The position numbers and the translations under genes were made by a program. Below are positions 1-64,000 of a stretch of 64,000 nucleotides of DNA, piece by piece. The notes under the pieces are model-generated. The model was not told where the DNA came from, ran no database searches, and worked only from the letters and a program-made list of their open reading frames with translations. The stretch's first letter is position 1, and the number at the start of each line of letters is the position of its first letter. The DNA lies in the NCBI GenBank assembly GCA_902627245.1, contig CACOIH010000002.1, positions 11,630 to 75,629 on the forward strand. Direction: 5' to 3'. Source of the DNA: an uncultured Alphaproteobacteria bacterium (GTDB lineage: Bacteria > Pseudomonadota > Alphaproteobacteria > HIMB59 > GCA-002718135).

Positions 1-181
1 GAGGAATATATGCTGGTCCTTCTGACCACAATGTTCCAGAGAAAATCTTCTTTACTTTATTATTTTTAATATAGTTATTGAAAATATCTGTATTTACAAC
101 ATGTTTATTTTCCATATCTTTGAATGAATAACTTGGATTTCTTGGGTCTTGATCTGCTGGTGGTAAATTTCTATTAATCAT
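1..181 (-). CDS. SMP-30/gluconolactonase-like protein, N-terminal fragment (gene runs off the left edge)
   Basis: My own translation of the minus strand from ATG 181..179 gives MINRNLPPADQDPRNPSYSFKDMENKHVVNTDIFNNYIKNNKVKKIFSGTLWSEGPAYIP with no stop. The W-x-EGP motif is typical of the first blade of gluconolactonase/SMP-30 proteins. Its ATG overlaps the upstream stop as TAATG. Confidence 0.4.
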   Translation of the reverse strand, partial: MINRNLPPADQDPRNPSYSFKDMENKHVVNTDIFNNYIKNNKVKKIFSGTLWSEGPAYIP

Positions 182-1125
182 TAGTTTACTTTAACACCCT
201 TTTGTTTTAATTGTTTATCAATTAGTTGTTTTGGGAAATTCTTTGCTCTCATCTTAATATCATTCTCTATTTCTAACAATTTAACTATACTAGTGCTAAA
301 TGACCTCTTTCCCAAGGAAGTTATTCCTTTTTTAAATATTTTACTAATTATATGACCTAATTTAATTTTTATATTTTTTTGTTTTACTAAATTATTAAAT
401 AATCTTAAATCTTTATTTACAAGATCCATAGTGAATCCAACATTATAACTGCCACTAAGAATTACTTTTGTTTCGGTTTCATTAACAAAACTATTTCCAG
501 AACTAATTTTTATAGCGTTATAAGTTAAACCTAAATCAATATTATTCTTTTTTGCTACGGCTAAAGCATCTCCAATACCTATTAAATGGAGGGAAGCTAA
601 ATAATTTGTTATTATTTTTAATATTGATGCATTACCTATTTCTCCACAAAATAATATTTTGTTACCTAATTTTGATAATATTGGGAAAGCTCTATTAAAA
701 TCATTTTTATTTCCTGCAGTTAAAATAGATATATTGCCTGATTTAGCTCTATGTTCCCCGCCAGTTATTGGTGCTTCTATTACTTTACCACCATTTTTAA
801 TAAAAGATTTACTAAGTGTAATCATTTCATTTCTATCTGTGGTACTCATTTCAATCCATAAATGAGATTTATTAATATATGGAATTAAAGATTCAATAAC
901 ATCTTTAATTGCATTTGGAGAAGGAAGGCACGTTATAATAATATTAGATTTAGTAACCAATTCTTTTAAATTTGAACAAATAAAAACATTTTTATTTTTA
1001 AAACTCGAATATACTTTTTTATTTTTGTCATATATTAATATTTTTTTTTTCGAATTTATTAAATTACTTGCTAATTTCTTACCAACATTGCCTAGTCCAA
1101 TAAATCCAATTCTTTCATTTTTCAT
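181..1125 (-). CDS. NAD(P)-dependent beta-hydroxyacid dehydrogenase (3-hydroxyisobutyrate / 6-phosphogluconate dehydrogenase-like family)
   Basis: 314-aa ORF with an N-terminal Rossmann motif IGFIGLGNVGKKLASNL. Overall layout matches the MmsB/GarR family. Confidence 0.8.
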   Translation of the reverse strand: MKNERIGFIGLGNVGKKLASNLINSKKKILIYDKNKKVYSSFKNKNVFICSNLKELVTKSNIIITCLPSPNAIKDVIESLIPYINKSHLWIEMSTTDRNEMITLSKSFIKNGGKVIEAPITGGEHRAKSGNISILTAGNKNDFNRAFPILSKLGNKILFCGEIGNASILKIITNYLASLHLIGIGDALAVAKKNNIDLGLTYNAIKISSGNSFVNETETKVILSGSYNVGFTMDLVNKDLRLFNNLVKQKNIKIKLGHIISKIFKKGITSLGKRSFSTSIVKLLEIENDIKMRAKNFPKQLIDKQLKQKGVKVN

Positions 1126-1874
1126 AAGTGAATTTCCATTCCATCAAACCCAGGTCTTACATCTGGTGGACACTTGTCATTTAATTGTTTCTCATCTAAT
1201 AAAGCTGTCATGTGTGTAAAAATGGTTTGTTTGGGTTTAATATAATTAATGTATTCCATAATTTTATCAAAACCTGCATGGGAAGGATGGTCATCCTCTC
1301 TCAATAAGCCAACAATCCAGAGATCAAGGTTTTTTAATTTGTCTATATCAGATTCATAAAATTTTTTTATATCCGTAGAATATGCAAAATTTTCTATTTT
1401 ATATGTTTGAACATCAATAGAACCATGATTGTGTTTGAAAGTCTCAATATTAACATTATCAATTTTATGAATCTTTTTAAGTTGTTTTATTTCCATGAAT
1501 GGTAAATAGTCTTTTTCACCTTTAAAAATATATTTATAATTATTCTCCATTTCAGAAATCATTTCCAAAGGCATATATGCTGGTATAATTTTTTTATTTA
1601 TTAATGACATGGCTCGCATGTCGGGTAGTCCTGCAGTATGATCTGAATGAACATGAGTATAAAAAACTGCATCAATATTTGTACATTTAGCTAAATAAAG
1701 TTGATGCCTTAGGTCTGGACTTGTATCAATTAGGATATTTTTATTATCGATATTTATTAGGACAGAAGATCTAGTTCGAAAATTTTTTTTATTATTAATA
1801 TCAATGTTACCAGTTTTTTGCCAAGCAAGTGGAGATCCAAATGAACCTCCACATCCTAAAATTGTTATTTTCAT
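1122..1874 (-). CDS. MBL-fold metallo-hydrolase
   Basis: 250-aa ORF with the HxHxDH motif (THVHSDHTAG). It overlaps both neighbours by 4 nt. Confidence 0.8.
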   Translation of the reverse strand: MKITILGCGGSFGSPLAWQKTGNIDINNKKNFRTRSSVLINIDNKNILIDTSPDLRHQLYLAKCTNIDAVFYTHVHSDHTAGLPDMRAMSLINKKIIPAYMPLEMISEMENNYKYIFKGEKDYLPFMEIKQLKKIHKIDNVNIETFKHNHGSIDVQTYKIENFAYSTDIKKFYESDIDKLKNLDLWIVGLLREDDHPSHAGFDKIMEYINYIKPKQTIFTHMTALLDEKQLNDKCPPDVRPGFDGMEIHL

Positions 1875-2656
1875 TTTAAAAGATTATCTCTTTTTGTTTT
1901 ATTAAACAATTTAAAAAAATTATTATCAGTAATTTTTATAAATTCACTTAATTCTATATTATAGAAATTTGATAAATATTCTGCTGTATATTTTATGAAT
2001 GATGGCTCATTAATTTTGCCTCTCATTGGAACAGGCGATAAATAAGGACTGTCAGTTTCAATTAGAACTAAATCTAAAGGATAGTTTTTAATAATACCTC
2101 TCAAATTATCTGCATTTTTAAAAGTTATAATACCAGAAAGAGATATATAAAATTTATTATCAAAACAAAATTCTAGTAATCTGCTTGAGCCAGAAAAACA
2201 ATGAAAAACAACTTTTAAGTTAATATCTGAGTAATCTTTTAGAATGTTAATTAATTCTAACTCAGAATTTCTTTGATGGATTATAAGTGGTAGATTAAAT
2301 TTAATTGAAGCCTCTATATGCAGTTTGAATGATTTTATTTGTTCATTTAATAAATTTTTATTGTGATACAAATCAATACCAGTTTCTCCTATGCCAACGA
2401 CCGTAGGTAGATCACAGTATTTTTCAAATTCAAGTATAGATAATTGGTCATATGAATGAACTTCACATGGATGTAATCCATAAGAAATATATATACCTTG
2501 AAATTTTTTTATAAGTTTAAGATGGTCTTCAAAATTAGTTGGATTAGTATTTATAGATAATATTGATGTAATATCATTTTTTTTTGAATTATATATAATT
2601 TGTTCGATGTTATTTGCTAAATTATCAAAGTTTAAATGACAATGTGAATCGATCAT
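1871..2656 (-). CDS. tatD: TatD-family metal-dependent hydrolase/DNase
   Basis: 261 aa, starting with the TatD signature MIDSHCHLNF. It lies directly downstream of metG, a common arrangement. Confidence 0.85.
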   Translation of the reverse strand: MIDSHCHLNFDNLANNIEQIIYNSKKNDITSILSINTNPTNFEDHLKLIKKFQGIYISYGLHPCEVHSYDQLSILEFEKYCDLPTVVGIGETGIDLYHNKNLLNEQIKSFKLHIEASIKFNLPLIIHQRNSELELINILKDYSDINLKVVFHCFSGSSRLLEFCFDNKFYISLSGIITFKNADNLRGIIKNYPLDLVLIETDSPYLSPVPMRGKINEPSFIKYTAEYLSNFYNIELSEFIKITDNNFFKLFNKTKRDNLLK

Positions 2657-4170
2657 TGATCGATTCTTGGAAAAATTGGTGATGGTGGATTTATTCTTAA
2701 ATCTTTATCAATTAATTCATTAAAATTATCAAAATCTAATTCGTTTATATCTATATTAATAAAAGATAAAACTTTTTCAGCACTACCAGGAATGATTGGA
2801 AATAACATCAAAGATGATTTCACAATAATATTTATTATTATGTATAAAACTGTATGCATTCTACTTATATTTGTTTTTTTCAAGGTCCAAGGTGCCTGAT
2901 TATCAACATAAGAATTAGTTAATGATAAAAGCTCAATTACAGATTTAATTCCTTTATCAATTTGTTGATTATTCATAAAATCTAAATATTCTTTGTGTTT
3001 TTTGTTTAAGTGTTCTAGTATTTTCAAATCTTCGTTATTAAATTTATTTGATGGTGAAACATGTGAGTCACAATTTTTAACAATAAAAGTTAGTATTCTT
3101 TGAACTAAATTACCATAATTATTAGATAAATCTGCATTAACACGTATTGAAATTGCACTTTTAGAAAAATCACCGTCATTACCAAAAGGAACTTCTCTAA
3201 ATAAAAAATACCTTATTTGATCTAAACCATATTCATTAATAATTTCATATGGATCAATTGCATTACCTAAAGATTTAGAAATTTTTTGTCCTTCATTAGT
3301 CCACCATCCATGAGCAAATATTTTTTTTGGAGGTTCTAAATCTGCAGCCATTAGAAAAGCTGGCCAATAGACAGCATGAAATCTTAAAATATCTTTTCCA
3401 ACGATATGAACCGCTGGCCAATACTTTCTGAATATAGGACTTTTTATATCTGGATAATTAATCGATGTAAGGTAATTACATAGTGCATCAATCCAAACAT
3501 ACATAACATGCTTATTATTATTTGGAACAGGAATTCCCCATTTAAAAGTTGTTCTAGATATAGATAAATCTTTTAAACCACTTTTGATAAAACTTAAAAC
3601 TTCATTTAATCTTGTTTTTGGAGCAATTTTATCAGTATTATTTTCATAATATGAAACTAATTTTTTTTCCCAATTTGATAATCTAAAAAAATAACTTTCT
3701 TCTTTAACCCATTCTACGGGTGAGCCATTTTCAGTAAAGAAAGACCCATTTATTTTTTTTAGTTCATTCTCTTGAAAAAAAGCCTCATCTCTTACTGAGT
3801 ACCAGCCTTCATAATTTGAAAGATAAATTTGATTATTTTCAATTAGTTTATTCCAAAGAGCTTGTGCTGATTTTATATGTCTTTTTTCTGTGGTTCTTAT
3901 AAAATCATCTATTTCACATCCTAAATGATTTACTAATTTTTCAAAATTAACCGATAACATATCAACAAATTTTTTTGGATCTATATTCGCTTCTTTTGCA
4001 GCTTTTTCAACTTTTTGACCGTGTTCATCCGTTCCGGTGAGAAAATATACATCATTTTTGAGAAGTTTATTAAAACGTGAGAGAATATCACAGGCTATCG
4101 TGGTGTAAGCATGGCCAATATGCGGAATATCGTTTGTATAATAGATGGGTGTTGTAATAAAGAATTTCAT
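2653..4170 (-). CDS. metG: Methionine--tRNA ligase (short form)
   Basis: 505 aa. Carries the class-I HIGH motif (PHIGHAYT) and a KMSKS-type loop (KISKSLGN), with a MetRS-like body. Confidence 0.95.
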   Translation of the reverse strand: MKFFITTPIYYTNDIPHIGHAYTTIACDILSRFNKLLKNDVYFLTGTDEHGQKVEKAAKEANIDPKKFVDMLSVNFEKLVNHLGCEIDDFIRTTEKRHIKSAQALWNKLIENNQIYLSNYEGWYSVRDEAFFQENELKKINGSFFTENGSPVEWVKEESYFFRLSNWEKKLVSYYENNTDKIAPKTRLNEVLSFIKSGLKDLSISRTTFKWGIPVPNNNKHVMYVWIDALCNYLTSINYPDIKSPIFRKYWPAVHIVGKDILRFHAVYWPAFLMAADLEPPKKIFAHGWWTNEGQKISKSLGNAIDPYEIINEYGLDQIRYFLFREVPFGNDGDFSKSAISIRVNADLSNNYGNLVQRILTFIVKNCDSHVSPSNKFNNEDLKILEHLNKKHKEYLDFMNNQQIDKGIKSVIELLSLTNSYVDNQAPWTLKKTNISRMHTVLYIIINIIVKSSLMLFPIIPGSAEKVLSFINIDINELDFDNFNELIDKDLRINPPSPIFPRIDQ

Positions 4171-4171
4171 A

Positions 4172-5155
4172 CTAATTAATAAAAAATTTTAACATAAATA
4201 TTTTTTTATCAAGATTGTAAGTGAATAAATCATTTTCATTGTTAGTTAAATAATTAAATTTATCAATAATATTTTTTCTTGATAACGTACTTGATAGTCT
4301 CTTTAATAATTTAAAATTATTTGATAAATAATTATTTGAATCAAAATCATTAATTTTTAACTTACTAATTGTAATTAATATTGTTTTGAGAATAGATAAA
4401 TATGACTTAAACTTATCATTATCATATTTTGATAAATGTTGTGATAGCTCAATATAATTATTATTAATTTTATTTGAAGATAAATTATTTATTGTAATAT
4501 CCAAATATTCTATAATATTATCATTATGTAATGATATAGCATTCCCAGGAGATCCATACGTTACATCATAATAAAATTTAATTTCATCTAATTTAATATC
4601 TTGAATATTTAATTCTAATATTTTTTTAAAATCATCAAAATTAAGTCTGTTAAATTTTATTTTCATACATCGAGACCTTATAGTAGGTATTAAGTTTGAC
4701 AATTGATGTGACACTAAAAAAATAAATGTATTAGCTTTAGGTTCTTCAAGAGTCTTTAAAAGACTATTTGAAGAATTAATATTTAAATCATCTGCACTAT
4801 CTATTATAATAAATTTATCAAAATCTTTTATTGAAGAACTTTCATTTACAAATTTATTTAAAGATCGAATTTGATCAATAGTAATATTTGATTTTAATTT
4901 TTTTGTTTTTTGATCAATTAATTTTTCAATAATTTTAATATTTGGATGTGTATTATTGTTAAGAAGATTAATGTGATGATTATAATTTTTATTTTCAAAT
5001 TTAATTTTAATTATACTAGTAATAATATCAATTATAAAATTTTTTTTTCCAATCCCTTTAGATCCGTAAAATATAATTGAAGAATGTAAATTTTTTGAAA
5101 TATATTTATTTAAAATAAAATTTTTTTGATCTTCATGACCTATCATTTTAAACAT
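4172..5155 (-). CDS. holB: DNA polymerase III subunit delta'
   Basis: 327 aa with an AAA+ clamp-loader layout: GSKGIGKK P-loop-like segment and SRC motif (TIRSRCMKI). Located between tmk and metG. Confidence 0.8.
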   Translation of the reverse strand: MFKMIGHEDQKNFILNKYISKNLHSSIIFYGSKGIGKKNFIIDIITSIIKIKFENKNYNHHINLLNNNTHPNIKIIEKLIDQKTKKLKSNITIDQIRSLNKFVNESSSIKDFDKFIIIDSADDLNINSSNSLLKTLEEPKANTFIFLVSHQLSNLIPTIRSRCMKIKFNRLNFDDFKKILELNIQDIKLDEIKFYYDVTYGSPGNAISLHNDNIIEYLDITINNLSSNKINNNYIELSQHLSKYDNDKFKSYLSILKTILITISKLKINDFDSNNYLSNNFKLLKRLSSTLSRKNIIDKFNYLTNNENDLFTYNLDKKIFMLKFFIN

Positions 5156-5157
5156 AT

Positions 5158-5769
5158 TTATAATTTTAAGAACTCAAGAATGTTATTATGTATCATTGTT
5201 TTACTTAAAGATGCATCAATATTTATATACCTTTTTGATATTGATATTTTTTTATAGCCAGCAATAACGGATCTATGAAAATCTAAACTTGTTTTGTCAT
5301 ATTTATTTTTAATTTTTCTTTTTCTTAATCTTCTAATGATCTCATTAATACTTAAATTAAATACAAATGTATAATCAGGATAAAAATTATCTAAAATATC
5401 AGCATGTAATTTTTTAGCTTTATTTATACCAAATTTATTAACAAAACCTTGGTAGACAAATGTAGAATCAGCATAACGATCTGAAATAACTATTTTGCCT
5501 TTTTTTAAATTTGGTAAAATTATATTGTTGATATGATTTGATCTTGCTGCCATCAATAATAAAATTTCTTCAAGGTTATTTATATTTGAGTTTTCACTTA
5601 AAATTAATTTTCTTAAATTTTCAGCAAATTTTGTTCCGCCAGGCTCCCTAGTTAAAATAAATTTTTTTTTATTCTTAATTAAAAATTTTTTTAAAAGTAA
5701 TATTTGAGATGATTTACCGCTAGCTTCAGGACCTTCGAAGGTTATAAATAAACCTTTTTTATTATTCAT
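5158..5769 (-). CDS. tmk: Thymidylate kinase
   Basis: 203 aa with P-loop FEGPEASGKSS and the TREPGGT motif. Confidence 0.9.
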   Translation of the reverse strand: MNNKKGLFITFEGPEASGKSSQILLLKKFLIKNKKKFILTREPGGTKFAENLRKLILSENSNINNLEEILLLMAARSNHINNIILPNLKKGKIVISDRYADSTFVYQGFVNKFGINKAKKLHADILDNFYPDYTFVFNLSINEIIRRLRKRKIKNKYDKTSLDFHRSVIAGYKKISISKRYINIDASLSKTMIHNNILEFLKL

Positions 5770-6895
5770 CTAGACTAGTACCAAATAATAGGTATTTTGC
5801 GGCAGCAATGATTTCAAAAAAAGGGTTAACTTTTGGAACATTTTTTTGAGCAACAAGTGGAATAATAATGTCATTTTTACCATCAATTTTAATAATTAGT
5901 TCACCATATTCTTTTCCTTTTGTAATTGGTGCTGGAATTGGTTTTTTATATTTAATTACAGTTTCCATTAATTGAATTTGATCAAATGATAAAGTTGAAA
6001 TAATATCTTCAGAACTAATTAAATTTACTTTAGATTCTTTTCCTAACCAAATATCTACATCTATAATCTTTTGATTTTTTTTGACTAATTTTTTTTGTGA
6101 AGTTTGATTAAAAGCCCAATTTATTAGATTAGATGATTCATTTAATCTTGAACGTGAGCTATTAGTTCCACTAATAACTACTGTAATTCTTCTTTCATTT
6201 CTTTTAGCAGTAGCAGCTATGCCCCAACCTGATTTTTTAGTAAAACCTGTTTTGAGACCATCAGCTCCCTCAACTTGTTTTAGTAACTTGTTTCTATTAG
6301 GTTGCTTAATATCATTATATGAAAATTCTTCCATTGAAAAGTATGTATAAAGATTTGGGAAGTCCTTAATTATGGCATTAGATAAAATAGCCAAATCATA
6401 AACTGTTGAATAATGATTTTCTTCTGGCCAACCTGAAGAATTAACAAAATTAGAATTGCTCATACCAAGACGCTTTGCATAAACATTCATTAATTTAGCA
6501 AAATCGTTTTCAGTACCACCTAAACATTCTGAAAGTGCAATTGATGCATCATTTCCTGATTGAACAATTATACCTTTTAAAAGATCATCAACTGATACTG
6601 TATCATCTATTTCAAGGAAAGTTCTTGATCCACCCTTTTTATAAGCTTTTGCTGAAACACGGCATTCATTTTTTATAGAAAAATCTGTATTTTTTATTCG
6701 ATCGAAAGCAACATACACAGTCATGATTTTTGTCATTGATGCTGGTATAACTCTAATGTTTGAATTTTTTTCAAAGAGAACTTCATTGGTATCATAATCA
6801 ATAACAATTGCATGTTCAGCCTTTGTATCAATAGCTTGAAGCTTGGAAGTTACAAGAAAAATTGTAAAAAATAAAAAAAATTTTGACATAAACAT
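5762..6895 (-). CDS. D-alanyl-D-alanine carboxypeptidase (low-MW PBP5/6 class)
   Basis: Signal peptide plus the SxxK (SMTK), SxN (QSGND) and KTG (LKTGFT) motifs. Confidence 0.85.
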   Translation of the reverse strand: MFMSKFFLFFTIFLVTSKLQAIDTKAEHAIVIDYDTNEVLFEKNSNIRVIPASMTKIMTVYVAFDRIKNTDFSIKNECRVSAKAYKKGGSRTFLEIDDTVSVDDLLKGIIVQSGNDASIALSECLGGTENDFAKLMNVYAKRLGMSNSNFVNSSGWPEENHYSTVYDLAILSNAIIKDFPNLYTYFSMEEFSYNDIKQPNRNKLLKQVEGADGLKTGFTKKSGWGIAATAKRNERRITVVISGTNSSRSRLNESSNLINWAFNQTSQKKLVKKNQKIIDVDIWLGKESKVNLISSEDIISTLSFDQIQLMETVIKYKKPIPAPITKGKEYGELIIKIDGKNDIIIPLVAQKNVPKVNPFFEIIAAAKYLLFGTSLDE

Positions 6896-6924
6896 TAATA
6901 GTTCTTAATTATGACCTTTATTTG

Positions 6925-7863
6925 TTATTCAATAAATATTTCAGTTTCCTTATAACCTTTTGTAATAAAGTATGAAACTAAATTATTTGCTTCAGTATTT
7001 TCAATGGGACCAATAACTAAGTCAAATTTTGAATTATTTTTTTCAGAAGTATATTTTAAATTTTTATCATATTCATTAATTAATATTTGAATTTTTTCAT
7101 AATTTTCTATTCCAGATATTTTTAAGAATAATTTGAAATCTGATATTTTTTCAGATTTTAGTTCAATTGGTTCTTGCTTTATTTTATTAGTATTTTCTTC
7201 AGTTGTAATATCGTCGTCAATCTCAACAATTGATACTATATCTGTAGGAGCAGATGAAACAGTTTTTTCAAAATCTTCATCATTCATTGAATTTATAACA
7301 CTCTTCCATTGTTTACTTGCATCAGATAATATTTCGACTTTAACAGTAGCAATTTTAGATTTATAAAAGCCAAGAAGTTGCGCAACTTTTCTTGAAACTT
7401 GAATAATAGTTGCGTTTTCATAATGTCTATCAATAATTTTAACATTAATTGACAATCCATTATCCATATTAGTAATTTTCACCATACTTGGAAGTGGTAA
7501 GGTCTTATGTCTACCAAGTAATTCTGTTACCTTATTAATATCATTGTTTATTGTTTTTACATTATGTAATTCCTTGCCATAATAGGAAGATAAACCAATT
7601 TGAGAATAACTATAATTTTCCTTAGGTGTATAACTTACTCCTTCAATATAATATTGTTCTCCAACATAATAAAAAATATTGTCATTATTATTTAAATTAT
7701 CGTCATTATTGATAGTAATAGATTTTTTTTCTTCTTTATTTTCAATAACTTTTTCAATTTTTGATGCGCCTGTTTCTACCACTGTTGTAACTTTTTGAAT
7801 ATTTAATTCATTACAAGAATATAAAAATAAAAAAAAAGTAAAACTAGTTAGAAATTTTATCAC
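6925..7863 (-). CDS. rlpA: RlpA-family septal lytic transglycosylase lipoprotein with C-terminal SPOR-like domain
   Basis: Lipobox LYSC. DPBB-like core (HKTLPLPSMVKITNMDNGLSINVKIIDR) and a SPOR-like C-terminus. Confidence 0.75.
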   Translation of the reverse strand: MIKFLTSFTFFLFLYSCNELNIQKVTTVVETGASKIEKVIENKEEKKSITINNDDNLNNNDNIFYYVGEQYYIEGVSYTPKENYSYSQIGLSSYYGKELHNVKTINNDINKVTELLGRHKTLPLPSMVKITNMDNGLSINVKIIDRHYENATIIQVSRKVAQLLGFYKSKIATVKVEILSDASKQWKSVINSMNDEDFEKTVSSAPTDIVSIVEIDDDITTEENTNKIKQEPIELKSEKISDFKLFLKISGIENYEKIQILINEYDKNLKYTSEKNNSKFDLVIGPIENTEANNLVSYFITKGYKETEIFIE

Positions 7864-8896
7864 TGAGAAGTCCTACTGAAACAGCATAATATGATGAGCA
7901 ATTATAATAAAGAATATTTTTGTAATTTGGATAAACAATAAACATTCTTCCATCTATCCCATCTGGCATTATTAATCTAGCTTCTAGATCATTTCTAGCT
8001 GGTAAAGGATCCCCATTAATTTTAGTAAATCCTAATTTAGACCATTCTGATAAAGATTTAGGGATTGATCTTCTTTTAACAGCGCCACAACCTCTTGGAT
8101 TGATTTGTTTTATTGAATTGATAAATGATGAAGATATATTTTCAGGAGGAAGAACTTCCCTACCCCAAGTGCTATCTATAGACCATGGATTTTTGTCCAA
8201 TGAAGTTAAATAGTTTGCAGCACTTGCAAAGGCATCAGCATAACTATTCCATATATCAATGCCATTGCCATCCCAATCATATGCTGTTTCTATAAAAGTT
8301 GTAGGTATCATTTGTGTCATACCTACAGCTCCCCCCCAACTACCTTTTAATTCTCCACTTGGCACTAAATTATTATCTAAAATTTTAAGTGCCGCAAAAA
8401 GTTGCTTTTTATAGAAGTCGCTTCTCCTTCTATCAAAAGCAAGAGTCGTAATTGCAATGATTGAATTTATTTTACCCTGATTTCTTCCATAATAACTCTC
8501 CATACCCAACACAGCAACAATAAATCTAGGTTGTATTTTAAAATAATCACTTATTTCGTTTAGTAAATCTTCATGTTTTTTTAAGAATTTTTTTCCAACA
8601 AATATTTTATCTTTTGTAATAGTATAAAATAAATATTCGTCTAATGTCATTGTAGATGCTGGCTGACATCTATCTCGCATAATAATCTTACTTTGTGGTT
8701 GAACATTATTGAGATGAGTTGAGATAGTATTTTGACTTATACCTATTTCTAAGGCTTCTTTTTTTATATTTGATAGCCAACTATTCCATTCATCATCAGT
8801 TGGCATTTTGGGTTTTTCACAATCTGTTGCAAAAGCATTTAGAGATATAAATATAAAGCAAAGGAGAAACCTAATAATCATTATATAAAATACCAA
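7844..8896 (-). CDS. Lytic murein transglycosylase (MltB-like)
   Basis: Signal peptide, catalytic-Glu segment LGMESYYG, and GAVGMTQMIPTTF. Confidence 0.8.
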   Translation of the reverse strand: MVFYIMIIRFLLCFIFISLNAFATDCEKPKMPTDDEWNSWLSNIKKEALEIGISQNTISTHLNNVQPQSKIIMRDRCQPASTMTLDEYLFYTITKDKIFVGKKFLKKHEDLLNEISDYFKIQPRFIVAVLGMESYYGRNQGKINSIIAITTLAFDRRRSDFYKKQLFAALKILDNNLVPSGELKGSWGGAVGMTQMIPTTFIETAYDWDGNGIDIWNSYADAFASAANYLTSLDKNPWSIDSTWGREVLPPENISSSFINSIKQINPRGCGAVKRRSIPKSLSEWSKLGFTKINGDPLPARNDLEARLIMPDGIDGRMFIVYPNYKNILYYNCSSYYAVSVGLLSDKISN

Positions 8897-8934
8897 AACT
8901 ATCGTTAATTAGGAAATGATATATACTTAATATT

Positions 8935-8961
8935 TTGACATTTTTAAGATGAAACTATAGT
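8935..8961 (+). promoter_or_regulatory. Candidate sigma-70-type promoter in front of the orphan tRNA-Ser 5' fragment
   Basis: Perfect TTGACA at 8935-8940 and TATAGT at 8956-8961 (5/6 match), but the spacer is only 15 nt. The fragment starts 13 nt after the -10. AT-rich DNA gives many false promoter matches. Confidence 0.3.
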
Positions 8962-8971
8962 AAGCCATTAA

Positions 8972-9016
8972 ACGGAGAGATGGCTGAGCGGTTGAAAGCA
9001 CTGGTCTTGAAAACCG
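8972..9016 (+). repeat. Orphan 5' part of tRNA-Ser(UGA): att-like direct repeat of 11365-11409
   Basis: 45 nt identical to the intact gene plus its 2 leading bases, apart from one C>T at 9002 in the anticodon stem. Homology stops one base before the anticodon stem would close. Confidence 0.9.
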
Positions 9017-9088
9017 TTTATAAGCTAAGTATTCTAACAAAAAAAATACCTTAGAGCGAGTGTAGAGTGAAAATTTAGATAAAGTTGG

Positions 9089-9862
9089 TTACCCTACTCT
9101 ATAATGAACATCTTCCATGATCTCACCTTTTGGTTTTCTAATCTTAGATTTATTATTTCTTAACTCAAGAATACAATTATCAATTATACTTTTAGAGTTA
9201 TTCAAGAACCATGTATTTCTTGCAACAGGTATTAATCTAGAATTTTCAGGAAAAAAGAATGTTCGAATATCATATCCCCCTTCCAAAATTGTTTTATAAA
9301 ACTTACCTCTAGATTTAGTAAAATCGTGGTAACTCAGTAAATCAAAAGTAATTTCCTTACTATCTTTTGGACGAAGAAGATTAGTAATAAGCTGGTTATT
9401 TTTAATAACCTCAAAACCATATAATTTTTGTTCAAAATGCTCAAAAACCTCTTCTTCCCGGTTGTTTAACGATAATATTAAACTTTTTAAGATAACATGA
9501 TGTTGAAATTCATTTTTGTAAATAGATGTAAAAAACTCATATTTAAGATGATGACCAGAAGGTTCAGCAATAATTAATTGAGCTCCACAAATACTAATAT
9601 CATCATCATCGTCAAAGTCCACTAAAGGAGTAAAAACATAGTATCTTTCAGTCCACTCCTCCAAAGTAGTTACTTCTTCAAATTCTTTTTTAATATTAAG
9701 CTGGTTAATAAGTTGTTCTTTTGGTGATAAAACCTTGAAAGTATTCCGATAAACATCACTTTCATATGGTTCTATAGAAAAAGAAGTTGTGGCACCAAGA
9801 AGGAGTATAATAATGAAAAATAAGGTAATTATGAAAGTTACAATTCTTATTATTAGTGCCAC
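9089..9862 (-). CDS. Hypothetical membrane-anchored protein (islet cargo)
   Basis: 257-aa ORF with one N-terminal TM helix (IVTFIITLFFIIILLLG). I recognise no family. Confidence 0.5.
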   Translation of the reverse strand: MALIIRIVTFIITLFFIIILLLGATTSFSIEPYESDVYRNTFKVLSPKEQLINQLNIKKEFEEVTTLEEWTERYYVFTPLVDFDDDDDISICGAQLIIAEPSGHHLKYEFFTSIYKNEFQHHVILKSLILSLNNREEEVFEHFEQKLYGFEVIKNNQLITNLLRPKDSKEITFDLLSYHDFTKSRGKFYKTILEGGYDIRTFFFPENSRLIPVARNTWFLNNSKSIIDNCILELRNNKSKIRKPKGEIMEDVHYRVG

Positions 9863-9918
9863 ACTTTATTTAATATTATTTAATTTGGTAAATAATTTGT
9901 TAAGAATATGTTTAATTT

Positions 9919-10449
9919 ATGAAAATAATCATTTTTTTAAGTTTAGTAATATTTCTTTCAAAAGCATTAAATGCTGAAGATCTTAATGGGATAAATCTAA
10001 ATTGCTCAACTTATGATTATCCAAATTTAGAATTAAAAACTGAAAATAAAGACAATGATGTTATTTTTCCAAAGTCACTGACTGGACCAAGACCAATATA
10101 CTTTACAATAAATTTTGATCAAAAATATGCATATATAAATATTTTAAATATGAATAACGAACTTGGGGTAAAAGAGTTTTGGGGTAGCTATGATGCTAAA
10201 TTATCAACAGTAATAATATATGGGGGTAAAACTGATACAACTATTATGAAAATTAATAGACAGACTCTAAATATAGATAATACTGATGACGGTATTACAT
10301 TATTTGGTTTATATTTTGATGAAAATGATTTGATAGAAAAAAAGACATGCTCAATAGAAAGAAATAAAAAAAATTCTCAAAATTTAAAATTATTTAAAAG
10401 AATATGGGAATACGAAAAGAAAAAAGTAAAAGCTAAAAACAAATTTTAA
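9919..10449 (+). CDS. Hypothetical secreted protein (islet cargo)
   Basis: 176 aa with a signal-peptide-like N-terminus (MKIIIFLSLVIFLSKALNA). I recognise no family. Confidence 0.55.
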   Translation: MKIIIFLSLVIFLSKALNAEDLNGINLNCSTYDYPNLELKTENKDNDVIFPKSLTGPRPIYFTINFDQKYAYINILNMNNELGVKEFWGSYDAKLSTVIIYGGKTDTTIMKINRQTLNIDNTDDGITLFGLYFDENDLIEKKTCSIERNKKNSQNLKLFKRIWEYEKKKVKAKNKF

Positions 10450-10649
10450 TGTGTGACATTCTAGGTTATATTTTTGTTATTCTTTTTTTTGCAAATTTTT
10501 TCACACCATATTTAGCATTGAAAAAATCAGGACTTGATGTTTTTATGGTTAAAACAAGATTTTATATTGTTTTAATAACTTTAATTGGTGGTTGGTTGTT
10601 AATTTTCTTAGGAGGATCTTTTATAATGGAGACTTATTGTGAATTTTAA
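10449..10649 (+). CDS. Hypothetical small two-TM membrane protein (islet cargo)
   Basis: 66 aa with two hydrophobic helices. Its start is coupled to the upstream stop (TAATG). Confidence 0.45.
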   Translation: MCDILGYIFVILFFANFFTPYLALKKSGLDVFMVKTRFYIVLITLIGGWLLIFLGGSFIMETYCEF

Positions 10650-10670
10650 ATTTTAATATTATTTTTTAAA

Positions 10671-11309
10671 ATGATTAATAAAATTAATAAATTTTTTTGT
10701 TGCTGTTGTTTAATTTTTTTTATTTTTCCCTTAAATTTAGAGAGCCAGGATACATCAAAATGTATTGAAAACCAGACTAATGGACTTTGCAAAACATTAA
10801 GTTGTTACAATGAGTATAAAATGATGGAACTTACAAATGGCAAATGCAAAACATTAAGTTGTTACAATGAGTATAAAATGATGGAACTTACGAATGGTCA
10901 ATGCAAAACACTTGAATGTTATAATAATTTAAAAATTAAAGAACATACAGATGGAAGATGTGAAACCTCTAAATGTTATCTAAAAGAATTAGAAGATGAT
11001 ACAAAAAAAATGATAATTACAAAAACACAAGGAGTTTGTAATAGTGAAGATTTTTCTGAATTAGTTATTTGTTATTGTTCAATATTTCCTTGTTCTTCTT
11101 CCAGATCTTATGAATATCAAGTTGAAGGTTATAGTTATGATCATGGTTACGTTAGAGGTGAAATTACAGCTGACTCTAATGGAGATGTTGAAGGATCAAT
11201 TTATTTAGATGATGGAGAAGAAATAGATTTTCAAGGTGAATTTGTTGGAAAAGGTGAAATTGAAGGTTATGATGCTGATGGAAGTTATTATGAACTTGAA
11301 GTTGATTAA
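10671..11309 (+). CDS. Hypothetical secreted Cys-rich repeat protein with acidic Gly-rich C-terminal domain (islet cargo)
   Basis: 212 aa. Hydrophobic N-terminus, four 19-aa CxxxxCY modules, and C-terminal G-x-V/I-x-G beta-hairpin-like repeats. Confidence 0.6.
   Translation: MINKINKFFCCCCLIFFIFPLNLESQDTSKCIENQTNGLCKTLSCYNEYKMMELTNGKCKTLSCYNEYKMMELTNGQCKTLECYNNLKIKEHTDGRCETSKCYLKELEDDTKKMIITKTQGVCNSEDFSELVICYCSIFPCSSSRSYEYQVEGYSYDHGYVRGEITADSNGDVEGSIYLDDGEEIDFQGEFVGKGEIEGYDADGSYYELEVD
10788..11015 (+). repeat. Four tandem 57-nt coding repeats (19-aa module CKTLSCYNEYKMMELTNGK)
   Basis: TGC/TGT module starts at 10788, 10845, 10902 and 10959, an exact 57-nt period. Units 1 and 2 are nearly identical; units 3 and 4 have diverged. 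Confidence 0.85.
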
Positions 11310-11366
11310 TTTTAAAATTTTATTCTTTAAAAAAAAATTTAGTAATATATAGCATTTCAAACATAC

Positions 11367-11456
11367 GGAGAGATGGCTGAGCGGTTGAAAGCACCGGTCT
11401 TGAAAACCGGCAACGGGGCAACTCGTTCGTGAGTTCGAATCTCACTCTCTCCGCCA
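11367..11456 (+). tRNA. tRNA-Ser (anticodon UGA), type II with long variable arm, CCA encoded
   Basis: Acceptor stem GGAGAGA/TCTCTCC. Anticodon stem CCGGT/ACCGG with loop CTTGAAA. T-arm GAGTTCGAATCTC. Discriminator G followed by CCA. 90 nt. Confidence 0.95.
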
Positions 11457-11509
11457 TTTTTAAGCATAATTTTAATAACTTTAAATAAATTTTGTGGTAA
11501 AATTTATTT

Positions 11510-11764
11510 ATGGTTAAGATTTTAAAATTTCCTAATAGAAATTCACCTGCCTCTAAAGAAAAAATGGAGGAACTACTCATAGCTAATGAAGAGTTTAATA
11601 AAAAAGAAGATGAATTTGATAAAGCTTTATTTGATTTATTTAAAAAATATAAAAAAATAAGTAAGTATTTAAAATCAACAAAAAAAGAGAATAATGAACT
11701 TTTAAGAGGTTTGAGAAATAGTTTTAAATCTAAATTAGAGGATATAAAAAAGATATTAGAGTAA
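11510..11764 (+). CDS. Hypothetical small Lys/Glu-rich (coiled-coil-like) protein (islet cargo)
   Basis: 84-aa ORF starting 54 nt after the tRNA. I recognise no family. Confidence 0.4.
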   Translation: MVKILKFPNRNSPASKEKMEELLIANEEFNKKEDEFDKALFDLFKKYKKISKYLKSTKKENNELLRGLRNSFKSKLEDIKKILE

Positions 11765-11803
11765 TGAAAATTTTTTTTGATGATTCTTTATCTAAGAACA
11801 ATA

Positions 11804-12112
11804 TTAATTTTTTTCAATAAAAATTGTATAGAAAAAAATACAAATAATTACCCAACAAACAAGACTAATTAACCCAAACAATATGTTATCAAAGGTACGA
11901 GCTTCCTCTGACAATAAAGTTAAAAATGTGAAAAAATAATAGTAAAATAAATTAAAATCATACAATTCTATAATCCATTTAGTAGTTTTATTAAAATCAA
12001 GATTATTTTTAATAAATATAAAAAGAAAAAGAATTATGAAATAGGAAAGCCATACTTGAAAAAAAATAAATATGAAAAATAAAATTTTATCAATTAAATT
12101 TTCTCTTTGCAT
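11804..12112 (-). CDS. Hypothetical multi-TM membrane protein (islet cargo)
   Basis: 102 aa and very hydrophobic. Lies 3 nt downstream of the previous minus-strand ORF. Confidence 0.45.
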   Translation of the reverse strand: MQRENLIDKILFFIFIFFQVWLSYFIILFLFIFIKNNLDFNKTTKWIIELYDFNLFYYYFFTFLTLLSEEARTFDNILFGLISLVCWVIICIFFYTIFIEKN

Positions 12113-12115
12113 TGA

Positions 12116-12712
12116 TTAATATTTTAATTGACCAGTTAAATAGAAATGGAAATAGTATTCAAGTATTTTCCAGAGTATTTTATCATTATCTTTAAAATAA
12201 TTACCCCACTCAACATACTTATCATGCTCATCTAATTTTATGATTTTTTCTAAGTATCCTTCATTAAAATAATAAACATAATCTCCAGAAGTATCTTCAC
12301 AACGATCATTAATAAAACCATATCCATCAGGAAATCCATTTTTGAAATTACAAATAAATTCATAGTGATCTTGAGCACCCTCTTCTAAACCACCAAGTTC
12401 AATATATGCTGGACCTTCTAGTTTGCCATTAATATATTGACCCTTTTCATACGTTCTAGTCTTATAATGAAATCTAAGAAGTGCCTCTTCACCTTTTAAA
12501 GAGTTAAGTAAATCTAAATCATAGGGATCTCTATTCTCTAAGATTTTCGGTAACTTAAATTTGTCTTTAATACCAATTTCTCTTAGAGTGTGTGGAATAC
12601 CGTTTTTCGTTTTACCTTTGTAGGTATATTCTAGTGGAGCACTATTTTTATCTGAAAGAATTTTATTAATCTCCTTCATTTCTTGTTTTTTCCAATTTTT
12701 CCAATTCATCAA
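12116..12712 (-). CDS. Hypothetical protein with MORN-like Gly-rich repeats (islet cargo)
   Basis: 198 aa. Segments such as YEKGQYINGKLEGPAYIE and NFKNGFPDGYGFIN resemble MORN-type repeats. The assignment is weak. Confidence 0.5.
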   Translation of the reverse strand: MMNWKNWKKQEMKEINKILSDKNSAPLEYTYKGKTKNGIPHTLREIGIKDKFKLPKILENRDPYDLDLLNSLKGEEALLRFHYKTRTYEKGQYINGKLEGPAYIELGGLEEGAQDHYEFICNFKNGFPDGYGFINDRCEDTSGDYVYYFNEGYLEKIIKLDEHDKYVEWGNYFKDNDKILWKILEYYFHFYLTGQLKY

Positions 12713-12798
12713 TTAAAGATTAATATAATTAAATAAAAATAATTACACACATTTTACACACTGATCTAATTAATGGCTAAAATACAAGAAAAAAAACA

Positions 12799-12872
12799 GT
12801 TGAAAGCACCGGTCTTGAAAACCGGCAACGGGGCAACTCGTTCGTGAGTTCGAATCTCACTCTCTCCGCCAT
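12799..12872 (+). repeat. 3' part of tRNA-Ser(UGA): perfect 74-nt direct repeat of 11384-11457 (att-like)
   Basis: The stretch from gttgaaagcaccgg to ctctccgccat is identical base for base to the intact gene, running from the D-arm to CCA plus 1 nt. Confidence 0.92.
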
Positions 12873-12875
12873 ATT

Positions 12876-13085
12876 TTATCTACTTATTGTTCCCCAGGTG
12901 ACTCTATTCCATCCTCTTTCGTGTAAATAATATAAAACTGTTTTAGTTATTACTTCTAACAATGTAATACTGCCAGCCCATGACAATTTTCCAGTAATAA
13001 TATAACTAATTAAAAAAGTATCTGCGGAAGCTAGTATTCTCCAGCTAATTGCTTTTATAAATGATCTTGTTTTATTTGCTATCAT
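12876..13085 (-). CDS. DUF2061-family small membrane protein
   Basis: 69 aa. SWRILASADTFLISYIITG and YYLHERGWN are typical of DUF2061. Confidence 0.7.
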   Translation of the reverse strand: MIANKTRSFIKAISWRILASADTFLISYIITGKLSWAGSITLLEVITKTVLYYLHERGWNRVTWGTISR

Positions 13086-13235
13086 ATTATTTCCTTTGTT
13101 AATTATTAAATATTTATTTTAATTCTAAAGTAAAATATTAATATTAAAAAATAAATATATCTATTTTATTAAAATGTGTGTGTATTTTTGCTAAAAAATA
13201 TAATATTTTTTATGTTAACAAGAAAGGATAATTAT

Positions 13236-13553
13236 ATGTCAATATTTGTTTCACTTGGTATATATTCTCAAAAAGGAGCTGATGGCATTATCAATGGTTC
13301 ATCAGATAGAAGAGAAGCAATGGAAAAATTAGTTGAAAGTGTTGGAGGAAAATTAATAGATTATCATATTACAAGAGGTCAATATGATTTTGTAATGATT
13401 ACTGAAATTGATTCTTTTGAAGCAATGGCAGCTTGTGCTTTAAAAGCAAAAGCATCAGGTACTTTATCAGAAGCTATAACATTAGAGTCAGTTGATCTTA
13501 ATAAAGTTAGAGAGATGGGAAACAAAGTTGATTTCTCACCGCCAACATCATAA
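13236..13553 (+). CDS. GYD-domain protein
   Basis: The ORF track begins at a GTG (13176). An ATG at 13236 preceded by aaagga is the more plausible start. The GQYDF motif and overall size fit the GYD family. Confidence 0.75.
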   Translation: MSIFVSLGIYSQKGADGIINGSSDRREAMEKLVESVGGKLIDYHITRGQYDFVMITEIDSFEAMAACALKAKASGTLSEAITLESVDLNKVREMGNKVDFSPPTS

Positions 13554-13560
13554 TTTTATT

Positions 13561-13592
13561 AGCACTCTGATTTAAGAGTGCTATTTTTTTTC
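13561..13592. terminator. Intrinsic terminator hairpin between convergent genes (possibly bidirectional)
   Basis: Perfect 8-bp stem agcactct/agagtgct with a 6-nt loop, followed by a T8 run on the plus strand. It lies 8 nt after the GYD stop, and its right arm contains the stop codon of the minus-strand gene. Confidence 0.55.
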
Positions 13593-14675
13593 AAATAACC
13601 ATAACTTATCTTGGGCTAATAAATATATCTTACCGCTCTCTGGATGTATTTTGATATCTCTAATTCTACCAATAATATTTTTAAAAATTATTTCTTCCTG
13701 AATTTTTTTTGAATTTTTAAAATTCAATAAACGTAAGGATTGATCTTTAAGAGAAGTAATGAGAGCAAGACCATTAAACTCTGGAAACTCTTTTCCTTTA
13801 TATATTGCTATTGCACTAACCGCTATTGATGGAACCCAATAATGAATAGCTTTTGTAAAACCTGGCAGCCATTTTGGTCCTATATTTGAATTGTCATAAT
13901 TTGTTCCACCCCAGCCTAATATTTTCCAGCCATAATTTTCACCTTTTTTGACTTCACCAAACCAGTCTCCACCTTTTGCCCCATGATTACTAATATAAAT
14001 TTTATTGTCAAAAGGAGAATATGACATACCCTGAGGATTTCTTATTCCTATTTGAAATATTTCAGGTAACCAATCTAGATTTTCAGTAAAATGAGGATTA
14101 TCATTAGGTGAACTACCGTCTAAATTAATCCTAATTATGCTTCCAGGATGCTTATCGCCTTCTTGTGCTATCATTCCTTTTCCTCTTTCTCCAACTGATG
14201 CGTATAAATAATCATCAAGAATAACTATTCTTGAGCCAAAGTGATAAGGTGATCTAATTGGAGGATAAGCTCTAAAAATATTTTTAAAATCTAAGAAATT
14301 TAAATTGAAATTTGCTTTTGCAATAGATGTTGTTGAGGGACTAAACAATTTATTACCAATCTTTTCAGAGTAGGATATAAAAATCTGATTTTTATAAAAG
14401 TAAATATCTAAGAGGCCACCTTGAGAGTTTTTATCTCTAACAAAATTTAAGTTGTGATCGATACCAATAATTTTATTACTTTGAATATTGAATAGCTTAA
14501 TTTTTCCAGTTTTTTCACTAATTAAAACGTGATTATTATTTATAAAAGTCAAACTCCAAGGAGATGTTAAATTTGATTTTAAAATTTTAAGTTTATATTG
14601 ATTGTCTAAAGATAAAACATTTTTACTAAAAAATAAAATAATAAAAAAATTAAATATGAAAAAAACTTTAATCAT
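13581..14675 (-). CDS. PQQ-dependent soluble sugar (glucose/sorbosone) dehydrogenase, beta-propeller
   Basis: Signal peptide plus the family segments GGLLDI, GIRNPQGMSYSP, HGAKGGDW and ENYGW. Confidence 0.8.
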   Translation of the reverse strand: MIKVFFIFNFFIILFFSKNVLSLDNQYKLKILKSNLTSPWSLTFINNNHVLISEKTGKIKLFNIQSNKIIGIDHNLNFVRDKNSQGGLLDIYFYKNQIFISYSEKIGNKLFSPSTTSIAKANFNLNFLDFKNIFRAYPPIRSPYHFGSRIVILDDYLYASVGERGKGMIAQEGDKHPGSIIRINLDGSSPNDNPHFTENLDWLPEIFQIGIRNPQGMSYSPFDNKIYISNHGAKGGDWFGEVKKGENYGWKILGWGGTNYDNSNIGPKWLPGFTKAIHYWVPSIAVSAIAIYKGKEFPEFNGLALITSLKDQSLRLLNFKNSKKIQEEIIFKNIIGRIRDIKIHPESGKIYLLAQDKLWLFEKK

Positions 14676-17600
14676 TATTTTATTAAATTAATGACTTTTT
14701 TAGATAATTCAAATCTGTCATTAATTAAATTACCCCCAAAATCATAAAAAATTTTTTGATCAGGTCTTAATATTAAAGAATTTTTATTTGATAATGAAAG
14801 TTCTAATAATTTTTCAGGATTCTTTGGTTTGTTTAAAAAGAAACTTACTAATATACCCTTTCTGCTAAATTCAAATTTTTCAATATTGTGCTTTAAACAA
14901 ATTATTTTAATTTCTACTAATTTTAATAGATTAATTAATTGATTAGGCAATTTACCAAATCTATCTATTAATTCTATTTTTATATCTTCAATTTCTTTGT
15001 TATTATTAATGTTAGATATTCTTTTATAAATAGAAAGTCTTAAATCAACATCGTTAATAAAATCTTCAGGTATATATATCTCAACAGGTATTTTAATAAT
15101 CGGTTGAAATGTATCATTTGTTTTAAAATTTGAATTAGATTTACTTTTTTGAAAATTTATCTCTTCTTCAAGCATTTGATGGTATAATTCAGTTCCAATT
15201 TCTTTTATAAAACCACTTTGCTCTTCACCTATTATAGAACCACTCCCTCTAAGATCTAAATCTTGAGATGCTATATTAAAACCTGCTCCGAGATGATCAG
15301 AGGAATTAATTATAGATAATCTTTTTCTTCCATTATCTTTTAATTCGTTTTCTTTATATGTCATGTATGCATATCCACGATAAGAAGATCTACCTACTCT
15401 TCCCTTCAATTGATATAGTGCAGCCAATGAGAAAATATTGGATCTGTATACTATAATTGTATTTACATGAGGTAAATCTAAACCATTTTCAATAATATTA
15501 GTACTAAGCATTAAAGGAACTTCTTGATTATAAAATTTCGATATTCTACTTTCTAATAATTTAGGATTAAGTTGACCGTGGGTGACTACATATTTTATTT
15601 CTGGTAAATTATCATTTAAAAATTGTTCAACAAAAGGTAAGTCTTTTTTTCTCGGAACAACGAAGTATACTCCGTTTTTTCTTCCATATATCTCTCTTTT
15701 AATAGCTTCTGTTATAGTTAAAGGGTCAAAAGGTGAAACGAATGTTCTAACTGCCATTCTCTCAAACGGTGCTGTGAGAATTAAACTTAGATCTCTTATT
15801 CCTGAAAGAGACATACTTAAAGTTCGTGGAATAGGGGTAGCGCTAAGTGAAATACAATGAGCTTTTGGCGCAATTTCTTTAAATTTTTCTTTTTGAATTG
15901 TTCCTAATTTTTGCTCTTCATCATAAACTATTAAACCAAGCTTATTAAATTGTAACTTATCATTCAATAAAGCATGAGTACCGACTAATACATCAATATT
16001 ACCAGCATTGCATTTTTCAAAAATTTCTTTTTTATCTTTTAATGATACTAATCTAGAAACTTCTGCAATGTTAATACCAAAAATAGATAATCTTTTTTTA
16101 AAATTAATGAAATGTTGCCTAGATAAAATTGTAGTTGGAACTAAAACTACAGATTGTAAATTTGACTTTGCAACTAAAAAAATAGCTCTCAAAATTACTT
16201 CTGTTTTACCATATGCAACATCACCTACAATTAATCTGTCAGATGGTATCATTTTAGAAAAATCATTAATAATATCTTGAATAGCATTTAATTGATCATC
16301 AGTTTCAACAAATGGAAAGGTACTTACAAATTTGTCATATTCAGCAATATTTGTTTTAATTTCATAAGATTGAGATTGTAACCTCTTAGAAGCTATAGTA
16401 ATAAGTTTTTTTGCTGCATCTCTAATTTTCTTTTTTGCATCTGCTTTTCTTTTTTGCCAATGTGAAACTCCAAGCTTATCTAAAATGATATTTCCATCTA
16501 TATCATCACTATATTTTGAAACATAACTCAAATTTTCAACTGGTAAAAAAAGTTTCTGATTATCAAAAAATTCTAATTCTAAACATTCATGAATCGAGTC
16601 ATTTAATTCAATTTTTCTTATATCATTAAACTTACAGAGACCATATTCAGAATGAACTAGAATCGAATCAATTGATAACTTATTTAATTCTTCAAAAAAT
16701 ATTGTCTGTTTACGTGGTTTTGAAATTTGTGTATTAAAAAAATAACCAAATAATGATTTTTCGTTAATAAATATATATTGATTAAATTTTAATGACTCCT
16801 CAATATCCAAAATAGTTAATAAAATTTTATCTGAGAAAGTATGATTAAAATTAGTTACGAATTTTAATTTTAAATTTAAATTATTTTCTAATATTTTAGA
16901 TACTCTTTCTAGACTTCCCTTACTTCGACAGCATATATAAATTATATTATCTTTAGAATTAGTTATAAAAAATTGATTTATAAAACTAAAATCTATTTCT
17001 TTTTTAATAGATGATAAGTTATGAATAATATTTACATTAATATTAATATGATTATTTTTATTAAATGTACTGAAGTAATAATGCTTATTGTTGTCTAAAT
17101 ATTTTTTTAAACTTTGTTGATTCAGGTAAAAATATTCAGGTGATAAAAAAAAACTTTCTTTATTGTTTTTTCTTGCCAAATAAAAATCATTGATATTTTC
17201 TAATCTATTTTCAAATATATTTTTAAATTCGTCGTTTAGTAATATTGTATATTCTTTTATATAATCAAATAATGTTTCTAGATTATTATAAAACAATGGC
17301 ATAAATTGCTCACCACCTGATGGAATAATATTTTCAGAAAAAAGATTGTAAACTTGACTATTTCTATATTCTGGAAATATTTCCCTAAATTTTTTTCTAA
17401 ATAGGCTCAAGTTTGTTTCATTAACTATTAGCTCATTAACAATGTTAAACTCTAAATCACAATTTATTTCTTTTAATCTTTTTTGTGTAATAGGGTCAAA
17501 CTCAAAAATAGTCTCTATTTCATCGTCAAAAAAATCTATTCTTATCGGTTTAAGTTTGTCATTTGGAAAAATATCTAAAATTGAACCTCTTACAGAAAAT

Positions 17601-18052
17601 TCTGATTTATCACGCACTAAAGATGTTCTTTGAAATCCTAAAAGCACAAGGTTATTTATTAAATCTTCAAATTTAAACTTTTGTTTTTTAGAAATTTTTA
17701 AAAGTTGTGAATTAATAATTGATTTAGGGATTATTTTTTGTACTATTGAATTAATTGTTGTTAGTATTATTCTTCTTTTATTTGAAGTTGATAATATTTT
17801 AAGAGTTTTTAATCTTTCAATTTGAACTTCTTTTGAAGGAGAAACATTGTCGTATGGTATTTGATCCCAAGATTTAAATAATAATATCTCAATGTCAGGT
17901 AATAACCATTTTATTTTTTGCCCCATAGATGATATTTCTCTTTCATCTTTTCCAATATATAAGATTGATTTATTGGAGCTTTCGTAAAATTTTGAAATAA
18001 AAAAGGGTTCAACTTTATAAATTGAAGGTCCAATAGTATTTTTATTTTTCAT
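14675..18052 (-). CDS. mfd: Transcription-repair coupling factor
   Basis: 1125 aa. SF2 helicase motifs GDVAYGKTEV, DEEQ, SATPIPRTL and QLKGRVGRS, with a UvrB-homology N-terminus. Confidence 0.95.
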   Translation of the reverse strand: MKNKNTIGPSIYKVEPFFISKFYESSNKSILYIGKDEREISSMGQKIKWLLPDIEILLFKSWDQIPYDNVSPSKEVQIERLKTLKILSTSNKRRIILTTINSIVQKIIPKSIINSQLLKISKKQKFKFEDLINNLVLLGFQRTSLVRDKSEFSVRGSILDIFPNDKLKPIRIDFFDDEIETIFEFDPITQKRLKEINCDLEFNIVNELIVNETNLSLFRKKFREIFPEYRNSQVYNLFSENIIPSGGEQFMPLFYNNLETLFDYIKEYTILLNDEFKNIFENRLENINDFYLARKNNKESFFLSPEYFYLNQQSLKKYLDNNKHYYFSTFNKNNHININVNIIHNLSSIKKEIDFSFINQFFITNSKDNIIYICCRSKGSLERVSKILENNLNLKLKFVTNFNHTFSDKILLTILDIEESLKFNQYIFINEKSLFGYFFNTQISKPRKQTIFFEELNKLSIDSILVHSEYGLCKFNDIRKIELNDSIHECLELEFFDNQKLFLPVENLSYVSKYSDDIDGNIILDKLGVSHWQKRKADAKKKIRDAAKKLITIASKRLQSQSYEIKTNIAEYDKFVSTFPFVETDDQLNAIQDIINDFSKMIPSDRLIVGDVAYGKTEVILRAIFLVAKSNLQSVVLVPTTILSRQHFINFKKRLSIFGINIAEVSRLVSLKDKKEIFEKCNAGNIDVLVGTHALLNDKLQFNKLGLIVYDEEQKLGTIQKEKFKEIAPKAHCISLSATPIPRTLSMSLSGIRDLSLILTAPFERMAVRTFVSPFDPLTITEAIKREIYGRKNGVYFVVPRKKDLPFVEQFLNDNLPEIKYVVTHGQLNPKLLESRISKFYNQEVPLMLSTNIIENGLDLPHVNTIIVYRSNIFSLAALYQLKGRVGRSSYRGYAYMTYKENELKDNGRKRLSIINSSDHLGAGFNIASQDLDLRGSGSIIGEEQSGFIKEIGTELYHQMLEEEINFQKSKSNSNFKTNDTFQPIIKIPVEIYIPEDFINDVDLRLSIYKRISNINNNKEIEDIKIELIDRFGKLPNQLINLLKLVEIKIICLKHNIEKFEFSRKGILVSFFLNKPKNPEKLLELSLSNKNSLILRPDQKIFYDFGGNLINDRFELSKKVINLIK

Positions 18053-18290
18053 TTAGTATTTTATTAAAAATTTCATTAAATTCTGACGGAATAGCAACTT
18101 TAAAAGTAAGAAAATCATAAATCTCGTTATCAGAGAATTGATTAAATAATGATTCAATATCTTCAAGATTTTTTTTACTAAATTTATCTATCTGATTTAT
18201 AAAATATCGTTTGTATAATATGTCTGTTTCTTTTGTTCCTGAGTAAGAAAGTCTATATTTTATAGATTTTTTTAGTAAATTGAATGACAT
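18042..18290 (-). CDS. sdhE: Succinate dehydrogenase assembly factor 2 (SdhE/DUF339)-like protein
   Basis: 82 aa. Lies in the conserved alphaproteobacterial position between divergent recG and mfd. The GTKETDILYKRYF segment resembles the SdhE R-G-x-x-E core. Confidence 0.55.
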   Translation of the reverse strand: MSFNLLKKSIKYRLSYSGTKETDILYKRYFINQIDKFSKKNLEDIESLFNQFSDNEIYDFLTFKVAIPSEFNEIFNKILNEK

Positions 18291-18333
18291 AATAATTCAG
18301 TATAGAATATAGTTGATAATTTTATAAAAATCT

Positions 18334-20415
18334 ATGAGACCAAAAAAATTAAATTACATATTATCTTCAATATCATCTTTGAAAGGAGTTGGTCCAAAAT
18401 TAGAGCAAATTATTAATAAATTAGGTATTTATAAGAATATCCATTTTCTATGGAACATACCAAATAATATTCTAGAAAGAAAATTTTATGAAAATATACA
18501 TGATGCAGAAATTAATTCATTAGTAACATTAAATTTAAAAATTATTAAACATGAGCCCTCAAGATTTAAAAGACAGCCTTACAAAATTAAATGTATCTGT
18601 GGAGATACAAATATTGATTTAATATATTTTAATGCAAGGCACCCTATGATGAGACAAATGCTGCCAACAAATGAAAATAAATTAATATCTGGAAAGTTAG
18701 AGTATTTTAGAAATACTTTTCAAATAACTCATCCTAACAATGTAACTGACTTAAAAAATAATAAAATAATAAAAAGTAAAGAAGCAATCTACAGCCTAAC
18801 AAATGGCTTAAATCAAAAAATAATGAATAAATTAACTCATCAAATATTGAATAATTTACCAAATTTTAATGAATGGATAGAAACCAAAATATTAAATAAG
18901 TATAGATTTAAACCGTGGAGTGAAGCAGTTATAAATCTTCATAATCCAAGTGATGATAATATTAAAAATAAGAATTTACTCAGAAGAAGATTAGCGTTTG
19001 ATGAATTATTGTCCCACCAATTAGCAATTGGTATTATGAGAAATTTCAATCAAAAGAAAAAAGGTCTAAAAATTACAAGTGGGAATAAAATAATAAATAA
19101 ATTTTACAATAATTTAGAATTTAAACTAACTAATTCACAAAATAATGTAATAAAAGAAATTATTAATGATCTAGAGAGCTCTAATCAAATGATTAGATTG
19201 TTACAAGGAGATGTTGGGTCTGGCAAAACTATTGTAGCCTTGATTTCAATGATAAAAGTTTTTGAGAGTAATTTACAATCAGCATTAATGGTACCTACTA
19301 CTATTCTTGCATTTCAGCATTACGAAAATATTTTAAATTTATTAAAAAATTCAAAAATAAATGTAATTATTCTTACTGGAAGGGACAAAGGAAGGGAGAG
19401 GAAGGATAAATTAGATAAAATTGAAAATGGACACGCAGATATTATAATTGGTACTCATGCATTAATACAGGATAGTGTAATATTTAAAAATTTAGGCTTA
19501 GCGGTAATTGATGAACAACATCGATTTGGAGTCTATCAAAGAATGGTATTTAATCATAAAAATCATAAACCAAATATTTTAGTAATGAGTGCAACACCAA
19601 TTCCAAGAACATTAACGTTAGCAGCATACGGAGATATGAAAGAAAGTAAATTAGTTGAAAAACCTTTAGGTCGAAAACCAATTATAACTAGTTCATTGTC
19701 ATTAAAAAAAGAAAATCAACTTATTGAAAGAATAAAAGCAAAAATTATTAATTCTATGTCTAAATTTTATTGGGTGTGTCCTTTAATTGAAGAGTCAGAA
19801 GAATTAGACCTAAAAGCTGCAGAAGAAAGATATAAAATATTAAAAAAATATTTCAAAGAAAAGGTTTTATTAATGCACGGACGTTTAAGTGAATTAGAAA
19901 AAGAACAAATAATGTCAAAATTTAAAAATGAGGATTATAAAATTTTAGTTTCAACAACTGTTATTGAAGTTGGTGTTGACATACCATCTGCTACAACAAT
20001 TATAATAGAGCACGCAGAAAGATTTGGATTAGCTCAACTTCATCAGTTAAGAGGTCGTGTTGGAAGAAATGATATTCAATCATATTGTATACTTTTACAT
20101 AAAGAAAATATTGGAGAAATTGCTAAAAAAAGAATTGAAATAATGAAGCAAACTGATGATGGGTTTGAAATTGCTGAAGAGGATTTAAAGATAAGAGGTC
20201 CAGGAGAAATCTTAGGAAAAAAACAGTCAGGAAGTCCCTCTTTTTATGTTGCTGATCTTAGTTTTGATAATGATTTGCTAGAAGATGCTAAAATTATGGT
20301 TGAAAACATTTTAGAAAAAAATCCAAAATTAGAAAATATTCAAGGAGAGAATCTTCGAAACTTATTATATTTACAGGAAAGAGATGCTGCTATTTTAACT
20401 CTTACTGCAGGATAA
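18334..20415 (+). CDS. recG: ATP-dependent DNA helicase RecG
   Basis: 693 aa with GDVGSGKT, DEQHRFG, SATPIPRTL and QLRGRVGRN. Confidence 0.95.
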   Translation: MRPKKLNYILSSISSLKGVGPKLEQIINKLGIYKNIHFLWNIPNNILERKFYENIHDAEINSLVTLNLKIIKHEPSRFKRQPYKIKCICGDTNIDLIYFNARHPMMRQMLPTNENKLISGKLEYFRNTFQITHPNNVTDLKNNKIIKSKEAIYSLTNGLNQKIMNKLTHQILNNLPNFNEWIETKILNKYRFKPWSEAVINLHNPSDDNIKNKNLLRRRLAFDELLSHQLAIGIMRNFNQKKKGLKITSGNKIINKFYNNLEFKLTNSQNNVIKEIINDLESSNQMIRLLQGDVGSGKTIVALISMIKVFESNLQSALMVPTTILAFQHYENILNLLKNSKINVIILTGRDKGRERKDKLDKIENGHADIIIGTHALIQDSVIFKNLGLAVIDEQHRFGVYQRMVFNHKNHKPNILVMSATPIPRTLTLAAYGDMKESKLVEKPLGRKPIITSSLSLKKENQLIERIKAKIINSMSKFYWVCPLIEESEELDLKAAEERYKILKKYFKEKVLLMHGRLSELEKEQIMSKFKNEDYKILVSTTVIEVGVDIPSATTIIIEHAERFGLAQLHQLRGRVGRNDIQSYCILLHKENIGEIAKKRIEIMKQTDDGFEIAEEDLKIRGPGEILGKKQSGSPSFYVADLSFDNDLLEDAKIMVENILEKNPKLENIQGENLRNLLYLQERDAAILTLTAG

Positions 20416-20420
20416 TTAAT

Positions 20421-20858
20421 ATGGATATAGAAAATGGTATTAGATTTGAATGTCAAGGTTCAGGAAACTGCTGTGTGTCGCGAGGATCTTATGGTTATGT
20501 TTATTTAAGTAAAAAAGATATAAAAACTTTATCTGCCGAAATGAAAATAACAAAAAAAAAATTTATTAAAAATTATTGCCAGGAAACAGATAATTTTATT
20601 CATTTAAAAGAATTAAAAAAAAATAAAGGTAATTGTATTTTTTTAATAGATAAGAGATGTAGTGTTTATAAGTCAAGACCAATTCAATGCAGAACTTGGC
20701 CTTTTTGGCCAGAGAATATGAATACAAAAAATTGGAATAACGATATTGCAAAAAATTGCCCTGGTGTTGGCAAAGGTAGAATAATTAAAAAAAGAGAAAT
20801 ATTAAAGCAATTAAAAATTGATTACGAAAATGAAATTAATATACGAAATAGAAATTAA
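20421..20858 (+). CDS. YkgJ-family cysteine-cluster protein (UPF0153)
   Basis: 145 aa with Cys clusters CQGSGNCC and CIFL...RCSVYKSRPIQCRTWPFWP. Confidence 0.75.
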   Translation: MDIENGIRFECQGSGNCCVSRGSYGYVYLSKKDIKTLSAEMKITKKKFIKNYCQETDNFIHLKELKKNKGNCIFLIDKRCSVYKSRPIQCRTWPFWPENMNTKNWNNDIAKNCPGVGKGRIIKKREILKQLKIDYENEINIRNRN

Positions 20859-21037
20859 CCATCTGACTCAAATTCCATTTCTTTGAAATAACCGATATAT
20901 TTATTAGTCTTTTTTTTTAATAATATTTTTATTGTGGTTCCTTCTAGTACAACTTCAAGAATATGATCATTTTTTCTCAAAATATCACATTTTTTCTTAA
21001 TACCAGTTGCAATATTAGTTATTAAAGTTTTTTTCAC
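20855..21037 (-). CDS. Hypothetical small protein
   Basis: 60-aa ORF that fills an otherwise empty 190-nt space downstream of the Ldh2-family gene. I recognise no family. Confidence 0.3.
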   Translation of the reverse strand: MKKTLITNIATGIKKKCDILRKNDHILEVVLEGTTIKILLKKKTNKYIGYFKEMEFESDG

Positions 21038-21050
21038 AAAATTAATTATA

Positions 21051-22142
21051 CTATTTTGAAACTGATTTTAAAATTGTTTTAAACCTATCAATTTTTAATT
21101 TTTTATCTATTAATTTATAAGCATTAATCATTTCTTTATCAAAAGGTATTCCATTGTTAATTCTTTTTTTTTCTTCTATTATTTCTAATTCACCTGGAAA
21201 ATATATTTGTTTTTTTTTAATATTACTTTTTTGTTTTTTTAAATCATTTATATAATTATTAATTTTTCTATAATACTGAGTCTTGCTTTGGAAGACATCA
21301 ATTTTTATTGCAATAAGAATATGACCTAGTTTTCTATAGGTTTTAAAATCTGGTCCATTCATAGGTAATAGCCTGAAACCATGAAGCATGCCTGTTAACG
21401 GACCGCACAAAATTTCTATTGAAGACGATAAACCAAAACCTTTATGACCATAAGAAATACCACCCAATGGATAAAGAGAATCAGCTGTGAAAGGATTTTT
21501 TGTCATTCTACCTTTTTTATCAACTACTAATTCCCCTGAAAGTTTCCAATTATTACCTCTAGCTCTCAAAACTTTGTTCCAGGGAATATTACTAGTAGCA
21601 AAATCAACTAAAAAATACTTGTCATTTTTTAAAGGTGCGCAAAATGAATATGGATTTGTTCCATTAAATTTCTTATATCCACCATGTGGACTAACCATAG
21701 CATCAGAATGAGTAAATGATAATCCGATACAATTGTTCTTAGCAATTTCAATATTGTAAGCACCTGCTGCGGCATTATGAGATGAGTTTATTATACCAAC
21801 AATTCCTATTCCTGTTTTAGATGCAATTTTTGATACTTTATCTGCAGCAAGATATGAAGCGTGATGACCTAAACCATTATTTGCATCTAAAATACAAGCT
21901 GAGGTTGTTTTCATTTTAAACTTCATTTTAGGTTTTTTATTAATCCTACCTCCAATAATTGCTGATACATAATGAGGGTATAACCTTAAACCATGACTAT
22001 CTACACCCCTTAGTGATGAGCCTATGAGAGATTTTGTTAAATATTCAGATGATTTATTATTCAAACCTAGAATTTTATTAGTGTAATGTAAATAATGAGA
22101 AATAGATTGATGATTAACTTTTACGTTATGACTATTTTTCAT
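21051..22142 (-). CDS. Ldh2-family malate/L-lactate/ureidoglycolate-type dehydrogenase
   Basis: 363 aa. GVDSHGLRLYPHYV and HGGYKKFNGTNP are typical of the Ldh_2 family. Confidence 0.8.
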   Translation of the reverse strand: MKNSHNVKVNHQSISHYLHYTNKILGLNNKSSEYLTKSLIGSSLRGVDSHGLRLYPHYVSAIIGGRINKKPKMKFKMKTTSACILDANNGLGHHASYLAADKVSKIASKTGIGIVGIINSSHNAAAGAYNIEIAKNNCIGLSFTHSDAMVSPHGGYKKFNGTNPYSFCAPLKNDKYFLVDFATSNIPWNKVLRARGNNWKLSGELVVDKKGRMTKNPFTADSLYPLGGISYGHKGFGLSSSIEILCGPLTGMLHGFRLLPMNGPDFKTYRKLGHILIAIKIDVFQSKTQYYRKINNYINDLKKQKSNIKKKQIYFPGELEIIEEKKRINNGIPFDKEMINAYKLIDKKLKIDRFKTILKSVSK

Positions 22143-22151
22143 ACAAATAGA

Positions 22152-22227
<76 letters not shown>

Positions 22228-22277
22228 ATCGAATTTGTATTTTATATAGTTCAAATATTATAAGCGCAAGTGATTAA

Positions 22278-22769
22278 CTAAGAGTTTTTTCTCTTTAGTT
22301 CACTTAAAGTGTTTTTAGAAACAAAATTCGAAACATCTCCACCAAGTTTGTAAACTTCTTTAACAAAATTTGATGAAATAAATGAGTTTTTTTCTGAGGT
22401 CATTAGAAAGATTGTCTCTATATTAGGATTTAGTTGATAGTTCATTCCGGTCATTTGAAATTCATACTCAAAATCTGATACTGCTCTTAATCCCCTTATT
22501 ATACAAGTGGCATTTTGTTTATCGGCAAAAGTAGTTAGCAAACCTGACAATTCAACAACTTTAATTTTTGTACTAATTTCATTCAATGCAGATAGATCTT
22601 CATTTATTATATTTATTCTTTCATTAATATTAAATAATGAATCCTTATTTAAGTTGTTTGCAACAGCTATTACAAGATTATCAACAATTTTAAGAGATCT
22701 TTTAACTATATCCATATGCCCCATAGTCATTGGATCAAAAGTTCCCGGATAAATACCAATCTTATTCAT
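22278..22769 (-). CDS. coaD: Phosphopantetheine adenylyltransferase
   Basis: 163 aa with [18 protein letters not shown] (T/HxGH nucleotidyltransferase motif). Confidence 0.9.
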
Positions 22770-25440
22770 TTTTTATTATTTCTTGTATTCTAGATACAGA
22801 TACAATTCTATCTGTTTCTGGTATTTTAAAGATACTAACACCCTTTGTTGATCTTCCAGCAATTCTTATTTGATTTACATTAACTCTAATAATTTGCCCT
22901 TTGTCACTAACAAGTATAATTTCATCATTATTTTGAACTACAAAACAATCTACAACTTCACCATTTTTTTCAGAAGTCAATATTCCAGTAATGCCCTTAC
23001 CACCCCTATTCGATATTCTGTATTCATATGCTGAAGATCTCTTCCCAAAACCCTTTGATGTAACTGCGAGTAAAAATTCTTCATTTTTATTTAGTTCTTC
23101 AAAACCATTTTTAAGTGATGATGTTTCGTTACGTCTACTATCAGAAGAAGCTTTTAAGTAATCTTGTCTTATTTTCATATCAATTAATGAATGTTTCAAA
23201 ATTGACAACGAGATGATAAAATTATCTTTTTCTAATTTAATTCCTCTAACTCCTGAAGAATTTAGACCAGAAAATAATCTCAATTTAGAAACAGGGAAAC
23301 GAAGACACTTACCATTTGATGATGATAACAATATATCTTCTTCAATAGAGCATAATTTAACACTAATTAAAGAATCATGGCTATCAAGCTTAATAGCAAG
23401 TTTTCCAGAATCTCTAAGATCTCTCTTACCACTCTTAGCAACATCAATTAACTTATTTTTTCTAACCATTCCTTTTTTTGTTGCAAAAATCACAAAATAT
23501 TTATCCCATAATTTTTCATCTAAAGGCAATGGTAGAAATGTTGATATTTTTTCAGAATTTTTGAATGGTAGTAAATTTACAATAGGTTTGCCCCTTGCTT
23601 TAAGACTAGCTTCGGGAATGTCATGTGCTTTTAATGAATATACTTTTCCTAGAGACGAAAATACAAGAAGCTTTGTATGAGTATCTGCAAAGTGAATTTC
23701 TTTTACAAAATCTTCATCTCTCGTAGACATTCCTGTCTTACCTTTACCTCCTCTGTTTTGCGAACGGTAGTTTGATAGTAATGATCTTTTAGTGTAACCA
23801 TTATTAGAAATAGTTAATACAATATCTTCCTGTTGGATATATTTCAAATCATCAACTTGTTCATATTCTTTATCAATAATTTCACTTCTTCGATCTGTAG
23901 CAAATTCTTCTTTAATTTCTTTTAATTCTTTTTCAATCACATTAAGTAATATTTTCCTTGAATTTAAAATTTCTAAATAGTTTTTGATTTCTAAAATTAA
24001 TTTTTCTAAATCTTTTTGAATATCATCTCTTTCTAGTGCTGTTAGTTTTTGAAGTCTTAGTTCTAAAATTGCTTTTGCTTGATTTTCAGAAAAATTAAAA
24101 GTGTCATTTTTTAATTGATTAGTATTTTCATCAACTAAATTTATAAAATTAATATTATCTTTACTTAATTTCCATTTTTTATTTATTAATTTTTCTTTTG
24201 CTTCTTTTGTATCTTTAGATTGTTTAATTATTAATATTATTTCATCAATGTTTGTATTTGCTACAACTAAACCTACTAATATGTGAGCTTTATCTCTTGC
24301 TTTATTTAGATCAAATAATGTTCTTTTAGTAATTACCTCTTCTCTAAAATCTAAAAAAGAACTTAAAATATCTTTTAAGTTCATTTGTTCGGGCTTACCC
24401 TTATTTAAAGCGAGCATATTTGAATTAAATGTTGTTTGAATTAATGTGTGTTTGTAAAGTTGATTTAATATTATATTTGCATCTACATCTTTTTTAAGCT
24501 CTATTACTACTCTTACACCGTTTCTATCTGATTCATCTCTTAAATCTGAAATGCCTTCTATAATTCCATTTTTAACTATTTCTGCAATTCTTTCTAAAAG
24601 TTTTGACTTGTTAACTTGATAGGGTATTTCATGTAAAATTATAGCCTCCCTATCTTTTTTATAATTTTCAATACTTGTTTTTGATCTAACAACACAACTG
24701 CCCCTACCAGTTTCAAAAGTTTCTATAATACCTTTCTTTCCTATAATTTGTCCGCCTGTAGGAAAGTCTGGACCAAAAATATATTTTTGGAGATCTTGAG
24801 TGCTACATCCAGGATTAGATATTAAATGAAGTGTAGCATTAATAACTTCACCAAGGTTATGCGGTGCAATGTTAGTTGCCATTCCAACAGCTATTCCAGA
24901 AGCTCCATTAACTAATAAATTTGGGAATTGTGAAGGAAGTACGATTGGTTCCTTTGTAGTATCATCATAGTTTGGTTGAAAAGATATTGTATTCTTATCG
25001 ATATCTTCAACTAGTCTTTCTGAAACTTTAGATAATCTGGCTTCTGTATAACGCATTGCTGCGGGGGGATCTCCATCTAATGATCCAAAATTACCTTGGC
25101 CATCAATTAATTCTAGACGCATTGAAAAATATTGAGCCATTCTTACCATAGAATTGTAAATAGCTGAGTCCCCATGAGGATGATATTTACCCATAACATC
25201 GCCGACTATTCTTGCAGATTTTTTGTAAGGTTTATTGAAGCTGTAACCTGATTCGCTCATGGAGTATAAAATCCTCCTATGAACAGGCTTTAAACCATCT
25301 CTACAATCAGGCAAAGCTCTACTAACAATAACAGACATCGCGTAATCCAGGTAGGATTTCTGCATTTCCTCTTCTAGACTTATAGAAGAAATGTTTTCTT
25401 GTTTTGGAGTTTCATTAGAAATATCTGTATCGTCAGGCAC
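22762..25440 (-). CDS. gyrA: DNA gyrase subunit A
   Basis: 892 aa. QRDR segment [11 protein letters not shown], active-site [10 protein letters not shown], and a GyrA-box-like QNRGGKGK. Confidence 0.97.
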
Positions 25441-25580
25441 TTAAAATCTCTTATTTTTTATGAAAAATTAATGTTTTTTTATAGCAAATATTAAAATTTA
25501 AACAAATGTTTAAAATATAGAAATAAATAATAATAATACCTATATTTCAATAAGATAAAGTAAGAATTTAAATATAATTT

Positions 25581-26054
25581 TTAAAAAGGAATATCTTCAT
25601 CTAAATCTTCAGAATCACTTTCAGAGCTTCCAAAAGAATTCTCTTCTACCGATTTAGAATTGCTTATTTCTTCAGAATTATCATTTGTAATTTGAGTATT
25701 ATTTCTACTGTCTAACAGTGTTAAATTACAATTGTATCCCTGTAATATCACTTCTGTTGTATATCTATCATTACCTTCTTTATCTTGCCATTTTCGAGTT
25801 TGTAGCTCACCTTCAATGTAAATTTTAGAACCTTTTTTTACATATTTTTCAACAATATCTACAAGACCATCACCAAAAACTACAATATTATGCCATGAGG
25901 TTTTTTCTTTTTGTTCTTGAGTATTTCTGTCTTTCCATCTTTTTGATGTAGCAATTGAAAAGGAGGCCATTTTAGAGCCAGATTGCATAGATCTAATCTC
26001 TGGATCTCTTCCCAAATTTCCTAATAAAATTGCTTTATTAACACTACCAACCAT
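25581..26054 (-). CDS. ssb: Single-stranded DNA-binding protein
   Basis: 157 aa with an OB-fold N-terminus and acidic tail ending DEDIPF. Confidence 0.95.
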   Translation of the reverse strand: MVGSVNKAILLGNLGRDPEIRSMQSGSKMASFSIATSKRWKDRNTQEQKEKTSWHNIVVFGDGLVDIVEKYVKKGSKIYIEGELQTRKWQDKEGNDRYTTEVILQGYNCNLTLLDSRNNTQITNDNSEEISNSKSVEENSFGSSESDSEDLDEDIPF

Positions 26055-26111
26055 ACATTTTCTATATATATCCTTATAACATATTAAGGGTATTAACTAA
26101 TACAAATATTA

Positions 26112-28895
26112 ATGAATTTAGATAAAATTGTTATAAAAGGCGCAAGAGAGCATAACTTAAAAAATATAAGTCTTGAAATACCAAAAAATAAACTTGTTGT
26201 AATTACAGGAGTAAGTGGATCAGGTAAATCAACTTTAGCCTTTGATACAATTTATTCAGAGGGACAAAGAAAATATGTTGAAAGTCTATCAGCATATGCA
26301 AGACAATTTCTACAGATGATGAATAAACCAGATGTGGATAGCATTGATGGTTTATCTCCTGCCATATCAATTGAACAAAAAACAACACAAAAAAATCCTA
26401 GGAGTACAGTAGGAACTGTAACTGAAATATATGATTATTTAAGAGTTCTCTTTGCAAGGGTTGGCGTACCCTACTCACCAACAACAGGCAAGCCAATTAA
26501 ATCTCAATCAGTAAGTGAAATAACTGATCTTATAATTAAAAATAATATTAATAAGAGAATTTATATTTTATCTCCAATAGTTAGGGATAGAAAAGGCGAA
26601 TATAGAAAAGAAATCGAAGATTTAAAAAAAAGAGGCTATCAACGTCTAAAAGTAGATAATGTTGTCTATGATATTGATGAAGTACCTTTGCTAAAAAAGA
26701 ATTTTAAACACAATATTGATGTTGTAATTGATCGACTTATTGTAAAAAAAAATATTCAGCAACGGCTTAGTGAGAGTATAGAAGTTGCACTAACACTATC
26801 AGATGGTTTGCTATATTTAGAAAATCTAGATACAAATAAATTATCCATATTTTCATCAAAATTTGCATGTCCTGTATCTGGTTTTAGTATTGAAGAAATT
26901 GAACCAAGATTATTTAGCTTTAATGCTCCTCAAGGTGCTTGTTCTGAATGTGATGGTCTTGGAGTTGAAAAATATTTTGATGAAAATAAAATAGTTCCCG
27001 ATGAAACTAGATCAATTGGTGATGGAGCTATTAAACCATGGGAAACAAAAGTATTTGGTTACCAAAAAAGATATTTTGTTGAAACAATTGATAAAATTTT
27101 AAAACAATTTAAAATAAAGAAAAATCTTCCATGGAGAGAAATTCCAAAAAATGTAAGAAATATTATTCTTTATGGAGATGAGAACAGCGAAATAAATTTT
27201 TTGTATGATTTTGAAGGGATTATAAACTTTATTGATCGAAAATATGAAGAGACTGAGAGATGGTGGCTACAATATGAATTAGAAAAATATTTATCTGAAA
27301 GAGACTGTGAAGTTTGTAATGGTTATCGACTTAATGAGAAAGCTTTAGCTGTAAAAATTGATGAAAAGCATATTGGAAATATAACTAAAAAATCAATAAG
27401 TGAGTGTTTAAACTGGTTTTCATCACTCGAAAGTAAACTTGATAAAAATAATAGAAAGATTGCAGAAGGTGTAATTAAAGAAATTAAAGATAGGTTAGTT
27501 TTTTTAAATAGAGTTGGTTTGGATTATTTATCGTTAGCAAGAGCAAGCAAAACTTTATCAGGAGGTGAAAGTCAAAGAATTAGATTGGCGAGTCAAATTG
27601 GTTCTGGCTTAACTGGAGTTTTGTATGTTTTAGATGAGCCATCTATTGGGTTACATCAAAAAGATAATCAACAACTAATAGAGACTTTATTTAGGTTAAG
27701 AGATCTAGGAAATACAGTAATTGTTGTTGAGCATGATGAAGATGCAATCAAACAATCTGATCACATAATTGATATTGGTGTTAAAGCTGGTGTTAATGGA
27801 GGTCATATAATTGCCGAAGGAAATCTAAAAAAAATATTAAAAAATAATAAAAGTTTAACAGCAAAGTATTTAAATAAAACCTTAGAAATAGAGGTTCCAA
27901 AAAATAGAAGAAAATTTAATAAGAACAAACTTTTTAAACTTAATAAAATTAAAACTAATAATCTAAATAATATTGATGTAACTTTGCCACTAGGGAATTT
28001 TATTACTGTAACTGGTGTTTCAGGAAGTGGTAAATCCTCCTTAATAATTGATACTTTGTATCAAAGATTAGATGAGTATTTCAACAAATCTCTAAATAAA
28101 GATGAAAGTCGTTTTAATTTCAAGGGTATTAATCATATAGATAAAGTAATTGATATTGATCAATCTCCAATTGGAAGAACGCCAAGATCAAATCCAGCAA
28201 CATACACAGGTTGCTTTACACCTATTAGGGATTGGTTTGCAAACTTAAATGAATCAAGCGCCAGAGGATATAAACCAGGTCGTTTTTCATTTAATGTTAA
28301 AGGCGGTAGATGCGAATCATGTGAAGGTGATGGTGTAAAAAAAATAGAAATGCATTTTTTAGCCGACGTTTATGTCGAGTGTGATATTTGTAAGGGTAAA
28401 AGGTATAATAGGGAAACATTAGAAGTAAAATATAAGGATAAATCTATTTCTGATGTTTTAGAAATGACTGTTGAGGAAGGTTATAAGTTTTTTGATAAAA
28501 TTCCTACCATTAAACAAAAATTACAAACTTTAATGGATGTTGGTTTAGATTATATAAAAATAGGTCAATCTGCAACAACACTGTCAGGTGGTGAAGCACA
28601 AAGAATTAAATTATCTAAAGAATTATCAAAAAGATCAACTGGTAAAACACTTTATATTCTTGATGAACCAACTACAGGCCTTCATTTTGATGATGTTAAA
28701 AAGTTACTTAAAATTCTTCATACGCTTGTTGATGAAGGAAATACTGTAATTGTAATTGAGCATAATCTCGATGTTATAAAAACTGCTGATCATATTATTG
28801 ATCTTGGTCCTCTAGGTGGAGTAAATGGCGGTCAAATTGTCGGAACAGGAACACCCGAAGATATTGCAAATAACAAAAAAAAGCTATACAGGTGA
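26112..28895 (+). CDS. uvrA: Excinuclease ABC subunit A (3' end disturbed: the conserved C-terminus continues in the +1 frame to 28917)
   Basis: Two ABC modules (GVSGSGKST/S twice, LSGGE twice) and CxxC zinc modules. After the A8 tract at 28875-28882, the +1 frame reads SYTGEFLKKIL*, the canonical UvrA end. Confidence 0.95.
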   Translation: MNLDKIVIKGAREHNLKNISLEIPKNKLVVITGVSGSGKSTLAFDTIYSEGQRKYVESLSAYARQFLQMMNKPDVDSIDGLSPAISIEQKTTQKNPRSTVGTVTEIYDYLRVLFARVGVPYSPTTGKPIKSQSVSEITDLIIKNNINKRIYILSPIVRDRKGEYRKEIEDLKKRGYQRLKVDNVVYDIDEVPLLKKNFKHNIDVVIDRLIVKKNIQQRLSESIEVALTLSDGLLYLENLDTNKLSIFSSKFACPVSGFSIEEIEPRLFSFNAPQGACSECDGLGVEKYFDENKIVPDETRSIGDGAIKPWETKVFGYQKRYFVETIDKILKQFKIKKNLPWREIPKNVRNIILYGDENSEINFLYDFEGIINFIDRKYEETERWWLQYELEKYLSERDCEVCNGYRLNEKALAVKIDEKHIGNITKKSISECLNWFSSLESKLDKNNRKIAEGVIKEIKDRLVFLNRVGLDYLSLARASKTLSGGESQRIRLASQIGSGLTGVLYVLDEPSIGLHQKDNQQLIETLFRLRDLGNTVIVVEHDEDAIKQSDHIIDIGVKAGVNGGHIIAEGNLKKILKNNKSLTAKYLNKTLEIEVPKNRRKFNKNKLFKLNKIKTNNLNNIDVTLPLGNFITVTGVSGSGKSSLIIDTLYQRLDEYFNKSLNKDESRFNFKGINHIDKVIDIDQSPIGRTPRSNPATYTGCFTPIRDWFANLNESSARGYKPGRFSFNVKGGRCESCEGDGVKKIEMHFLADVYVECDICKGKRYNRETLEVKYKDKSISDVLEMTVEEGYKFFDKIPTIKQKLQTLMDVGLDYIKIGQSATTLSGGEAQRIKLSKELSKRSTGKTLYILDEPTTGLHFDDVKKLLKILHTLVDEGNTVIVIEHNLDVIKTADHIIDLGPLGGVNGGQIVGTGTPEDIANNKKKLYR

Positions 28896-28932
28896 ATTTT
28901 TAAAAAAAATTTTATAAATAAAAGGAATTAAA

Positions 28933-29529
28933 ATGATAAATCTAGAGTTACCAGATCTACCCTATAGTAAAGATGCTCTTATGCCGTATATGTCGGCCGA
29001 AACTTTAGAGCTGCATCATGATAAGCATCATATGGCTTATATCACTAATGGGAATAAATTTATTAAAGAACAAAATATATCTGATGATAATGTTAATGAT
29101 ATAGTAATTAACTCATATCAAAAGAATGCTCCAGTTTTCAATAATGTGGCACAACATATAAATCACGTTCATTTTTGGGAAGTAATGAAAAATAACCCGA
29201 ATGGAAAAATACCGTCTGAACTAGAAAGCAAGATAGTTTCAGATATAGGATCAATTGAAAAAATGAAAGAGGATTTTATAAATGCAGGTATTGGACAATT
29301 TGGATCAGGTTGGTGTTGGTTAGTTCTAAATAATGGTAAATTAGAAATTACCAAAACACCTAATGGAGAAAACCCAATAGTTCATGGTCATACTCCTCTT
29401 CTTGGATGTGATGTTTGGGAACATTCATACTATGTTGATTACAGAAATAGAAGGCCAGATTATCTAAAGGCCTTTATTGATAACTTAGTTAATTGGGAAA
29501 AAGTTACAGAAAATTTAAATAACGGTTAG
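28933..29529 (+). CDS. sodB: Fe/Mn-family superoxide dismutase
   Basis: 198 aa with LELHHDKHH and DVWEHSYY metal-ligand segments. Confidence 0.9.
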   Translation: MINLELPDLPYSKDALMPYMSAETLELHHDKHHMAYITNGNKFIKEQNISDDNVNDIVINSYQKNAPVFNNVAQHINHVHFWEVMKNNPNGKIPSELESKIVSDIGSIEKMKEDFINAGIGQFGSGWCWLVLNNGKLEITKTPNGENPIVHGHTPLLGCDVWEHSYYVDYRNRRPDYLKAFIDNLVNWEKVTENLNNG

Positions 29530-30425
29530 TCATCTTCATCTTGCGGTCTAAACTTAAAAATTAATAAAGTTGGGACCGCAATAAAAACAGATGAGTAAGT
29601 GCCTATTATTACACCAATGATCATTGTTAAGGCAAAAGGTCTAATAACCTCTCCTCCAAATAAAAACAAAGATACTAATGCAAGAAGGGTTGTTAAACTT
29701 GTCATTATGGTTCTGGAAAGAGTATTATTAACTGATATGTTAAATAATTCTACTAGATCTAACTTTTTATATTTTCTCAAATTTTCACGAACTCTGTCAA
29801 ATATTACTACTGTATCATTAATAGAATAACCAGCAATTGTAAGAATTGCTGCTATTGTTGCAAGAGAAAATTCTATATTTAAAAAAGAAAGCAAACCCAG
29901 AGTAAATAATACATCATGAGTTAATGCAACAACTGCACCAAAACCAAATTGCCATTCAAAACGCAACCAAATGTAAATTAAAATAGCAATTAAAGCGAAG
30001 GAGACTGCTTGAAAGCCCCTAAACAATAACTCTGAACTAATGGTGGGACCTACAAATTCTGATCTCCTAAACTCAACAACTTTATCTTGAATTAAATTTT
30101 TTACAGAATTAACTGTTTCAATACTTTCTTGATTACTTTTATTTTGAAGTCTAATTAAAATAATATTTTCACCACCAAATTCCTGTAAAGATACATCACT
30201 ATAAGAAGAAGATAAAATTTCTCTTAATTCTCCAATTGAGGTATTTTTTGTACTTACCTCAATTAATGTACCACCTTTAAAGTCGATTCCTAGATTTAAA
30301 CCCTTTATACTTAATAAAACAATTGAAATTAATATAGCAAAAATAGAAAAGACTAAAAAATTTTTTCTTAAACCTAAAAAATTAATATTAGGTTCAACAG
30401 GAATAATTTTGTTTAATCCGAGCAT
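29526..30425 (-). CDS. secF: Protein translocase subunit SecF
   Basis: 299 aa with six-TM SecD/F topology. Lies directly downstream of secD with a 1-nt overlap. Confidence 0.9.
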   Translation of the reverse strand: MLGLNKIIPVEPNINFLGLRKNFLVFSIFAILISIVLLSIKGLNLGIDFKGGTLIEVSTKNTSIGELREILSSSYSDVSLQEFGGENIILIRLQNKSNQESIETVNSVKNLIQDKVVEFRRSEFVGPTISSELLFRGFQAVSFALIAILIYIWLRFEWQFGFGAVVALTHDVLFTLGLLSFLNIEFSLATIAAILTIAGYSINDTVVIFDRVRENLRKYKKLDLVELFNISVNNTLSRTIMTSLTTLLALVSLFLFGGEVIRPFALTMIIGVIIGTYSSVFIAVPTLLIFKFRPQDEDD

Positions 30426-31975
30426 TATAATTTTAATTCCTTTTTATTTGTAATTGATAAGTACATATATACTAAAAAATTTGTAAGCATTAAAGCAGTG
30501 AACATAGATGCTATTACACCTAAAGATAATGTAATAGAAAAACCTCTTATTGGTCCAGAACCAAACGCAAATAGTAAAACAGCAGCTATAAGTGTAGTAA
30601 TATTAGCATCAAGTATAGTCGACATAGCTCTATCGAAACCATTTTTTACTATCTGAAAAACTTTTGTTTGTTTTAAACTTTCTTCTTTAATTCTTTCAAA
30701 AATTAGAACATTTGCATCTACTGCCATACCAATTGTTAATACAATTCCGGCTATACCAGGTAATGTTAAAGTTGCGCCAATTGTCCCTAATAATGAAATA
30801 ATTATAAATAAATTTACTATTAATGAAACATTAGCAAGAGCGCCAAAAGTTCCATAAATGAGTATCATAAATATACAAACTAAAATCATACCAATAATAG
30901 CAGCAATTTGACCAGCAGCTATAGAATCTGCACCTAAACCTGCGCCAACTGATCTTTCTTCAACTATTTCTAAAGGTGCAGGTAAGGCACCTGCTCTGAG
31001 AAGAACCGCTAAATCTGATGCCTCTTGAGCATTAAAGTTACCAGTAATTATTCCCGAACCACCGGTAATAGGGCTATTTATTCTTGGAGCGGTTATTACT
31101 ACGCCATCTAGGACTACTGCTAAATTTCTTCCAACATTTTTTGAAGTAATTTTTCCAAATTTTTGAGCTCCATCTGTATCAAATCGAAAAGATACTGCGT
31201 GTCCTTCTGTTTGATCAAAGGAACCTTTTGCATCAACTAGACTTTCACCACCAATTAATGCTCTTTTATCTAAAAGATATTTAATATTTTCATTGTAAAT
31301 ATCTTTAACAATCATTTTACCAAAAGGCTCTATATTTGCGTTTAATGCTTCTTCATTTTCATTATCAACAAGATGAAAAGTTAATTTTGCAGTTTTTCCA
31401 AGTAATTCTTTTATTCTTTCTGGATTTTTAACACCAGGTAATTGTAAAAGTATTCTTTTTTTACCTGATCTTTGTATAAGTGGTTCCTTAGTTCCAGACT
31501 CATCTATTCTTTTTCTAACTATTTCTAAAGATTGTTTTATAGCAGAGTCTTGAATAGTTTTCTTATAAATATCGTCTAAATTGATATTAAGTTGATTATC
31601 CTTATGTTGTAAATTTACACCTCTATACATTTGTAAAAAACTACTTTTAATTTCATCAATTTTTTTTGTATTTTCAAAAATAACTGTCACATTATTTTCG
31701 TTAATAATTATTTGCTTAATTTTAGATGAGCTTTCTCTAGCTAAAACCCTTATACTATCACTAAAATTTTCTAACTCTTCTTTATATAAAACATCTAGTT
31801 GCACTTCTAATAATAAATAGGAACCACCTTGTAAATCTAACCCTAAATTAATTTTATTTTTTAAAAACCAATTTTCTGAATCATCATCGTAAATTATTGA
31901 AGGGATTGAAAATATTATTCCCAATATTACTAATGAAATAACAGTAAATGATTTCCAAATTGGATAATTTCTCAT
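30425..31975 (-). CDS. secD: Protein translocase subunit SecD
   Basis: 516 aa with a large periplasmic loop and a C-terminal SecD/F membrane domain. Confidence 0.9.
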   Translation of the reverse strand: MRNYPIWKSFTVISLVILGIIFSIPSIIYDDDSENWFLKNKINLGLDLQGGSYLLLEVQLDVLYKEELENFSDSIRVLARESSSKIKQIIINENNVTVIFENTKKIDEIKSSFLQMYRGVNLQHKDNQLNINLDDIYKKTIQDSAIKQSLEIVRKRIDESGTKEPLIQRSGKKRILLQLPGVKNPERIKELLGKTAKLTFHLVDNENEEALNANIEPFGKMIVKDIYNENIKYLLDKRALIGGESLVDAKGSFDQTEGHAVSFRFDTDGAQKFGKITSKNVGRNLAVVLDGVVITAPRINSPITGGSGIITGNFNAQEASDLAVLLRAGALPAPLEIVEERSVGAGLGADSIAAGQIAAIIGMILVCIFMILIYGTFGALANVSLIVNLFIIISLLGTIGATLTLPGIAGIVLTIGMAVDANVLIFERIKEESLKQTKVFQIVKNGFDRAMSTILDANITTLIAAVLLFAFGSGPIRGFSITLSLGVIASMFTALMLTNFLVYMYLSITNKKELKL

Positions 31976-31984
31976 TAATTATTT

Positions 31985-32329
31985 TCAATTTTTTCTTTTA
32001 AATAAACCTGATAAGCCAGACTTTTTTTCTGATTCCTTTTTGGGTGGCTCTTTTTTTTGAACTTCTGGCATAGTATACAAATCTGCTACCATTCCAGGCG
32101 CAATCTTAATTTCAATATTATCTGATACTTCGACGCTTAATTCTCTATTATCAGATACTTTATTGATTATTCCAATTATACCCCCAGAAGTAATAATCTT
32201 ATCGCCACGTTTAAGATTAGATAACATTTCTTTATGTTGTTTAACTTTTCTTTGTTGAGGTCTAATTAAAAGAAAATAAAAAACAGCGAAAATAAGTATT
32301 AGTGGTAAAAAAGTCCCAAAAGCTTCCAT
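31985..32329 (-). CDS. yajC: Preprotein translocase subunit YajC
   Basis: 114 aa with a single TM segment and GDKIITSGGIIG. Lies upstream of secDF. Confidence 0.85.
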   Translation of the reverse strand: MEAFGTFLPLILIFAVFYFLLIRPQQRKVKQHKEMLSNLKRGDKIITSGGIIGIINKVSDNRELSVEVSDNIEIKIAPGMVADLYTMPEVQKKEPPKKESEKKSGLSGLFKRKN

Positions 32330-32405
32330 AAAATAAACCTATGATGAATTAATTTGTCAGTTTTCTTATACTGTGTAATAAGAAAAATCAATTAAACTAT
32401 TTATT

Positions 32406-33209
32406 ATGTTTTTTAGCAATTTTCTTATTAAAAATAGTCTTAGATCTAACAAATCCTTTATTTGGGATAGTAATACAAAAAAATTAAAAAAGGTTAAAAC
32501 ATTCAAATCTTTGAATATAAATCTCCTAATTGGTATAGAAAGACAAAAAAATACCTTACTTCAAAATACCGTAAACTTCGCAAATGGTAATTTTACCAAT
32601 AATGCACTTCTATGGGGCTCTAGAGGTAATGGAAAAAGCTCATTAATAAAATCAATATTTATTGAAGTAAACAAAAATTACAATAATCTAAAATTATTAC
32701 AAATAAATAAGAATGACATTTTTGATATAGAAATCATATACGAAATATTAGGAAAATTTAACAAATATAGTTTTATATTTTTTATTGATGATTTATCTTT
32801 TGAGAAAATAGATAGTGATTATAAAATTATAAAATCTACGCTTGATGGAAGTATTCAAAATCAACCAAATAATATTTTATTATACGTTACTTCTAACAGA
32901 AGACACTTAATGCCAAGAGATATGATTGAAAATGAAAGATCATCTGCAATACACGCAGATGAAAGTGTGGAGGAAAAAATCAGCTTAAGTGATAGATTTG
33001 GTTTATGGATTGGTTTTCATAATTTATCACAAAATGATTATTTAGAAATAATAAAAAAATATTGCTTTGAATTTAACTTAACTTTTAATGAAAATATTAA
33101 AAAAGAATGTATAAGATGGAGCTTACAAAGAGGAAATAGAACTGGTAGAACAGCATGGCAATATATTCTAAATCATGCTGCGAATGAAAATAAAAAAATC
33201 AAATTTTAA
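32406..33209 (+). CDS. DUF815-family AAA-type ATPase
   Basis: 267 aa with P-loop GSRGNGKSS and a Walker-B-like FIFFIDDL. Confidence 0.7.
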   Translation: MFFSNFLIKNSLRSNKSFIWDSNTKKLKKVKTFKSLNINLLIGIERQKNTLLQNTVNFANGNFTNNALLWGSRGNGKSSLIKSIFIEVNKNYNNLKLLQINKNDIFDIEIIYEILGKFNKYSFIFFIDDLSFEKIDSDYKIIKSTLDGSIQNQPNNILLYVTSNRRHLMPRDMIENERSSAIHADESVEEKISLSDRFGLWIGFHNLSQNDYLEIIKKYCFEFNLTFNENIKKECIRWSLQRGNRTGRTAWQYILNHAANENKKIKF

Positions 33210-33934
33210 TTTTTTTCAAATTTAAATTTAATTTTTTTTAGCCCATCAATACCATCTTTTAAATTATAAATATTTATCTGATTTAACTGTTCTGCAAAGC
33301 CATTTGCTAATATTGAAGATATTATGCCATGCTCACTTACAAAAACAACTTTTTCCCCAGGTTCGATTATTTCTTGATATCCTTTTAAAAAATCCGGCAA
33401 AAAATTTCCTTTTTCATCAAATGCTTTTAGCAAAACTGAACCTGGTATTTTTCCTGAGTTATTTATCTCTTCTGAATTTCTAATATCGAGAATTGTGAAA
33501 CTTTTATCTGACATTGCTAATTTTAACTGATAACTATCTAGCTGATTATATTTAGGCGGTGATACTTTAAGTATTTCAATTTCAAATATAAGATTAGATT
33601 TTGGTGGTATTAAATCCCCTGCACCACTTTCACCATATGCTAGATCGTATGGAATAAATATTTTTCTTTTGCCACCTTCCTTCATCCCTAATAGCCCTGT
33701 TTCCCAACCTAAAATTACTTGCCTAACACCAATTTGAAATTGAAATGGTTGATTTCTTTTATATGAGTTATCAAATTCATTATTATCTTCTAGTCTCCCA
33801 ATATAGTGGACACTAACTTTTGAATGATTTGTTACTTCTAAACCATTACCGAGAACTTCTTCGATAATTTGAACTTCATTTGCTTTCAGATTAAAGACAA
33901 AAAAAATAACAAAAAACATAATCAATTTATTCAT
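33206..33934 (-). CDS. FKBP-type peptidyl-prolyl isomerase fused to a Cys-less rhodanese-homology domain (secreted)
   Basis: Signal peptide. FKBP core (VSVHYIGRL...VILGWETGLLGMKEGGKRKIFIP..LAYG). C-terminal rhodanese-like segment FTILDIRNSEE...VVFVSEHGIIS. Confidence 0.75.
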   Translation of the reverse strand: MNKLIMFFVIFFVFNLKANEVQIIEEVLGNGLEVTNHSKVSVHYIGRLEDNNEFDNSYKRNQPFQFQIGVRQVILGWETGLLGMKEGGKRKIFIPYDLAYGESGAGDLIPPKSNLIFEIEILKVSPPKYNQLDSYQLKLAMSDKSFTILDIRNSEEINNSGKIPGSVLLKAFDEKGNFLPDFLKGYQEIIEPGEKVVFVSEHGIISSILANGFAEQLNQINIYNLKDGIDGLKKIKFKFEKN

Positions 33935-33937
33935 AAT

Positions 33938-34813
33938 TTATGAATCCTTTAATTGTTTAATCTGTGATGGCAATGATATGATTCCGCTAATAACAATTAG
34001 AAAAGCTCCTATGTAAGCATAAAAATTCATGTATTCATTAAAAATATAAATACCAATCAGCGATGACCATAAAACTTGCAAGTAAACGAGAGGGAAAACT
34101 GATGCGTAATGCTTTTGAGCAATTCTGAATGCTGTTGTAGCAAAAAACATTGCTAAATTAATAAATATTGAAGCAATTATTATTAATAAATATTCAAAAA
34201 AAGAAACAATCAGTGGATCTATAATGAACAAAGGAATAGAAATCATATGGACTAATATTCCACCATATAGAAAAAAACCAATATTACTTGCAACATAATT
34301 ATATTTATTAACTATAAATGTTGTTATGGTAATAAGTAATACTCCAAATAATGTTACTAGGTAAAATATGTTAAATGTGTCAAAGCCTGGTTGAATAACA
34401 AAAGTTACACCAATAAATCCAATAAACAAAGACAGATAAGTAAATTTATTAAGTTTTTCTTTAAGAAAAAAAATAGCAAAAATAGTTCCCATTAATGGAG
34501 CTGTCATATTCAAAGTTGTAAATTCAGGTAGTTTTATATTTTCAAGTGCTACAAATGCTGTGAGAGGTAAAGGTATATTCAAAATACCGCGAATTATTGG
34601 TGGATAATAATTTGAGCATTTTAAATTTTCAATAAGTTTTCCATTAATAATTAAATAAAGTGGAAAACATAAAAAAACTGGTATTCCATAAAAAATAAAA
34701 TGATAAAACTTTACATCTGTCTGAGATAAAAAATTTATAATTGCATCATTTGTAACAAAAAAAGTACCGGCAACAAGAAGTAAAATAGTTGAATTAATAA
34801 TACTTTTGTTCAT
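33938..34813 (-). CDS. EamA/DMT-family transporter
   Basis: 291 aa with about 10 TM helices in a duplicated EamA-like architecture. Confidence 0.75.
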   Translation of the reverse strand: MNKSIINSTILLLVAGTFFVTNDAIINFLSQTDVKFYHFIFYGIPVFLCFPLYLIINGKLIENLKCSNYYPPIIRGILNIPLPLTAFVALENIKLPEFTTLNMTAPLMGTIFAIFFLKEKLNKFTYLSLFIGFIGVTFVIQPGFDTFNIFYLVTLFGVLLITITTFIVNKYNYVASNIGFFLYGGILVHMISIPLFIIDPLIVSFFEYLLIIIASIFINLAMFFATTAFRIAQKHYASVFPLVYLQVLWSSLIGIYIFNEYMNFYAYIGAFLIVISGIISLPSQIKQLKDS

Positions 34814-34866
34814 TTAGGATAATTAGGGATTGTAAGCTTAAAAATAGTACTTATATTGGAACCATT

Positions 34867-35163
34867 GTGAATACAAATGAAATCAAAACTTATCGTCTTA
34901 TAATAAAGGGAAAAGTTCAAAATGTTGGTTTTAGACATTGGTTTAGTGATGTAGCAATTTCATTAGGGTTAAATGGATATGTGCAAAATAAAGAGAGTAA
35001 AGATGAAGTAGAAGCAATTATACAAGGTGATATGCAAAGCATATTATCAATAACTGAGAAAGCTAAAGATGGGCCTGACATGGCTTTAGTGGAAGGAGTA
35101 ATACCAAACAGTATTATAAGTAATGTTAAATACTCAGGTTTTATAGTAAAATACGATACTTAA
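34867..35163 (+). CDS. acyP: Acylphosphatase
   Basis: 98 aa with IKGKVQNVGFRHW (the V-x-G-x-V-Q-G-V-x-F-R motif). The ORF uses a GTG start. Confidence 0.75.
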   Translation: MNTNEIKTYRLIIKGKVQNVGFRHWFSDVAISLGLNGYVQNKESKDEVEAIIQGDMQSILSITEKAKDGPDMALVEGVIPNSIISNVKYSGFIVKYDT

Positions 35164-35164
35164 T

Positions 35165-36499
35165 TTAATTAAAAACCTCTCTAATAGTTTTATGTAAAGA
35201 ATCAAAAATATAATCGATATCTCTGTCATTAATTATAAACTGTGGGCATAAAACAATTGCTGGACCTAAAGGTCTACATATTAAACCATTATCTATAGAT
35301 AGATTTGCTACTCTGTCTCCCATATTAAGATGTCCTTCAAAAGGTTCTTTTGTTTTTTTATTTTTAACCATTTCAAGAGCTGCCATTAAACCAACACCTC
35401 TAGTTTCGCCAATATTTTCATATTCATTAAATTCATTAAGTCTCTCCATAAAATATGGTGAAACTGTTCTAACATTTTCTAATAAACCTTCATTAATTAT
35501 TACATCAATTGCTTTAAGTGCGATTGCACACCCTACTGGATGTCCACCAGCAGTAAAACCGTGAGGAAATTCTTCAGCTTTTTCTGAAACTTCAACAAAT
35601 TGATCTGAAAAATCTTTGTCTACAATTACTGCTCCCATTGGAAAGTAACCAGCAGTTAAACATTTAGATGATATTATGATATCAGGTTTAATATTGTATG
35701 TATTACAGCCCCATAATTCACCTGTTCTACCAAAACCACAAATTACTTCGTCAGCAATTAAGGGTATTTTATATTTTTTTAAAATTGGCTGAATTAAATC
35801 AAAATAATTTTTTGATGGAGGTATGACTCCACCTGCACCCTGTACAGGTTCAGCCACAAAACCAGCTATAGTTTCTGGATCCTCTTTTAAAATTAAATTT
35901 TCTAAATTTATGGACATTCTTTTAGAAAAATCATCTTCACTTTCATCTACTAATCCATATTTCCAAAAATGAGGGCAATCTGCGTGTATAAATTCCTTAA
36001 GAGGTAGTCCAAACTCTTTGTTATATGGTTTCCCAGTCATTGATGAAGCACCTAGGGTTACACCATGATAACCATTAATACGTGTTATAATTTTTCTTTT
36101 ATTTGGTTTACCTGTTCTAGCATTAAACATCCAAAGCATTTTAACCATTGTATCATTAGCTTCTGATCCAGAATTACAAAAAAAAACTCTACCTTGATTA
36201 AATGGTGATACTTCAATTAATTTTTCTGAAAGCTCCAGAGTTTCTTCAGATAAACGACCGAATAATGAATGATATCCTGCGAATTTTTCATATTGTTTTT
36301 TTGCAACTTCTATTAATCCAGGATGATCAAAACCAGCGCAAGCATTCCACAATCCAGAATTTGCATCTAAGTACTTGTTTCCTTTAGTATCAAAGACGTG
36401 AATTCCTTTTCCATAAGAAATAACAAGGGGGCCTCTTTCATTTAATGACTTTAAATCAGTAAATCCATATAGATGACTAGAAATATTTGTTTGTAACAT
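35165..36499 (-). CDS. Class-III (omega-amino acid:pyruvate type) PLP aminotransferase
   Basis: 444 aa with GSEANDTMVK, ADEVICGFGRTG and a PLP-Lys region SSKCLTAGY. Confidence 0.85.
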   Translation of the reverse strand: MLQTNISSHLYGFTDLKSLNERGPLVISYGKGIHVFDTKGNKYLDANSGLWNACAGFDHPGLIEVAKKQYEKFAGYHSLFGRLSEETLELSEKLIEVSPFNQGRVFFCNSGSEANDTMVKMLWMFNARTGKPNKRKIITRINGYHGVTLGASSMTGKPYNKEFGLPLKEFIHADCPHFWKYGLVDESEDDFSKRMSINLENLILKEDPETIAGFVAEPVQGAGGVIPPSKNYFDLIQPILKKYKIPLIADEVICGFGRTGELWGCNTYNIKPDIIISSKCLTAGYFPMGAVIVDKDFSDQFVEVSEKAEEFPHGFTAGGHPVGCAIALKAIDVIINEGLLENVRTVSPYFMERLNEFNEYENIGETRGVGLMAALEMVKNKKTKEPFEGHLNMGDRVANLSIDNGLICRPLGPAIVLCPQFIINDRDIDYIFDSLHKTIREVFN

Positions 36500-36523
36500 A
36501 ATATTTAATTATTTTTTTTTACT

Positions 36524-37417
36524 ATGAAAAGCAAGATTTTATTTTCAACTGGGGCATTTGGTGTTTTATTAATGATGGCTGGTCAGCTATCTTTTGCAGT
36601 AAATGACACTTTTGTTAAACTTGCAGTAAAAAATATAGAGGTGAATAGCTCAATTTTTTCTGTAATTTTTACAAGAGGATCAATTACAACATTATTACTA
36701 GGGCTTTATTTAATTATAATAGAGAGAAAAAATTTAATCAGAATATTATCTATTAAAAAATTTCATATTAGAGGTTTATATGAAGTTTTAACTGCTTTAT
36801 TTTTTTTTATTGCCTTAATTTTATTGCCAATATCTGAAGTTTATACATTACTTATGACTAATCCATTTTTTGTAACTATATTTGCATTTCTATTTTTAAA
36901 AGAAAAAGTAGGAGTTAGAAGATGGGCAGCTGTTATAGTTGGTTTTATAGGTGTTGTAGTTGTTATTAATCCGCAAGATTTAAATTTTAACTTTATATTT
37001 ATACTACCGATTATTTCAGCAATATTTTTAACAATAAGAGATATTACTACAAAAACTCTTGCTACCAAATCCAATAGTGTAGAGATAACATTTATCACAG
37101 CACTTTTAATTACTATTTTTGCTGGATTAGCATCATTGTTTTTTGGATATCACGTTACATTGGATGAGGCACCTCATATTTTAATATCAAGCATTTTTGT
37201 TTTATTTGGATATTTATTTTCAGTTATGACGGTATATTATGCTCCATTATCTTTAACAGCATCTGCAAGATATAGTGTAATAATTTTTGGAATAATTTTT
37301 GGATATTTTATCTTAAGTGAAGTTCCAAGTTCAAATATGATTTTTGGTTCAATAATAATTACTTTAAGTGGGTTATTTGTAATAAAACGAGAGAAAGAAA
37401 TAGGTAAGATTGATTAA
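36524..37417 (+). CDS. EamA/DMT-family transporter
   Basis: 297 aa with 10 predicted TM helices in a duplicated EamA layout. Confidence 0.75.
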   Translation: MKSKILFSTGAFGVLLMMAGQLSFAVNDTFVKLAVKNIEVNSSIFSVIFTRGSITTLLLGLYLIIIERKNLIRILSIKKFHIRGLYEVLTALFFFIALILLPISEVYTLLMTNPFFVTIFAFLFLKEKVGVRRWAAVIVGFIGVVVVINPQDLNFNFIFILPIISAIFLTIRDITTKTLATKSNSVEITFITALLITIFAGLASLFFGYHVTLDEAPHILISSIFVLFGYLFSVMTVYYAPLSLTASARYSVIIFGIIFGYFILSEVPSSNMIFGSIIITLSGLFVIKREKEIGKID

Positions 37418-37864
37418 TTACTTTAAGTTTTTACAAAAGCTATAAACTTCTTCAACATGACCTTTAACTTTAACTTTATTCCACTGTTTAAGGATTTTAC
37501 CTTTTTTATCGATTATAAAAGTTGAACGATCAATACCAAAATATTTTCTTCCATACATTGACTTTTCAATCCAGATACCTAATTTTTCACAATTCTTTCC
37601 TTCATCTGACCCTAATTGGTATTTTAATTTATACTTTTCTGAAAATTTTTTATTTCTCTCAACAGGATCTTTTGAAGCTCCGATAATCTCAAATCCAAGT
37701 TTTTTAAACTGATTTAAATGATTCTGAAAATCAGCAACTTCAACAGAACAACCTCCTGTTAAAGCTTTTGGATAGAAAAATAAAATAGTTGGAGATTTAA
37801 TTTTCAAACTATCAAATTCTTGATCATTAGTTAGAAGTAATTTGATTTTTGGGATTTTTTTCAT
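37418..37864 (-). CDS. bcp: Thiol peroxidase, Bcp-type peroxiredoxin
   Basis: 148 aa with FFYPKALTGGCSVE (peroxidatic Cys context). Confidence 0.8.
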   Translation of the reverse strand: MKKIPKIKLLLTNDQEFDSLKIKSPTILFFYPKALTGGCSVEVADFQNHLNQFKKLGFEIIGASKDPVERNKKFSEKYKLKYQLGSDEGKNCEKLGIWIEKSMYGRKYFGIDRSTFIIDKKGKILKQWNKVKVKGHVEEVYSFCKNLK

Positions 37865-37865
37865 T

Positions 37866-39023
37866 TTATACAGCTATTTTTAATCCATATCCAGTTTTTT
37901 TAATTCTTGTTTTAAAGTATTTTTTATTGAATTTATTTAAGGTTGGTTTTGTATTAATTTGATTTTCAACTATGATACCTGCTTTTTTAATAGAATTAAT
38001 TTTATTTTTATTATTTGTAATAATATTCACTTTTTCTATTTTTAATAATTTTAGTATCCTAGCAGCTATTCTAAAATCTCTTTCATCATCATGAAATCCA
38101 ATATTATGATCAGCATCTATAGTATCCATTCCTTTAGCTTGTAATGAATAGGCTCTCATTTTATTTGCTAGTCCAATTCCCCTACCCTCTTGCTCCAAAT
38201 ATAAAACAATACCTCCATTATTTCTAACCATGTAACTTATTGATTGATTTAATTGCTCACCACAATCACATTTTAATGAATGAAAAATATCACCTGTAAA
38301 ACAAGCCGAATGAATTCTGAGATTCACACATTTTTTTTTAATTTTATTTGGATTAACAATTATAGCAACATGTTTATCAGAGCCTATATATGATTTGAAA
38401 ATTTTAAATTTAGAATTTTGATTTTTTGGTAAAGGCACTTTAGCGCTTGATACTAATTTAATACTTTCAGAAATGAGTTCATTTTGGTTAACAAGATCTT
38501 TGTAGTCAAATAATAATATTCCATTTTTAAAAGCGAAATCATTAATATTTTGCTTGTACTTATCAGCAATTTTTTTAAAAACCAAAGAGGGAATCATCTT
38601 TGCATTTTTAGATAGATCAATACAAACATCATGGAATTTTTTTGATTTGAATTTTTTAATTTTTGTAAATTTTATAATTTTGTTTTTATTTAATGGATTT
38701 ATAAACAGATTCACTATATTATTAGTGTCAGTTTTGTGATTAATTTCAAAATAAATATTATTTTTGATATTTTGATTGAATATAGAATTAGCTTTTTGCT
38801 TAGTTACTAAAAGATATTTTTCATCAATTAGATACTTATTGAATTTGTTAAATATGGATGACTGAGAATGTTCTATATTAAAAAACATCCAATATTCTCT
38901 ATTATTTTGAATTATTAGAGGTCTGCCAGTTCTTAGCTCGTTTATAGCTCTATCTATAATTGTACCCGCATTAGATTTGAAACTCATGCAAACTTTATAT
39001 AGATAGAAAATAGATAAAAACAA
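37866..39023 (-). CDS. GTP cyclohydrolase II (RibA-like) with a degenerate RibB-like N-terminal domain
   Basis: C-terminal 170 aa carry the zinc triad HSACFTGDIFHSLKCDCG, EQEGRGIGLANKMRAYSLQ, and DERDF. The N-terminal IDRAINELRTGRPLII resembles the start of DHBP synthase but lacks the acidic DRENEGD loop. The likely true start is ATG 38987. Confidence 0.85.
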   Translation of the reverse strand: MFLSIFYLYKVCMSFKSNAGTIIDRAINELRTGRPLIIQNNREYWMFFNIEHSQSSIFNKFNKYLIDEKYLLVTKQKANSIFNQNIKNNIYFEINHKTDTNNIVNLFINPLNKNKIIKFTKIKKFKSKKFHDVCIDLSKNAKMIPSLVFKKIADKYKQNINDFAFKNGILLFDYKDLVNQNELISESIKLVSSAKVPLPKNQNSKFKIFKSYIGSDKHVAIIVNPNKIKKKCVNLRIHSACFTGDIFHSLKCDCGEQLNQSISYMVRNNGGIVLYLEQEGRGIGLANKMRAYSLQAKGMDTIDADHNIGFHDDERDFRIAARILKLLKIEKVNIITNNKNKINSIKKAGIIVENQINTKPTLNKFNKKYFKTRIKKTGYGLKIAV

Positions 39024-39860
39024 ATGATAACTTCACAAAATATAGGAAAATTACTAGAATACATCAAAAATTCCAAGAAAAATGAAAGTCTTTTTTTTCA
39101 TATAAATAGATATGTAATAAAAAGAACAACAAAAAATAAAAAATATAATCTATCTTTAATTAAAAATAATATTGAAACAAAATTTGAATTAAATGTATTA
39201 TACAAATCAATTCTTGAAATTCTTATTCCTATATTAAGAAAAAAAAAGAAATTGACTATTGCACAATTAGGACAAAGTATAGATGGCAGAATTGCCCTTA
39301 ATAATGGAAATTCTCATTATATTAACAATATAAAAGGGATACACTATTTACATTGTTTAAGAAGTATTAGTGATGCAATAGTAGTAGGATCAAATACAAT
39401 AAAAAATGATGATCCACAGTTAACTACTAGAAAGATAAAGGGTAATAACCCGAGAAGAATAATTATAGATGGTAGTTTATCTTTAACTAATAAGTATAAA
39501 ATATTTAATGATGGTTATAAAAATATAATTTTCACAAAAAGTAAAAAGAATAAAATACTAAATAACACTACAATTATAAGACTAGATAAAAATAATTTTA
39601 CAAAAAATATAATAAATCAAATAAATAAACTTGAATATAAATATGTACTAATTGAAGGTGGATCAAAAACGATTTCAGAATTTATAAACAATAAATATAT
39701 AGACTTACTTCAATTTATAATTGCACCGATTATTATCGGATCAGGTATTAACTCTTTAAACTTAAAAGAAATTAAAAATCTTAATAAAGCATTAAGGCCA
39801 AAATTTTCATACAATATTCTCGAAAAAGAACTCGTTGTTAATTTATTTCTTAATAGCTAA
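39024..39860 (+). CDS. RibD C-terminal-domain reductase (DHFR-like fold), no deaminase domain
   Basis: 278 aa with LGQSIDGRIA, DAIVVGSNTIKNDDPQLTTR and LIEGGSKT. It has an unassigned 75-aa N-terminal extension. Confidence 0.75.
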   Translation: MITSQNIGKLLEYIKNSKKNESLFFHINRYVIKRTTKNKKYNLSLIKNNIETKFELNVLYKSILEILIPILRKKKKLTIAQLGQSIDGRIALNNGNSHYINNIKGIHYLHCLRSISDAIVVGSNTIKNDDPQLTTRKIKGNNPRRIIIDGSLSLTNKYKIFNDGYKNIIFTKSKKNKILNNTTIIRLDKNNFTKNIINQINKLEYKYVLIEGGSKTISEFINNKYIDLLQFIIAPIIIGSGINSLNLKEIKNLNKALRPKFSYNILEKELVVNLFLNS

Positions 39861-40631
39861 AAAATCAGTATTCTGTAAAATTAACCTAGAATTTTTTTGC
39901 TTAATACAATTATATCTAAACTTTAACCAAGATGAATAATCTACTTTATTATTTTTAATGACTTTACTGCAAAAATATAAAAAATATTTTTGAAATTGAT
40001 AATTTTTTTCAACGTTCCATTTTGAATTCATTAGATAGGTATGATGAGTTTTTTTAAATATATTGTTAATTAAATTACTACAATTAGGGCCTACAGCTTT
40101 ATTACCTATGCCCTTATCAGTTTTTTGATCTTTGTTAAAAAGATTAACAATAATTTTATCATATTTATGTTTTGGTAAAAATTTAAAGTCACCATTATAA
40201 TTCAGGGCAAATAATACTATTTCTGTTTTAGAATTAAATTTATGAAATTTATAAAACCAATTTTTGGGTAATATATCTAAAAAAGCAGAGCCTGTAACAA
40301 TATCAAATGATTTAAATTTAATTTTATCTAAATCATTAATGACATCAAAAATCTGAAATTTAGTTTTAATGATTTTATTTGATAATTTTAAATTCCGTTT
40401 AAAATAATTTATAGAATTTAAAGAAATATCAGTAAAAACCCAGTTTTGAGAAAATTTAAGCTTAGGTTTTAAGTAATTAAAATTAGAACCAGTACCCGTG
40501 CCAAGATCAATAATAGAAACAGGAGTATTATTATCAAATTTTTTATTGATTAATTGAATAATTTTTAAATTTCTTGATTTTTTGTCTACTGTCTCTCTTA
40601 GTTTTAACCAATTATTGTTGAATTCATGCAT
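39843..40631 (-). CDS. Class I SAM-dependent methyltransferase
   Basis: 262 aa with SAM motif I IIDLGTGTGSN and a post-I acidic residue (FTDIS). Confidence 0.7.
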   Translation of the reverse strand: MHEFNNNWLKLRETVDKKSRNLKIIQLINKKFDNNTPVSIIDLGTGTGSNFNYLKPKLKFSQNWVFTDISLNSINYFKRNLKLSNKIIKTKFQIFDVINDLDKIKFKSFDIVTGSAFLDILPKNWFYKFHKFNSKTEIVLFALNYNGDFKFLPKHKYDKIIVNLFNKDQKTDKGIGNKAVGPNCSNLINNIFKKTHHTYLMNSKWNVEKNYQFQKYFLYFCSKVIKNNKVDYSSWLKFRYNCIKQKNSRLILQNTDFLAIKK

Positions 40632-41697
40632 TATTTAATATTTTTATAAATTTAGTTGCTGACTCATTAGGAGTTAAGAAATATCTTTTATTTTTCTTAA
40701 CACTTTCATTTAATTTTTTAAAGTTATCTTTATTAAAACAATTTTCCAATATAAGTTTTTGCAAATATTTGACGTTAAAACGATCAAAATATAAAACTCC
40801 TTTATTATTTAATGTCTGATAAATAGTTTTTGTATAAAAAGTAATAATTGGTTTTTTAGCAATTAACGAATTTGCTAATGACATACCAAAACCTTCATAT
40901 TTACTTACTGAAATATAAAAATCTGTTTGCGAATAAAGTTTAGATAATTTTGAGTCTGATACTTTGCCTATAAAATGTATTTTTTTTGATAATCTGTGAG
41001 TTTTGACGTATTTTTTAATTTTAATGTAATATTCATTATCTCTCGAAGTGTCGCCTATTATATTTAGAGAATAATTATTAAAATTCTTAAATACTTTTAA
41101 TAAAAAAAGATAATTTTTCCTATCAATTATACTTCCACAAGTGAGGAAAAATAATTTATTTTTTTTATTGTGCTTATGTTTTTTCATTCTTGGTATACCC
41201 GGTTCAACAACAGATATTTTGTGTCTTTTAATTTTAAATTCATTAATTAATAGAGTTTTAGTTTCAGATGAAGTTACAATAAAATTATTAATTAAATTTA
41301 AATATTTTTTTTCTAATTTAAAAAACTTATTAGCAGTTTTACCTTTAAATTCTAATGACAAAGGATGATGAATTAATCCTACTACTTTATAATCTTTAAA
41401 TTTTTTAAATACGTTATACATGCCCTCAAGAGCTAGTCCGTCAATTACAATGGTTGACTTAATTGGAATATCTTTTAAAATTTGTAGAAAGTGTTTTAAA
41501 TCTTTTTTATTAGGGAACGGGTAATTTGACGATAGTGCAACTGGGTGCATATTAATATTTTTTTTTTTACAATAGGATATTATATTTTTTTCATAAATAT
41601 AGCCTCCAGTTTTAGCATTAATATTTCCTGGATAAATAAAGTAAATTATTTTGTTTTTATTAATTAATTTGTTGCTCATAGGTAGCCCATGCAACAT
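40624..41697 (-). CDS. GT-B glycosyltransferase, group 1 (GT4-like)
   Basis: 357 aa with a C-terminal E-x7-E-type segment SKYEGFGMSLANSLIAKKPII. Its start (41697 or 41679) overlaps the PTPS-like gene by 38 or 20 nt. Confidence 0.8.
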   Translation of the reverse strand: MLHGLPMSNKLINKNKIIYFIYPGNINAKTGGYIYEKNIISYCKKKNINMHPVALSSNYPFPNKKDLKHFLQILKDIPIKSTIVIDGLALEGMYNVFKKFKDYKVVGLIHHPLSLEFKGKTANKFFKLEKKYLNLINNFIVTSSETKTLLINEFKIKRHKISVVEPGIPRMKKHKHNKKNKLFFLTCGSIIDRKNYLFLLKVFKNFNNYSLNIIGDTSRDNEYYIKIKKYVKTHRLSKKIHFIGKVSDSKLSKLYSQTDFYISVSKYEGFGMSLANSLIAKKPIITFYTKTIYQTLNNKGVLYFDRFNVKYLQKLILENCFNKDNFKKLNESVKKNKRYFLTPNESATKFIKILNNA

Positions 41698-42058
41698 TAG
41701 ATTCTTGTAATGATATTTTAATTTTTTTTAATATTTTATAATCGTTGGGATAATCGCTTTGCAATTTATTTAATATTTTTTCACATATATTTTTAGCTAA
41801 AAATTCAGTTGAAGTAATGATATCTTTAAATTCATCAACTTCATCTAGATTTTTATAATTATAAACTTTTAAAGTATCTTTAAGAATAGTTGTTACAACA
41901 CCAAGGTCCATAATTATATTATATTCATTAAGCTTATCAGTAAAAAATTCTGCATCTACCAAGTATGTTGCGCCATGCATATTTTGAGCTGGTCCAAATA
42001 CCTCACCTGGTAATGAATGAGCAATTAATATATTTTCTCTTACTTTTATAGAATACAT
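41660..42058 (-). CDS. 6-pyruvoyl-tetrahydropterin synthase-like T-fold protein (atypical metal site)
   Basis: 132 aa with IAHSL...NMHGATYLVDAEF. This is PTPS/QueD-like, but the usual HGH triad reads HGA. Confidence 0.65.
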   Translation of the reverse strand: MYSIKVRENILIAHSLPGEVFGPAQNMHGATYLVDAEFFTDKLNEYNIIMDLGVVTTILKDTLKVYNYKNLDEVDEFKDIITSTEFLAKNICEKILNKLQSDYPNDYKILKKIKISLQESNVAWATYEQQIN

Positions 42059-42060
42059 AT

Positions 42061-43020
42061 TTAATATTTTACTAAATGCATAATTGTGTTTTTATTATTT
42101 AATATCTTAAAATAATCACTTTCTAAATTAAAAAAATCACTTTCACTAGTAATTAATTTTTCTAATTTTTTACCTTTTAAAGAATTAATAGCTAATTTTA
42201 ATCTTTTTTCATAATCATACTTTTTTTGCATATGATAAGGTATCTGCGATACTTGAGAGCTGATTATCTTTAATCTTTTTGAATGAAAATAATCCCCTAA
42301 AGATAAATTTCCTTTTTTTGATCCATACCAGCTTGCTTCAACAATTTTACCCTCATTTACTAATAAAGACATAGATTTTTCTAAAACTTGGTAATTTGAG
42401 GTAGTGTTAATTATAATATTAAAATTTTTAGCCTGTTTTATATTTATATAACTTAATCCTAATAACTTAGCATATTTTTTTTTATTAATATTAATGTCAT
42501 ACACAAAAACATTTTTATAATTTTGAAGTTTAAAAAAATATGCAGTAAGTAACCCAACTGATCCTAAACCAAATATTAAAATTTTATCATTTTTATTTGA
42601 AACAGAGTCCCAAAAAATGTTTATAGCTGTTTCCATATTCGCAACAAGAACATATTTTCTTAAGTTATTTTTTGGCAATAAATTTATATTTTTAATTGGA
42701 ATTTCATAAATAGTTTGATGTGGAAATAAAGTAAAAATATTTTTATTTATTAAATTTTTTGGTCCATTAATTATTTTACCTACGTTTATATATCCATATT
42801 TTATAGGTAAATTAAAAGTTCCTTTTTGAAATGGTGCTTTCATTAAATGATATTGACTTTTATTTACTAATTTAGATGATATTAGTTTTTCAGTGCCCCT
42901 ACTTATTCCAGAATAAACTGTTTGTACTAAAACTGTTTTGGAATTTTTTTTATAATTAATTATATTATTTTTTATTATTGCTTGTTTTTTTTTATTAATC
43001 CATAGAGAATATGATTTCAT
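42061..43020 (-). CDS. Medium-chain (zinc-type) dehydrogenase/reductase family protein
   Basis: 319 aa with GISRGTEKL and a Rossmann GLGSVGLL. Confidence 0.7.
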   Translation of the reverse strand: MKSYSLWINKKKQAIIKNNIINYKKNSKTVLVQTVYSGISRGTEKLISSKLVNKSQYHLMKAPFQKGTFNLPIKYGYINVGKIINGPKNLINKNIFTLFPHQTIYEIPIKNINLLPKNNLRKYVLVANMETAINIFWDSVSNKNDKILIFGLGSVGLLTAYFFKLQNYKNVFVYDININKKKYAKLLGLSYINIKQAKNFNIIINTTSNYQVLEKSMSLLVNEGKIVEASWYGSKKGNLSLGDYFHSKRLKIISSQVSQIPYHMQKKYDYEKRLKLAINSLKGKKLEKLITSESDFFNLESDYFKILNNKNTIMHLVKY

Positions 43021-43033
43021 AATTTTCTTATAA

Positions 43034-43804
43034 ATGTATAATAAAAGAATGTTAACAAACTTTTATGAAGATTTATCATCTAGTGAAATTAAAAGAATAA
43101 ACAAAAAAACAGTATTAATTTTTCCTTTTTCATCAATTGAACAACATGGCTCTCATCTACCAATTAATACAGATAAGAAAATATTAGAAGGTATTCTAAA
43201 TGAATTTAATAGTAAATATTCCTCAAAAAAATATCTTATAATGCCACAAATTTATATTGGGTCTGCTAGTGAGCATAAATCCTACGACGGTACATTATCA
43301 TTAAATTCTATTGATTTTATTCAATATTCAATAAAAATAATTGAGCAATTATGTAAAAAAAAATTTAAAAATATTTTTCTTCTTAATAGTCATGGAGGGC
43401 AAATTAATCACCTGGATATTATTGGGAAAGAGCTTAAAGCTAATTATGATGTAACAATTGTAAAAGGAACATATTTTTTATTTGATGATTTCAAAGGAAT
43501 TATATCAAGAAAAGAGAAGGAGTATGGTTATCATGGTGGAGAATTTGAAACTTCTTTAATGCTTTACCTGTTTCCAGAATTAGTTAATTTGGATAAATTG
43601 ACGTCATATGAATACTCAACTGATTTAAAATCGACAAAAATAATTACATTAGAGAAAAATATAAAAAAATCTTGGTTAACTGAAGAAATAAGTAAAAGTG
43701 GTATAATTGGAAATCCTAGTAAATCCAATCAAGATAAGGGAAGGAAAATTGTTTTAAAGGTTATTAATTATATTAATAAAATTGTTAATGAGTTGTATAA
43801 TTAG
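43034..43804 (+). CDS. Creatininase-family amidohydrolase
   Basis: 256 aa with FPFSSIEQHGSHLPINTD, NSHGGQ and YHGGEFETS, which are typical of the creatininase / ArfB / MftE fold. Confidence 0.8.
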   Translation: MYNKRMLTNFYEDLSSSEIKRINKKTVLIFPFSSIEQHGSHLPINTDKKILEGILNEFNSKYSSKKYLIMPQIYIGSASEHKSYDGTLSLNSIDFIQYSIKIIEQLCKKKFKNIFLLNSHGGQINHLDIIGKELKANYDVTIVKGTYFLFDDFKGIISRKEKEYGYHGGEFETSLMLYLFPELVNLDKLTSYEYSTDLKSTKIITLEKNIKKSWLTEEISKSGIIGNPSKSNQDKGRKIVLKVINYINKIVNELYN

Positions 43805-44271
43805 TCTATTATTAAAACTACTTCTTCTTCATCTCTCAGATTATTATAAAACTTAACTTCTTCATAATTAACAATTTTTGATATTAATTCAATTTTATCT
43901 TTTGAAGAAGAGTAATATATTGGATTAAATGAATTATATCTTTTCTGAAACTCTAGAGCTTTAGTTTTATTTAAAGTCCAACTAAATCCATTAGTTGATC
44001 CAGCTCTATAAACTTTATTGGTTTTATTTATATTTTTTTTAAAAAATTTAATTGGTCTTCTCATATTTAAAATATCTTGCCATTTTTCTCTATTATGAGG
44101 TTCTGAGTTATGTTCAGACTTTGACCATGTATCAATAATAATATGCCAATGCTCTTTATCTGTTAAAGATTTTTGATAATTAGGTAACAATTCCCATAAA
44201 CCATCAACTTTCATCCAATCATGATAAGATAAAATACATTGTGATAATTCAAAATATGCACCTTTTGTCAT
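43801..44271 (-). CDS. Hypothetical protein
   Basis: 156-aa ORF. Its start is translationally coupled (ATGA) to the stop of the upstream histidine phosphatase gene. I recognise no family. Confidence 0.5.
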   Translation of the reverse strand: MTKGAYFELSQCILSYHDWMKVDGLWELLPNYQKSLTDKEHWHIIIDTWSKSEHNSEPHNREKWQDILNMRRPIKFFKKNINKTNKVYRAGSTNGFSWTLNKTKALEFQKRYNSFNPIYYSSSKDKIELISKIVNYEEVKFYNNLRDEEEVVLIID

Positions 44272-44837
44272 GAATTTATAAACTTGTTGTAAATTTCATC
44301 AAAATTGCAGATAAATAATTCGCAATTATCAAGCATATATTCTGTTATTTGGCTAAGATAAGTTCCATGACTTACTATAACAATATTTTCACTGTTAATA
44401 TTCTTTAATGAAATAATAAACTGCCTTAATCTTGCACGAATATCATTATGATTTTCTTGCTTAATCATTCTTTCATTAATAGGGATATTATTATTCCACC
44501 AATAATCTGACAGATTAGAAAAATCATAATCTATAAATTCTTTTTTTAATATCTTGGGTTGTCTTCCAACATCACAAGAATGATAAAGGTGTTCTCTAAT
44601 TAGAGGATCCAAAATAGGCTGTTTATTCGGAAAAACTATAGAAAATGTTTCCATAGTTCTTGTTAATGGTGAGCAAAAATATTTATCAAACGACAAATCT
44701 TTAATTTTTTGTGAAAGTTTTAATGCCTGTTCTTTACCTCTCTTTGTAATTCGTGCATCATAATAATATGTTGGATTATCTAAATCTGCTGCTGCATTAG
44801 CTTCTGATTCTGCATGTCTAATTAAATACAATTTCAT
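44268..44837 (-). CDS. Histidine phosphatase family protein (phosphoglycerate-mutase-like)
   Basis: 189 aa with LIRHAESEAN (RHG motif), SPLTRTMET and VSHG. Confidence 0.8.
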   Translation of the reverse strand: MKLYLIRHAESEANAAADLDNPTYYYDARITKRGKEQALKLSQKIKDLSFDKYFCSPLTRTMETFSIVFPNKQPILDPLIREHLYHSCDVGRQPKILKKEFIDYDFSNLSDYWWNNNIPINERMIKQENHNDIRARLRQFIISLKNINSENIVIVSHGTYLSQITEYMLDNCELFICNFDEIYNKFINS

Positions 44838-44908
44838 AGAGTTTAAATAGTTTAAAGGTTATAAACTAAATTAAAATAATTGTTTATTTTTAATATTAAT
44901 AAAATTTT

Positions 44909-45046
44909 TTATTTCTTTGATGCAACTGCAAGCAATAGAGGTATTATCATGACTAATGTCATTAAAACTGATGGATTAAACAACCAATATAATACTCCAA
45001 TTGCAAAAATTAGCATCCAAAATTCGTTTTTGTAAAAAAATTTCAT
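44909..45046 (-). CDS. Candidate 45-aa hydrophobic peptide (below the ORF-track cutoff)
   Basis: My own translation gives MKFFYKNEFWMLIFAIGVLYWLFNPSVLMTLVMIIPLLLAVASKK*. It has two hydrophobic helices and lies in an otherwise empty 223-nt gap. Confidence 0.3.
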   Translation of the reverse strand: MKFFYKNEFWMLIFAIGVLYWLFNPSVLMTLVMIIPLLLAVASKK

Positions 45047-45060
45047 AATCTTTAATAATA

Positions 45061-45957
45061 TTAATTCAAATTCTTATCTATTAAAACTTGTTTTACAGTT
45101 TCACCCATTACAGAGGGATTTTTAGAAATTGTAACTCCACATTCTTTTAGAAGTTCAACTTTTTCTACAGCACTTTCTCCATAAGCTGAAACAATAGCAC
45201 CTGCATGTCCCATTACTCTTCCCTTAGGTGCAGTTAAACCAGCAATATAAGCTATAACAGGCTTATTCATATTCTCTTTGGCAAATTGACCTGCGGCTAC
45301 CTCTTGAGGACCTCCTATTTCTCCAATCATTAAAACTGCAATTGTCTCATCATCAGTTTCAAATTTTTCTATAATATCTCTAAAAGAACTTCCATTGATA
45401 GGATCTCCCCCAATACCTACACTTGTTGAGACACCAATATCCAAATCCTTTAGTTGTTGGGCTGCTTCATAACCTAACGTTCCTGATCTGCTCACAATTC
45501 CTATCTTACCCTCTTTGTAAATATGACCAGGCATTATGCCTAACATAGATTTACCAGGACTAATTATGCCCGCACAATTAGGTCCTACTAAACCCATTTT
45601 TTTATCTTTTGAATATCTTCTCATATATCTTTTTATTTTGACCATGTCATGAGATGGAATACCATCTGTAATAGCTACACAAGTTTTAATACCTGCATCA
45701 GCAGCTTCCATTGCTGAGTCTGCTGCAAAAGCAGGTGGTACAAAAAGTATAGATGTAGAAGCACCTGTTTGATCAACTGCTTCTTTAACTGTATTAAATA
45801 CTGGAAGATTTAAGTGTGTCATTCCACCTTTTCCTGGAGTAACACCTCCAACTATATTAGAACCATATTTAATCATTTCTTCCGCATGAAATGTACCTAT
45901 CTTACCAGTGAAACCCTGTACTAGTATTTTCGTATTTTTATGAATTATTATCGACAT
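45061..45957 (-). CDS. mtkB: Malate--CoA ligase (malate thiokinase) alpha-type subunit
   Basis: 298 aa with the CoA-ligase alpha fold and phosphohistidine loop MGHAGAIV. NCAGIISPGKSMLGIMPGHIY and ITDGIPSHDM..KRYMRRY match MtkB as I recall it, not SucD (NCPGVITPGECKIGI). It sits in an operon with mcl. Confidence 0.75.
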   Translation of the reverse strand: MSIIIHKNTKILVQGFTGKIGTFHAEEMIKYGSNIVGGVTPGKGGMTHLNLPVFNTVKEAVDQTGASTSILFVPPAFAADSAMEAADAGIKTCVAITDGIPSHDMVKIKRYMRRYSKDKKMGLVGPNCAGIISPGKSMLGIMPGHIYKEGKIGIVSRSGTLGYEAAQQLKDLDIGVSTSVGIGGDPINGSSFRDIIEKFETDDETIAVLMIGEIGGPQEVAAGQFAKENMNKPVIAYIAGLTAPKGRVMGHAGAIVSAYGESAVEKVELLKECGVTISKNPSVMGETVKQVLIDKNLN

Positions 45958-47120
45958 TAATTACTTAAAGCCTTTACTGCCTTATTTGCTGCATCTTCCA
46001 ATGTGCTAGCTTCAATGTAATTTATCTTACTTTTTTTTAAAATTTCATTTCCTTTTTCAACATTTGTTCCAGCTAGCCTAATTACTAATGGTAAAGAAAT
46101 TTCTATTTTATTTAATGCTTGTACTATTCCTTCAGCAACCCAATCACATCTATTTATACCTGCAAAAATATTTATTAATATTACTTTAACTTTTTTATCC
46201 ATAGAAATAAGCTTAAACGCTTTGACTATTTTTTCTGGAGTAGCCCCTCCTCCAACATCTAAGAAATTTGCTGGTTCACCTCCAGCAAGTTTTATCATAT
46301 CCATAGAAGCCATCGCTAATCCAGCACCATTAATGATATTACCAATATTTCCATCAAGACTTACATAATTCATACCTCTGTCAGAGGCATAAACTTCATT
46401 AGAATTTTCCTGAGTTTTATCTCTAAGTTCTGAAATTTCATCCCTTCTAAACATTGCGTTATTATCAAAACTCATTTTACAATCTAAAGCAAAAATTTCA
46501 TCTTGTTGTGATACAACTAAAGGATTAACTTCAACCATCGTTGCATCAAGTTCACTAAATGCTTTATAACAACCAATAATAGTATTTGCAGCTCTTGAAA
46601 TTAGTTTAGGTTCAATTCCTAAACCAAATGCAATCTCTCTAGCTTGAAATTGCTGAATGCCAACTGCAACTTCAATTTTACTTCTAATAATTGTTTCAGG
46701 TTTTTCTTTTGATATTTCTTCAACACTCATGCCTCCCTCTGTAGAAGCAACAACCATTATACTTTCTGATGATCTATCGAATACCAATCCTAAATATAAT
46801 TCATGCTTAATATCGGTAGCTTCCTCAATATATATTCTATTTATAATTTTACCCTCTGGCCCTGTCTGATTAGTAACAAGTTTTTTTCCTAATAATTTAT
46901 CTGTAGCATCTGCTACTTCTAAGGGTGAGTTACAAACTATTATACCACCTGCTTTACCTCTTGCTCCTGAATGTACTTGTGCCTTAACAACCCATTTAGA
47001 ACCACCAATTTCTCTAGCTTTGTTTTCTGCATTCTCAGGACTGTATACTATTCCACCTGTAGGTATTTTAACTCCAAAATCAGATAAGATTTTTTTAGCT
47101 TGATACTCGTGAATATCCAT
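45957..47120 (-). CDS. mtkA: Malate--CoA ligase (malate thiokinase) beta-type subunit
   Basis: 387 aa with ATP-grasp N-terminus MDIHEYQAK. GIQQFQAREIAF and FAGINRCDWVAEG resemble MtkA rather than SucC. Confidence 0.75.
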   Translation of the reverse strand: MDIHEYQAKKILSDFGVKIPTGGIVYSPENAENKAREIGGSKWVVKAQVHSGARGKAGGIIVCNSPLEVADATDKLLGKKLVTNQTGPEGKIINRIYIEEATDIKHELYLGLVFDRSSESIMVVASTEGGMSVEEISKEKPETIIRSKIEVAVGIQQFQAREIAFGLGIEPKLISRAANTIIGCYKAFSELDATMVEVNPLVVSQQDEIFALDCKMSFDNNAMFRRDEISELRDKTQENSNEVYASDRGMNYVSLDGNIGNIINGAGLAMASMDMIKLAGGEPANFLDVGGGATPEKIVKAFKLISMDKKVKVILINIFAGINRCDWVAEGIVQALNKIEISLPLVIRLAGTNVEKGNEILKKSKINYIEASTLEDAANKAVKALSN

Positions 47121-48058
47121 TATTTACTTTCAATTAGCTTGTTTATATTTACGATATTCTCAGCCATCCTTGCAGAAGCAGCGTCAATCATTCTACCATC
47201 AAGTTGTGCAGCACCTTTGCCTTCTGCTGCAGCTTTATCTAATTCCTCTAAAATACGTTTAGCTTTATTTACTTCATCATTTGGAGGAGAAAAAACTTTA
47301 TTTGCTAAATCAATTTGTGAAGGATGAATTGCCCACTTTCCCTCAAAACCAATTGCCGCAGCTCTTTTAGCAGCATCCAGATATCCCTCTTTATCATTAA
47401 AGTCTCCAAATGGTCCATCTATTGCTCTTAGTCCATATGATCTACACGTCATAACAAGTGTAGATAAACCATGATGCCATTGATCTCCAGGATAATCTGG
47501 GTTTAGTCCACCTATTACAACTGTTCTAGCTCTCATACTTGCAGCATAATCAGCAACACCAAAATGTAGTGCTTCCAGTCTTGAACTTGATTTAGCAATA
47601 GATTGAATATTAGACATTCCAAGTGCCGTTTCAATAAGGCATTCCAATCCTATAGTATTTTGGAATTTTTTATTTTGCTCTATTTGATTGAGCATGCAGT
47701 CTACCATATATACGTCTGAAGCGGAGCCAACCTTTGGTATTAACAAAGTATCTACTTTATCTCCTACCTCTTCAATAATTTCAATTACATCACGATACAT
47801 GTAATGAGTATCTAATCCATTTATTCTAATTGAAATAGTTTTGCCATTATCCTTCCAATTAAGTTCTTTTATAGCAGTTATAACATTTTTTCTTGCGTCT
47901 ATTTTATCGTTTGGAGAAACAGCATCCTCTAAATCTAAAAAAATATAATCTGCATTTGAGTTTAATGCTTTTTCAAACATTTTTGGAGAAGATCCTGGAA
48001 CCGCTAATTCACTCCTTTGAAGTCTAGACTTGGCAGGTTTGTAATATAGATGACTCAT
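47120..48058 (-). CDS. mcl: L-malyl-CoA / beta-methylmalyl-CoA lyase (HpcH/HpaI-CitE family)
   Basis: 312 aa. RSELAVPGS, IFLDLEDAV, RINGLDTHYMYRDV, LIETALGM, FGVADYAAS and EGKWAIHPSQIDLAN align along the whole length with methylotroph MclA as I recall it. Confidence 0.85.
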   Translation of the reverse strand: MSHLYYKPAKSRLQRSELAVPGSSPKMFEKALNSNADYIFLDLEDAVSPNDKIDARKNVITAIKELNWKDNGKTISIRINGLDTHYMYRDVIEIIEEVGDKVDTLLIPKVGSASDVYMVDCMLNQIEQNKKFQNTIGLECLIETALGMSNIQSIAKSSSRLEALHFGVADYAASMRARTVVIGGLNPDYPGDQWHHGLSTLVMTCRSYGLRAIDGPFGDFNDKEGYLDAAKRAAAIGFEGKWAIHPSQIDLANKVFSPPNDEVNKAKRILEELDKAAAEGKGAAQLDGRMIDAASARMAENIVNINKLIESK

Positions 48059-48118
48059 AAAAGTGAGTTTTTATATTTCATTAATTTTATAAAAGCGATA
48101 AAAAAATACTTAATTTTG

Positions 48119-48775
48119 TTATAAATTTATTTCTTTAATGCAGTTTTCATCATTGTTTTTTGGATTATTAACAATTTTAGATACTGGAAAATAATCAATA
48201 TCATCTTCCACGACACTTTTATTGTTTTCAAGAAATTTATTATCATTATCATTTATAAACTCTAAACCTTCATTGTGTGACATTATTAAAGGCATTCTAG
48301 AGTGAATTTCTGAAAGATTTTTATTTGCCTCTTTTGTAATTATACAGACAACATTTGTTTTGATATTATGTTTAATTTCTTGTCGCCATATTCCTCCAAA
48401 AAACATTAATTCATTCTTTGGAATTGAAATGAAATATGGTTGTTTAATATTATCAATTTTTTTCCATTCAAAATAACCGTTAGATATTATTAAACATTTT
48501 CTCCTAATAAATGAATCTTTAAATAAATATTTAGACTCTATAGTTTCAATTCTTGAATTAATTACAAATTGAGTAATATTAGTTTGTTTATTAAAATAGC
48601 TAAAACTCCAAAATAAATTGTCTATGTAAATATTATTATTTTTTTTATAGATTACATTAATTAAATTTGATGGGGAAATATTATATGATTTCTTTGAATA
48701 ATTTAATATACTTGAAGAAGGAAATAGTTTTAATATTTTTTCTTTTTTTTCAATGTTAACAAATCTACCGCACAC
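48119..48775 (-). CDS. SOS-response-associated peptidase (SRAP/YedK) abasic-site sensor
   Basis: 218 aa beginning MCGRF (Cys2 nucleophile). Confidence 0.85.
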   Translation of the reverse strand: MCGRFVNIEKKEKILKLFPSSSILNYSKKSYNISPSNLINVIYKKNNNIYIDNLFWSFSYFNKQTNITQFVINSRIETIESKYLFKDSFIRRKCLIISNGYFEWKKIDNIKQPYFISIPKNELMFFGGIWRQEIKHNIKTNVVCIITKEANKNLSEIHSRMPLIMSHNEGLEFINDNDNKFLENNKSVVEDDIDYFPVSKIVNNPKNNDENCIKEINL

Positions 48776-49233
48776 TAGGAAGCCTGTGAAAGCGGCATGG
48801 GTCTTGATACACCAACGGTCATCCAGCAGTCTTTAAATTCACCATTCTCACTGACTTTTTCAACAGTCCATTCAAAACCATATTTCTTTCCATTAACATC
48901 GGTTAATTCTACAAAGTAATAGGAAGTGGTTTCCTTTTCATCAACGGGTATTATTTTGTGATCTATATGATTAATCATCATTGAATATGATGGATTTTTT
49001 ATCATTCTAGTAAAATTATTTAGAGGTCCAGTAAATTTTCTATTTTTAGGATGTGCAAATTCCCAGGTTTGTTCTATTCCTGCGTCATCAAAAGGTGAGT
49101 TATTAATCTGAAGAGCTTTAAGTTGAATCAATATGACATCTTTTGCACTTATTGTTGGATCCGGTTTAATCATCTCAGCATTAATATTTAAAGAAAATAA
49201 GAGGAATAAAATAATATATAAAATTTTTTTCAT
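48775..49233 (-). CDS. Secreted DUF4864-like protein
   Basis: 152 aa with a signal peptide. IQLKALQ...TWEFAHPKNR..TGPL..F resembles DUF4864. Confidence 0.5.
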   Translation of the reverse strand: MKKILYIILFLLFSLNINAEMIKPDPTISAKDVILIQLKALQINNSPFDDAGIEQTWEFAHPKNRKFTGPLNNFTRMIKNPSYSMMINHIDHKIIPVDEKETTSYYFVELTDVNGKKYGFEWTVEKVSENGEFKDCWMTVGVSRPMPLSQAS

Positions 49234-49268
49234 TACTTTAAAATAGAGTAATTATATTATAAAACAAT

Positions 49269-49868
49269 ATGCATATTTACGATTTCATTCAGGGGCTAAT
49301 AATCGGATTTACCCTAATAATTGCTATTGGTCCTCAAAATTTATTTGTAATTAATCAGGGATTAAAGAAAACATTTGTACTTACTGTAGTTTTGTTTTGT
49401 AGCCTTTCTGACAGTATTTTAATAATAATTGGTATAAATATATCAAGTGTAATTGTAGGTATAAATCCAAATACAATTATTATTTTAAAAATTTTAGGAG
49501 GTATTTGGTTAGTATTTTATGGTTTAAATAAAATTAGATATGTTAATAAAATTAGAAATTTACAAAATATTGAAACAATTGAAAGTGATTTTAAGAAAAT
49601 CCTAATAACCTTATTTCTAATTACTTATGCTAATCCACATGTATATTTAGATACAATTATATTAATAGGTTCAATTTCTACAAATTTTAATAGTCAATTA
49701 TTCTTTGGAATGGGTGCAGTGATGGCAAGCTTTATATTTTTCTTTGCTTTAGGTTATTTGTCTAAACTTCTATCTAAATATATATATTCAAATAAAACCT
49801 GGTTTTGGATAGATCTAATTATAGGGTTTTTAATGATTTTATATGGAATTAAATTTATATTTTTTTAA
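49269..49868 (+). CDS. LysE/ArgO-family amino-acid exporter
   Basis: 199 aa with six TM helices and an N-terminal GPQNLFVINQG motif. Confidence 0.8.
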   Translation: MHIYDFIQGLIIGFTLIIAIGPQNLFVINQGLKKTFVLTVVLFCSLSDSILIIIGINISSVIVGINPNTIIILKILGGIWLVFYGLNKIRYVNKIRNLQNIETIESDFKKILITLFLITYANPHVYLDTIILIGSISTNFNSQLFFGMGAVMASFIFFFALGYLSKLLSKYIYSNKTWFWIDLIIGFLMILYGIKFIFF

Positions 49869-52800
49869 AAAAACTTTCTAAATTTTCACAAACATTATCA
49901 ACATTTTGCCTATTAAATATTAAAGGTGGCTTTATTTTTATAACATTATCATGAGGACCATCGGTACTTAATAAGATTCCATTATTTCTCATAAAATTTA
50001 TAATTTTTTTTGCTAATTGCTTATTTGGTTTTAGTTTATTTGAGTTTTTTATAATATCAATTCCTATAAATAATCCTCTACCTCTCACTTCGCTTATATA
50101 TTTTTTGTTTTTACGTTTGATTCTTTCCAGCTTATTTAAAAAATACTTACCCACACTTAATGCATTCTCCTGAAGTTTTTTATTTTCAATAACTTCCAAT
50201 ACTGATTTTCCTACAGCACAAGATACTGGATTACCTCCAAATGAATTAAAATACTCCATGCCATTATTAAATGATGCGGCAATTTTTTCTGTTGTTACTA
50301 CTGCACCAATAGGATGACCATTGCCCATAGGTTTACCTAATGTAACAATATCTGGTATAACTTGATGCTCCTGGAATGACCAAAAATTATTACCAACTCT
50401 TCCAAATCCAGTCTGTACTTCATCTACAATACATAAAGCTTTATTTTTTCTAACTTCTTTGAAAACTTCCTTTAAATAATTTTTTGGAAGTATGACCTGG
50501 CCTCCACATCCTAAAATACTCTCAGTAAATAAACATGATAATTTATTAATTTTAGATTGATGATTTATTTTTTCTTTTGCTTCATTAATATATTTCTTAA
50601 TCCAATCTTTATTTTTATACTGCCATTTGCCCCTCAAAGGATCAGGCATTTCTAAAACATGTACATATTTCTTTTTACCTAATCCACCGTTTCCATCAAA
50701 TTTGTAAGGACTAAGGTCTATTAAAGAATTTGTATGACCGTGATATGCATTATCAATTACAAATACATCTTTTGCTTTTGTGTATGTCTGAGCAATTCTA
50801 TACGCTAAATCATTAGCTTCAGATCCCGTACAAACAAAAAAAATTTTATTTAATTTTTTAGGAAATTTACTAAGCAGTTTGTCGCTATATTGATTAATCA
50901 TATCATATAAATATCTTGTATTTGTATTTAACTTTAAATTTTGATTAATCATGGCATTATGTACATGAGAGTTTGAATGGCCAACATGTGAGATATTATT
51001 CACACAATCTAAATATCGTCTTCCATAACGATCAAAAAAATATTGATCTTTTGCTTCAAGCATATGTAATGGACGATCATAAGAAATTGATAAATTGTGG
51101 GAAATATTTGTTTTTCTTTTATTTAAAATAGTTTTGAAATCTTGTTTATTACTAAAAAAAGAATTTGGTATTTTAAGAATTAAATTTGGATCCGGTGATA
51201 TTTTAGACCATACATCAATTAAGTATTCTTCCCCAACACCTGGAAAGTTTGTTTTTTCACCCAATAAATCTAAGATAATTTGAAAATGTAAATGGGGAAG
51301 CCAATTACCATTTTCTTTAGTTTGACCAATTTTCCCAATCCAATCACCTTTTTTAATTTTTTTACCTATTTTTAATTTTTTTAATATTTTTTTTGATAGA
51401 TGCCCATAAAGCGTATAAAATTTATTGTTTTGAAACTCATGTTCTAGAACAAGTGTTGGGCCATAATCATATTTAAAGGCATTATCTTTGAGGATCTTTA
51501 CCTTGCCATCAATAGGTGCAAATAAATCTGTACCATGTTTAATGAATATATCTATTCCTAAGTGAATATTACGTCTTTTAATGTTATTAAGTTCTGAAAT
51601 AAAATTAATACCTTTGTATACTTTTCTTTTTTCTTTATATAGTCCTATTCCAATATTTGAATTATCATTTTTGTATATTCTATTAACTCTAATATTGATT
51701 TCACTATTAGTTGGATTTCCTTTAAGTAAGTGCGATGTTGAATTTAATTTTAAAATAGATTTGTTTACATCAAGCAAATTAAAACTAAAAATATTCGCAA
51801 AATCATAATTTTTTAAAAAAGTAATAATTTTATTATAATTTTTAATAGTTGAATAACCACAAATATTTCTAATAATATAAATTAAAAACTGAGTAGGTAT
51901 TTTATCTAATTTTTCTAGTAGAGCCCATGCATCATTTTCACTAATACTTAAATATTTATTTTTTGGATATTTAATTCTTTGTTTCTTTGCCATTACAACT
52001 GTAATCATTAATCTAGATTTGCTTAAAGAGATCAAGGAATTAATTTCATCTTCGTTAATTGAAAATATTTTATGATATTCAGAAATTATATTTTGTAATG
52101 TTGAAAAAATATTATTATTATTCATTAATGCGTAAGACAAACAAATAGCTAAATCATTTATTGTAGGTGCATAAATAGAATCACCGTAATCTAAAAGACC
52201 ATTTATCTTATTATTTTTAACAACAAGATTATAATTATTAGGGTCTGAATGAGTAATCGAATATCTTAATTTTTTTAGATTATTTTTAACTAATTTTTCG
52301 TATTCTAAAAAACAATTAACTAAAATTAATTTTTTATTGCCAGTAAAATTATTTATTTCTTTATAAACCCAATCTATATTAGAGGGATCCCAAATAAATT
52401 TTCTATAAGCATCTTTATCAAAAAAAGATTTCAATTGAACTGAAGTCATACCAATTAAGCTGCCTAATGATTTTTCAATATTAGGATTAGTTTTTATATC
52501 TCCGTACATTCTTCCATCTATGTAAGATAATATTCTAACAAAACACTCTCTATTTTTTGTGTCTAAATATTTCACTATTTTTTTATGAAGAATTTTTGGG
52601 ATATATTCTTTAAGTTCTTTAGTAGTACTTAAATGTTTAATTAATCTATCTTGATATTGAAGAATATTTAAATTTTCATAAGGATTTGAGATTTTAAGTA
52701 CATATTTTTTTTTATCTTGTATGGATATTGTAAAATTTATGTCTCTTTCACTATTTAATTTGTTAAGGGTAAAGGATTTATTTCGTAAGAATGAATAATT

Positions 52801-52905
52801 AGTTTTTAGCCATTTAATTAAATGCTTTTTTTCAATTATAGGTGGCTCAACATCAAAAACTGACATAAAAGGTGTATAATTCATAATGACAAAATCTAAA
52901 AACAT
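49855..52905 (-). CDS. Tri-domain fusion: APH-type kinase + M23 peptidase domain + class-III aminotransferase (phospho-lyase-like)
   Basis: 1016 aa. Kinase catalytic loop [10 protein letters not shown] and LDYGDS at about aa 217-245. M23 HxxxD (HLGIDIF, aa 448) and HxH (HLHFQI, aa 538-540). C-terminal [23 protein letters not shown] and PLP-Lys [11 protein letters not shown]. Confidence 0.85.
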
Positions 52906-53773
52906 TTTTGTTTGTATTGGGGCAATTCATCACGATTATTTATTAAATTTAAAAAATAACATTATAAATAAACGCACAAATCCAATAACTCACAATTACA
53001 GAATTGGAGGGGTTGCCTACAATGTTGCAGAGTTAATCTCGATTTTTGATAAAATTCAATTTTATAGTCTTTCAATTAATAAAGAATTACAAAACAAAAT
53101 TTCAAAAAATATATCTGTAAAAAAAATTAATAACGAAAAGTCAGAAAGATACTATGTAGCATTATCTGATAAAAATAATAAATTTATATTAGGTCTCGCA
53201 AATACAGATGTGTATGAAGATACAAAATTGTATAAAATTCCAGATATAGTTAATAAATATATTATATTTGATCTAAATTTTTCAGAGAATTTTATAAAAA
53301 ATGCAATTAATAAACTTTCAAATAGAAACAAAATTGTCGTATGCGCAACATCAGTTTACAAAATTATAAAAATAAAAAAAATAATTAATAAAATTGATAT
53401 AATTTTTCTTAATAAAGCTGAATTAATAAAATTAACAAATATTGATAATATAGAACAAGGAGTAAAAAAGATTTTAAAGATTAATAATAAAATAAAAATT
53501 GTAGCTACAAACTCTAAAAATAATGTAATTTATGGAGATAATAAATCAATTATAAAAATAAAGCCCCCTAAAATTAAAGTTAAAAATGAAAATGGTGCAG
53601 GTGATGCTTTAGCTGGTATGATGTTATATTTGTTATCTAAAGGATGTAATAAAGAGCAAATTTTAAAATATTCAGTAGCATGTGGATCTTATTATGCTAA
53701 TGGTAATAGATTAAGTTCAAAGAAAGATTTATTAAAAATAAAGAATATTTCTAGACGTGTAAAATTAAAGTAA
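52886..53773 (+). CDS. psuK: PfkB-family sugar/nucleoside kinase, probable pseudouridine kinase
   Basis: 295 aa with the PfkB C-terminal NGAGDALAG motif. It lies 1 nt upstream of psuG. Confidence 0.65.
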   Translation: MTKSKNIFVCIGAIHHDYLLNLKNNIINKRTNPITHNYRIGGVAYNVAELISIFDKIQFYSLSINKELQNKISKNISVKKINNEKSERYYVALSDKNNKFILGLANTDVYEDTKLYKIPDIVNKYIIFDLNFSENFIKNAINKLSNRNKIVVCATSVYKIIKIKKIINKIDIIFLNKAELIKLTNIDNIEQGVKKILKINNKIKIVATNSKNNVIYGDNKSIIKIKPPKIKVKNENGAGDALAGMMLYLLSKGCNKEQILKYSVACGSYYANGNRLSSKKDLLKIKNISRRVKLK

Positions 53774-53774
53774 A

Positions 53775-54684
53775 ATGGATAATTTTTTTAATATTAGTAA
53801 TGATGTTCAAAAGGCAATAGATTTAAACAAACCTATAGTTGCTTTAGAAAGTACTCTAATTAGTCATGGGCTACCTTATCCAGATAATATTAAAGTAGCA
53901 AAAGAATCAATAAATGCTGTAGAAGATAATGGTTCAGTTGCTGCAACAATAGGAATAATAAACGGTAAAGTTAAAATTGGATTAAATGAAGAGGACATAA
54001 ACATTCTTGCAAAAGATAATAATGTTCAAAAAGTATCAAATCATAATATAAAATTATCAATATTTAAAAAAGAAAATGCCGCAACAACTGTAGCAAGCAC
54101 GATATCTATAGCATCAATTTTTGGAATAAAATTTTTTGCTACAGGTGGAATTGGAGGTGTGCACTTAAATGCAGAAAATACATATGACGTATCAGCAGAT
54201 TTATATTCTTTATCCGAACATCCTAATTATGTAATTTGTAGTGGAGCTAAATCAATCTTAGACTTAAATAAAACTTATGAACTTTTAGAAACATTAGGAA
54301 TAACTAGAATTGGTTATAAAACTGATTATATGCCAGGTTTTTGGTATTCTGAAACTAAACATCAAGTTGATAAAAATTTTGAAGAAGTAACTGATATAAG
54401 TAATTTTTTGAAATTAAATTCAAAACTGAAACATAATAAATCAATACTAATTTTTAATAAAGTTCCTGAAATAAATGCTATTAGTAAAGAGCAAATTGAT
54501 AAATGGATAAGTAGTGCTTTAGTAAAAGCTGAAAAAAAATAAAATTTCTGGTAAGGCACTTACACCATTTCTAATAAAAGAAATAAATAATTTTTCTAAC
54601 AATAAAACTTTAAAAGCTAATGTTTCTTTAATTATAAATAATGCTGATTTAGCTGGAAAAATTGCTAAAAATTTTTATTCTTAA
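53775..54684 (+). pseudogene. psuG: Pseudouridine-5'-phosphate glycosidase, reading frame broken at an A8 tract (genuine frameshift or homopolymer sequencing error)
   Basis: The first 255 aa (ALESTLISHGLPYP...) stop at 54540-54542. The +1 frame continues KISGKALTPFLIKEINNFSNNKTLKANVSLIINNADLAGKIAKNFYS* to 54684, the conserved PsuG C-terminus. Reading the tract at 54532-54539 as A7 restores a single ORF of about 302 aa. Confidence 0.85.
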
Positions 54685-55625
54685 GGTAGAAAAGACAACT
54701 TATTTTTTAGTAATTCAAAAAATTTTTTGTCATCAGCATGATTCATAACCATGCAGTTTGGTTTTCTATTTGTGACACCAAGCCAATCAACAATGGTTTC
54801 TCCACGTGTCAATTTAGAGTTTTCTTCAACAATTACATTAACTAACTTACCTTTAAAAATGTTTGGATTTAATAAATAGGCAATTACACATGGGTCGTGA
54901 AGAGGAGTATCCTCAGTTTCATATAATTTTTTGTGAAAAATTGTATAAAATTCCATTAGTTCTCCAAAAAATTTAGAACTTTTATTATTATTTTCATTCA
55001 TAGAATTAATGATTATTGTATTTACATTAACCTGATGAGTAACATCTAAACCCATCATTGTTAGTGGAATACCTGAGTCTAGTACAATATTTGCAGCATG
55101 AGGATCTACATAAATATTAAATTCTGCAGAAGGAGTTGTATTTCCTAAACACATAGCTGCCCCACCCATAAAAACTATTTCTTTTATTTTGTTCTTGATC
55201 GATGGATCTTTTTGAAGACTTAAAGCAATATTGGTCAGGGGACCTGTAGGACACAAGTATATTTGATCAGTAGATGAATTACAAGTTTCTATTATAAAAT
55301 CTATCGCATTCTGCTCTTGTACATTATAATTAGGGTTAACTATTATAGGATCTCCTTTTTTATCTAACCCCGTTTTTCCATGAACATATTCAGCTGTAAA
55401 TAAATCATAATGGATTGGTTTATTCGCACCTGAATAAATTTTTAAATCAGTTCTTTCAATTAAAGTGCAAACTTTTAATGCATTATTTACTGTATTGTTT
55501 AATCCTGAATTTCCACCTACACAAGTTATGCCAAGAATATCAATTTCAGAAGAAGCTGCTGCTAACATTATAGCAACAGCATCATCATGACCTGGATCAC
55601 AATCTAAAATTATTTTTTTAGTCAT
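54681..55625 (-). CDS. Nucleoside hydrolase (inosine/uridine-preferring family)
   Basis: 314 aa with the N-terminal DCDPGHDDAVAI (DxDxxxDD) signature. Confidence 0.9.
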   Translation of the reverse strand: MTKKIILDCDPGHDDAVAIMLAAASSEIDILGITCVGGNSGLNNTVNNALKVCTLIERTDLKIYSGANKPIHYDLFTAEYVHGKTGLDKKGDPIIVNPNYNVQEQNAIDFIIETCNSSTDQIYLCPTGPLTNIALSLQKDPSIKNKIKEIVFMGGAAMCLGNTTPSAEFNIYVDPHAANIVLDSGIPLTMMGLDVTHQVNVNTIIINSMNENNNKSSKFFGELMEFYTIFHKKLYETEDTPLHDPCVIAYLLNPNIFKGKLVNVIVEENSKLTRGETIVDWLGVTNRKPNCMVMNHADDKKFFELLKNKLSFLP

Positions 55626-56481
55626 TTATAAAACTTTTGAGAGGTAGATTAGGTCTTTGCAGCCAATTCCAATTAGGATAGTCATTTTTTTGATCAATTA
55701 CATGAATTGTATAAGCATGCCTTGAATTTGGGCTAGTATTTTCACAAGAATAATGAGGAAGTCTTCCGTGTAATAATACTAAAGATCCTTTTTTTACCTC
55801 AACAAATGTATCTGTTTCTGGAAATTCTTCTTTGTTAATATCTAGCATCTTCATTTTACCATCAATTTTTTTAAATAATTTTCTTAGTGGACCTCTATGA
55901 CCACCACTTGCTACTTGCAGACAACCATTACTTTTATTTGCATCTTCTAAAGCAAACCAAAATCCTACGGTACTCTCAGGTTCGGTATAGAGGAATGTAG
56001 AGTCTTGATGACAAACCACCTCCCCTCCTATCTTTGGTTGTTTAAAAATATACATAGACTGAAGTAATTTTGGTTTTTGAAAGCCAATTTTTAGAGCTAT
56101 ATCTTGAAGCTCTTTTTTATGAGAGAATTCATGAAATACTTCATCTAAATCATGTAAGGCATGGCCAATTTTATTAACAATAAAATGTTTATTTTTGTCG
56201 ATATTGTTCTTTTCTAAATCTGCTTTTTCTTCGAAAAAAAATCTAATCTTATCACCAGAGTCCAGAAAATATCTGTCATCATTATGCGATTGATTAATTG
56301 TATCAAAAATAGACTTTTGACTATTTAAGTTATTGTTATCAATTAAGAAACTTGATCTTTCAATTATTTTGTCACATTCTTCAGCACTATTAAAATCCTC
56401 AATTACAAGGTATCCATTGTCATTCCAAAAATTAATCATTTCTATATTCATTGGTAAATCAGTTTTATTAAAATAATTCAT
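55618..56481 (-). CDS. Phytanoyl-CoA dioxygenase (PhyH)-family Fe(II)/2-oxoglutarate oxygenase
   Basis: 287 aa with an HxD motif (CHQDSTF) and distal His (LHGRLPHYS). It overlaps the nucleoside hydrolase gene by 8 nt. Confidence 0.8.
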   Translation of the reverse strand: MNYFNKTDLPMNIEMINFWNDNGYLVIEDFNSAEECDKIIERSSFLIDNNNLNSQKSIFDTINQSHNDDRYFLDSGDKIRFFFEEKADLEKNNIDKNKHFIVNKIGHALHDLDEVFHEFSHKKELQDIALKIGFQKPKLLQSMYIFKQPKIGGEVVCHQDSTFLYTEPESTVGFWFALEDANKSNGCLQVASGGHRGPLRKLFKKIDGKMKMLDINKEEFPETDTFVEVKKGSLVLLHGRLPHYSCENTSPNSRHAYTIHVIDQKNDYPNWNWLQRPNLPLKSFIND

Positions 56482-56714
56482 TAAATTCCTATTAGTTTAG
56501 TTAAAAAGGGTAATCCAACTTTAATTAAATTTAAAAGCTGCGGTATTAAAAATTTACCAGAGGTAGCAAGGAAAAATAGTAAACCGGCTACGATAACTAT
56601 CAAAATTAGGTTTCTATATAATTTAGAGCTTCCAAATGAGCTAGATTTAGCTCTAGATCTTAAAATAAATAAAATCATTACAATTACAGCTAAAACAATT
56701 AATAAACGGATCAT
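56481..56714 (-). CDS. Hypothetical small membrane protein (2-3 TM)
   Basis: 77 aa and hydrophobic. Its stop overlaps the start of the PhyH gene by 1 nt. Confidence 0.5.
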   Translation of the reverse strand: MIRLLIVLAVIVMILFILRSRAKSSSFGSSKLYRNLILIVIVAGLLFFLATSGKFLIPQLLNLIKVGLPFLTKLIGI

Positions 56715-57019
56715 ATCTTTTTCTATATTTAGATAATAAAATTTGCAATCTTAAATATTTATAAATAAATATTTAATCTTAATTAATGTGATTATGTTAA
56801 TCATATTAGATTTAACAAAATTTTCATTAATTTATGAATTGTATTGTCTTTTCATGTATTTAAATTTGTGAATACAATAACAAGTGATGTAATAAATAAT
56901 ACTTCATTTAGAAACATATAGGTTTCTATTATTTGAATATTATTTAAAGGATTGTTGGATAAATATATTAATTTTGAAAAAAAAGATCATATTATCAAGT
57001 ATAATAAGATTATTAAAAA

Positions 57020-57781
57020 TTATTTTATAACGCTATAACCTTTAAGATATACATAAGCTGTAATTATAAAAGATAAAAAAATAAAAGATAAAATGTAAAT
57101 ATTTTGTTCTAATTGAAAAATAAATTCATCATCAAAACAGCTTCGAAAATATTTAACAACATAGTAATATGGATTATAATACAAAATAAATTTAACATTT
57201 TCAGGTAAATATGACATTGAAAAAAATGTACCTGATAAAAAATTTAAAGGTGTAACAAAAAAGTTTGAAAAAGTACTTTGCGTATCCCATGTATTAAATA
57301 AAATACCTACACAACAACCTAAACATCCAAAAAATAATACAACTATGATTAAATAATAACAAAAAAATAAAAAATTAAATATTTGAATATCAATTAAAAA
57401 TGAGAAAATAATTAAATTGCATATTGCTATTATAAAACCAATAATAATTGAACTTATCAATAATGAAATTAATATTTCAATTCTTGAAATTGGGGCAAGC
57501 AACCAATCATCTAATGAACCAATCTGTTTCATATTAACAAGTGTAACCGATGTATTGTCATAACTTTCTTGAGCTACAATCATTAAAATTAAACCTGGAG
57601 CTATAAATTGAACAAAAGAAATTGAATCTATAGATAAAGAATAATAACTTTCTATTGTTATAAAGACTAAAATAAAGAGTAAATTAGTTGTTAATGGAGC
57701 CAACAAAGAATATTGATATTCAGAAAAAAATTCTTTTAATCTGAATGCAATTATTGAATAAATTGCACTATAGCTAATCAT
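57020..57781 (-). CDS. ABC-2-type transporter permease (no adjacent ATPase)
   Basis: 253 aa with six TM helices in a YadH-like ABC-2 layout. Confidence 0.7.
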   Translation of the reverse strand: MISYSAIYSIIAFRLKEFFSEYQYSLLAPLTTNLLFILVFITIESYYSLSIDSISFVQFIAPGLILMIVAQESYDNTSVTLVNMKQIGSLDDWLLAPISRIEILISLLISSIIIGFIIAICNLIIFSFLIDIQIFNFLFFCYYLIIVVLFFGCLGCCVGILFNTWDTQSTFSNFFVTPLNFLSGTFFSMSYLPENVKFILYYNPYYYVVKYFRSCFDDEFIFQLEQNIYILSFIFLSFIITAYVYLKGYSVIK

Positions 57782-57787
57782 TTAGAA

Positions 57788-58966
57788 TTATTTTGAAAAA
57801 TATTTTTTTACTAATTCAACCCAGAAGTTTACACCTACAGGTAAAAGATTATCATTAAAATCATATTTAGTTGTATGTAGATGAGCTTTGTGATTGTCAT
57901 CACCCTGCCCTAAATATAAATAAGTCCCAGGTTTTTCCTCTAGCAAATAAGAAAAATCCTCACCACCCATTGAAGGATCAATATCTGTTATAACTTTTTC
58001 TTCACCTACTAAATCTTTTGCGACATTGGCAGCAAAAATACTTTCTTTCTTTGAATTAATTGTTGGTGGATATTTATTGATTAAATCAAATTGAATTTTA
58101 ATTTCAGCCCCATGTGCTTCTGCAATACCATTACATATTTCTCTTAATCTTTTTTCTATATATGATCGAGTTTCTTTTCTAAATGTTCTTATAGTTCCGC
58201 CCATTTTTACTTGATCATCAATAACGTTATAAGCCGTTCCAGCATTTATTTTAGTTATACTAATTAATGCTTTGTCAACAGGATCTGTTGATCGACTTAT
58301 TATCGTTTGAACGGCTGAAATAACTTGTGCAGATATTACAACAGGATCTATAGCTAAATGCGGTGAAGCGGCATGACCTCCCTTACCTTTAACGATTATA
58401 TCAAATTCATCTACAGCTGCCATCATAGGACCGCTGTTTACTCCAAAAGTTCCAAATGGAAGTTCTGGCCAATTATGCAGAGCATAAACTTCATCAATTT
58501 TAAAGTCTTTAAACATTCCATCATCAATCATTTTTTTTCCACCTGCGAAACCTTCTTCACCTGGCTGAAAAATAAAATAAACCCTGCCGTCAAAATCATT
58601 ATTTTCACTTAAATACTTTGCTGCTCCAAGTAGCATTGTAGTATGTCCATCATGACCGCAAGCATGCATCATTCCCTCATTTGTAGATTTGTGATTAAAT
58701 TCATTTTTTTCTGGCATTGGAAGAGCATCAAAGTCAGCACGTAGACCAATCGTTTTTTCAGATTTAGTTTTATTACCGTCAACCCATGCAACTATACCAG
58801 TTTTTGAATATCCATCTTTAAAATTTATATTAAATTCTTTTAATTTATTTTTTATATATTTAGATGTTTCATACTCCTCTAATCCAATTTCAGGTATTTT
58901 ATGTAAATCCTGACGCCATTCTGTCATTTCATTTAACATTTGATTAATACTATTTAAAATTGGCAT
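57788..58966 (-). CDS. M20D-family amidohydrolase (N-acyl-amino-acid / hippurate hydrolase type)
   Basis: 392 aa with MHACGHDGH and FQPGEEG metal-site segments. Confidence 0.85.
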   Translation of the reverse strand: MPILNSINQMLNEMTEWRQDLHKIPEIGLEEYETSKYIKNKLKEFNINFKDGYSKTGIVAWVDGNKTKSEKTIGLRADFDALPMPEKNEFNHKSTNEGMMHACGHDGHTTMLLGAAKYLSENNDFDGRVYFIFQPGEEGFAGGKKMIDDGMFKDFKIDEVYALHNWPELPFGTFGVNSGPMMAAVDEFDIIVKGKGGHAASPHLAIDPVVISAQVISAVQTIISRSTDPVDKALISITKINAGTAYNVIDDQVKMGGTIRTFRKETRSYIEKRLREICNGIAEAHGAEIKIQFDLINKYPPTINSKKESIFAANVAKDLVGEEKVITDIDPSMGGEDFSYLLEEKPGTYLYLGQGDDNHKAHLHTTKYDFNDNLLPVGVNFWVELVKKYFSK

Positions 58967-59598
58967 TAAAATAACCCAAATAATCCTTTTTTATTAAGTT
59001 TGTCCTCACAACTTTTTAATTGTTTATTAAACATATTTGTATTTCTTTCTACATTTTTGGCCACTTCAATCAACCATTCTTTATTTTTAAAGGTCTTTTT
59101 TGACCAACCATTTTGACCTTCATGATAGGCTAAGTATTGATTATAATAATCTTTTTTTGATATACCAACCATATTTTCAGATTGAGTTGTATACCAACCT
59201 ATAAAATCAGTTACATCATTAAAATTAGCCCTAGATGCATTTTGATTAGCAGTTTTATTTTTATACCATTCCCAAGTTGGATTAGTAATTTGAGCATAGC
59301 CAAAAGCAGTAGATGGTCTAGAACTAGGGATAAAACCTAACAACTTTTTTCTTTTTGGTTTTGCGAATTGAGTAAATGATGATTCTTGTTTGATAACAGC
59401 TAGCTGAAAAGCAATTGGTGTTTCCCATTTATCATAAGATTTTTTAGTTGCTTTATACCAATTTTTCTTTTGATCAAATATAATACAACTATCGGCCGTA
59501 TTAATAAGTTGGTTTGAAGTGCAGGCATAAAGAAATATAATCGAAATACATACTATTATTAAAAAGTTGTCTAACTTCATTAGTGGCCTAAATATCAT
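58966..59598 (-). CDS. Lipoprotein with SLT-like lytic transglycosylase core
   Basis: 210 aa with lipobox LYAC, catalytic-Glu context AVIKQESSF, and FGYAQIT. Confidence 0.6.
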   Translation of the reverse strand: MIFRPLMKLDNFLIIVCISIIFLYACTSNQLINTADSCIIFDQKKNWYKATKKSYDKWETPIAFQLAVIKQESSFTQFAKPKRKKLLGFIPSSRPSTAFGYAQITNPTWEWYKNKTANQNASRANFNDVTDFIGWYTTQSENMVGISKKDYYNQYLAYHEGQNGWSKKTFKNKEWLIEVAKNVERNTNMFNKQLKSCEDKLNKKGLFGLF

Positions 59599-59682
59599 AA
59601 TTTTTGATTATATAGTCTTAAATGTGGCAAAAAATTATTGCTTACTATTGAATTATGAATATGAATGCTTAAATTTTAAAAA

Positions 59683-61542
59683 ATGGCAGAAAAAACAAAA
59701 GAAAACCTATCCTTTCAAGCAGAGGTAAGTAAACTATTAGATTTAGTAGCTAACTCTTTATACAGTGAAAGAGAGATATTCTTACGTGAATTAATCTCAA
59801 ACTCTGCAGATGCTTGTGAAAAATTAAGATACCAATCACTTTCTAAAAAAAATCTTTTAAAAGATGAAACTGATTTAAAGATTAATATTAGAGTTTCTAA
59901 AAAGAAAAAAATTATTGAAATAGAAGATAATGGAATAGGTATGACTAAACAAGATTTAATCGACAATCTTGGTACAATTGCTAGATCTGGAACTAGCAAG
60001 TTTGTAGAAGCGATGAAAAATAAAAAGGATAATGATATTACGGCTATCGGACAATTTGGTGTAGGTTTCTATTCTTCTTATATGGTTTCAGATAAGGTCA
60101 ATGTACTATCAAAAGATGCCGAAAAAAACGAAGCGAATCTTTGGTCTTCAAATGGTAAAGAAAATTATTCAATTGAAAATGCTAAAAAAGAAAAAAGAGG
60201 TACATGCATAACTCTAAATATTAAAAAAAATGCTGATGAGTTTTTGGATTCATTTCGATTAAGATCAATAATTACTAAATACTCAAATTACATACCTTTT
60301 CCAATTTATCTAAAAGACCTTGATGATAAAGAGAAAGAGGAAAAAATTAATGAAGGCAGCCCATTGTGGTTAAAAGATAAAAAAGATATTAAAGATGAAG
60401 ATTATAAACAATTTTATAATAATATTTCATTTAACTTCGATGAACCTCTTAGAACAATTCACTACAATGCTGAAGGTGTAATAAGTTATAAAGCTCTAGT
60501 TTATTTACCTACTAATCAGCCAATGGACTTATTTAATGCAGATAGAAAAAATAAAATAAAACTATATGTTCAAAAAGTATTTATTACAGATGAATGTGAT
60601 GATATCATTCCAAATTGGTTAAGGTTCATACCCGGTGTAGTAGACTCTCAAGATATTTCTCTTAATATTAGTAGAGAGATGTTACAAAATAATCCTATAA
60701 TTACAAAGATTAAAAAAGGCTTAACGAATAAAATACTAAGTGAAATCGAAAATTTAGCAAAGAAAGAAAAACCTAAATTTGAAACATTCTGGAATAATTT
60801 TGGCCCAGTATTAAAAGAAGGCCTATACGAACATAATGATCATCATGAAAAAATACTTCCTCTGCTTAGATTTGAAAATTCTATAAATGAAAATAAGATT
60901 TCCCTAGAAGAATACATTAAAATAATGGCAAAAGATCAGAAAGAAATTTACTATTTTGCTAATACCGACAAAGATCACATTAAAAACTCACCTCAGTTGG
61001 AAGTTTTTGCAGATAAAAAAATCCCTGTTCTATTTATGATAGATGCAGTTGACGAATTTTGGATTCAAAATGTAAATAAGTTTAAAGATATTGAATTTAA
61101 GTCAATTACTAAAGGCAAAGTGGATGTTTCAAAAGTTGGAGAGAGTACAAAAGATATTAAAGATGAAGACAAAAAAATAGATAACAAAATCAAAGATTTA
61201 ATTAATATACTTAAAACTGAACTCAAAGAAAATATATCAAATGTTATAATTTCTGATAGACTTACTAAGAGCCCAATACTACTTGTTGCAGAAGAAACAG
61301 GCATGGATATTAATATGGAAAAATTAATGAAATTGCATAATCAACAAACTCCTAATTCTAAAAAAATATTGGAAATTAATCCAAATCATCCTATGATAAT
61401 TAACTTATCAAATAATTTAACTAAAGTTGATCATAAAAAAATGTCAGATCTTATATTAGATCAAGCTAATATTCTTGATGGAAATGTATTATCCAATCCT
61501 TCTGGATATTTAGAAAATCTAACTGAAATTTTTATTAAGTAA
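59683..61542 (+). CDS. htpG: Molecular chaperone HtpG (Hsp90)
   Basis: 619 aa with GHKL ATPase motifs ELISNSADA, DNGIGM and GQFGVGFYS. Confidence 0.95.
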   Translation: MAEKTKENLSFQAEVSKLLDLVANSLYSEREIFLRELISNSADACEKLRYQSLSKKNLLKDETDLKINIRVSKKKKIIEIEDNGIGMTKQDLIDNLGTIARSGTSKFVEAMKNKKDNDITAIGQFGVGFYSSYMVSDKVNVLSKDAEKNEANLWSSNGKENYSIENAKKEKRGTCITLNIKKNADEFLDSFRLRSIITKYSNYIPFPIYLKDLDDKEKEEKINEGSPLWLKDKKDIKDEDYKQFYNNISFNFDEPLRTIHYNAEGVISYKALVYLPTNQPMDLFNADRKNKIKLYVQKVFITDECDDIIPNWLRFIPGVVDSQDISLNISREMLQNNPIITKIKKGLTNKILSEIENLAKKEKPKFETFWNNFGPVLKEGLYEHNDHHEKILPLLRFENSINENKISLEEYIKIMAKDQKEIYYFANTDKDHIKNSPQLEVFADKKIPVLFMIDAVDEFWIQNVNKFKDIEFKSITKGKVDVSKVGESTKDIKDEDKKIDNKIKDLINILKTELKENISNVIISDRLTKSPILLVAEETGMDINMEKLMKLHNQQTPNSKKILEINPNHPMIINLSNNLTKVDHKKMSDLILDQANILDGNVLSNPSGYLENLTEIFIK

Positions 61543-62473
61543 TTGAATTGACAATTTTATTATTTTTAAAATATTCGCAGAACTGGTTGGCGACCATTTC
61601 AGCAACAATTATTTGAGCTTCATCGGTTGAAGCTGCTATATGAGGTGTTAAAATTAAATTTTTTAAATTAAATAATTCACTTTCTTCAAGAGGTTCTGTT
61701 TTAAAAACATCTAATGCTGCTCCTTTGATTACATTATTTTTAAGTGCTTGAATTAGATCAGCTTCATTAATTAAACCACCTCTTGCTGTATTAACTAATA
61801 TACAATTTTTTTTCATCATATTAAATTCATCTTTAGTAATAATTGAGCTACCGTCTTTATTAGGCTTACAATGGAATGAAATAATATCAGAATTTGATAA
61901 AATATTCGTTAAGTCACTCGAAACATAGTTTTTAAAATTATCTTTTATAGAATTAAAATAAGATGAATAAATAGAAACTTTCATACCTAATGCACTAGAA
62001 ATTTCAGCTACTCTTTTTCCAACATTACCAAATCCTACAATTCCTATTTTTTTACCTTTTAATTCATTTCCCTTCATTTTCTTTTTTTCCCATAATCCTC
62101 TATGAGTTGACTCGTTAGCAATGGATATTTTTCTTAGTAATGTAAAAATTAATCCAATAGTATGTTCAGCAGTTGCATTCGTATTGCCTCCTGGTGTGTT
62201 CATAACAATGATATTTTTACTTTTTGCATTTTCAACATCAATATTATCGACTCCTGCTCCTGCTCTACCTATAATTTTTAAATTTGTCGCTACTTCAATT
62301 ATGTCAGCTGTAACCTTAGTAGCTGACCTAACTATAAGGCCATCATAATTTGCGATTATATTTTTTAATTCTTCTGGTGTTAAGTTTGTTTTTATTTCAA
62401 CATCAAAATTATTTTTTAAAAGAATTTCAGATGCAATATTATCCATTGCGTCAGAAATCAATATTTTAGGCAT
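61535..62473 (-). CDS. serA: D-3-phosphoglycerate dehydrogenase, short form without ACT domain
   Basis: 312 aa D-2-hydroxyacid dehydrogenase with GIVGFGNVGKRV and TPHIAAST. It overlaps serC by 8 nt. Confidence 0.8.
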   Translation of the reverse strand: MPKILISDAMDNIASEILLKNNFDVEIKTNLTPEELKNIIANYDGLIVRSATKVTADIIEVATNLKIIGRAGAGVDNIDVENAKSKNIIVMNTPGGNTNATAEHTIGLIFTLLRKISIANESTHRGLWEKKKMKGNELKGKKIGIVGFGNVGKRVAEISSALGMKVSIYSSYFNSIKDNFKNYVSSDLTNILSNSDIISFHCKPNKDGSSIITKDEFNMMKKNCILVNTARGGLINEADLIQALKNNVIKGAALDVFKTEPLEESELFNLKNLILTPHIAASTDEAQIIVAEMVANQFCEYFKNNKIVNSIT

Positions 62474-63629
62474 GCTTTGTTTTTATCTCATTATATGCCC
62501 AGTCAATCCAAGGTAGAACTAATTCAACATCTGAAGTTTGAACTGTTCCACCTGCCCATATTCTGAATGAGGGAGGAGCTTTTGGATATCCATTACAGTC
62601 AAATCCAACATTATTTTCTGATAAAAGTTTGCAGATTTCAGCCATAACAGATCTCTGCTCTTTTTCATCTTTATTAGTAAACCAACTCTCCGTTATTTTA
62701 AAAGTTATACCAGTATTAGAAATATAATTTATATCTTTATATTCAGACAGAAAAGATAGATAATTATTCTGATCAATCCAATCACTGATTTTTTTTAATG
62801 AATTTTGTGATTTAGAAATTAAAGAATTTAATCCACCCTCTTTTGAAACCCAATTGAGACTATCTATTATATCTTCAACACAAATCATAGATGGTGTATT
62901 TATTGTATTTCCCTCAAATATACCTTTTATTAATTTATTGTTTTCAGCTATTCTAAATAATTTTGGAACAGGCCATGATGGAGTATAACTTTCTAATCTT
63001 TCAATAACTCTTGGAGATATAGCAATCATTCCATGAGCAGCCTCTCCACCTAAAATTTTTTGCCACGACCATGTAATTACATCACACTTTTTATAATCTA
63101 TTGGCATTCCAAAAATTGCTGATGTAGCATCACATATAGTAAGTCCTTTTCTATCATCAGGTATCCAATCTCCATTAGGAACCTTGACCCCAGAAGTTGT
63201 GCCGTTCCATGTAAATATTACATCATTATCAAAGTTTACTTTACTAAGATCTGGAAGCTTTCCATAATCTTCTTCATGAATATTTAAATTTTTAAGTTTT
63301 AATTGACTAATTGCATCAATGACCCAGTCTTTCCCAAAATTTTCCCAGGCTAAAATATCTACACCTGTTTTACCTAAAAGACACCACATTGCAGCTTCTA
63401 ATGCTCCTGTGTTTGATCCAGGCATAATTCCTAATAAATAATCTTCTGGCAAGCCTAATATATTTTTGGATTTATCAATGGCTTCTTTTAGTCTTTCTTT
63501 ACATTCTACAGATCTATGAGATCTTCCAGTTAAAGCATTGCTTAATGCTGTAATATCCCAACCTGGTCTTTTAGAGGTTGGCCCACTAGAGAAATTCGGG
63601 TTTGCTGGTTTCAAGTTAGGTTTATTCAT
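62466..63629 (-). CDS. serC: Phosphoserine aminotransferase (long alphaproteobacterial type)
   Basis: 387-aa class-V aminotransferase-like protein, in an operon with serA. Confidence 0.85.
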   Translation of the reverse strand: MNKPNLKPANPNFSSGPTSKRPGWDITALSNALTGRSHRSVECKERLKEAIDKSKNILGLPEDYLLGIMPGSNTGALEAAMWCLLGKTGVDILAWENFGKDWVIDAISQLKLKNLNIHEEDYGKLPDLSKVNFDNDVIFTWNGTTSGVKVPNGDWIPDDRKGLTICDATSAIFGMPIDYKKCDVITWSWQKILGGEAAHGMIAISPRVIERLESYTPSWPVPKLFRIAENNKLIKGIFEGNTINTPSMICVEDIIDSLNWVSKEGGLNSLISKSQNSLKKISDWIDQNNYLSFLSEYKDINYISNTGITFKITESWFTNKDEKEQRSVMAEICKLLSENNVGFDCNGYPKAPPSFRIWAGGTVQTSDVELVLPWIDWAYNEIKTKHA

Positions 63630-63631
63630 AA

Positions 63632-64000
63632 TTATTTTCCAAATTCATAGACCACTAAACCATCCAGAGGTTTAGGATCAAACCAGGTTGATTTTGGTGG
63701 CATAGTCAACTTATTATCGGCGACCTTAATAACATCACTTATATGAGATGGGAAGATAGAAAATGCCACACTATCTTTATTTTCATCAACTTTTTTTTCA
63801 AGAGCTTCCAAACCATGGCACCCTGCTATGAACCTTATTCTTTCATCATTGTTTACATCTTGAATATTTAAGTATTTTTTAAAAATGAAATTATTTAAAA
63901 TGTTGATATCAAGAGTATCAACAAAATTTCTAGTTTCAAATTTTTCTTTGAAGTACAAAGAGTACCATTTATTTTCATGATACATTCCAAATTCTCTATT
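63632..64000 (-). CDS. DUF1015-family protein, C-terminal part (gene continues past the right edge)
   Basis: The C-terminal MPPKSTWFDPKPLDGLVVYE is the characteristic DUF1015 end. The frame stays open upstream of the Met listed in the ORF track. Confidence 0.6.
   Translation of the reverse strand, partial: NREFGMYHENKWYSLYFKEKFETRNFVDTLDINILNNFIFKKYLNIQDVNNDERIRFIAGCHGLEALEKKVDENKDSVAFSIFPSHISDVIKVADNKLTMPPKSTWFDPKPLDGLVVYEFGK

Follow-up and report, generated by a model that had tools for sequence, protein, structure and literature searches.

The tRNA-Ser(UGA) gene, its partial copies and the two islets

The window, as we call the whole 64-kb stretch of DNA analysed, carries a single tRNA-Ser(tga) gene, detected by both ARAGORN and Rfam (62.6 bits in Rfam), which lies between one islet on its 5' side and another on its 3' side (Table 1). 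The whole structure, from 8974 to 12872, covers 3899 nt and is bounded by two partial copies of the same gene, such that a part of the target tRNA is directly repeated at the far end of each insert, over 43 nt on the 5' side and 74 nt on the 3' side. These partial copies are the only long repeats within the window and chance is therefore not a viable explanation for them. As the original prediction had proposed, 12799-12872 is an exact copy of 11384-11457, and the reading of this 74-nt repeat as an attL/attR pair was borne out; the repeat extends to 78 nt if one mismatch is allowed, and in an alignment with the relatives the 3' copy covers tRNA positions 16-90 if G17A is allowed. The native flanks have stayed with the displaced fragments, the mltB-side flank with the 5' fragment and the DUF2061-side flank with the 3' fragment. 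In the former there is a TTGACA and, about 12 nt upstream of tRNA +1, a TATAGT, and the flank to the right of the 3' fragment matches the native tRNA-downstream flank in loci L029, L054 and L055. Since foreign DNA flanks the working tRNA-Ser left and right, a part of the gene appears to be islet-derived, which would make it a chimera.

All four proteins encoded by islet A have N-terminal hydrophobic or transmembrane segments, in agreement with the surface or secreted cargo predicted for it, and the gene for A212 contains three 57-nt tandem repeats at 10776-10946. Islet B holds the three ORFs of 84, 102 and 198 aa that had been described, none of them a recombinase, and apart from a sub-threshold MORN match they received no Pfam, PHROG or NCBIfam assignment. 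The lack of a recombinase, claimed from the start, was confirmed for the ORFs of the islets by searches of Pfam, PHROG and NCBIfam; nor did the islets give any significant PHROG match to the phage structural, replication or lysis genes that mark a prophage remnant. An exact-protein look-up returned no record of A257, A212 or the first ORF of the window, and an AlphaFold model of B198 built from a 3-sequence alignment was unusable (pLDDT 39). The G+C content of the islets is the same as that of their surroundings, and composition therefore gives no foreign-DNA signal.

Table 1. Features of the tRNA-Ser(UGA) locus, with positions in the window.
Feature	Position	Strand	Remarks
Native upstream (promoter) region of tRNA-Ser, still on the mltB side	8897..8973	+	91-97% identity to the mltB-tRNA spacer of about 50 empty-site relatives
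Stranded 5' portion of tRNA-Ser at the left junction of islet A	8974..9016	+	tRNA positions 1-43, one difference (C29T)
Islet A, 5'-side insertion	9017..11366		2350 nt; no recombinase; missing in about 60 relatives
A257	9089..9862	-	257 aa; predicted N-terminal membrane anchor or signal sequence; homologue in L055 (68%)
A176	9919..10449	+	176 aa; predicted N-terminal hydrophobic signal
A66	10449..10649	+	66 aa; two hydrophobic segments
A212	10671..11309	+	212 aa; Cys-rich (17 Cys); N-terminal hydrophobic segment
Conserved right end of 5'-type islets	11326..11366	+	motif TAATATATAGC 11-13 nt before tRNA +1
Functional tRNA-Ser(UGA)	11367..11456	+	ARAGORN, Rfam; neither flank matches the native flanks of relatives
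Islet B, 3'-side insertion	11457..12798		1342 nt; no recombinase; empty sites in L029, L046, L054, L066
B84	11510..11764	+	84 aa; Lys/Glu-rich; conserved first gene of the 3'-type island family
B102	11804..12112	-	102 aa; two hydrophobic segments; 99% identity in L097, L101, L102
B198	12116..12712	-	198 aa; MORN-like (sub-threshold Pfam); cargo family common in these islands
Two direct TTACACAC repeats	12743..12761	+	spacing 11 nt; 38-56 nt to the left of the 3' fragment
Stranded native 3' portion of tRNA-Ser at the right junction of islet B	12799..12872	+	tRNA positions 18-90 plus 1 nt
DUF2061 membrane protein gene	12876..13085	-	native right tRNA flank in this sub-lineage; Pfam 3e-23

Empty sites and separate occurrence of each insertion type

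The locus was compared with 69 related Pelagibacteraceae-type loci. The baseline order, found in about 55 relatives, is mltB, 85 bp, one tRNA-Ser and then sorbosone dehydrogenase or mfd, and the same mltB-tRNA distance of 85 bp holds in the relatives (about 60) that lack islet A. DUF2061 directly follows the tRNA in L055 and in the four relatives with an empty site for islet B. Most relatives provide empty sites, and the displaced fragments of the window retain the native flanks of these.

The 5' type occurs alone in L055, where a 5' fragment, a homologue of A257, a full tRNA and then the native DUF2061 follow one another. L055 has the same 5' fragment as the window, with T29 and the same junction (AAAACCG|ttt). 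The left end of islet A and the 257-aa gene are common to both loci (74% nucleotide and 68% amino-acid identity) and the cargo in the middle differs; a further homologue of A257 (28% identity) lies in an island of L110, beside a cobB-integrase pair. The geometry of islet A and of L055 is that of an attP-type partial 5' tRNA end which rebuilds the host tRNA, and in L055 the 5'-type insertions are stacked, its 5' fragment having an element-type left flank. The window, L055 (twice) and L050 have the motif TAATATATAGC in common, at the same spacing as the native TATAGT, and it may thus act as the replacement -10 box of the rebuilt tRNA; in DNA as AT-rich as this, a promoter/terminator consensus scan showed no enrichment relative to shuffled sequence and is uninformative on such a promoter role.

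The 3' type occurs alone in L007, L019 and L033, which carry the native promoter, a full tRNA, cargo, a 3' fragment and the native flank in this order. Their 3' fragments span tRNA positions 15/16-90, the boundary at position 16 being identical in the window, L007 and L019, and their cargo differs while their ends are conserved. L033 has three tRNA copies. Such 3' fragments were found in three different native right-flank backgrounds; L011 and L047 have no detectable 3' fragment despite their B84-bearing islands. Against a variable middle, the islands share B84 and tandem TACAC(G)AC repeats at their ends. This right-end motif, a tandem 8-9-nt repeat, keeps the same place in L019 and L007 (two copies of CTACACGAC), as it does in L033. 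The window has just three exact copies of TTACACAC, and across 1.56 Mb of loci scanned the tandem TACAC(G)AC form was present only at the right ends of islands. Its position and conservation suggest that the tandem TTACACAC repeats are a candidate arm-type binding site of a recombinase.

The components of islet B have a wide distribution of their own. The left end of B84 adjoins tRNA-Ser in at least four upstream contexts, namely mltB, islet A, a RarD-like gene (L102) and ABM/AOX genes (L109), and in L019 a 99% identical B84 occupies the same position. The exact B84 protein was recovered from 43 metagenome blocks, where the genes around it vary and DNA homology breaks off at the ends of the ORF; in distant contexts, a LexA-type repressor and a weak terminase-small-subunit-like (TerS-like) gene are among the genes beside it. 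A scan of JGI metagenomes for B84 yielded two short contigs only, and none was found in IMG/VR. Paralogues of B198 are present in L019 (two), L096, L099 and L108, and a homologue (76%) lies directly downstream of tRNA-Leu(CAA) in L114. Three ocean metagenome contigs (L097, L101 and L102) show 98-99% identity over parts of 11367-12697.

The view that one tRNA received two independent insertions, one on each side, is upheld by the empty sites, the native flanks and the occurrence of each type alone elsewhere, and the variation at population level that had been asked for beforehand as a check is abundant. That one composite element split the host gene into a 5' and a 3' fragment is by comparison very improbable. 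The two fragments do overlap in tRNA sequence by exactly the core which such an element would need, and there are pelagiphages that split a host tRNA while bringing in a complete one themselves (bioRxiv 10.1101/410191). However, each half-structure stands by itself elsewhere (5' in L055; 3' in L007, L019 and L033), L019 has the same B84 left end beside a tRNA with the native mltB-side promoter, and in L102 islet B follows a different upstream gene. Short-read assemblers can be misled by repeats of 43-74 nt, but it is hardly credible that the structure is an artefact of assembly or arose by local duplication of tRNA pieces in tandem, with unique coding sequence between the copies and the same junction types in the independent assemblies of L055, L007, L019, L033, L097, L101 and L102.

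tRNA alleles, crossover position and candidate recombinases

The rebuilt tRNA of L007, L019 and L033 is T29/A43 and their displaced fragment C29/G43, a combination that no crossover between positions 29 and 43 could have produced. The original prediction had favoured a crossover in the anticodon loop, which these alleles exclude, placing the exchange outside positions 29-43. Judging from the allele patterns, it most likely fell within tRNA positions 16-28, between the D-loop and the beginning of the anticodon stem. Each of these three loci, which have both copies, shows its allele switch 5' of position 29; 13 of 75 nt lie 5' of 29, which gives a probability of about 0.5% by chance if the events were independent and random. 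All five SAG loci with 3'-side islands have T29/A43, compared with 2 of 57 that lack such islands (Fisher p = 3e-6), namely the island-free L030 and L062, and the allele pair is scattered on the mltB tree. The window is the exception among these alleles, its middle tRNA and its 3' copy both being C29/G43, which may reflect either a different attP allele on the element or homogenisation of the copies. The 100% identity of the 3' repeat against one mismatch in the 5' repeat had earlier been taken as a clock pointing to a younger 3' islet. This fails, as T29 is also present in the 5' fragment of L055 and hence is an allele that travels with the islands and not decay after insertion, with no dating value.

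The sublocation classes of tRNA integration sites drawn up by Williams in 2002 are reportedly the anticodon loop, the T-loop and the 3' end. As in the anticodon-loop class, the 3'-type repeat reaches the 3' end of the tRNA and includes the anticodon stem-loop; in contrast to these classes, the alleles exclude exchange at 29-43, and a D-arm-side crossover with a 5'-complementing partner would not be classical.

A purely homologous origin would have the islands built elsewhere or long ago and exchanged by RecA through the tRNA and core genes, or a circle with a partial tRNA entering by a Campbell-type single crossover, with no site-specific integrase acting at this locus in the lineage. We consider this unlikely, even though there is no integrase anywhere near and the islands are mosaics with breakpoints at gene boundaries, as at the ORF ends of B84. 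Contig L097, which joins the left part of the window to L019-type right cargo, is also in line with it, and so are the full identity of the two copies in the window, as expected from gene conversion, and the presence of T29/A43 without an island in L030 and L062, as if an island had been deleted by recombination 3' of position 43. Against it, the same fragment boundaries (15/16-90, and 1-43 with an identical junction) recur across different flank backgrounds, the allele switch is 5' of 29 in L007, L019 and L033 alike, and the tandem repeat motif is conserved at a fixed distance from the core. We infer from these regularities that recombination was site-specific rather than homologous.

No integrase or integrase pseudogene was found in the islets, the 64-kb window or the 69 related loci, and no free attP in any of these, in IMG/VR or in deposited phages. 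The earlier suggestion that the 3' islet may still be recombining did not gain support, there being no sign of a cognate integrase or a free attP. A scan of IMG/VR with the tRNA core pattern gave 26 matches, all complete tRNA-Ser genes, with no attP-like partial tRNA among them. Megablast of both tRNA fragments against phages gave no match, a blastn 'distant' search with the fragments returned generic phage tRNA-Ser genes only, and tblastn of A257, B84 and B198 against 50,697 phage records returned nothing. Two candidate integrases were examined and rejected. The 363-aa ORF neighbouring tRNA-Lys (22152-22227) is a malate/lactate dehydrogenase, and a cobB-linked integrase just left of the window could not be upheld, this arrangement occurring only in the distant contig L111.

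A conserved and very abundant 352-aa tyrosine recombinase lies next to cobB in relatives of the lineage, including AG-422-E02 (the source of L034), and the variable island beside it carries B84, MORN-like and A257-like genes. Att-flanked, integrase-less and cis-mobilisable derivatives of integrative elements are known as CIMEs from the Streptococcus ICESt literature. The islets resemble them in the att-like direct repeats that flank recombinase-less cargo; in contrast to CIMEs, no parental integrase-bearing element was found for them. It is quite unlikely that they are integrase-less cassettes of this kind still mobilised in trans, whether by the cobB-linked recombinase or by that of an infecting phage. 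The shared genes and abundance of the cobB-linked recombinase would suit such mobilisation, as would the intact att-like ends, the right-end motif kept across islands with unrelated cargo and the 98-99% identity of islet B in Tara contigs from several samples. However, neither the tandem motif nor any tRNA-Ser fragment occurs in the vicinity of the cobB-linked recombinase, giving no sequence link to these att sites, and about 80 kb separate it from the tRNA in AG-422-E02. Moreover, an identical whole islet with both junctions was not seen in two backgrounds and no circular form was found.

Proposed mechanism and comparison with known systems

The explanation which we favour, with a probability of about 0.68 for the reading as a whole, is that the tRNA-Ser(UGA) gene lying between mltB and DUF2061/mfd serves as a hotspot of integration, where two separate small integrative elements recombined with the tRNA itself, and that the locus is an additive flexible island in a Pelagibacteraceae (SAR11)-type lineage. 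Islet A would have brought a promoter-like box and tRNA positions 1-43 at its right end, the gene being rebuilt from the 5' half of the islet and the native 5' half (8974-9016) being stranded by mltB. Islet B would likewise have brought tRNA positions 16-90 at its left end, with the gene rebuilt from its 3' part and the native 3' part (12799-12872) stranded by DUF2061, and the outcome would be a working tRNA (11367-11456) between two foreign segments. The islets may be deletion remnants of integrase-bearing elements or passengers of an integrase encoded elsewhere, and the islands would later have evolved as mosaics through gene-boundary recombination and deletion.

In a bolder model, integrase-less cassettes from a common pool would dock on either side of the tRNA-Ser gene, and a 'core' tyrosine recombinase encoded on the chromosome (e.g. 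the cobB-linked one) or phage integrases would insert and excise them in trans; the 5' type would bring a promoter and the 5' half, and the 3' type the 3' part and tandem arm repeats. We hold this to be distinctly improbable; if true, it would mean integron-like gene sampling in a streamlined SAR11-type genome with no mobile machinery per cassette. An integron cassette array proper was rejected, as no integrase lies adjacent and the cassette ends share no recurrent repeat other than the tRNA pieces and the tandem motif.

SAR11-type bacteria are the most abundant cells of the ocean and their flexible gene pool is very large, and to our knowledge they carry almost no recognisable mobile elements. 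Gene gain anchored at a tRNA is real at this locus and already known in SAR11-type bacteria. Under the hotspot reading favoured above, the locus gives a base-resolved example of small gene packets entering next to and inside a tRNA gene, leaving the current picture unchanged and refining a mechanism put forward earlier for the islands of SAR11 and Prochlorococcus. The useful details are the use of both tRNA halves, the supply by the element of a tRNA half along with a putative replacement promoter, a fixed crossover interval that can be inferred from natural alleles, and an end motif testable with candidate recombinases.

Among the systems described, partial tRNA repeats bound cassettes in the integrase-poor flexible islands of SAR11 (Molina-Pardines et al. 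2025, Microbiome 13:41, PMC11796062). Those cassettes agree with the present ones in the clade-level host, the tRNA-linked islands, the partial tRNA repeat (>90% identity) that marks a cassette and the lack of canonical mobile elements, a single integrase being present in the islands of that genome. Here, in contrast, one tRNA bears both 5'- and 3'-side insertions, and junctions, alleles and end motifs are resolved.

In pelagiphages of the HTVC019P type, the partial 5' tRNA end of attP rebuilds SAR11 tRNAs (Zhao et al., bioRxiv 10.1101/410191). There the crossover falls inside the tRNA and the gene is restored by a partial 5' end from the element, at times with altered bases in the element-derived part, and islet A has exactly this geometry. 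The pelagiphages, however, are complete phages with their own tyrosine integrase and target tRNA-Cys, tRNA-Leu and tRNA-Arg, whereas islet A is devoid of phage genes and of an integrase, and nothing homologous to it turned up in deposited phages or PHROGs.

The additive model of tRNA islands was proposed for the tycheposons of Prochlorococcus (Hackl et al., bioRxiv 10.1101/2020.12.28.424599), likewise a streamlined marine host, where islands grow at particular tRNAs including Ser-tga, partial tRNA copies separate successive integrations, most island material lacks hallmark genes and the host has a related 'core gene' integrase. The specific island tRNA with partial copies between stacked elements is found here as well, at tRNA-Ser(tga) in L055 and L033. 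Unlike tycheposons, the islets have no tyrosine or large serine recombinase at one end by the tRNA, nor any integrase or replication module, growth occurs on both sides of the tRNA and the host is an alphaproteobacterium.

A rearrangement in L003 was considered as tied to the att core and rejected, its breakpoint lying just upstream of the tRNA and not inside it. As a point against the favoured reading, the frequent homologous recombination in SAR11 could spread or reshape structures of this kind without an integrase.

Partial tRNA-Ser copies and their native flanks

The sole complete tRNA-Ser gene of the window carries the anticodon UGA and is flanked on both sides by partial copies of itself. 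Positions 11384-11457 are identical across 74 nt to the 3' fragment, and a third partial copy, the 5' fragment, corresponds to tRNA positions 1-43 with a single difference, C29T; a scan of the whole 64 kb returned no other long repeats. The three copies delimit islet A (5' type) and islet B (3' type), whose seven ORFs had no significant Pfam, PHROG or NCBIfam assignment and included no recombinase (0/7). The original prediction had described the tRNA, the 74-nt identity, the three ORFs of islet B and the lack of a recombinase accurately; its finding is real and its interpretation mostly right.

Coordinates of features in the window and in related or metagenome loci compared with it (L-numbers)
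Feature	Location	Details
mltB (transglycosylase)	window 7844-8896	
5' fragment of tRNA-Ser	window 8974-9016	
Islet A	window 9017-11366, 2350 nt	ORFs of 257, 176, 66 and 212 aa
57-nt tandem repeats	window 10776-10946	in the 212-aa ORF
tRNA-Ser(tga), complete	window 11367-11456	ARAGORN and Rfam
Islet B	window 11457-12798, 1342 nt	ORFs of 84, 102 and 198 aa
B84 (84-aa ORF)	window 11510-11764	compared in L096-L105
Shared N-terminal/right-end module	window 12656-12712; L019 rev-comp 16032-16079	
Tandem right-end repeats	window 12743 and 12754	TTACACAC x2
Tandem right-end repeats	L019	CTACACGAC x2
3' fragment of tRNA-Ser	window 12799-12872	
tRNA-Lys(ttt)	window 22152-22227, minus strand	
Low-G+C region	window 39000-44000	G+C 0.20-0.23
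Three tRNA-Ser copies	L033 rev-comp 11128-13300	
330-aa ORF	L050 rev-comp 4210-5440	
T29/A43 tRNA	L030 rev-comp 11120-11234	
mltB junction	L003 rev-comp ~11045-21044	
cobB (Sir2) and divergently transcribed tyrosine recombinase (352-354 aa)	L108 2682-4627; L110 9108-11065; L111 9115-11059	
B198 homologue	L114 2-799	also L113, L115

Relatives were collected via the neighbouring mltB, which gave 69 loci in single-cell and metagenome-assembled genomes whose titles read Pelagibacteraceae or uncultured Alphaproteobacteria (G+C is ~26% here). About 55 of the 69 carry rlpA, mltB, 85 bp, one tRNA-Ser, 0.2-1 kb and a sorbosone-dehydrogenase gene in this order, and in more distant relatives mfd directly follows the tRNA-Ser; therefore, the ancestral state is a single tRNA hard against mltB. 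Its downstream side varies with lineage and holds a sorbosone dehydrogenase gene, DUF2061 together with GYD, a sulfotransferase or an alpha/beta hydrolase. Empty-site relatives have, between mltB and the tRNA, a spacer that is 91-97% identical to the 77 nt preceding the 5' fragment, and the sequence right of the 3' fragment matches that after the intact tRNA in the DUF2061 group (L029, L054 and L055), while the complete middle tRNA has a native flank on neither side. This distribution points to two insertions into the gene, one pushing the tRNA 5' part to the left and one pushing its 3' part to the right.

Each type of insertion was also found alone. In L055, of the 5' type, the 5' fragment is identical to that of the window, T29 and the 'AAAACCG|ttt' junction included; after it come a homologue (68% identical) of the 257-aa ORF (A257), a second gene that differs and belongs to the AIPR family, a complete tRNA and the native DUF2061. 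A carbamoyltransferase/GDSL-lipase segment precedes this fragment, which is 3.9 kb away from mltB and has in its left flank the TAATATATAG box also seen at the right ends of 5'-type islets, a layout that two successive 5'-type insertions would give. In the 3'-type loci L007, L019 and L033, the native promoter precedes a complete tRNA, after which come 1-5 kb of unrelated cargo, a 3' fragment (positions 15/16-90) and the native downstream flank of each locus's own empty-site relatives; the window fragment shares this boundary with G17A allowed for. One composite element that brought a tRNA of its own, which would also explain the window, is disfavoured by these 5'-only and 3'-only loci and by L102, where islet B (99% identical) follows a tRNA with a different upstream gene.

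Crossover position and tRNA alleles

The anticodon-stem pair occurs among relatives in two states, the common C29/G43 and T29/A43. The rebuilt tRNA of L007, L019 and L033 has the T29/A43 pair, their displaced fragment has C29/G43, and the crossover in the anticodon loop that had been proposed is not borne out, as exchange at 29-43 needs a T29/G43 host and a C29/A43 element, neither of which was seen; the exchange therefore lay 5' of 29 or 3' of 43. T29/A43 was present in 5/5 SAG loci with 3'-side islands vs 2/57 without (p = 3e-6) and is scattered on the mltB tree, L047, for instance, having another allele than L039 and L043, its near-identical neighbours; the allele thus comes in with the island, which would place the crossover most likely at tRNA positions 16-28. 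The T29 of the 5' fragment in the window and L055 fits this interval and is an island-associated allele and not decay. The age argument drawn from a 100% identical 3' repeat and one mismatch in the 5' repeat therefore fails. The window is an exception, as both of its copies, likewise those of near-identical Tara contigs, are C29/G43, which may reflect either a different attP allele or homogenised copies.

Some loci depart from these layouts. L033 contains three tRNA-Ser copies within 1.3 kb (a full T29/A43 gene, a near-complete foreign allele that spans 3-90 and whose variable arm resembles the one in L050, and a fragment of 15-90) interleaved with two sulfotransferase genes, and the region looks like flanking DNA captured from another host. 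L050 has a 330-aa ORF between mltB and the tRNA without a 5' fragment, and its homology to the native spacer stops near the -35 region. In L030 the tRNA is just 25 nt from the sorbosone-dehydrogenase gene, a spacing that suggests a deletion scar.

Island ends and the proposed insertions

The 3'-type islands of the window and L019 begin on the left with one and the same gene, the 84-aa B84 (99% identity), and a homologue again follows tRNA-Ser in L109, in another genomic context. At the right end, ~60 nt adjoining the 3' fragment are conserved in the window, L007 and L019, and more loosely in L033, and include two direct 8-9-nt repeats, 11 nt apart. Exact TTACACAC has three occurrences in the whole window, and in 1.56 Mb of collected loci a regular expression written for the tandem arrangement hit the right ends of islands in the window and L019 alone, the few remaining matches being unrelated sequences. 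Their position and spacing fit candidate arm-type recombinase sites. Common to 5'-type islets is a TATAG-type box at the right end, 11-13 nt ahead of the tRNA +1, the distance of the native TATAGT, and 5'-type elements therefore appear to carry a promoter along with the 5' tRNA half. A generic promoter scan gave no enrichment over shuffles in this AT-rich DNA. The first ~17 codons (M.N.KKEEMKEINKIL) and upstream region of the 198-aa gene (B198) are common to a 157-aa secreted-type ORF of L019, the rest of the two ORFs being unrelated; recombination appears to have fused this common module to different gene bodies.

The best-supported account is two independent site-specific insertions into the tRNA gene, one complementing its 5' half and the other its 3' part, whose products are now without a recombinase and reshuffled, as in L097, where the left part of the window is joined to L019-type right cargo. 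That purely homologous recombination brought the islets into this particular genome is a serious rival. An integrase as the builder of the structures is favoured by identical fragment boundaries in three right-flank backgrounds, a one-sided allele switch and a conserved end motif. That the tRNA is a docking site, on either side, for an integron-like cassette system mobilised in trans seems improbable.

The locus belongs with the otherwise element-free SAR11 islands, where partial tRNA repeats mark cassette insertions and a single island-associated integrase is reported (PMC11796062), with HTVC019P-type pelagiphages, which insert themselves into tRNA genes of SAR11 and restore these with a 5' end that the phage carries (10.1101/410191), and with Prochlorococcus islands, which grow beside tRNAs including Ser-tga by stacked integrations with partial tRNAs between and consist mostly of material without element hallmarks (10.1101/2020.12.28.424599). 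To these cases it adds the use of both halves of one tRNA, a middle tRNA between two foreign segments, an allele-based crossover interval outside the anticodon loop and a defined conserved tandem end motif.

Candidate recombinase and cargo genes

No integrase was found in any island of the loci examined, and phmmer, with a lineage tyrosine recombinase as query, detected none among 1,788 ORFs. Of 20 integrase-sized ORFs elsewhere in the window, 18 belong to other families and 2 had no match. Neither an attP-like partial tRNA-Ser nor cargo homologues were found in IMG/VR or deposited phages. In the SAG locus L108, a B84/LexA/TerS-like/MORN-like cluster lies immediately next to the cobB gene of a cobB-tyrosine recombinase pair. 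This pair is conserved and very abundant (thousands of 77-95%-identical recombinase copies in ocean metagenomes, matched weakly by Xer-type models), and the variable DNA on either side of it carries B84, MORN-like and A257-like genes. In AG-422-E02, a relative's genome, ~80 kb separate the recombinase from the tRNA. Neither a tRNA-Ser fragment nor the tandem motif was found beside it, and it is a candidate, nothing more, for the trans-acting enzyme of the islets. On the left of the recombinase, one genome has restriction-modification genes and another has B84 with MORN-like and TerS-like genes. In L003 (AG-892-B03), mltB is joined straight to a guanylate cyclase, UPF0114 and DHDPS run that adjoins the cobB-integrase region in AG-422-E02, and tRNA-Ser is absent from this stretch, which would fit a large inversion broken no more than ~10-25 nt ahead of the tRNA start; the join may also be a single-cell amplification chimera.

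An identical B84 protein recurs in 43 metagenome blocks, where its neighbours differ; in some blocks they are a LexA-type repressor, MORN-like genes and a weak terminase-small-subunit-like gene. The protein is 100% conserved with DNA just 95-97% identical, and DNA homology to the window starts and stops at the ORF ends in at least eight gene contexts, a pattern that indicates a gene under strong purifying selection and shuffled as a unit. A 76%-identical homologue of the MORN-like B198 lies directly downstream of tRNA-Leu(CAA), and this cargo family therefore occurs at another tRNA as well. The 212-aa protein of islet A has 17 cysteines and an N-terminal hydrophobic segment, and its three tandem repeats (100%, 91% and 68% identity) encode a Cys-rich 19-aa unit (…NG.CKTLSCYNEYKMMELT…). 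The second tRNA of the window, Lys-ttt, has no partial repeats there, and an integrase beside it was rejected as the neighbour is a malate/lactate dehydrogenase gene. The lowest G+C of the window coincides with a glycosyltransferase, a methyltransferase-like ORF and a 319-aa ORF without Pfam match, and may mark a separate flexible region of surface-polysaccharide type.

Follow-up and report, generated by a model that had tools for sequence, protein, structure and literature searches.

A conserved seven-gene PTPS-IV block in a SAR11-type bacterium that appears to convert GTP to a sugar-bearing, methylated compound

Introduction

Which pathway is served by a compact set of genes that places a GTP cyclohydrolase II (GCH II) beside a glycosyltransferase and a methyltransferase? 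Such a set lies within the DNA analysed here, a stretch of 64,000 nucleotides (hereafter the window) from a SAR11-type marine bacterium. The cluster type is already in the literature, in which PTPS-IV proteins are marked by FGPAQ and have PF00925 (GCH II) and PF01872 (RibD_C) proteins among their neighbours (PMC5445326). For no member of a PTPS-IV cluster does the literature describe a product, intermediate or enzyme activity. The initial annotation, made from the sequence of the window alone, had held that the set does not add up to riboflavin, folate, queuosine or molybdopterin synthesis, and the characterised pathways of riboflavin, folate, queuosine, BH4, toxoflavin and mycofactocin indeed do not account for it.

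Results

Organization of the block

The block at 37866-43804 is a real, tightly packed module of seven genes (Table 1). The MDR, PTPS-IV, glycosyltransferase (GT4) and methyltransferase (MT) genes form one run from 43020 to 39843 with overlapping ends. The MDR and creatininase genes diverge across 13 bp, and the GCH II and RibD_C genes diverge across about 36 bp. All seven open reading frames lie where the initial annotation had placed them and belong to the families it named, the MDR and MT proteins by fold and profile evidence. In profile HMM searches, GTP_cyclohydro2, RibD_C, PTPS, Creatininase and Glycos_transf_1 were matched, and Methyltransf_25 was matched at its threshold. In RefSeq, orthologues are named "zinc-binding alcohol dehydrogenase", "glycosyltransferase family 4 protein" and "class I SAM-dependent methyltransferase".

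Table 1 Genes of the block and the adjoining phosphatase gene (window coordinates)
Product	Coordinates	Strand	Family evidence and remarks
Long-form GTP cyclohydrolase II (GCH II)	37866..38987	-	Pfam PF00925
RibD_C-only pyrimidine reductase homologue	39024..39860	+	Pfam PF01872
Class I SAM-dependent methyltransferase (MT), cluster-specific family	39843..40631	-	Pfam Methyltransf_25
GT4 glycosyltransferase, GT-B fold	40624..41697	-	Pfam Glycos_transf_1, Glyco_trans_1_4
PTPS-IV T-fold protein, SCO6650 orthologue	41660..42058	-	Pfam PTPS; PDB 3D7J
Divergent MDR-fold NAD(P) dehydrogenase	42061..43020	-	Pfam ADH_zinc_N (sub-threshold), AlphaFold model and Foldseek
Creatininase-fold metal amidohydrolase	43034..43804	+	Pfam Creatininase
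Histidine-phosphatase family protein (His_Phos_1)	44268..44837	-	Pfam His_Phos_1; outside the conserved seven-gene block

Conservation of the gene neighbourhood

In a genome scan, at least 597 stretches encode a PTPS-IV relative. Neighbours were counted in the 58 loci whose flanks reach 5 kb or more on each side; these loci come from SAR11, from further Alphaproteobacteria and from Beta- and Gammaproteobacteria, Bacteroidota and Actinobacteria. The MDR gene lies beside PTPS-IV in 56 of the 58 loci, and the two share a strand in 66 of 71. Near PTPS-IV are also genes for GT4 (51/58), a methyltransferase (48/58), a CDP-alcohol phosphatidyltransferase (CAPT, 44/58), GCH II (43/58), creatininase (39/58), a flippase-like protein (37/58) and RibD_C (26/58). 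SAR11 loci L008-L011 show full synteny with the window, and in a second SAR11 clade (L013-L015) the same seven genes stand together in other genomic surroundings. The set is a conserved functional unit; the fortuitous neighbourhood that the initial annotation had allowed for is not upheld by this co-localisation across phyla. Most actinobacterial clusters have no RibD_C, and most rhizobial ones have no GCH II or creatininase; it is therefore uncertain in which order the early steps run and which of them are needed. The view that such a pathway is unexpected in a streamlined genome is tempered by its abundance, with MDR orthologues forming large clusters, of as many as 1117 members, in marine metagenomes.

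The cyclohydrolase

GTP_cyclohydro2 (161 bits) covers residues 193-356 of the GCH II protein, and an NCBIfam PRK08815 match spans its full length at 264 bits, below the cut-off of 464. In an alignment with RibA of E. coli (2BZ0), all three zinc-binding cysteines are retained, as are DERDF and the Tyr in NKMRAYSLQ that corresponds to Tyr105, in line with the intact zinc triad and Tyr first reported. The N-terminal domain of about 190 aa gives PDB profile matches to DHBP synthases only (3H07, E 2.4e-4), and its DDEsREnEGD acidic loop is substituted or gapped, which weakly bears out the earlier reading of a RibB-like domain that has lost this loop. The protein thus joins a probably degenerate RibB-like N-terminal domain to an intact GCH II catalytic domain. 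The open reading frame extends to a TTG at 39023; a start at this codon is disfavoured. Translation most likely begins with the ATG at 38987, which gives 373 aa, because the gene calls of relatives begin there (MSFKSN).

The reductase and the creatininase-fold hydrolase

The reductase matches RibD_C at 103.6 bits, and Pfam found no deaminase domain in it, as the initial annotation had stated. In the PDB, it is closest to the reductase domains of RibD and to archaeal DARP reductases. In the alignment to PDB reductases, a Gln occupies the position of the Lys of bacterial RibD, where the archaeal enzymes (2AZN and 6P8C) have Asn. Nearly all cluster-linked RibD_C proteins have Gln or His at this position, with a few weak actinobacterial matches deviating, and they form a distinct, cluster-specific subfamily with the motif "AQxGQS(I/L)DG". 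Retention of the 2-amino group, as suggested earlier, fits a Gln in place of Lys, given the Asn of archaeal 2-amino-specific reductases; the reaction itself is one that we infer.

GCH II and RibD_C might be ordinary riboflavin genes that lie, by chance or co-regulation, beside an unrelated sugar-modification operon and a creatininase-like hydrolase. All RibA catalytic residues are present in GCH II, Tyr105 included, and GCH II is the best-conserved protein of the block between SAR11 clades (85% versus 59-72% for the others). We nevertheless regard this explanation as quite improbable: the reductase lacks the deaminase that riboflavin requires, its Gln/His subfamily is specific to the neighbourhood of PTPS-IV in Rhizobium, Streptomyces and others, PF00925 and PF01872 recur as PTPS-IV neighbours across phyla (see also PMC5445326), and the seven genes move together. 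Moreover, no ribH, ribE, ribB or FMN riboswitch was found in the window. The GCH II of the SAR11 block may also serve riboflavin synthesis in addition to a role in the module.

The hydrolase matches Creatininase at 176.9 bits and PDB creatininases at E 1e-12 to 1e-13, and falls under every NCBIfam cut-off (MftE 94.6 bits; creatininase 85 bits; ArfB 24.6 bits against a cut-off of 180). Among the loci surveyed, creatininase is present only where the cluster GCH II is also present. In the actinobacterial cluster GCH II, Met or His replaces the Tyr, and a creatininase gene is almost always nearby. The strict co-occurrence and these Tyr-to-Met/His variants point to a deformylase role for the hydrolase. 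The SAR11 GCH II keeps its Tyr, so that it should deformylate its own product and a separate deformylase would be redundant.

The cyclohydrolase, creatininase-fold hydrolase and deaminase-less reductase of the block parallel archaeal ArfA (GCH III), ArfB and ArfC, the reductases sharing an amide residue at the bacterial Lys position. An F420-dependent PPOX-class oxidoreductase is also encoded near some Streptomyces clusters. The module could accordingly feed a pyrimidine precursor to a deazaflavin (FO/F420-type) or other flavin analogue in the archaeal order of cyclohydrolase, deformylase and reductase, followed by PTPS-IV in a new deaminase role. The archaeal set differs from the block: the cyclohydrolase is of type II in the SAR11 block and of type III in archaea, the hydrolase scores far below the ArfB cut-off, the SAR11 MDR, T-fold, GT4 and MT proteins have no archaeal counterpart, and no riboflavin or FO genes follow. 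The deazaflavin reading seems very improbable. No CofG/CofH/FbiC, CofC/D/E or lumazine/riboflavin synthase was found among the recurrent or annotated neighbours or the scanned open reading frames of the window, and the making of F420 involves none of GT4, MT, MDR and the lipid genes. An involvement of PTPS-IV in F420 synthesis is stated, as unpublished, in a review (PMC5041015); this statement is undocumented, and the route proposed below makes no use of it.

The PTPS-IV protein and the dehydrogenase

The PTPS-like protein (PTPS, 74.6 bits) matches S. coelicolor SCO6650 (PDB 3D7J) at E 5e-32, and this match and the FGPAQ signature identify it as a SCO6650 orthologue of the PTPS-IV type. The link to an S. 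coelicolor cluster, made in the initial annotation, was therefore correct. That cluster includes SCO6650, the GCH II paralogue SCO6655 and their neighbours, and the SCO6650-type cluster shares with the SAR11 block the core of MDR, PTPS-IV, GT4 and MT together with creatininase and GCH II. On the other hand, GCH II is short with a Met in Streptomyces and long with a RibB-like N-terminal domain and a Tyr in SAR11, and the RibD_C of the SAR11 block is absent from most Streptomyces clusters.

HGA in place of HGH is confirmed in the PTPS-IV protein (HGAT), in which the third zinc His and the catalytic Cys are both missing. Among 42 diverse homologues, S15, G22, A24, H28, T31, L71 and D72 are invariant, and H14 and E119 are kept in at least 90%. 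We take Glu119 to be the equivalent of the pterin-anchoring Glu of PTPS/QueD. According to its structure paper, SCO6650 reportedly does not catalyse the PTPS reaction. Synthesis of BH4 and pterin glycosides (GCH I, PTPS-II, sepiapterin reductase, BGluT/PgtA) shares with the block the GTP start, a T-fold protein, a dehydrogenase or reductase and a GT-B enzyme. However, it is entered via GCH I and not GCH II, its PTPS has the Cys and third His of the CxxxxxHGH motif, and its reductase has the SDR fold whereas the block encodes an MDR.

The MDR protein itself matches ADH_zinc_N below threshold (23.8 bits) and, as a weak sequence match, NCBIfam TIGR01202 bchC (48.8 bits); ADH_zinc_N is matched by 14 of 14 orthologues. 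Its AlphaFold (AF2) model has a pTM of 0.72, and the top PDB matches of the model in Foldseek are all MDR dehydrogenases (E about 1e-14), so that the predicted structure confirms the family. The catalytic-zinc motif is lacking, with GISRGTE and KYGY instead of GxCxxD and GHE.

The transferases and the phosphatases

The glycosyltransferase matches Glycos_transf_1 (71.4 bits) and Glyco_trans_1_4 (47.8 bits), with WbnH as the closest PDB relative (E 4e-9); no pteridine glycosyltransferase structure is among its PDB matches. Since the nearest relatives, such as WbnH, act on lipid-linked sugars, its acceptor may not be a small molecule. The methyltransferase scores 27.0 bits with Methyltransf_25, exactly on the threshold, and its family alignment shows an N-terminal W-L-x-L-R-E-x-x-D motif and DLGxGTG. 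A eukaryote-like protein fuses three PTPS-IV copies to the cluster MT family (hhalign probability 95%, E 3e-8). In an algal fusion, visual inspection alone picked out a DxDxL motif similar to HAD motif I.

The gene for the His_Phos_1 protein (76.7 bits) adjoins that for creatininase in the SAR11 lineage of the window and its closest clade, and such a gene is absent beside the block in L013-L015. In other lineages, an IMPase-family phosphatase lies inside the cluster. The His_Phos_1 protein is possibly an accessory for a dephosphorylation step in this SAR11 clade only.

Lipid and envelope genes outside SAR11

In 48 of the 51 non-SAR11 loci, at least one of CAPT, an MprF-like (LPG_synthase_TM) flippase-like protein, a sulfatase/LtaS-like protein and MdoH is encoded beside the core, and 31 of the 32 actinobacterial loci have CAPT and a flippase-like membrane protein, which SAR11 loci do not. 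None of these lipid or envelope genes was found, whether in the window or, for the seven SAR11 loci of two clades, up to 10 kb from the block. Since the clusters of other lineages nearly all add phospholipid or envelope genes, the SAR11 cluster is a minimal, reduced variant of soluble enzymes. In most other phyla, a phospholipid or glucan probably carries the product, with export to the envelope. The combination of CAPT, GT4, an IMPase-family phosphatase and an MprF-like flippase domain in these clusters recalls the logic of PI/PIM, GlcN-PI and mycothiol-type synthesis and would parallel head-group assembly on a polyol phosphate, as an architectural resemblance only; a GTP-derived ribityl-pyrimidine would stand for the inositol phosphate, and SAR11 has none of the lipid genes.

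The same pathway could also yield a membrane or envelope component in SAR11, a phospholipid head group or glucan substituent, if the seven genes make only a head-group precursor and unlinked genes supply the phosphatidyltransferase and export. The envelope genes of the non-SAR11 loci and the lipid-linked acceptors of the closest solved GT4 relatives speak for this. Against it stand the lack of lipid genes around the SAR11 blocks and the transfer of exactly seven soluble-enzyme genes as a unit in the second SAR11 clade, and we consider it rather unlikely.

Discussion

We lean, with moderate confidence, towards a dedicated biosynthetic module that follows the route below and represents, in SAR11, the widespread but uncharacterised SCO6650-type PTPS-IV cluster. 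The conserved orphan pathway, the S. coelicolor link and the deaminase-less RibD_C of the initial annotation stand; its product, a glycosylated, methylated diaminopyrimidine, pteridine or flavin-like compound, is what we infer. The module appears to convert GTP to a sugar-bearing, methylated pyrimidine- or pterin-like compound.

In the first step, the long-form GCH II, with its catalytic residues intact, would open GTP to 2,5-diamino-6-(5-phosphoribosylamino)-4(3H)-pyrimidinone. The creatininase-fold hydrolase would work with it, most plausibly as a deformylase that, like archaeal ArfB, takes the N-formyl group off the formamidopyrimidine intermediate. The RibD_C protein would then reduce ribosyl to ribityl, with the 2-amino group retained. 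Steps four to six are suggested by family membership only. In step four, the zinc-less MDR and zinc-less T-fold PTPS-IV, a near-invariant pair, might remodel the polyol-pyrimidine, perhaps through oxidation of a side-chain hydroxyl and a T-fold-assisted rearrangement or closure to a pterin-type bicycle. An argument against the proposed route is that neither the zinc site nor the catalytic triad of PTPS is present in PTPS-IV. A phosphatase would next remove the 5'-phosphate, the candidates being His_Phos_1 in the window, IMPase in other lineages and, possibly, a third type in the algal fusion. Finally, GT4 would add a sugar and the SAM methyltransferase a methyl group.

The chlamydial bypass, in which the GCH II product and an Amadori isomerase (TrpF) give dihydroneopterin monophosphate (PMC4161248), provides a chemical precedent for step four, since a single rearrangement enzyme diverts the GCH II product from riboflavin to a pterin. 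The SAR11 block has no TrpF-like enzyme, however, and the T-fold and MDR proteins would have to perform the rearrangement; the bypass serves folate in Chlamydia, whereas the PTPS-IV cluster occurs in folate-competent bacteria. Toxoflavin synthesis (toxABCDE) likewise combines a GCH II and RibD-type start with a SAM methyltransferase. Yet ToxE has the deaminase domain that the SAR11 RibD_C lacks, the block has no spare open reading frame for the roles of ToxC/ToxD, and PTPS-IV, MDR, GT4 and creatininase have no role in that pathway.

The association of the cluster with lipid and envelope genes outside SAR11 is a new observation of this analysis, and these genes alter the likely nature of the end product.

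Organization of the seven-gene block

The window (GC ~26%) carries core chromosomal genes (gyrA, ssb, uvrA, sodB, secDF, coaD, recG, htpG, and serC), and among the matches listed in the genome scan, its nearest genomic relatives are single-cell genomes of Pelagibacterales (SAR11). Seven ORFs are packed into positions 37866–43804 with nearly no intergenic DNA. They encode a GTP cyclohydrolase II (GCH II), a RibD_C reductase, a SAM methyltransferase (MT), a GT4 glycosyltransferase, a PTPS-like T-fold protein, an MDR dehydrogenase, and a creatininase-family hydrolase, the seven genes and families named in the initial annotation. Pfam matches are clear for GTP_cyclohydro2, RibD_C, PTPS, Creatininase, and Glycos_transf_1, the methyltransferase lies at the threshold, and MDR, which falls below it, was confirmed by structure prediction and comparison as described below. 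A TTG-started GCH II is absent from the protein collection, in which the other six block proteins are present. The promoter/terminator scan returned 74 sites versus 72.5 expected and is uninformative, since the DNA is only 22% GC.

Positions of the seven-gene block and neighboring features in the window
Feature	Position	Strand	Arrangement
MDR, PTPS-like, GT, MT (in this order)	43020 to 39843	minus	one run, ends overlap
Creatininase-family gene			divergent from MDR, 13 bp gap
GCH II	start 38987 (most likely ATG, from gene calls in relatives)	minus	divergent from RibD_C, ~36 bp apart
RibD_C		plus	divergent from GCH II, ~36 bp apart
156-aa ORF	43801–44271	minus	between creatininase and His_Phos_1 genes
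His_Phos_1	44268–44837
Malate–CoA ligase beta subunit, succinate/malate–CoA ligase alpha subunit, CitE/malyl-CoA-lyase-like protein	45061–48058	minus	directly downstream of the cluster region
1016-aa protein	49855–52905	minus

The cluster region (38000–44000) has a GC content of ~22%, below the 27–33% of its flanks. Its proteins are 59–72% identical between SAR11 clades, versus 92–96% for the three malate–CoA ligase/CitE-like genes on one flank, which are conserved well above their neighbors; GCH II, at 85%, is the exception to this faster divergence of the cluster. The first of the three flanking genes matches NF010647 of NCBIfam (626 bits; cut-off 604), and the trio looks like a malate thiokinase and malyl-CoA lyase pair of glyoxylate/C2 metabolism. 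The 1016-aa protein combines an N-terminal region of ~580 residues with a class-III aminotransferase in its C-terminal half (NCBIfam PRK06148, 1025 bits, slightly below the cut-off) and is syntenic and conserved in the SAR11 loci L008–L010. The 156-aa ORF has no match in Pfam or NCBIfam. It occurs in the window's own lineage (contigs L003–L005, a protein cluster of 102 members) and is missing at the same position in the syntenic SAR11 loci L008–L011; it looks like a lineage-specific insertion.

The T-fold protein belongs to the PTPS-IV subfamily

The T-fold protein of the window carries EVFGPAQNMHGATY, which contains FGPAQ, the defining signature of the PTPS-IV subfamily of COG0720 (PMC5445326). 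Among 42 diverse T-fold homologues, Gly22, Ala24, and His28 are invariant and Phe21 is present in at least 90%. As the initial annotation stated, the usual HGH of the metal triad is replaced by HGA, here within an HGAT motif in which His28 and Thr31 are invariant and Gly29 and Ala30 are kept in at least 90% of the 42 homologues. The catalytic Cys and the third zinc-binding His are lost, and neither CxxxHGH nor CxxxxxHGH, the motifs of BH4-type PTPS-II and QueD, occurs in the protein. The sole match in a PDB search was 3D7J, the "uncharacterized protein SCO6650" of Streptomyces coelicolor (E = 5.2e-32, residues 1–129). Since this is the only PDB relative, the S. coelicolor cluster named in the initial annotation was the correct one. 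SCO6650 and the neighboring GCH II paralogue SCO6655 were reportedly studied structurally and enzymatically in 2006–2008, with no pathway found, and PTPS-IV has stayed an orphan in annotation ever since.

RefSeq/PGAP calls the orthologues "6-carboxytetrahydropterin synthase" with the GO term queuosine biosynthesis (e.g., in NZ_CP063398.1, NZ_CP023738.1, NZ_CP023408.1, NZ_CP020371.1, and NZ_CP136762.1). This name is a misnomer, because these proteins do not have the QueD motif and stay under the cut-off of the QueD model TIGR03367 (38.2 bits for the window protein, cut-off 89); the labelling of PTPS-IV as a queuosine enzyme is therefore a systematic misannotation.

A genome-neighborhood study listed PF00925 (GCH II) and PF01872 (RibD_C) as neighbors of PTPS-IV (PMC5445326), and in the window both families lie within 3 kb of the PTPS-IV gene. 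Because these neighbors are already in the literature, the cluster is not categorically new. A full-text literature search returned no article characterizing the pathway or cluster, and its only relevant hits were mentions of PTPS-IV in PMC5445326 and PMC5041015.

Several PTPS-IV-like proteins of marine metagenomes (P0124, P0126, P0142, P0144, P0152, and P0154; loci L092 and L093) have two to three tandem PTPS-IV domains per chain. They are high-GC and eukaryote-like, and such a chain would amount to a T-fold trimer joined covalently. FGPAQ and HGAT are missing from the middle repeat. Two of the tandem proteins (~820–855 aa) have a long C-terminal extension. In P0144, the only one compared, hhalign relates this extension to the methyltransferase family specific to the cluster (probability 95%, E = 3e-8), so that the fusion links PTPS-IV and the methyltransferase functionally. 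The linker of this fusion contains a DxDxL motif that, by eye, resembles HAD motif I. A search for the MDR family in the algal fusion protein by hhalign was negative. Apparent PTPS–MDR and PTPS–GT "fusions" in metagenome proteins were set aside, since overlapping genes may have been read through there.

The seven genes form a conserved unit

An exhaustive profile-free protein search yielded 1017 PTPS-IV-like representatives, and a genome scan with a nine-sequence alignment found at least 597 stretches encoding a PTPS-IV relative, a number that is not a census. The window proteins were searched against six-frame ORFs of the best 80 of these at least 597 loci, which come from SAR11, other Alphaproteobacteria, Beta- and Gammaproteobacteria, Bacteroidota, and Actinobacteria. 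Genes were counted over 58 of the best 80 loci, those flanked by 5 kb or more on either side.

Genes found at the 58 PTPS-IV loci flanked by 5 kb or more on either side
Gene	Loci	Remark
MDR	56/58
GT4	51/58
MT	48/58
GCH II	43/58
Creatininase	39/58
RibD_C	26/58
CDP-alcohol phosphatidyltransferase (CAPT)	44/58	51/80 overall
LPG_synthase_TM (MprF-like flippase domain)	37/58
Membrane sulfatase/LtaS-like protein	23/58
FkbM methyltransferase	9/58
Cytochrome b	8/58
IMPase-family phosphatase	7/58
MdoH/OpgH glucan synthase	5/58	above NCBIfam cut-off

PTPS-IV and MDR share a strand in 66 of 71 loci overall. The SAR11 loci L008–L011 are syntenic with the window across the whole 20 kb. Three further SAR11 loci (L013–L015) have the identical seven genes in the identical order in an unrelated context, where a glutamine-synthetase-like gene borders the block at one end and CMD and MFS genes border it at the opposite end. 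Since these loci carry exactly those seven genes, the block is a unit, and the His_Phos_1 gene and the 156-aa ORF are clade-specific neighbors outside it. Together with the counts over 58 loci, this settles the question raised in the initial annotation of whether the neighborhood is fortuitous: it is conserved. In marine metagenomes, orthologues of the window MDR with 56–95% identity fall into large clusters, the biggest with 1117 members. The block is common in the ocean.

GCH II and RibD_C compared with riboflavin enzymes

In the alignment of GCH II with Escherichia coli RibA (2BZ0), the three zinc Cys, the Tyr of NKMRAYSLQ (Tyr105), DERDF, and the Arg128 region are kept, which bears out the intact zinc triad and the Tyr105 equivalent claimed from the sequence. 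Profile searches of the N-terminal domain of ~190 residues against the PDB gave DHBP synthases only (best E = 2.4e-4), and the acidic loop DDEsREnEGD of these enzymes is gapped or replaced. Both observations modestly support the proposed degenerate RibB-like domain. The RibD homologue is a reductase without a deaminase, as the initial annotation had it: the ~75 residues preceding the reductase core match no deaminase family in Pfam or NCBIfam, in which only RibD_C was detected.

A Gln of RibD_C aligns with the Lys of the bacterial RibD proteins 2HXV, 9NO2, and 3ZPC, and with the Asn of 2AZN and 6P8C, the archaeal 2,5-diamino-specific reductases in the comparison set. In Bacillus subtilis RibG, this Lys is Lys151, which is reported to select the deaminated substrate. 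The motif AQxGQS(I/L)DG is common to the cluster-linked RibD_C proteins of all phyla, with His in Bacteroidota, so that Gln or His is conserved; judged by this motif, the cluster RibD_C appears to be a dedicated subfamily.

The catalytic residues that GCH II shares with RibA would also fit plain riboflavin genes. Against that reading, RibD_C lacks the deaminase domain and has Gln or His in place of the bacterial RibD Lys throughout the cluster-linked proteins. The putative dedicated subfamily is also present in Rhizobium, Streptomyces, and other carriers that are expected to have a normal ribD besides the cluster RibD_C. The 64-kb window has no FMN riboswitch, and no further rib genes, such as ribB, ribH, or ribE, were found among the window ORFs scanned. 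GCH II may nevertheless be in dual use.

MDR and creatininase-family proteins

Searches of the PDB with the single MT and MDR sequences gave nothing usable. The AF2 model of MDR (pTM 0.72) retrieved MDR enzymes as all of its top Foldseek PDB matches (E ~1e-14, TM 0.55–0.62), ADH_zinc_N is matched by 14 of 14 MDR orthologues tested, and the predicted GroES-like domain and Rossmann fold confirm membership in the MDR superfamily. Where zinc-dependent MDRs have Cys/His ligands, this family has GISRGTE and KYGY, a region of low model confidence, and the sequence motifs do not include the catalytic zinc ligands (Cys, His, and Glu). The zinc site is lost in both the T-fold protein and MDR.

In actinobacterial clusters, GCH II is a short form in which Met or His replaces Tyr105. 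SCO6655 is one such Met variant and is reported to go no further than the formylated product. Nearly all of the Met/His variants have a creatininase-family gene within 10 kb. Across all loci, this gene is never seen without a cluster GCH II, and it is absent from 13 of the 13 other-alphaproteobacterial loci that have GT4. Since it tracks GCH II and not GT4, the hydrolase is tied to the cyclohydrolase step rather than to the sugar. By analogy, it may work like the archaeal creatininase-fold deformylase ArfB. The likeness lies in fold and gene context only, and the ArfB equivalog NF033501 gives 24.6 bits versus a cut-off of 180, so that membership is not implied. The deformylase idea leaves unexplained why SAR11 and two gammaproteobacterial loci have the hydrolase together with a long GCH II of the Tyr type. 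The MftE model TIGR03964 scores 94.6 bits versus a cut-off of 172, and the mycofactocin partners, a radical-SAM or precursor-peptide gene, are absent from the block. A sugar N-deacetylase of the MshB/PIG-L-like kind was rejected as the main reading, given the lack of the gene in those GT4-bearing loci (0/13).

Lipid and envelope genes accompany the cluster outside SAR11

Additional genes were recognized through RefSeq-annotated plasmid copies and profile searches. CAPT was first found only through the RefSeq annotation of plasmid copies; single-linkage clustering of the locus ORFs, which collapsed into one giant component owing to spurious overlapping ORFs in high-GC DNA, missed it. At least one of CAPT, LPG_synthase_TM, the sulfatase-like protein, and MdoH is present in 48 of the 51 non-SAR11 loci. 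MdoH/OpgH is carried by roseobacters, Methylosinus OB3b, and some Rhizobiales. None of these four was detected in the 64-kb window or in any of the seven SAR11 loci (CAPT, phmmer E < 1e-4; the others, E < 1e-5). The window does not have the full-size PTPS-IV cluster of Actinobacteria, Rhizobiales, and Gammaproteobacteria, and its block is a reduced, soluble-enzyme-only variant of this known, uncharacterized cluster type.

The non-SAR11 clusters resemble the systems for phosphatidylinositol/PIM or GlcN-PI, in which head-group assembly likewise uses a phosphatidyltransferase, a phosphatase, a GT4 enzyme, and a flippase. On the gene content, a GTP-derived 5'-phosphoribityl-pyrimidine would be a candidate polyol phosphate for the head group. 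A link between lipid/envelope genes and the PTPS-IV cluster is absent from the literature searched.

In several Proteobacteria, a cytochrome b gene (b561/YceJ-type) lies within the cluster or borders it (L087, a Rhizobium sp. SL42 plasmid; L090, a Thiodictyon plasmid; L052, L058, L060, L066, and L083), and in Roseovarius a YceI-like gene adjoins it (6319–7017 of locus L017). These neighbors hint at a membrane redox role of the product. In many Streptomyces (L034, L046, L064, L065, L072, L077, L081, L085, and L089), an F420-dependent PPOX-class oxidoreductase (TIGR03618, 129 bits, above cut-off) is encoded 1–5 kb past the cluster GCH II. This neighbor may underlie an unpublished remark linking PTPS-IV and F420 (PMC5041015).

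A possible pathway and its significance

GTP would give a 2,5-diamino ribosyl compound, and reduction of this would yield its ribityl counterpart with retention of the 2-amino group, the creatininase-family hydrolase presumably acting together with GCH II. The product would then be dephosphorylated, glycosylated, and methylated. More speculatively, MDR and PTPS-IV could oxidize the side chain and then rearrange the compound, or close its ring, to give a pterin, for which the chlamydial route through GCH II and TrpF to dihydroneopterin monophosphate is a chemical precedent (PMC4161248). The interpretation in the initial annotation, a pathway to a glycosylated and methylated GTP-derived compound, is supported in part: the conserved neighborhood and the link to SCO6650 argue for it, and its product is one that we infer.

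We tentatively propose, as a reading that is rather improbable at present, that the PTPS-IV cluster makes a new GTP-derived class, a 2-amino-pyrimidine or pterin polyol with a methylated sugar, which would be phosphatidyl- or glucan-linked and flipped outward in most bacteria, and free and soluble in SAR11. If true, the compound could serve most carriers, on the outward side of the membrane, as a head group that is anchored to lipid and active in redox reactions or signalling; several of the clusters include a cytochrome b. Few organisms in the ocean are as abundant as SAR11 bacteria. The core spans at least five bacterial phyla or classes; it is found on plasmids of rhizobia and Streptomyces, in a methanotroph, in picoeukaryote-like fusions, and in abundance in SAR11. 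With its seven genes for soluble enzymes, the SAR11 block is minimal, compact, and suited to heterologous expression. Elsewhere, the cluster is associated with CAPT, flippase-like, LtaS-like, or MdoH genes. These point to an end product bound to the envelope, which makes membrane fractions worth examining besides culture supernatants. If confirmed, the cluster would represent a new branch in the metabolism of GTP and of pterins and flavins, and its product might be a lipid head group of a new kind.

Follow-up and report, generated by a model that had tools for sequence, protein, structure and literature searches.

The gene considered here is carried on the minus strand of the window, the stretch of 64,000 nucleotides that was analysed as a whole, and consists of a single uninterrupted open reading frame of 1016 codons with an ATG start (Table 1); the strand had not been given in the preliminary description of this DNA. 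Searches with Pfam profiles placed three domains in the encoded polypeptide, namely APH (PF01636) at residues 63–260 (36.9 bits, cut-off 23.2), Peptidase_M23 at residues 447–544 (64.2 bits, cut-off 28.7, E 1e-17), and Aminotran_3 (PF00202) at residues 613–1011 (255.5 bits, cut-off 30.5, E 1e-75), all of them above the Pfam cut-offs and with E-values, from 4e-9 to 1e-75, that are far beyond chance. The preliminary description had read the gene as one polypeptide of kinase, M23 peptidase, and class-III aminotransferase with the key motifs of all three domains intact, and this was borne out in full by the ORF listing, the profiles, and the alignments. Translation probably starts at M8 or M14 and not at M1, with a likely real protein length of 1009 or 1003 amino acids: the homologues close to the window protein are 1009 or 1003–1004 amino acids long as judged by their lengths and alignment starts, residues 1–14 were modelled with a pLDDT below 50, and a start at M1 would create a 20-nt overlap with the divergent upstream ORF at 52886..53773. 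A scan for promoters and terminators at the gene returned fewer matches than shuffled sequence.

Table 1. Positions, in window coordinates, of the fused gene and of the domains and codons discussed in the text.
Feature	Position	Strand	Basis
Whole ORF, three-domain protein	49855..52905	minus	ORF listing, Pfam, NCBIfam; 1016 codons plus stop
Alternative start codons M8 (52884-52882) and M14 (52866-52864)	52864..52884	minus	starts used by most homologues
APH-fold kinase domain (aa 14-351)	51853..52866	minus	Pfam APH, conserved residues, PDB profile matches
M23 module (aa 352-582)	51160..51852	minus	alignments, short homologues, module model
Peptidase_M23 core (aa 447-544)	51274..51567	minus	Pfam, Pgp3 alignment, conservation, Foldseek
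ETNPPL-type PLP domain (aa 591-1016, class-III aminotransferase fold)	49858..51135	minus	Pfam, PDB search, tree, motifs
Codon of PLP-binding K858	50332..50334	minus	aligned to GKPMGNGHP of 6tor and 5g4i

The N-terminal domain displays all the hallmarks of the APH fold, with the β3 lysine (K71), the HxDxxxxN loop (H219-x-D221-x-x-x-x-N226), and the DxGD metal loop (D239-Y-G-D242) recognisable both in the sequence and in the alignments. D221, N226, and D239 were invariant in all 121 homologues and K71, H219, and D242 were kept in 111–120 of them, the set K71, D221, N226, D239, and D242 being conserved in 118–121. A profile was needed to reach known structures, as the domain used as a single-sequence query found no significant match in the PDB; the profile gave its best matches with 6ef6 and with 2ppq, a type-II homoserine kinase (E 3e-15, about 290 positions), followed more weakly by amicoumacin kinase (1e-12) and APH(2'') (5e-8). 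By this ranking, its nearest relatives of known structure are small-molecule hydroxyl kinases and not protein or aminoglycoside kinases. [quoted passage not shown] Both 6ef6 and 2ppq share the Brenner and DxGD motifs with the window protein but are encoded by separate genes without an M23 module, and the resemblance holds at the family level only. By its sequence, the domain is assigned to the small-molecule amino-alcohol/homoserine kinase branch of the APH fold.

At the other end of the protein, the PLP-binding lysine K858 is situated in an 11-residue motif that matches the same motif of human ETNPPL, and it was present in 120 of the 121 homologues. The best PDB matches of the window protein were 6tor, human ETNPPL/AGXT2L1 (E 1e-118, 400 bits), and the bacterial phospholyase 5g4i (E 3e-87, 297 bits), whereas the next match after these phospho-lyases was a racemase at E 1e-44 and all others scored 156 bits or less. 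Identity of the PLP domain amounted to 47% with ETNPPL over 414 aligned residues and 39% with 5g4i, against 27.5% with a class-III aminotransferase encoded in the same window. In a neighbour-joining tree without bootstrap, with ordinary aminotransferases as the outgroup, ETNPPL nested among the fused forms and 5g4i/5g4j branched at the base of the fused clade. Two motifs, NN[VI]xHVGH (also in a longer form in which 13 residues follow NN[VI]x) and NV[IL]K[IM][KR]PP, occur in the window protein, 6tor (in the latter case as NVLKIKPP), and 5g4i and have no counterpart in the two outgroup sequences, both ordinary class-III aminotransferases; the genome's own ordinary transaminase lacks such lyase-type motifs. 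K990, the lysine of the second motif, was kept in 138 of 139 fused homologues. That these motifs mark a phospho-lyase subfamily is suggested by the present comparison and is not a published rule. The C-terminal domain was proposed at the outset to be AGXT2L-like, with its phylogenetic placement as the check; the PDB ranking, the identity to ETNPPL, the motifs, and the unbootstrapped tree all support an AGXT2L/ETNPPL-like domain, and an ordinary transaminase was rejected on the tree, the PDB ranking, the identity values, and the lyase-type motifs. Differences in architecture from the known lyases are nonetheless considerable, in that animal ETNPPL and its paralogue PHYKPL/AGXT2L2 are single-domain proteins of about 450–500 amino acids, while the window lyase forms the C-terminal third of 1016 residues, and the partner kinase of animal PHYKPL, HYKK, is encoded by a separate gene, whereas the bacterial form is fused. 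The phospholyase 5g4i/5g4j, likewise stand-alone (446 aa), was deposited under the name "phospholyase / putative aminotransferase class III protein".

Because of the likeness to ETNPPL, the lyase-type motifs, the tree, and the kinase profile matches, the two outer domains are read as an amino-alcohol kinase joined to a phospho-lyase, and the conversion of an amino alcohol into an aldehyde, ammonium, and phosphate by this fusion is a well-supported prediction. The N-terminal kinase would use ATP to phosphorylate the hydroxyl beside the amine, making a poor leaving group a good one. The PLP domain, as a member of the ETNPPL/PHYKPL branch, would then form an external aldimine with the free amine and eliminate phosphate, yielding an aldehyde or ketone together with ammonium and inorganic phosphate, and the fusion would hold the phospho-intermediate local throughout. 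Both steps are modelled on the homologous enzymes. The mycobacterial pathway likewise couples an aminopropanol kinase with a phospho-lyase of the class-III fold. The likeliest substrates would be ethanolamine and 1-amino-2-propanol, with 5-hydroxylysine as a further possibility. With moderate confidence, the gene is thus taken to encode a self-contained cytoplasmic kinase and phospho-lyase for the catabolism of a primary amino alcohol, to which the M23 domain would be an accessory. No conserved partner gene was detected beside the fusion, either by all-against-all clustering of ORFs from 82 loci or by a Pfam tally over 128 genes on its flanks, and this would fit a self-contained enzyme. On this reading, many bacteria of soil and sea would have a route for stripping nitrogen from amino alcohols such as ethanolamine, a phospholipid head group, with one ATP spent. 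The scavenging of phosphorus, which had been suggested alongside that of nitrogen, does not follow, as one cycle of kinase and lyase gives zero net phosphorus.

The presence of an intact M23 domain had been described as unexplained by this chemistry, and the puzzle proves to be a real one. The M23 part constitutes a discrete module of about 230 amino acids, which comprises an N-terminal helical part, the family motif G421-x-Y-x-E-x-R-x-x-Y430, the M23 core, and an SPDPN tail. The core carries H448-LGI-D452, H502 in YGHL, and H538-L-H540, of which H448, D452, and H540 are predicted zinc ligands, H502 and H538 predicted catalytic residues, and H489 a predicted second-shell residue. All of these motifs align to Pgp3 (6jmx) and were conserved in 103–116 of the 121 homologues, with the full set of six His/Asp zinc and catalytic residues kept in 100. 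The core is better conserved than the kinase, with a mean pairwise identity of 0.40 versus 0.32. A model of the module reached a pLDDT of 88.3, and its Foldseek search against the PDB gave 28 matches at E<=1e-3, all of the M23/LytM fold (LytM rmsd 2.5 Å over 102 columns). Residues 352–582 are precisely absent in 18 shorter homologues of 741–801 amino acids, and several M23 ligands have been lost together in about ten of the 121; on comparison, the assignment of these degenerate members to the PRK06149 family was rejected. A tblastn search with the short, module-less form against plasmids recovered long forms only.

To our knowledge, every characterised member of M23 is either an exported hydrolase of peptidoglycan or elastin or a dead regulator. 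The module shares with LytM, lysostaphin, Csd3/Pgp3, and ShyA the PF01551 domain, the HxxxD, YGH, and PHLHFQ motifs, and the fold, but differs from the known enzymes in having no signal peptide, in being wedged between two cytoplasmic enzyme domains, and in possessing an extra N-terminal part with the G-x-Y-x-E-x-R-x-x-Y motif. No N-terminal or internal hydrophobic segment was found in the protein, the maximum Kyte-Doolittle hydropathy over 19 residues being 1.27. Judged by this and by its position between two cytoplasmic domains, the module would not be one of the exported enzymes that act on cell-wall or extracellular peptide cross-links.

The module groups with stand-alone homologues of about 225 amino acids, which form a large set: 5666 of them were found at E<=1e-10, Vibrio tritonius WP_342609936.1 being one such stand-alone protein. 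These keep every motif, with catalytic residues at least 90% conserved, and 117 of the 120 inspected lack an N-terminal hydrophobic stretch. Their surroundings were sampled in ten contigs and in a metagenome scan of 80 loci. Translational coupling to an MFS transporter gene occurs for some of the stand-alone genes but is limited to Vibrionaceae and a few others, and some lie near M20 peptidase genes; no dominant neighbour family emerged among the 99 flanking genes of the metagenome scan, and guilt by association therefore gives no substrate. The module may be pictured as an autonomous unit recruited from stand-alone, apparently cytoplasmic M23 proteins. The existence, alone as well as within a metabolic enzyme, of a strongly conserved M23 branch whose active site is intact and which carries no signal for export suggests an unexplored intracellular function.

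What the module does within the fusion may be viewed in two ways. Since the active site has degenerated in some lineages and the whole module has been cleanly removed in others, it is regarded as accessory and, on the alignments, not essential to the kinase-lyase chemistry. The loss of ligands in about ten of the 121 homologues and of the entire module in about 18 makes the M23 chemistry dispensable and would agree just as well with a role as scaffold or regulator. One possible, though not the expected, account is that the kinase-lyase chemistry stands as proposed and the M23 domain is no enzyme but a zinc-stabilised structural, oligomerisation, or regulatory spacer, which would hold the kinase, a monomer, in position on the PLP dimer or gate the access of the phospho-intermediate. 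The clean deletion of the module, after which the remaining protein family persists, and the degenerate ligand sets point in this direction, as do the lack of conserved peptide-related genes among the 128 genes flanking the fusion and the appearance of DipM (7qrl), a LytM-domain structure, among the Foldseek matches; catalytically dead LytM domains such as those of EnvC and NlpD are well established as protein-protein regulators. Known scaffold LytM domains, however, lose their zinc ligands yet keep the fold, whereas 100 of the 121 homologues retain the three ligands and two catalytic histidines across proteins that are only about 35% identical, and the same module, with its catalytic residues similarly preserved, recurs by the thousand as a protein of its own, with neither a kinase nor a lyase for it to hold in place.

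The module is probably zinc-loaded and catalytically competent, to judge from the residues retained. A low-confidence best guess would have it hydrolyse a small substrate at an amide or peptide bond, exposing the free amine or amino alcohol on which the kinase and lyase depend. In its fullest form, which is tentative and rather doubtful, this proposal would make the M23 domain an active cytoplasmic zinc amidase or peptidase on small molecules and the protein a three-step pathway on one chain, in which hydrolytic release of the amino alcohol from an amide or peptide conjugate, or unmasking of its amine, would precede ATP-dependent phosphorylation and the PLP-dependent elimination of phosphate and ammonia. 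If an active M23 domain were confirmed, the stand-alone proteins of about 225 amino acids would represent a previously unrecognised metabolic, non-cell-wall branch of M23. The earlier idea of a collagen- or peptidoglycan-derived fragment as substrate received no backing from a conserved gene neighbourhood in the 82 loci and 128 flanking genes.

A quite different proposition, in which the C-terminal domain catalyses another PLP reaction, such as transamination, racemisation, or a PbfA-like ammonia-lyase reaction, and the kinase serves an unrelated step, is very unlikely. Public annotations do name homologues DavT, GabT, or dialkylglycine decarboxylase, and NCBIfam gives weak matches to PbfA (189 bits, cut-off 525) and to a large number of transaminase models, but every such model scores far under its cut-off. 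The two phospho-lyases defined by experiment are also far closer to the domain than any transaminase is, the domain bears their distinctive motifs, including the lysine at the NVxKxKPP position, and a phospho-lyase would need exactly such a conserved fusion to a hydroxyl-directed small-molecule kinase. The public labels GabT, DavT, and "aminotransferase class III" almost certainly denote the wrong type of reaction.

The fusion itself is not new to the databases, being catalogued without a functional name as the "hypothetical protein" family PRK06148 (NCBIfam NF004799, 1015 positions). Residues 46–1015 of the window protein align across all three domains to model positions 29–1010 at 1025.3 bits, under the curated trusted cut-off of 1128, and by sequence it is placed as a divergent member from an AT-rich marine branch with 31–42% identity to most other members. 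A second NCBIfam model, NF004800 (PRK06149), counts with NF004799 among the nearest known counterparts. Full-text searches of the literature turned up no characterisation of a fused protein from bacteria and no mention of its M23 domain. Bacterial "bi- or tri-functional" fusions were reportedly the clue by which Veiga-da-Cunha et al., in 2012, identified the animal enzymes. What the present analysis adds is that the M23 part is a discrete module, better conserved in its core than the kinase, exactly missing from forms of about 750 amino acids, and also found alone.

More than 100 representative clusters (50% identity level) of about 1000 amino acids align to the window protein in one stretch, from residue 45 or so to 1013, at 31–42% identity. 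That separate genes were wrongly united here in assembly or annotation, the outcome by which the fusion was to be refuted, has a negligible probability. The only point in its favour is a Ciceribacter thiooxidans locus where APH and M23-aminotransferase lie on two ORFs in different frames, but these overlap by about 420 nt, as is typical of a fused gene broken by a frameshift and not of two genes. The window ORF is unbroken, and hundreds of independent full-length homologues exist, some in finished replicons. A truly split gene in Ciceribacter was likewise rejected in favour of the frameshift. The end-to-end architecture is present in at least ten bacterial phyla and in Asgard archaea, its carriers including soil rhizobia, Acidobacteriota, Chloroflexota, Bacteroidota, and Desulfobacterota. 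It is no special feature of a nitrogen- and phosphorus-scavenging oligotroph, and an oligotroph-specific trait was rejected on this spread over many phyla. The commonest family among the flanking genes, SDR, accounted for five of the 128, which was judged too rare for inference; one of the five adjoins the Sinorhizobium (S.) meliloti gene. The same three domains occur in many isolates and on the finished S. meliloti replicon pSymB, where the homologue spans 1203430-1206354 of NC_003078 and offers a genetically tractable system for the M23 question.

A single unbroken reading frame was recovered for the fusion from the ORF listing and translation of the window, and Pfam places the kinase, M23 and aminotransferase domains along it in the order already given in the preliminary description, with every motif named there found intact in the translation. 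That description is thereby confirmed; the strand, which it left unstated, is minus. Translation probably begins at M8 or M14, not at M1: close homologues measure 1009 or ~1003-1004 aa, with alignments beginning at query residue 14; residues 1-14 have a pLDDT below 50 in the structural model; and a start at M1 entails a 20-nt overlap with the divergent PfkB-family ORF (window 52886-52905, 5' ends as called). With M8 as the start (52884), the two start codons lie 1 nt apart, leaving no room for an intergenic promoter. The AlphaFold model of the full-length fusion reached a pLDDT of 86 and a pTM of 0.77, with the M23 module above 90.

Features of the fusion, its neighbours and the stand-alone M23 genes (window positions unless residues or a locus are named)
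Feature	Position	Strand	Details
Fusion ORF	49855..52905	minus	ATG, 1016 codons
APH	residues 63-260		Pfam, E 4e-9
Peptidase_M23	residues 447-544		Pfam, E 1e-17
Aminotran_3	residues 613-1011		Pfam, E 1e-75
Kinase motifs	K71; H219-S-D221-P-N-N-Y-N226; D239-Y-G-D242		sequence
M23 motifs	H448-LGI-D452; YGH502; PH538-L-H540-FQ		sequence
PLP lysine	K858 in [11 protein letters not shown]		sequence
Ordinary class-III aminotransferase paralogue, 444 aa	35165-36499	minus	served as outgroup
CitE/malyl-CoA-lyase-like, malate-CoA ligase beta, succinate/malate-CoA ligase alpha	45061-48058	minus	adjacent genes
LysE-type exporter	49269..49868	plus	best NCBIfam models L-lysine exporter and ArgO, both below cut-off
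PfkB-family kinase ORF	52886..53773	plus	divergent from fusion
PfkB-family kinase, Indigoidine_A (pseudouridine-5'-phosphate glycosidase-like), RihA-like nucleoside hydrolase	52886-55625
Stand-alone M23 genes overlapping the end of the upstream MFS gene	L083 7899-8570; L086 7001-7666; L087 7001-7681; L094 6001-6693		comparison loci; L083 is Vibrio tritonius pMA35

When all PDB sequences were searched with the PLP domain, the best matches were human ethanolamine-phosphate phospho-lyase (ETNPPL; 6tor, E 1e-118) and the bacterial phospholyase 5g4i (E 3e-87), followed by a racemase (E 1e-44) and only then by transaminases. Its identity is 47% to ETNPPL, 39% to 5g4i and 27.5% to the window's ordinary class-III aminotransferase. 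In a neighbour-joining tree of 144 PLP domains, rooted on two ordinary aminotransferases and built without bootstrap support, 5g4i is basal and human ETNPPL branches among the fused proteins. ETNPPL and 5g4i both carry NN[VI]x[13 protein letters not shown] and NV[IL]K[IM][KR]PP, as do the query and 138 of 139 fused homologues; the ordinary aminotransferases deviate at all three of the motifs that the lyases share. Clustering with ordinary transaminases, the outcome that the preliminary description named as refuting, was thus not seen by search, tree or motif, and we infer that the PLP domain is a phospho-lyase. In the same tree, which carries no support values, ETNPPL groups with two short fusions lacking the M23 module, P0336 (788 aa) and P0326 (801 aa), hinting either at a fused ancestor of the animal single-domain enzymes or at a eukaryotic source of these two proteins.

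The kinase domain returned no significant match in a single-sequence PDB search. When a profile was built from 20 diverse kinase domains, its best PDB matches were 6ef6 and the type-II homoserine kinase 2ppq (E 3e-15), with amicoumacin kinase next and aminoglycoside kinases only at ~1e-7. Across 121 homologues, D221, N226 and D239 do not vary. We take 6ef6 to be the (S)-1-amino-2-propanol kinase of the Mycobacterium smegmatis RMM microcompartment, and the pathway partner of the mycobacterial aminopropanol kinase is likewise a phospho-lyase of the class-III fold.

By analogy, the core of the fusion most likely works as a kinase plus phospho-lyase, in which an amino alcohol would be phosphorylated at its hydroxyl group and the phosphate then eliminated by the PLP domain to yield aldehyde, ammonium and phosphate. 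Similar chemistry has precedents in the animal HYKK/PHYKPL pair and ETNPPL, in a route through amino-alcohol kinase and phospho-lyase known from Erwinia since the 1970s, and in the mycobacterial aminoacetone pathway. This part of the earlier interpretation is supported. Its framing as a trait of a phosphorus-scavenging oligotroph is not supported; phosphate consumed in the cycle is given back, and nitrogen and carbon would be gained but not phosphorus. Nor is the core kinase-lyase idea new, as the abstract of a 2012 JBC paper reportedly speaks of bacterial "bi- or tri-functional proteins". That paper is reference 76 of a 2025 review, among its gene-fusion references. The interest of the fusion lies instead in a conserved, signal-less branch of M23 domains, and it is on this module that the present analysis adds something.

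The M23 module is a discrete unit: in 18 representative homologues of 708-801 aa, query residues ~352-582 are the only part missing. These short forms are dispersed among the long forms in the neighbour-joining tree, which weakly suggests repeated loss of the module. Mean pairwise identity is 0.40 for the M23 core, 0.32 for the kinase and 0.52 for the PLP domain, and all six of H448, D452, H489, H502, H538 and H540 are kept in 100 of 121 homologues, a pattern pointing to strong constraint. The module modelled in isolation (pLDDT 88) is predicted to adopt the M23 fold; its top 28 Foldseek matches in the PDB are all M23/LytM-fold domains, LytM itself superposing at an rmsd of 2.5 A over 102 columns. 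The ~90 residues preceding the core, for which no match was found, bear an invariant G-x-Y-x-E-x-R-x-x-Y motif. The module has the sequence and fold of the M23 family but not the character of an exported cell-wall hydrolase. Homology does not account for its presence, and the preliminary description had already remarked that the kinase-lyase chemistry does not either.

Relatives of the module also occur alone. With the S. meliloti module as query, tblastn hit a 223-aa Vibrio tritonius protein (39% identity, covering the N-terminal part and all motifs). Searching with that protein in turn retrieved 5666 proteins at E<=1e-10, of which the top 120 are all 203-248 aa long with PF01551 alone; 117 of the 120 lack a hydrophobic N-terminus, and each catalytic residue is at least 90% conserved. 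PGAP labels them 'peptidoglycan DD-metalloendopeptidase'. An MFS transporter gene precedes the M23 gene, with translational coupling between the two, in Vibrio, Photobacterium, Dongshaea and one more gammaproteobacterial contig. Three loci have an M20 peptidase close by, and one has an APH kinase two genes upstream. A metagenome scan yielded 59 stand-alone, nine fused (1012-1051 aa) and a few intermediate M23 ORFs, with no dominant family among 99 neighbours of the stand-alone genes, whose genomic context is not uniform.

Since ligands and catalytic histidines are kept both in the fusion and alone, in proteins without an export signal, we favour an active intracellular zinc hydrolase with a small amide or peptide as its substrate; within the fusion it might unmask an amine or amino alcohol. 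The decay of several of the six residues together in about ten of the 121 homologues (~8%), along with the clean deletion in others, marks the module as accessory. The same two observations would suit a scaffold or regulator, a role that we consider less likely, given that known non-catalytic LytM domains have lost the ligands, unlike the present module, which retains them together with the catalytic histidines.

No conserved operon partner of the fusion was found among 128 flanking genes at 82 loci, the sole recurrent family being SDR (5/128); the enzyme therefore seems self-contained, and its context yields no substrate. On S. meliloti pSymB, a short-chain dehydrogenase gene on the same strand (locus L001, 8184-8897) ends 14 nt before the homologue, recalling the aminopropanol dehydrogenase of the mycobacterial aminoacetone pathway, although the arrangement is too rare for a rule. 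In the window, the fusion is surrounded by a LysE-type exporter, pseudouridine kinase/glycosidase genes and a malyl-CoA lyase/malate-CoA ligase cluster, a synteny common only to the nearest SAGs. The exporter, whose pairing with the fusion is likewise kept only among the closest SAG relatives, overlaps it by 14 nt at convergent 3' ends (49855-49868). The genes adjoining on the other side likely form a pseudouridine/pyrimidine nucleoside salvage cluster. The malate-CoA ligase beta subunit scores 626 bits against the PRK14046 cut-off of 604, and its cluster resembles a module for glyoxylate/C2 assimilation; the genome is very AT-rich.

The implied novelty of the fusion was not borne out, the family being already catalogued as PRK06148, a 1015-position NCBIfam model named only "hypothetical protein". 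The fusion aligns to it end to end at 1025 bits, slightly below the curated cut-off of 1128 bits, and is a divergent member of this unnamed family. At least 120 clusters of 992-1016 aa with the identical three Pfam domains (60-93% identity) emerged from a word-indexed protein search; they come from marine alphaproteobacterial MAGs and SAGs and are called "DavT", wrongly, wherever named. Searching the 50%-identity representatives exhaustively gave more than 100 further ~1000-aa clusters, which match residues ~45-1013 without a break, with 31-42% identity. The tblastn matches comprise full-length copies on 85 plasmids or chromids, one of which is S. meliloti 1021 pSymB, whose 1008-aa homologue has the same three domains; a search seeded with that ORF extended the family to Rhizobiaceae, Roseibium, Pseudomonas benzenivorans and Ilumatobacteraceae. 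Hence an assembly artefact is ruled out by the many clusters, the end-to-end PRK06148 match and the plasmid and chromid copies.

The architecture is not rare: a scan of species-representative genomes gave at least 592 family loci, in Alpha- and Gammaproteobacteria, Acidobacteriota, Gemmatimonadota, Chloroflexota, Desulfobacterota, Bacteroidota, Nitrospirales, Actinomycetota and Phycisphaerales, and also in the Asgard archaea Thorarchaeota and Promethearchaeota. Three homologues in Asgard MAGs (L029 8001-10958, L030 152-3094 and L038 8001-10958) are full-length, three-domain proteins of 38-40% identity, which could reflect horizontal transfer or binning contamination. On a Ciceribacter thiooxidans plasmid (L084), an APH-kinase ORF (6784-8271) and an M23-aminotransferase ORF (7851-9890) overlap by ~420 nt in different frames, probably owing to a frameshift, pseudogene or sequencing error rather than a natural split.
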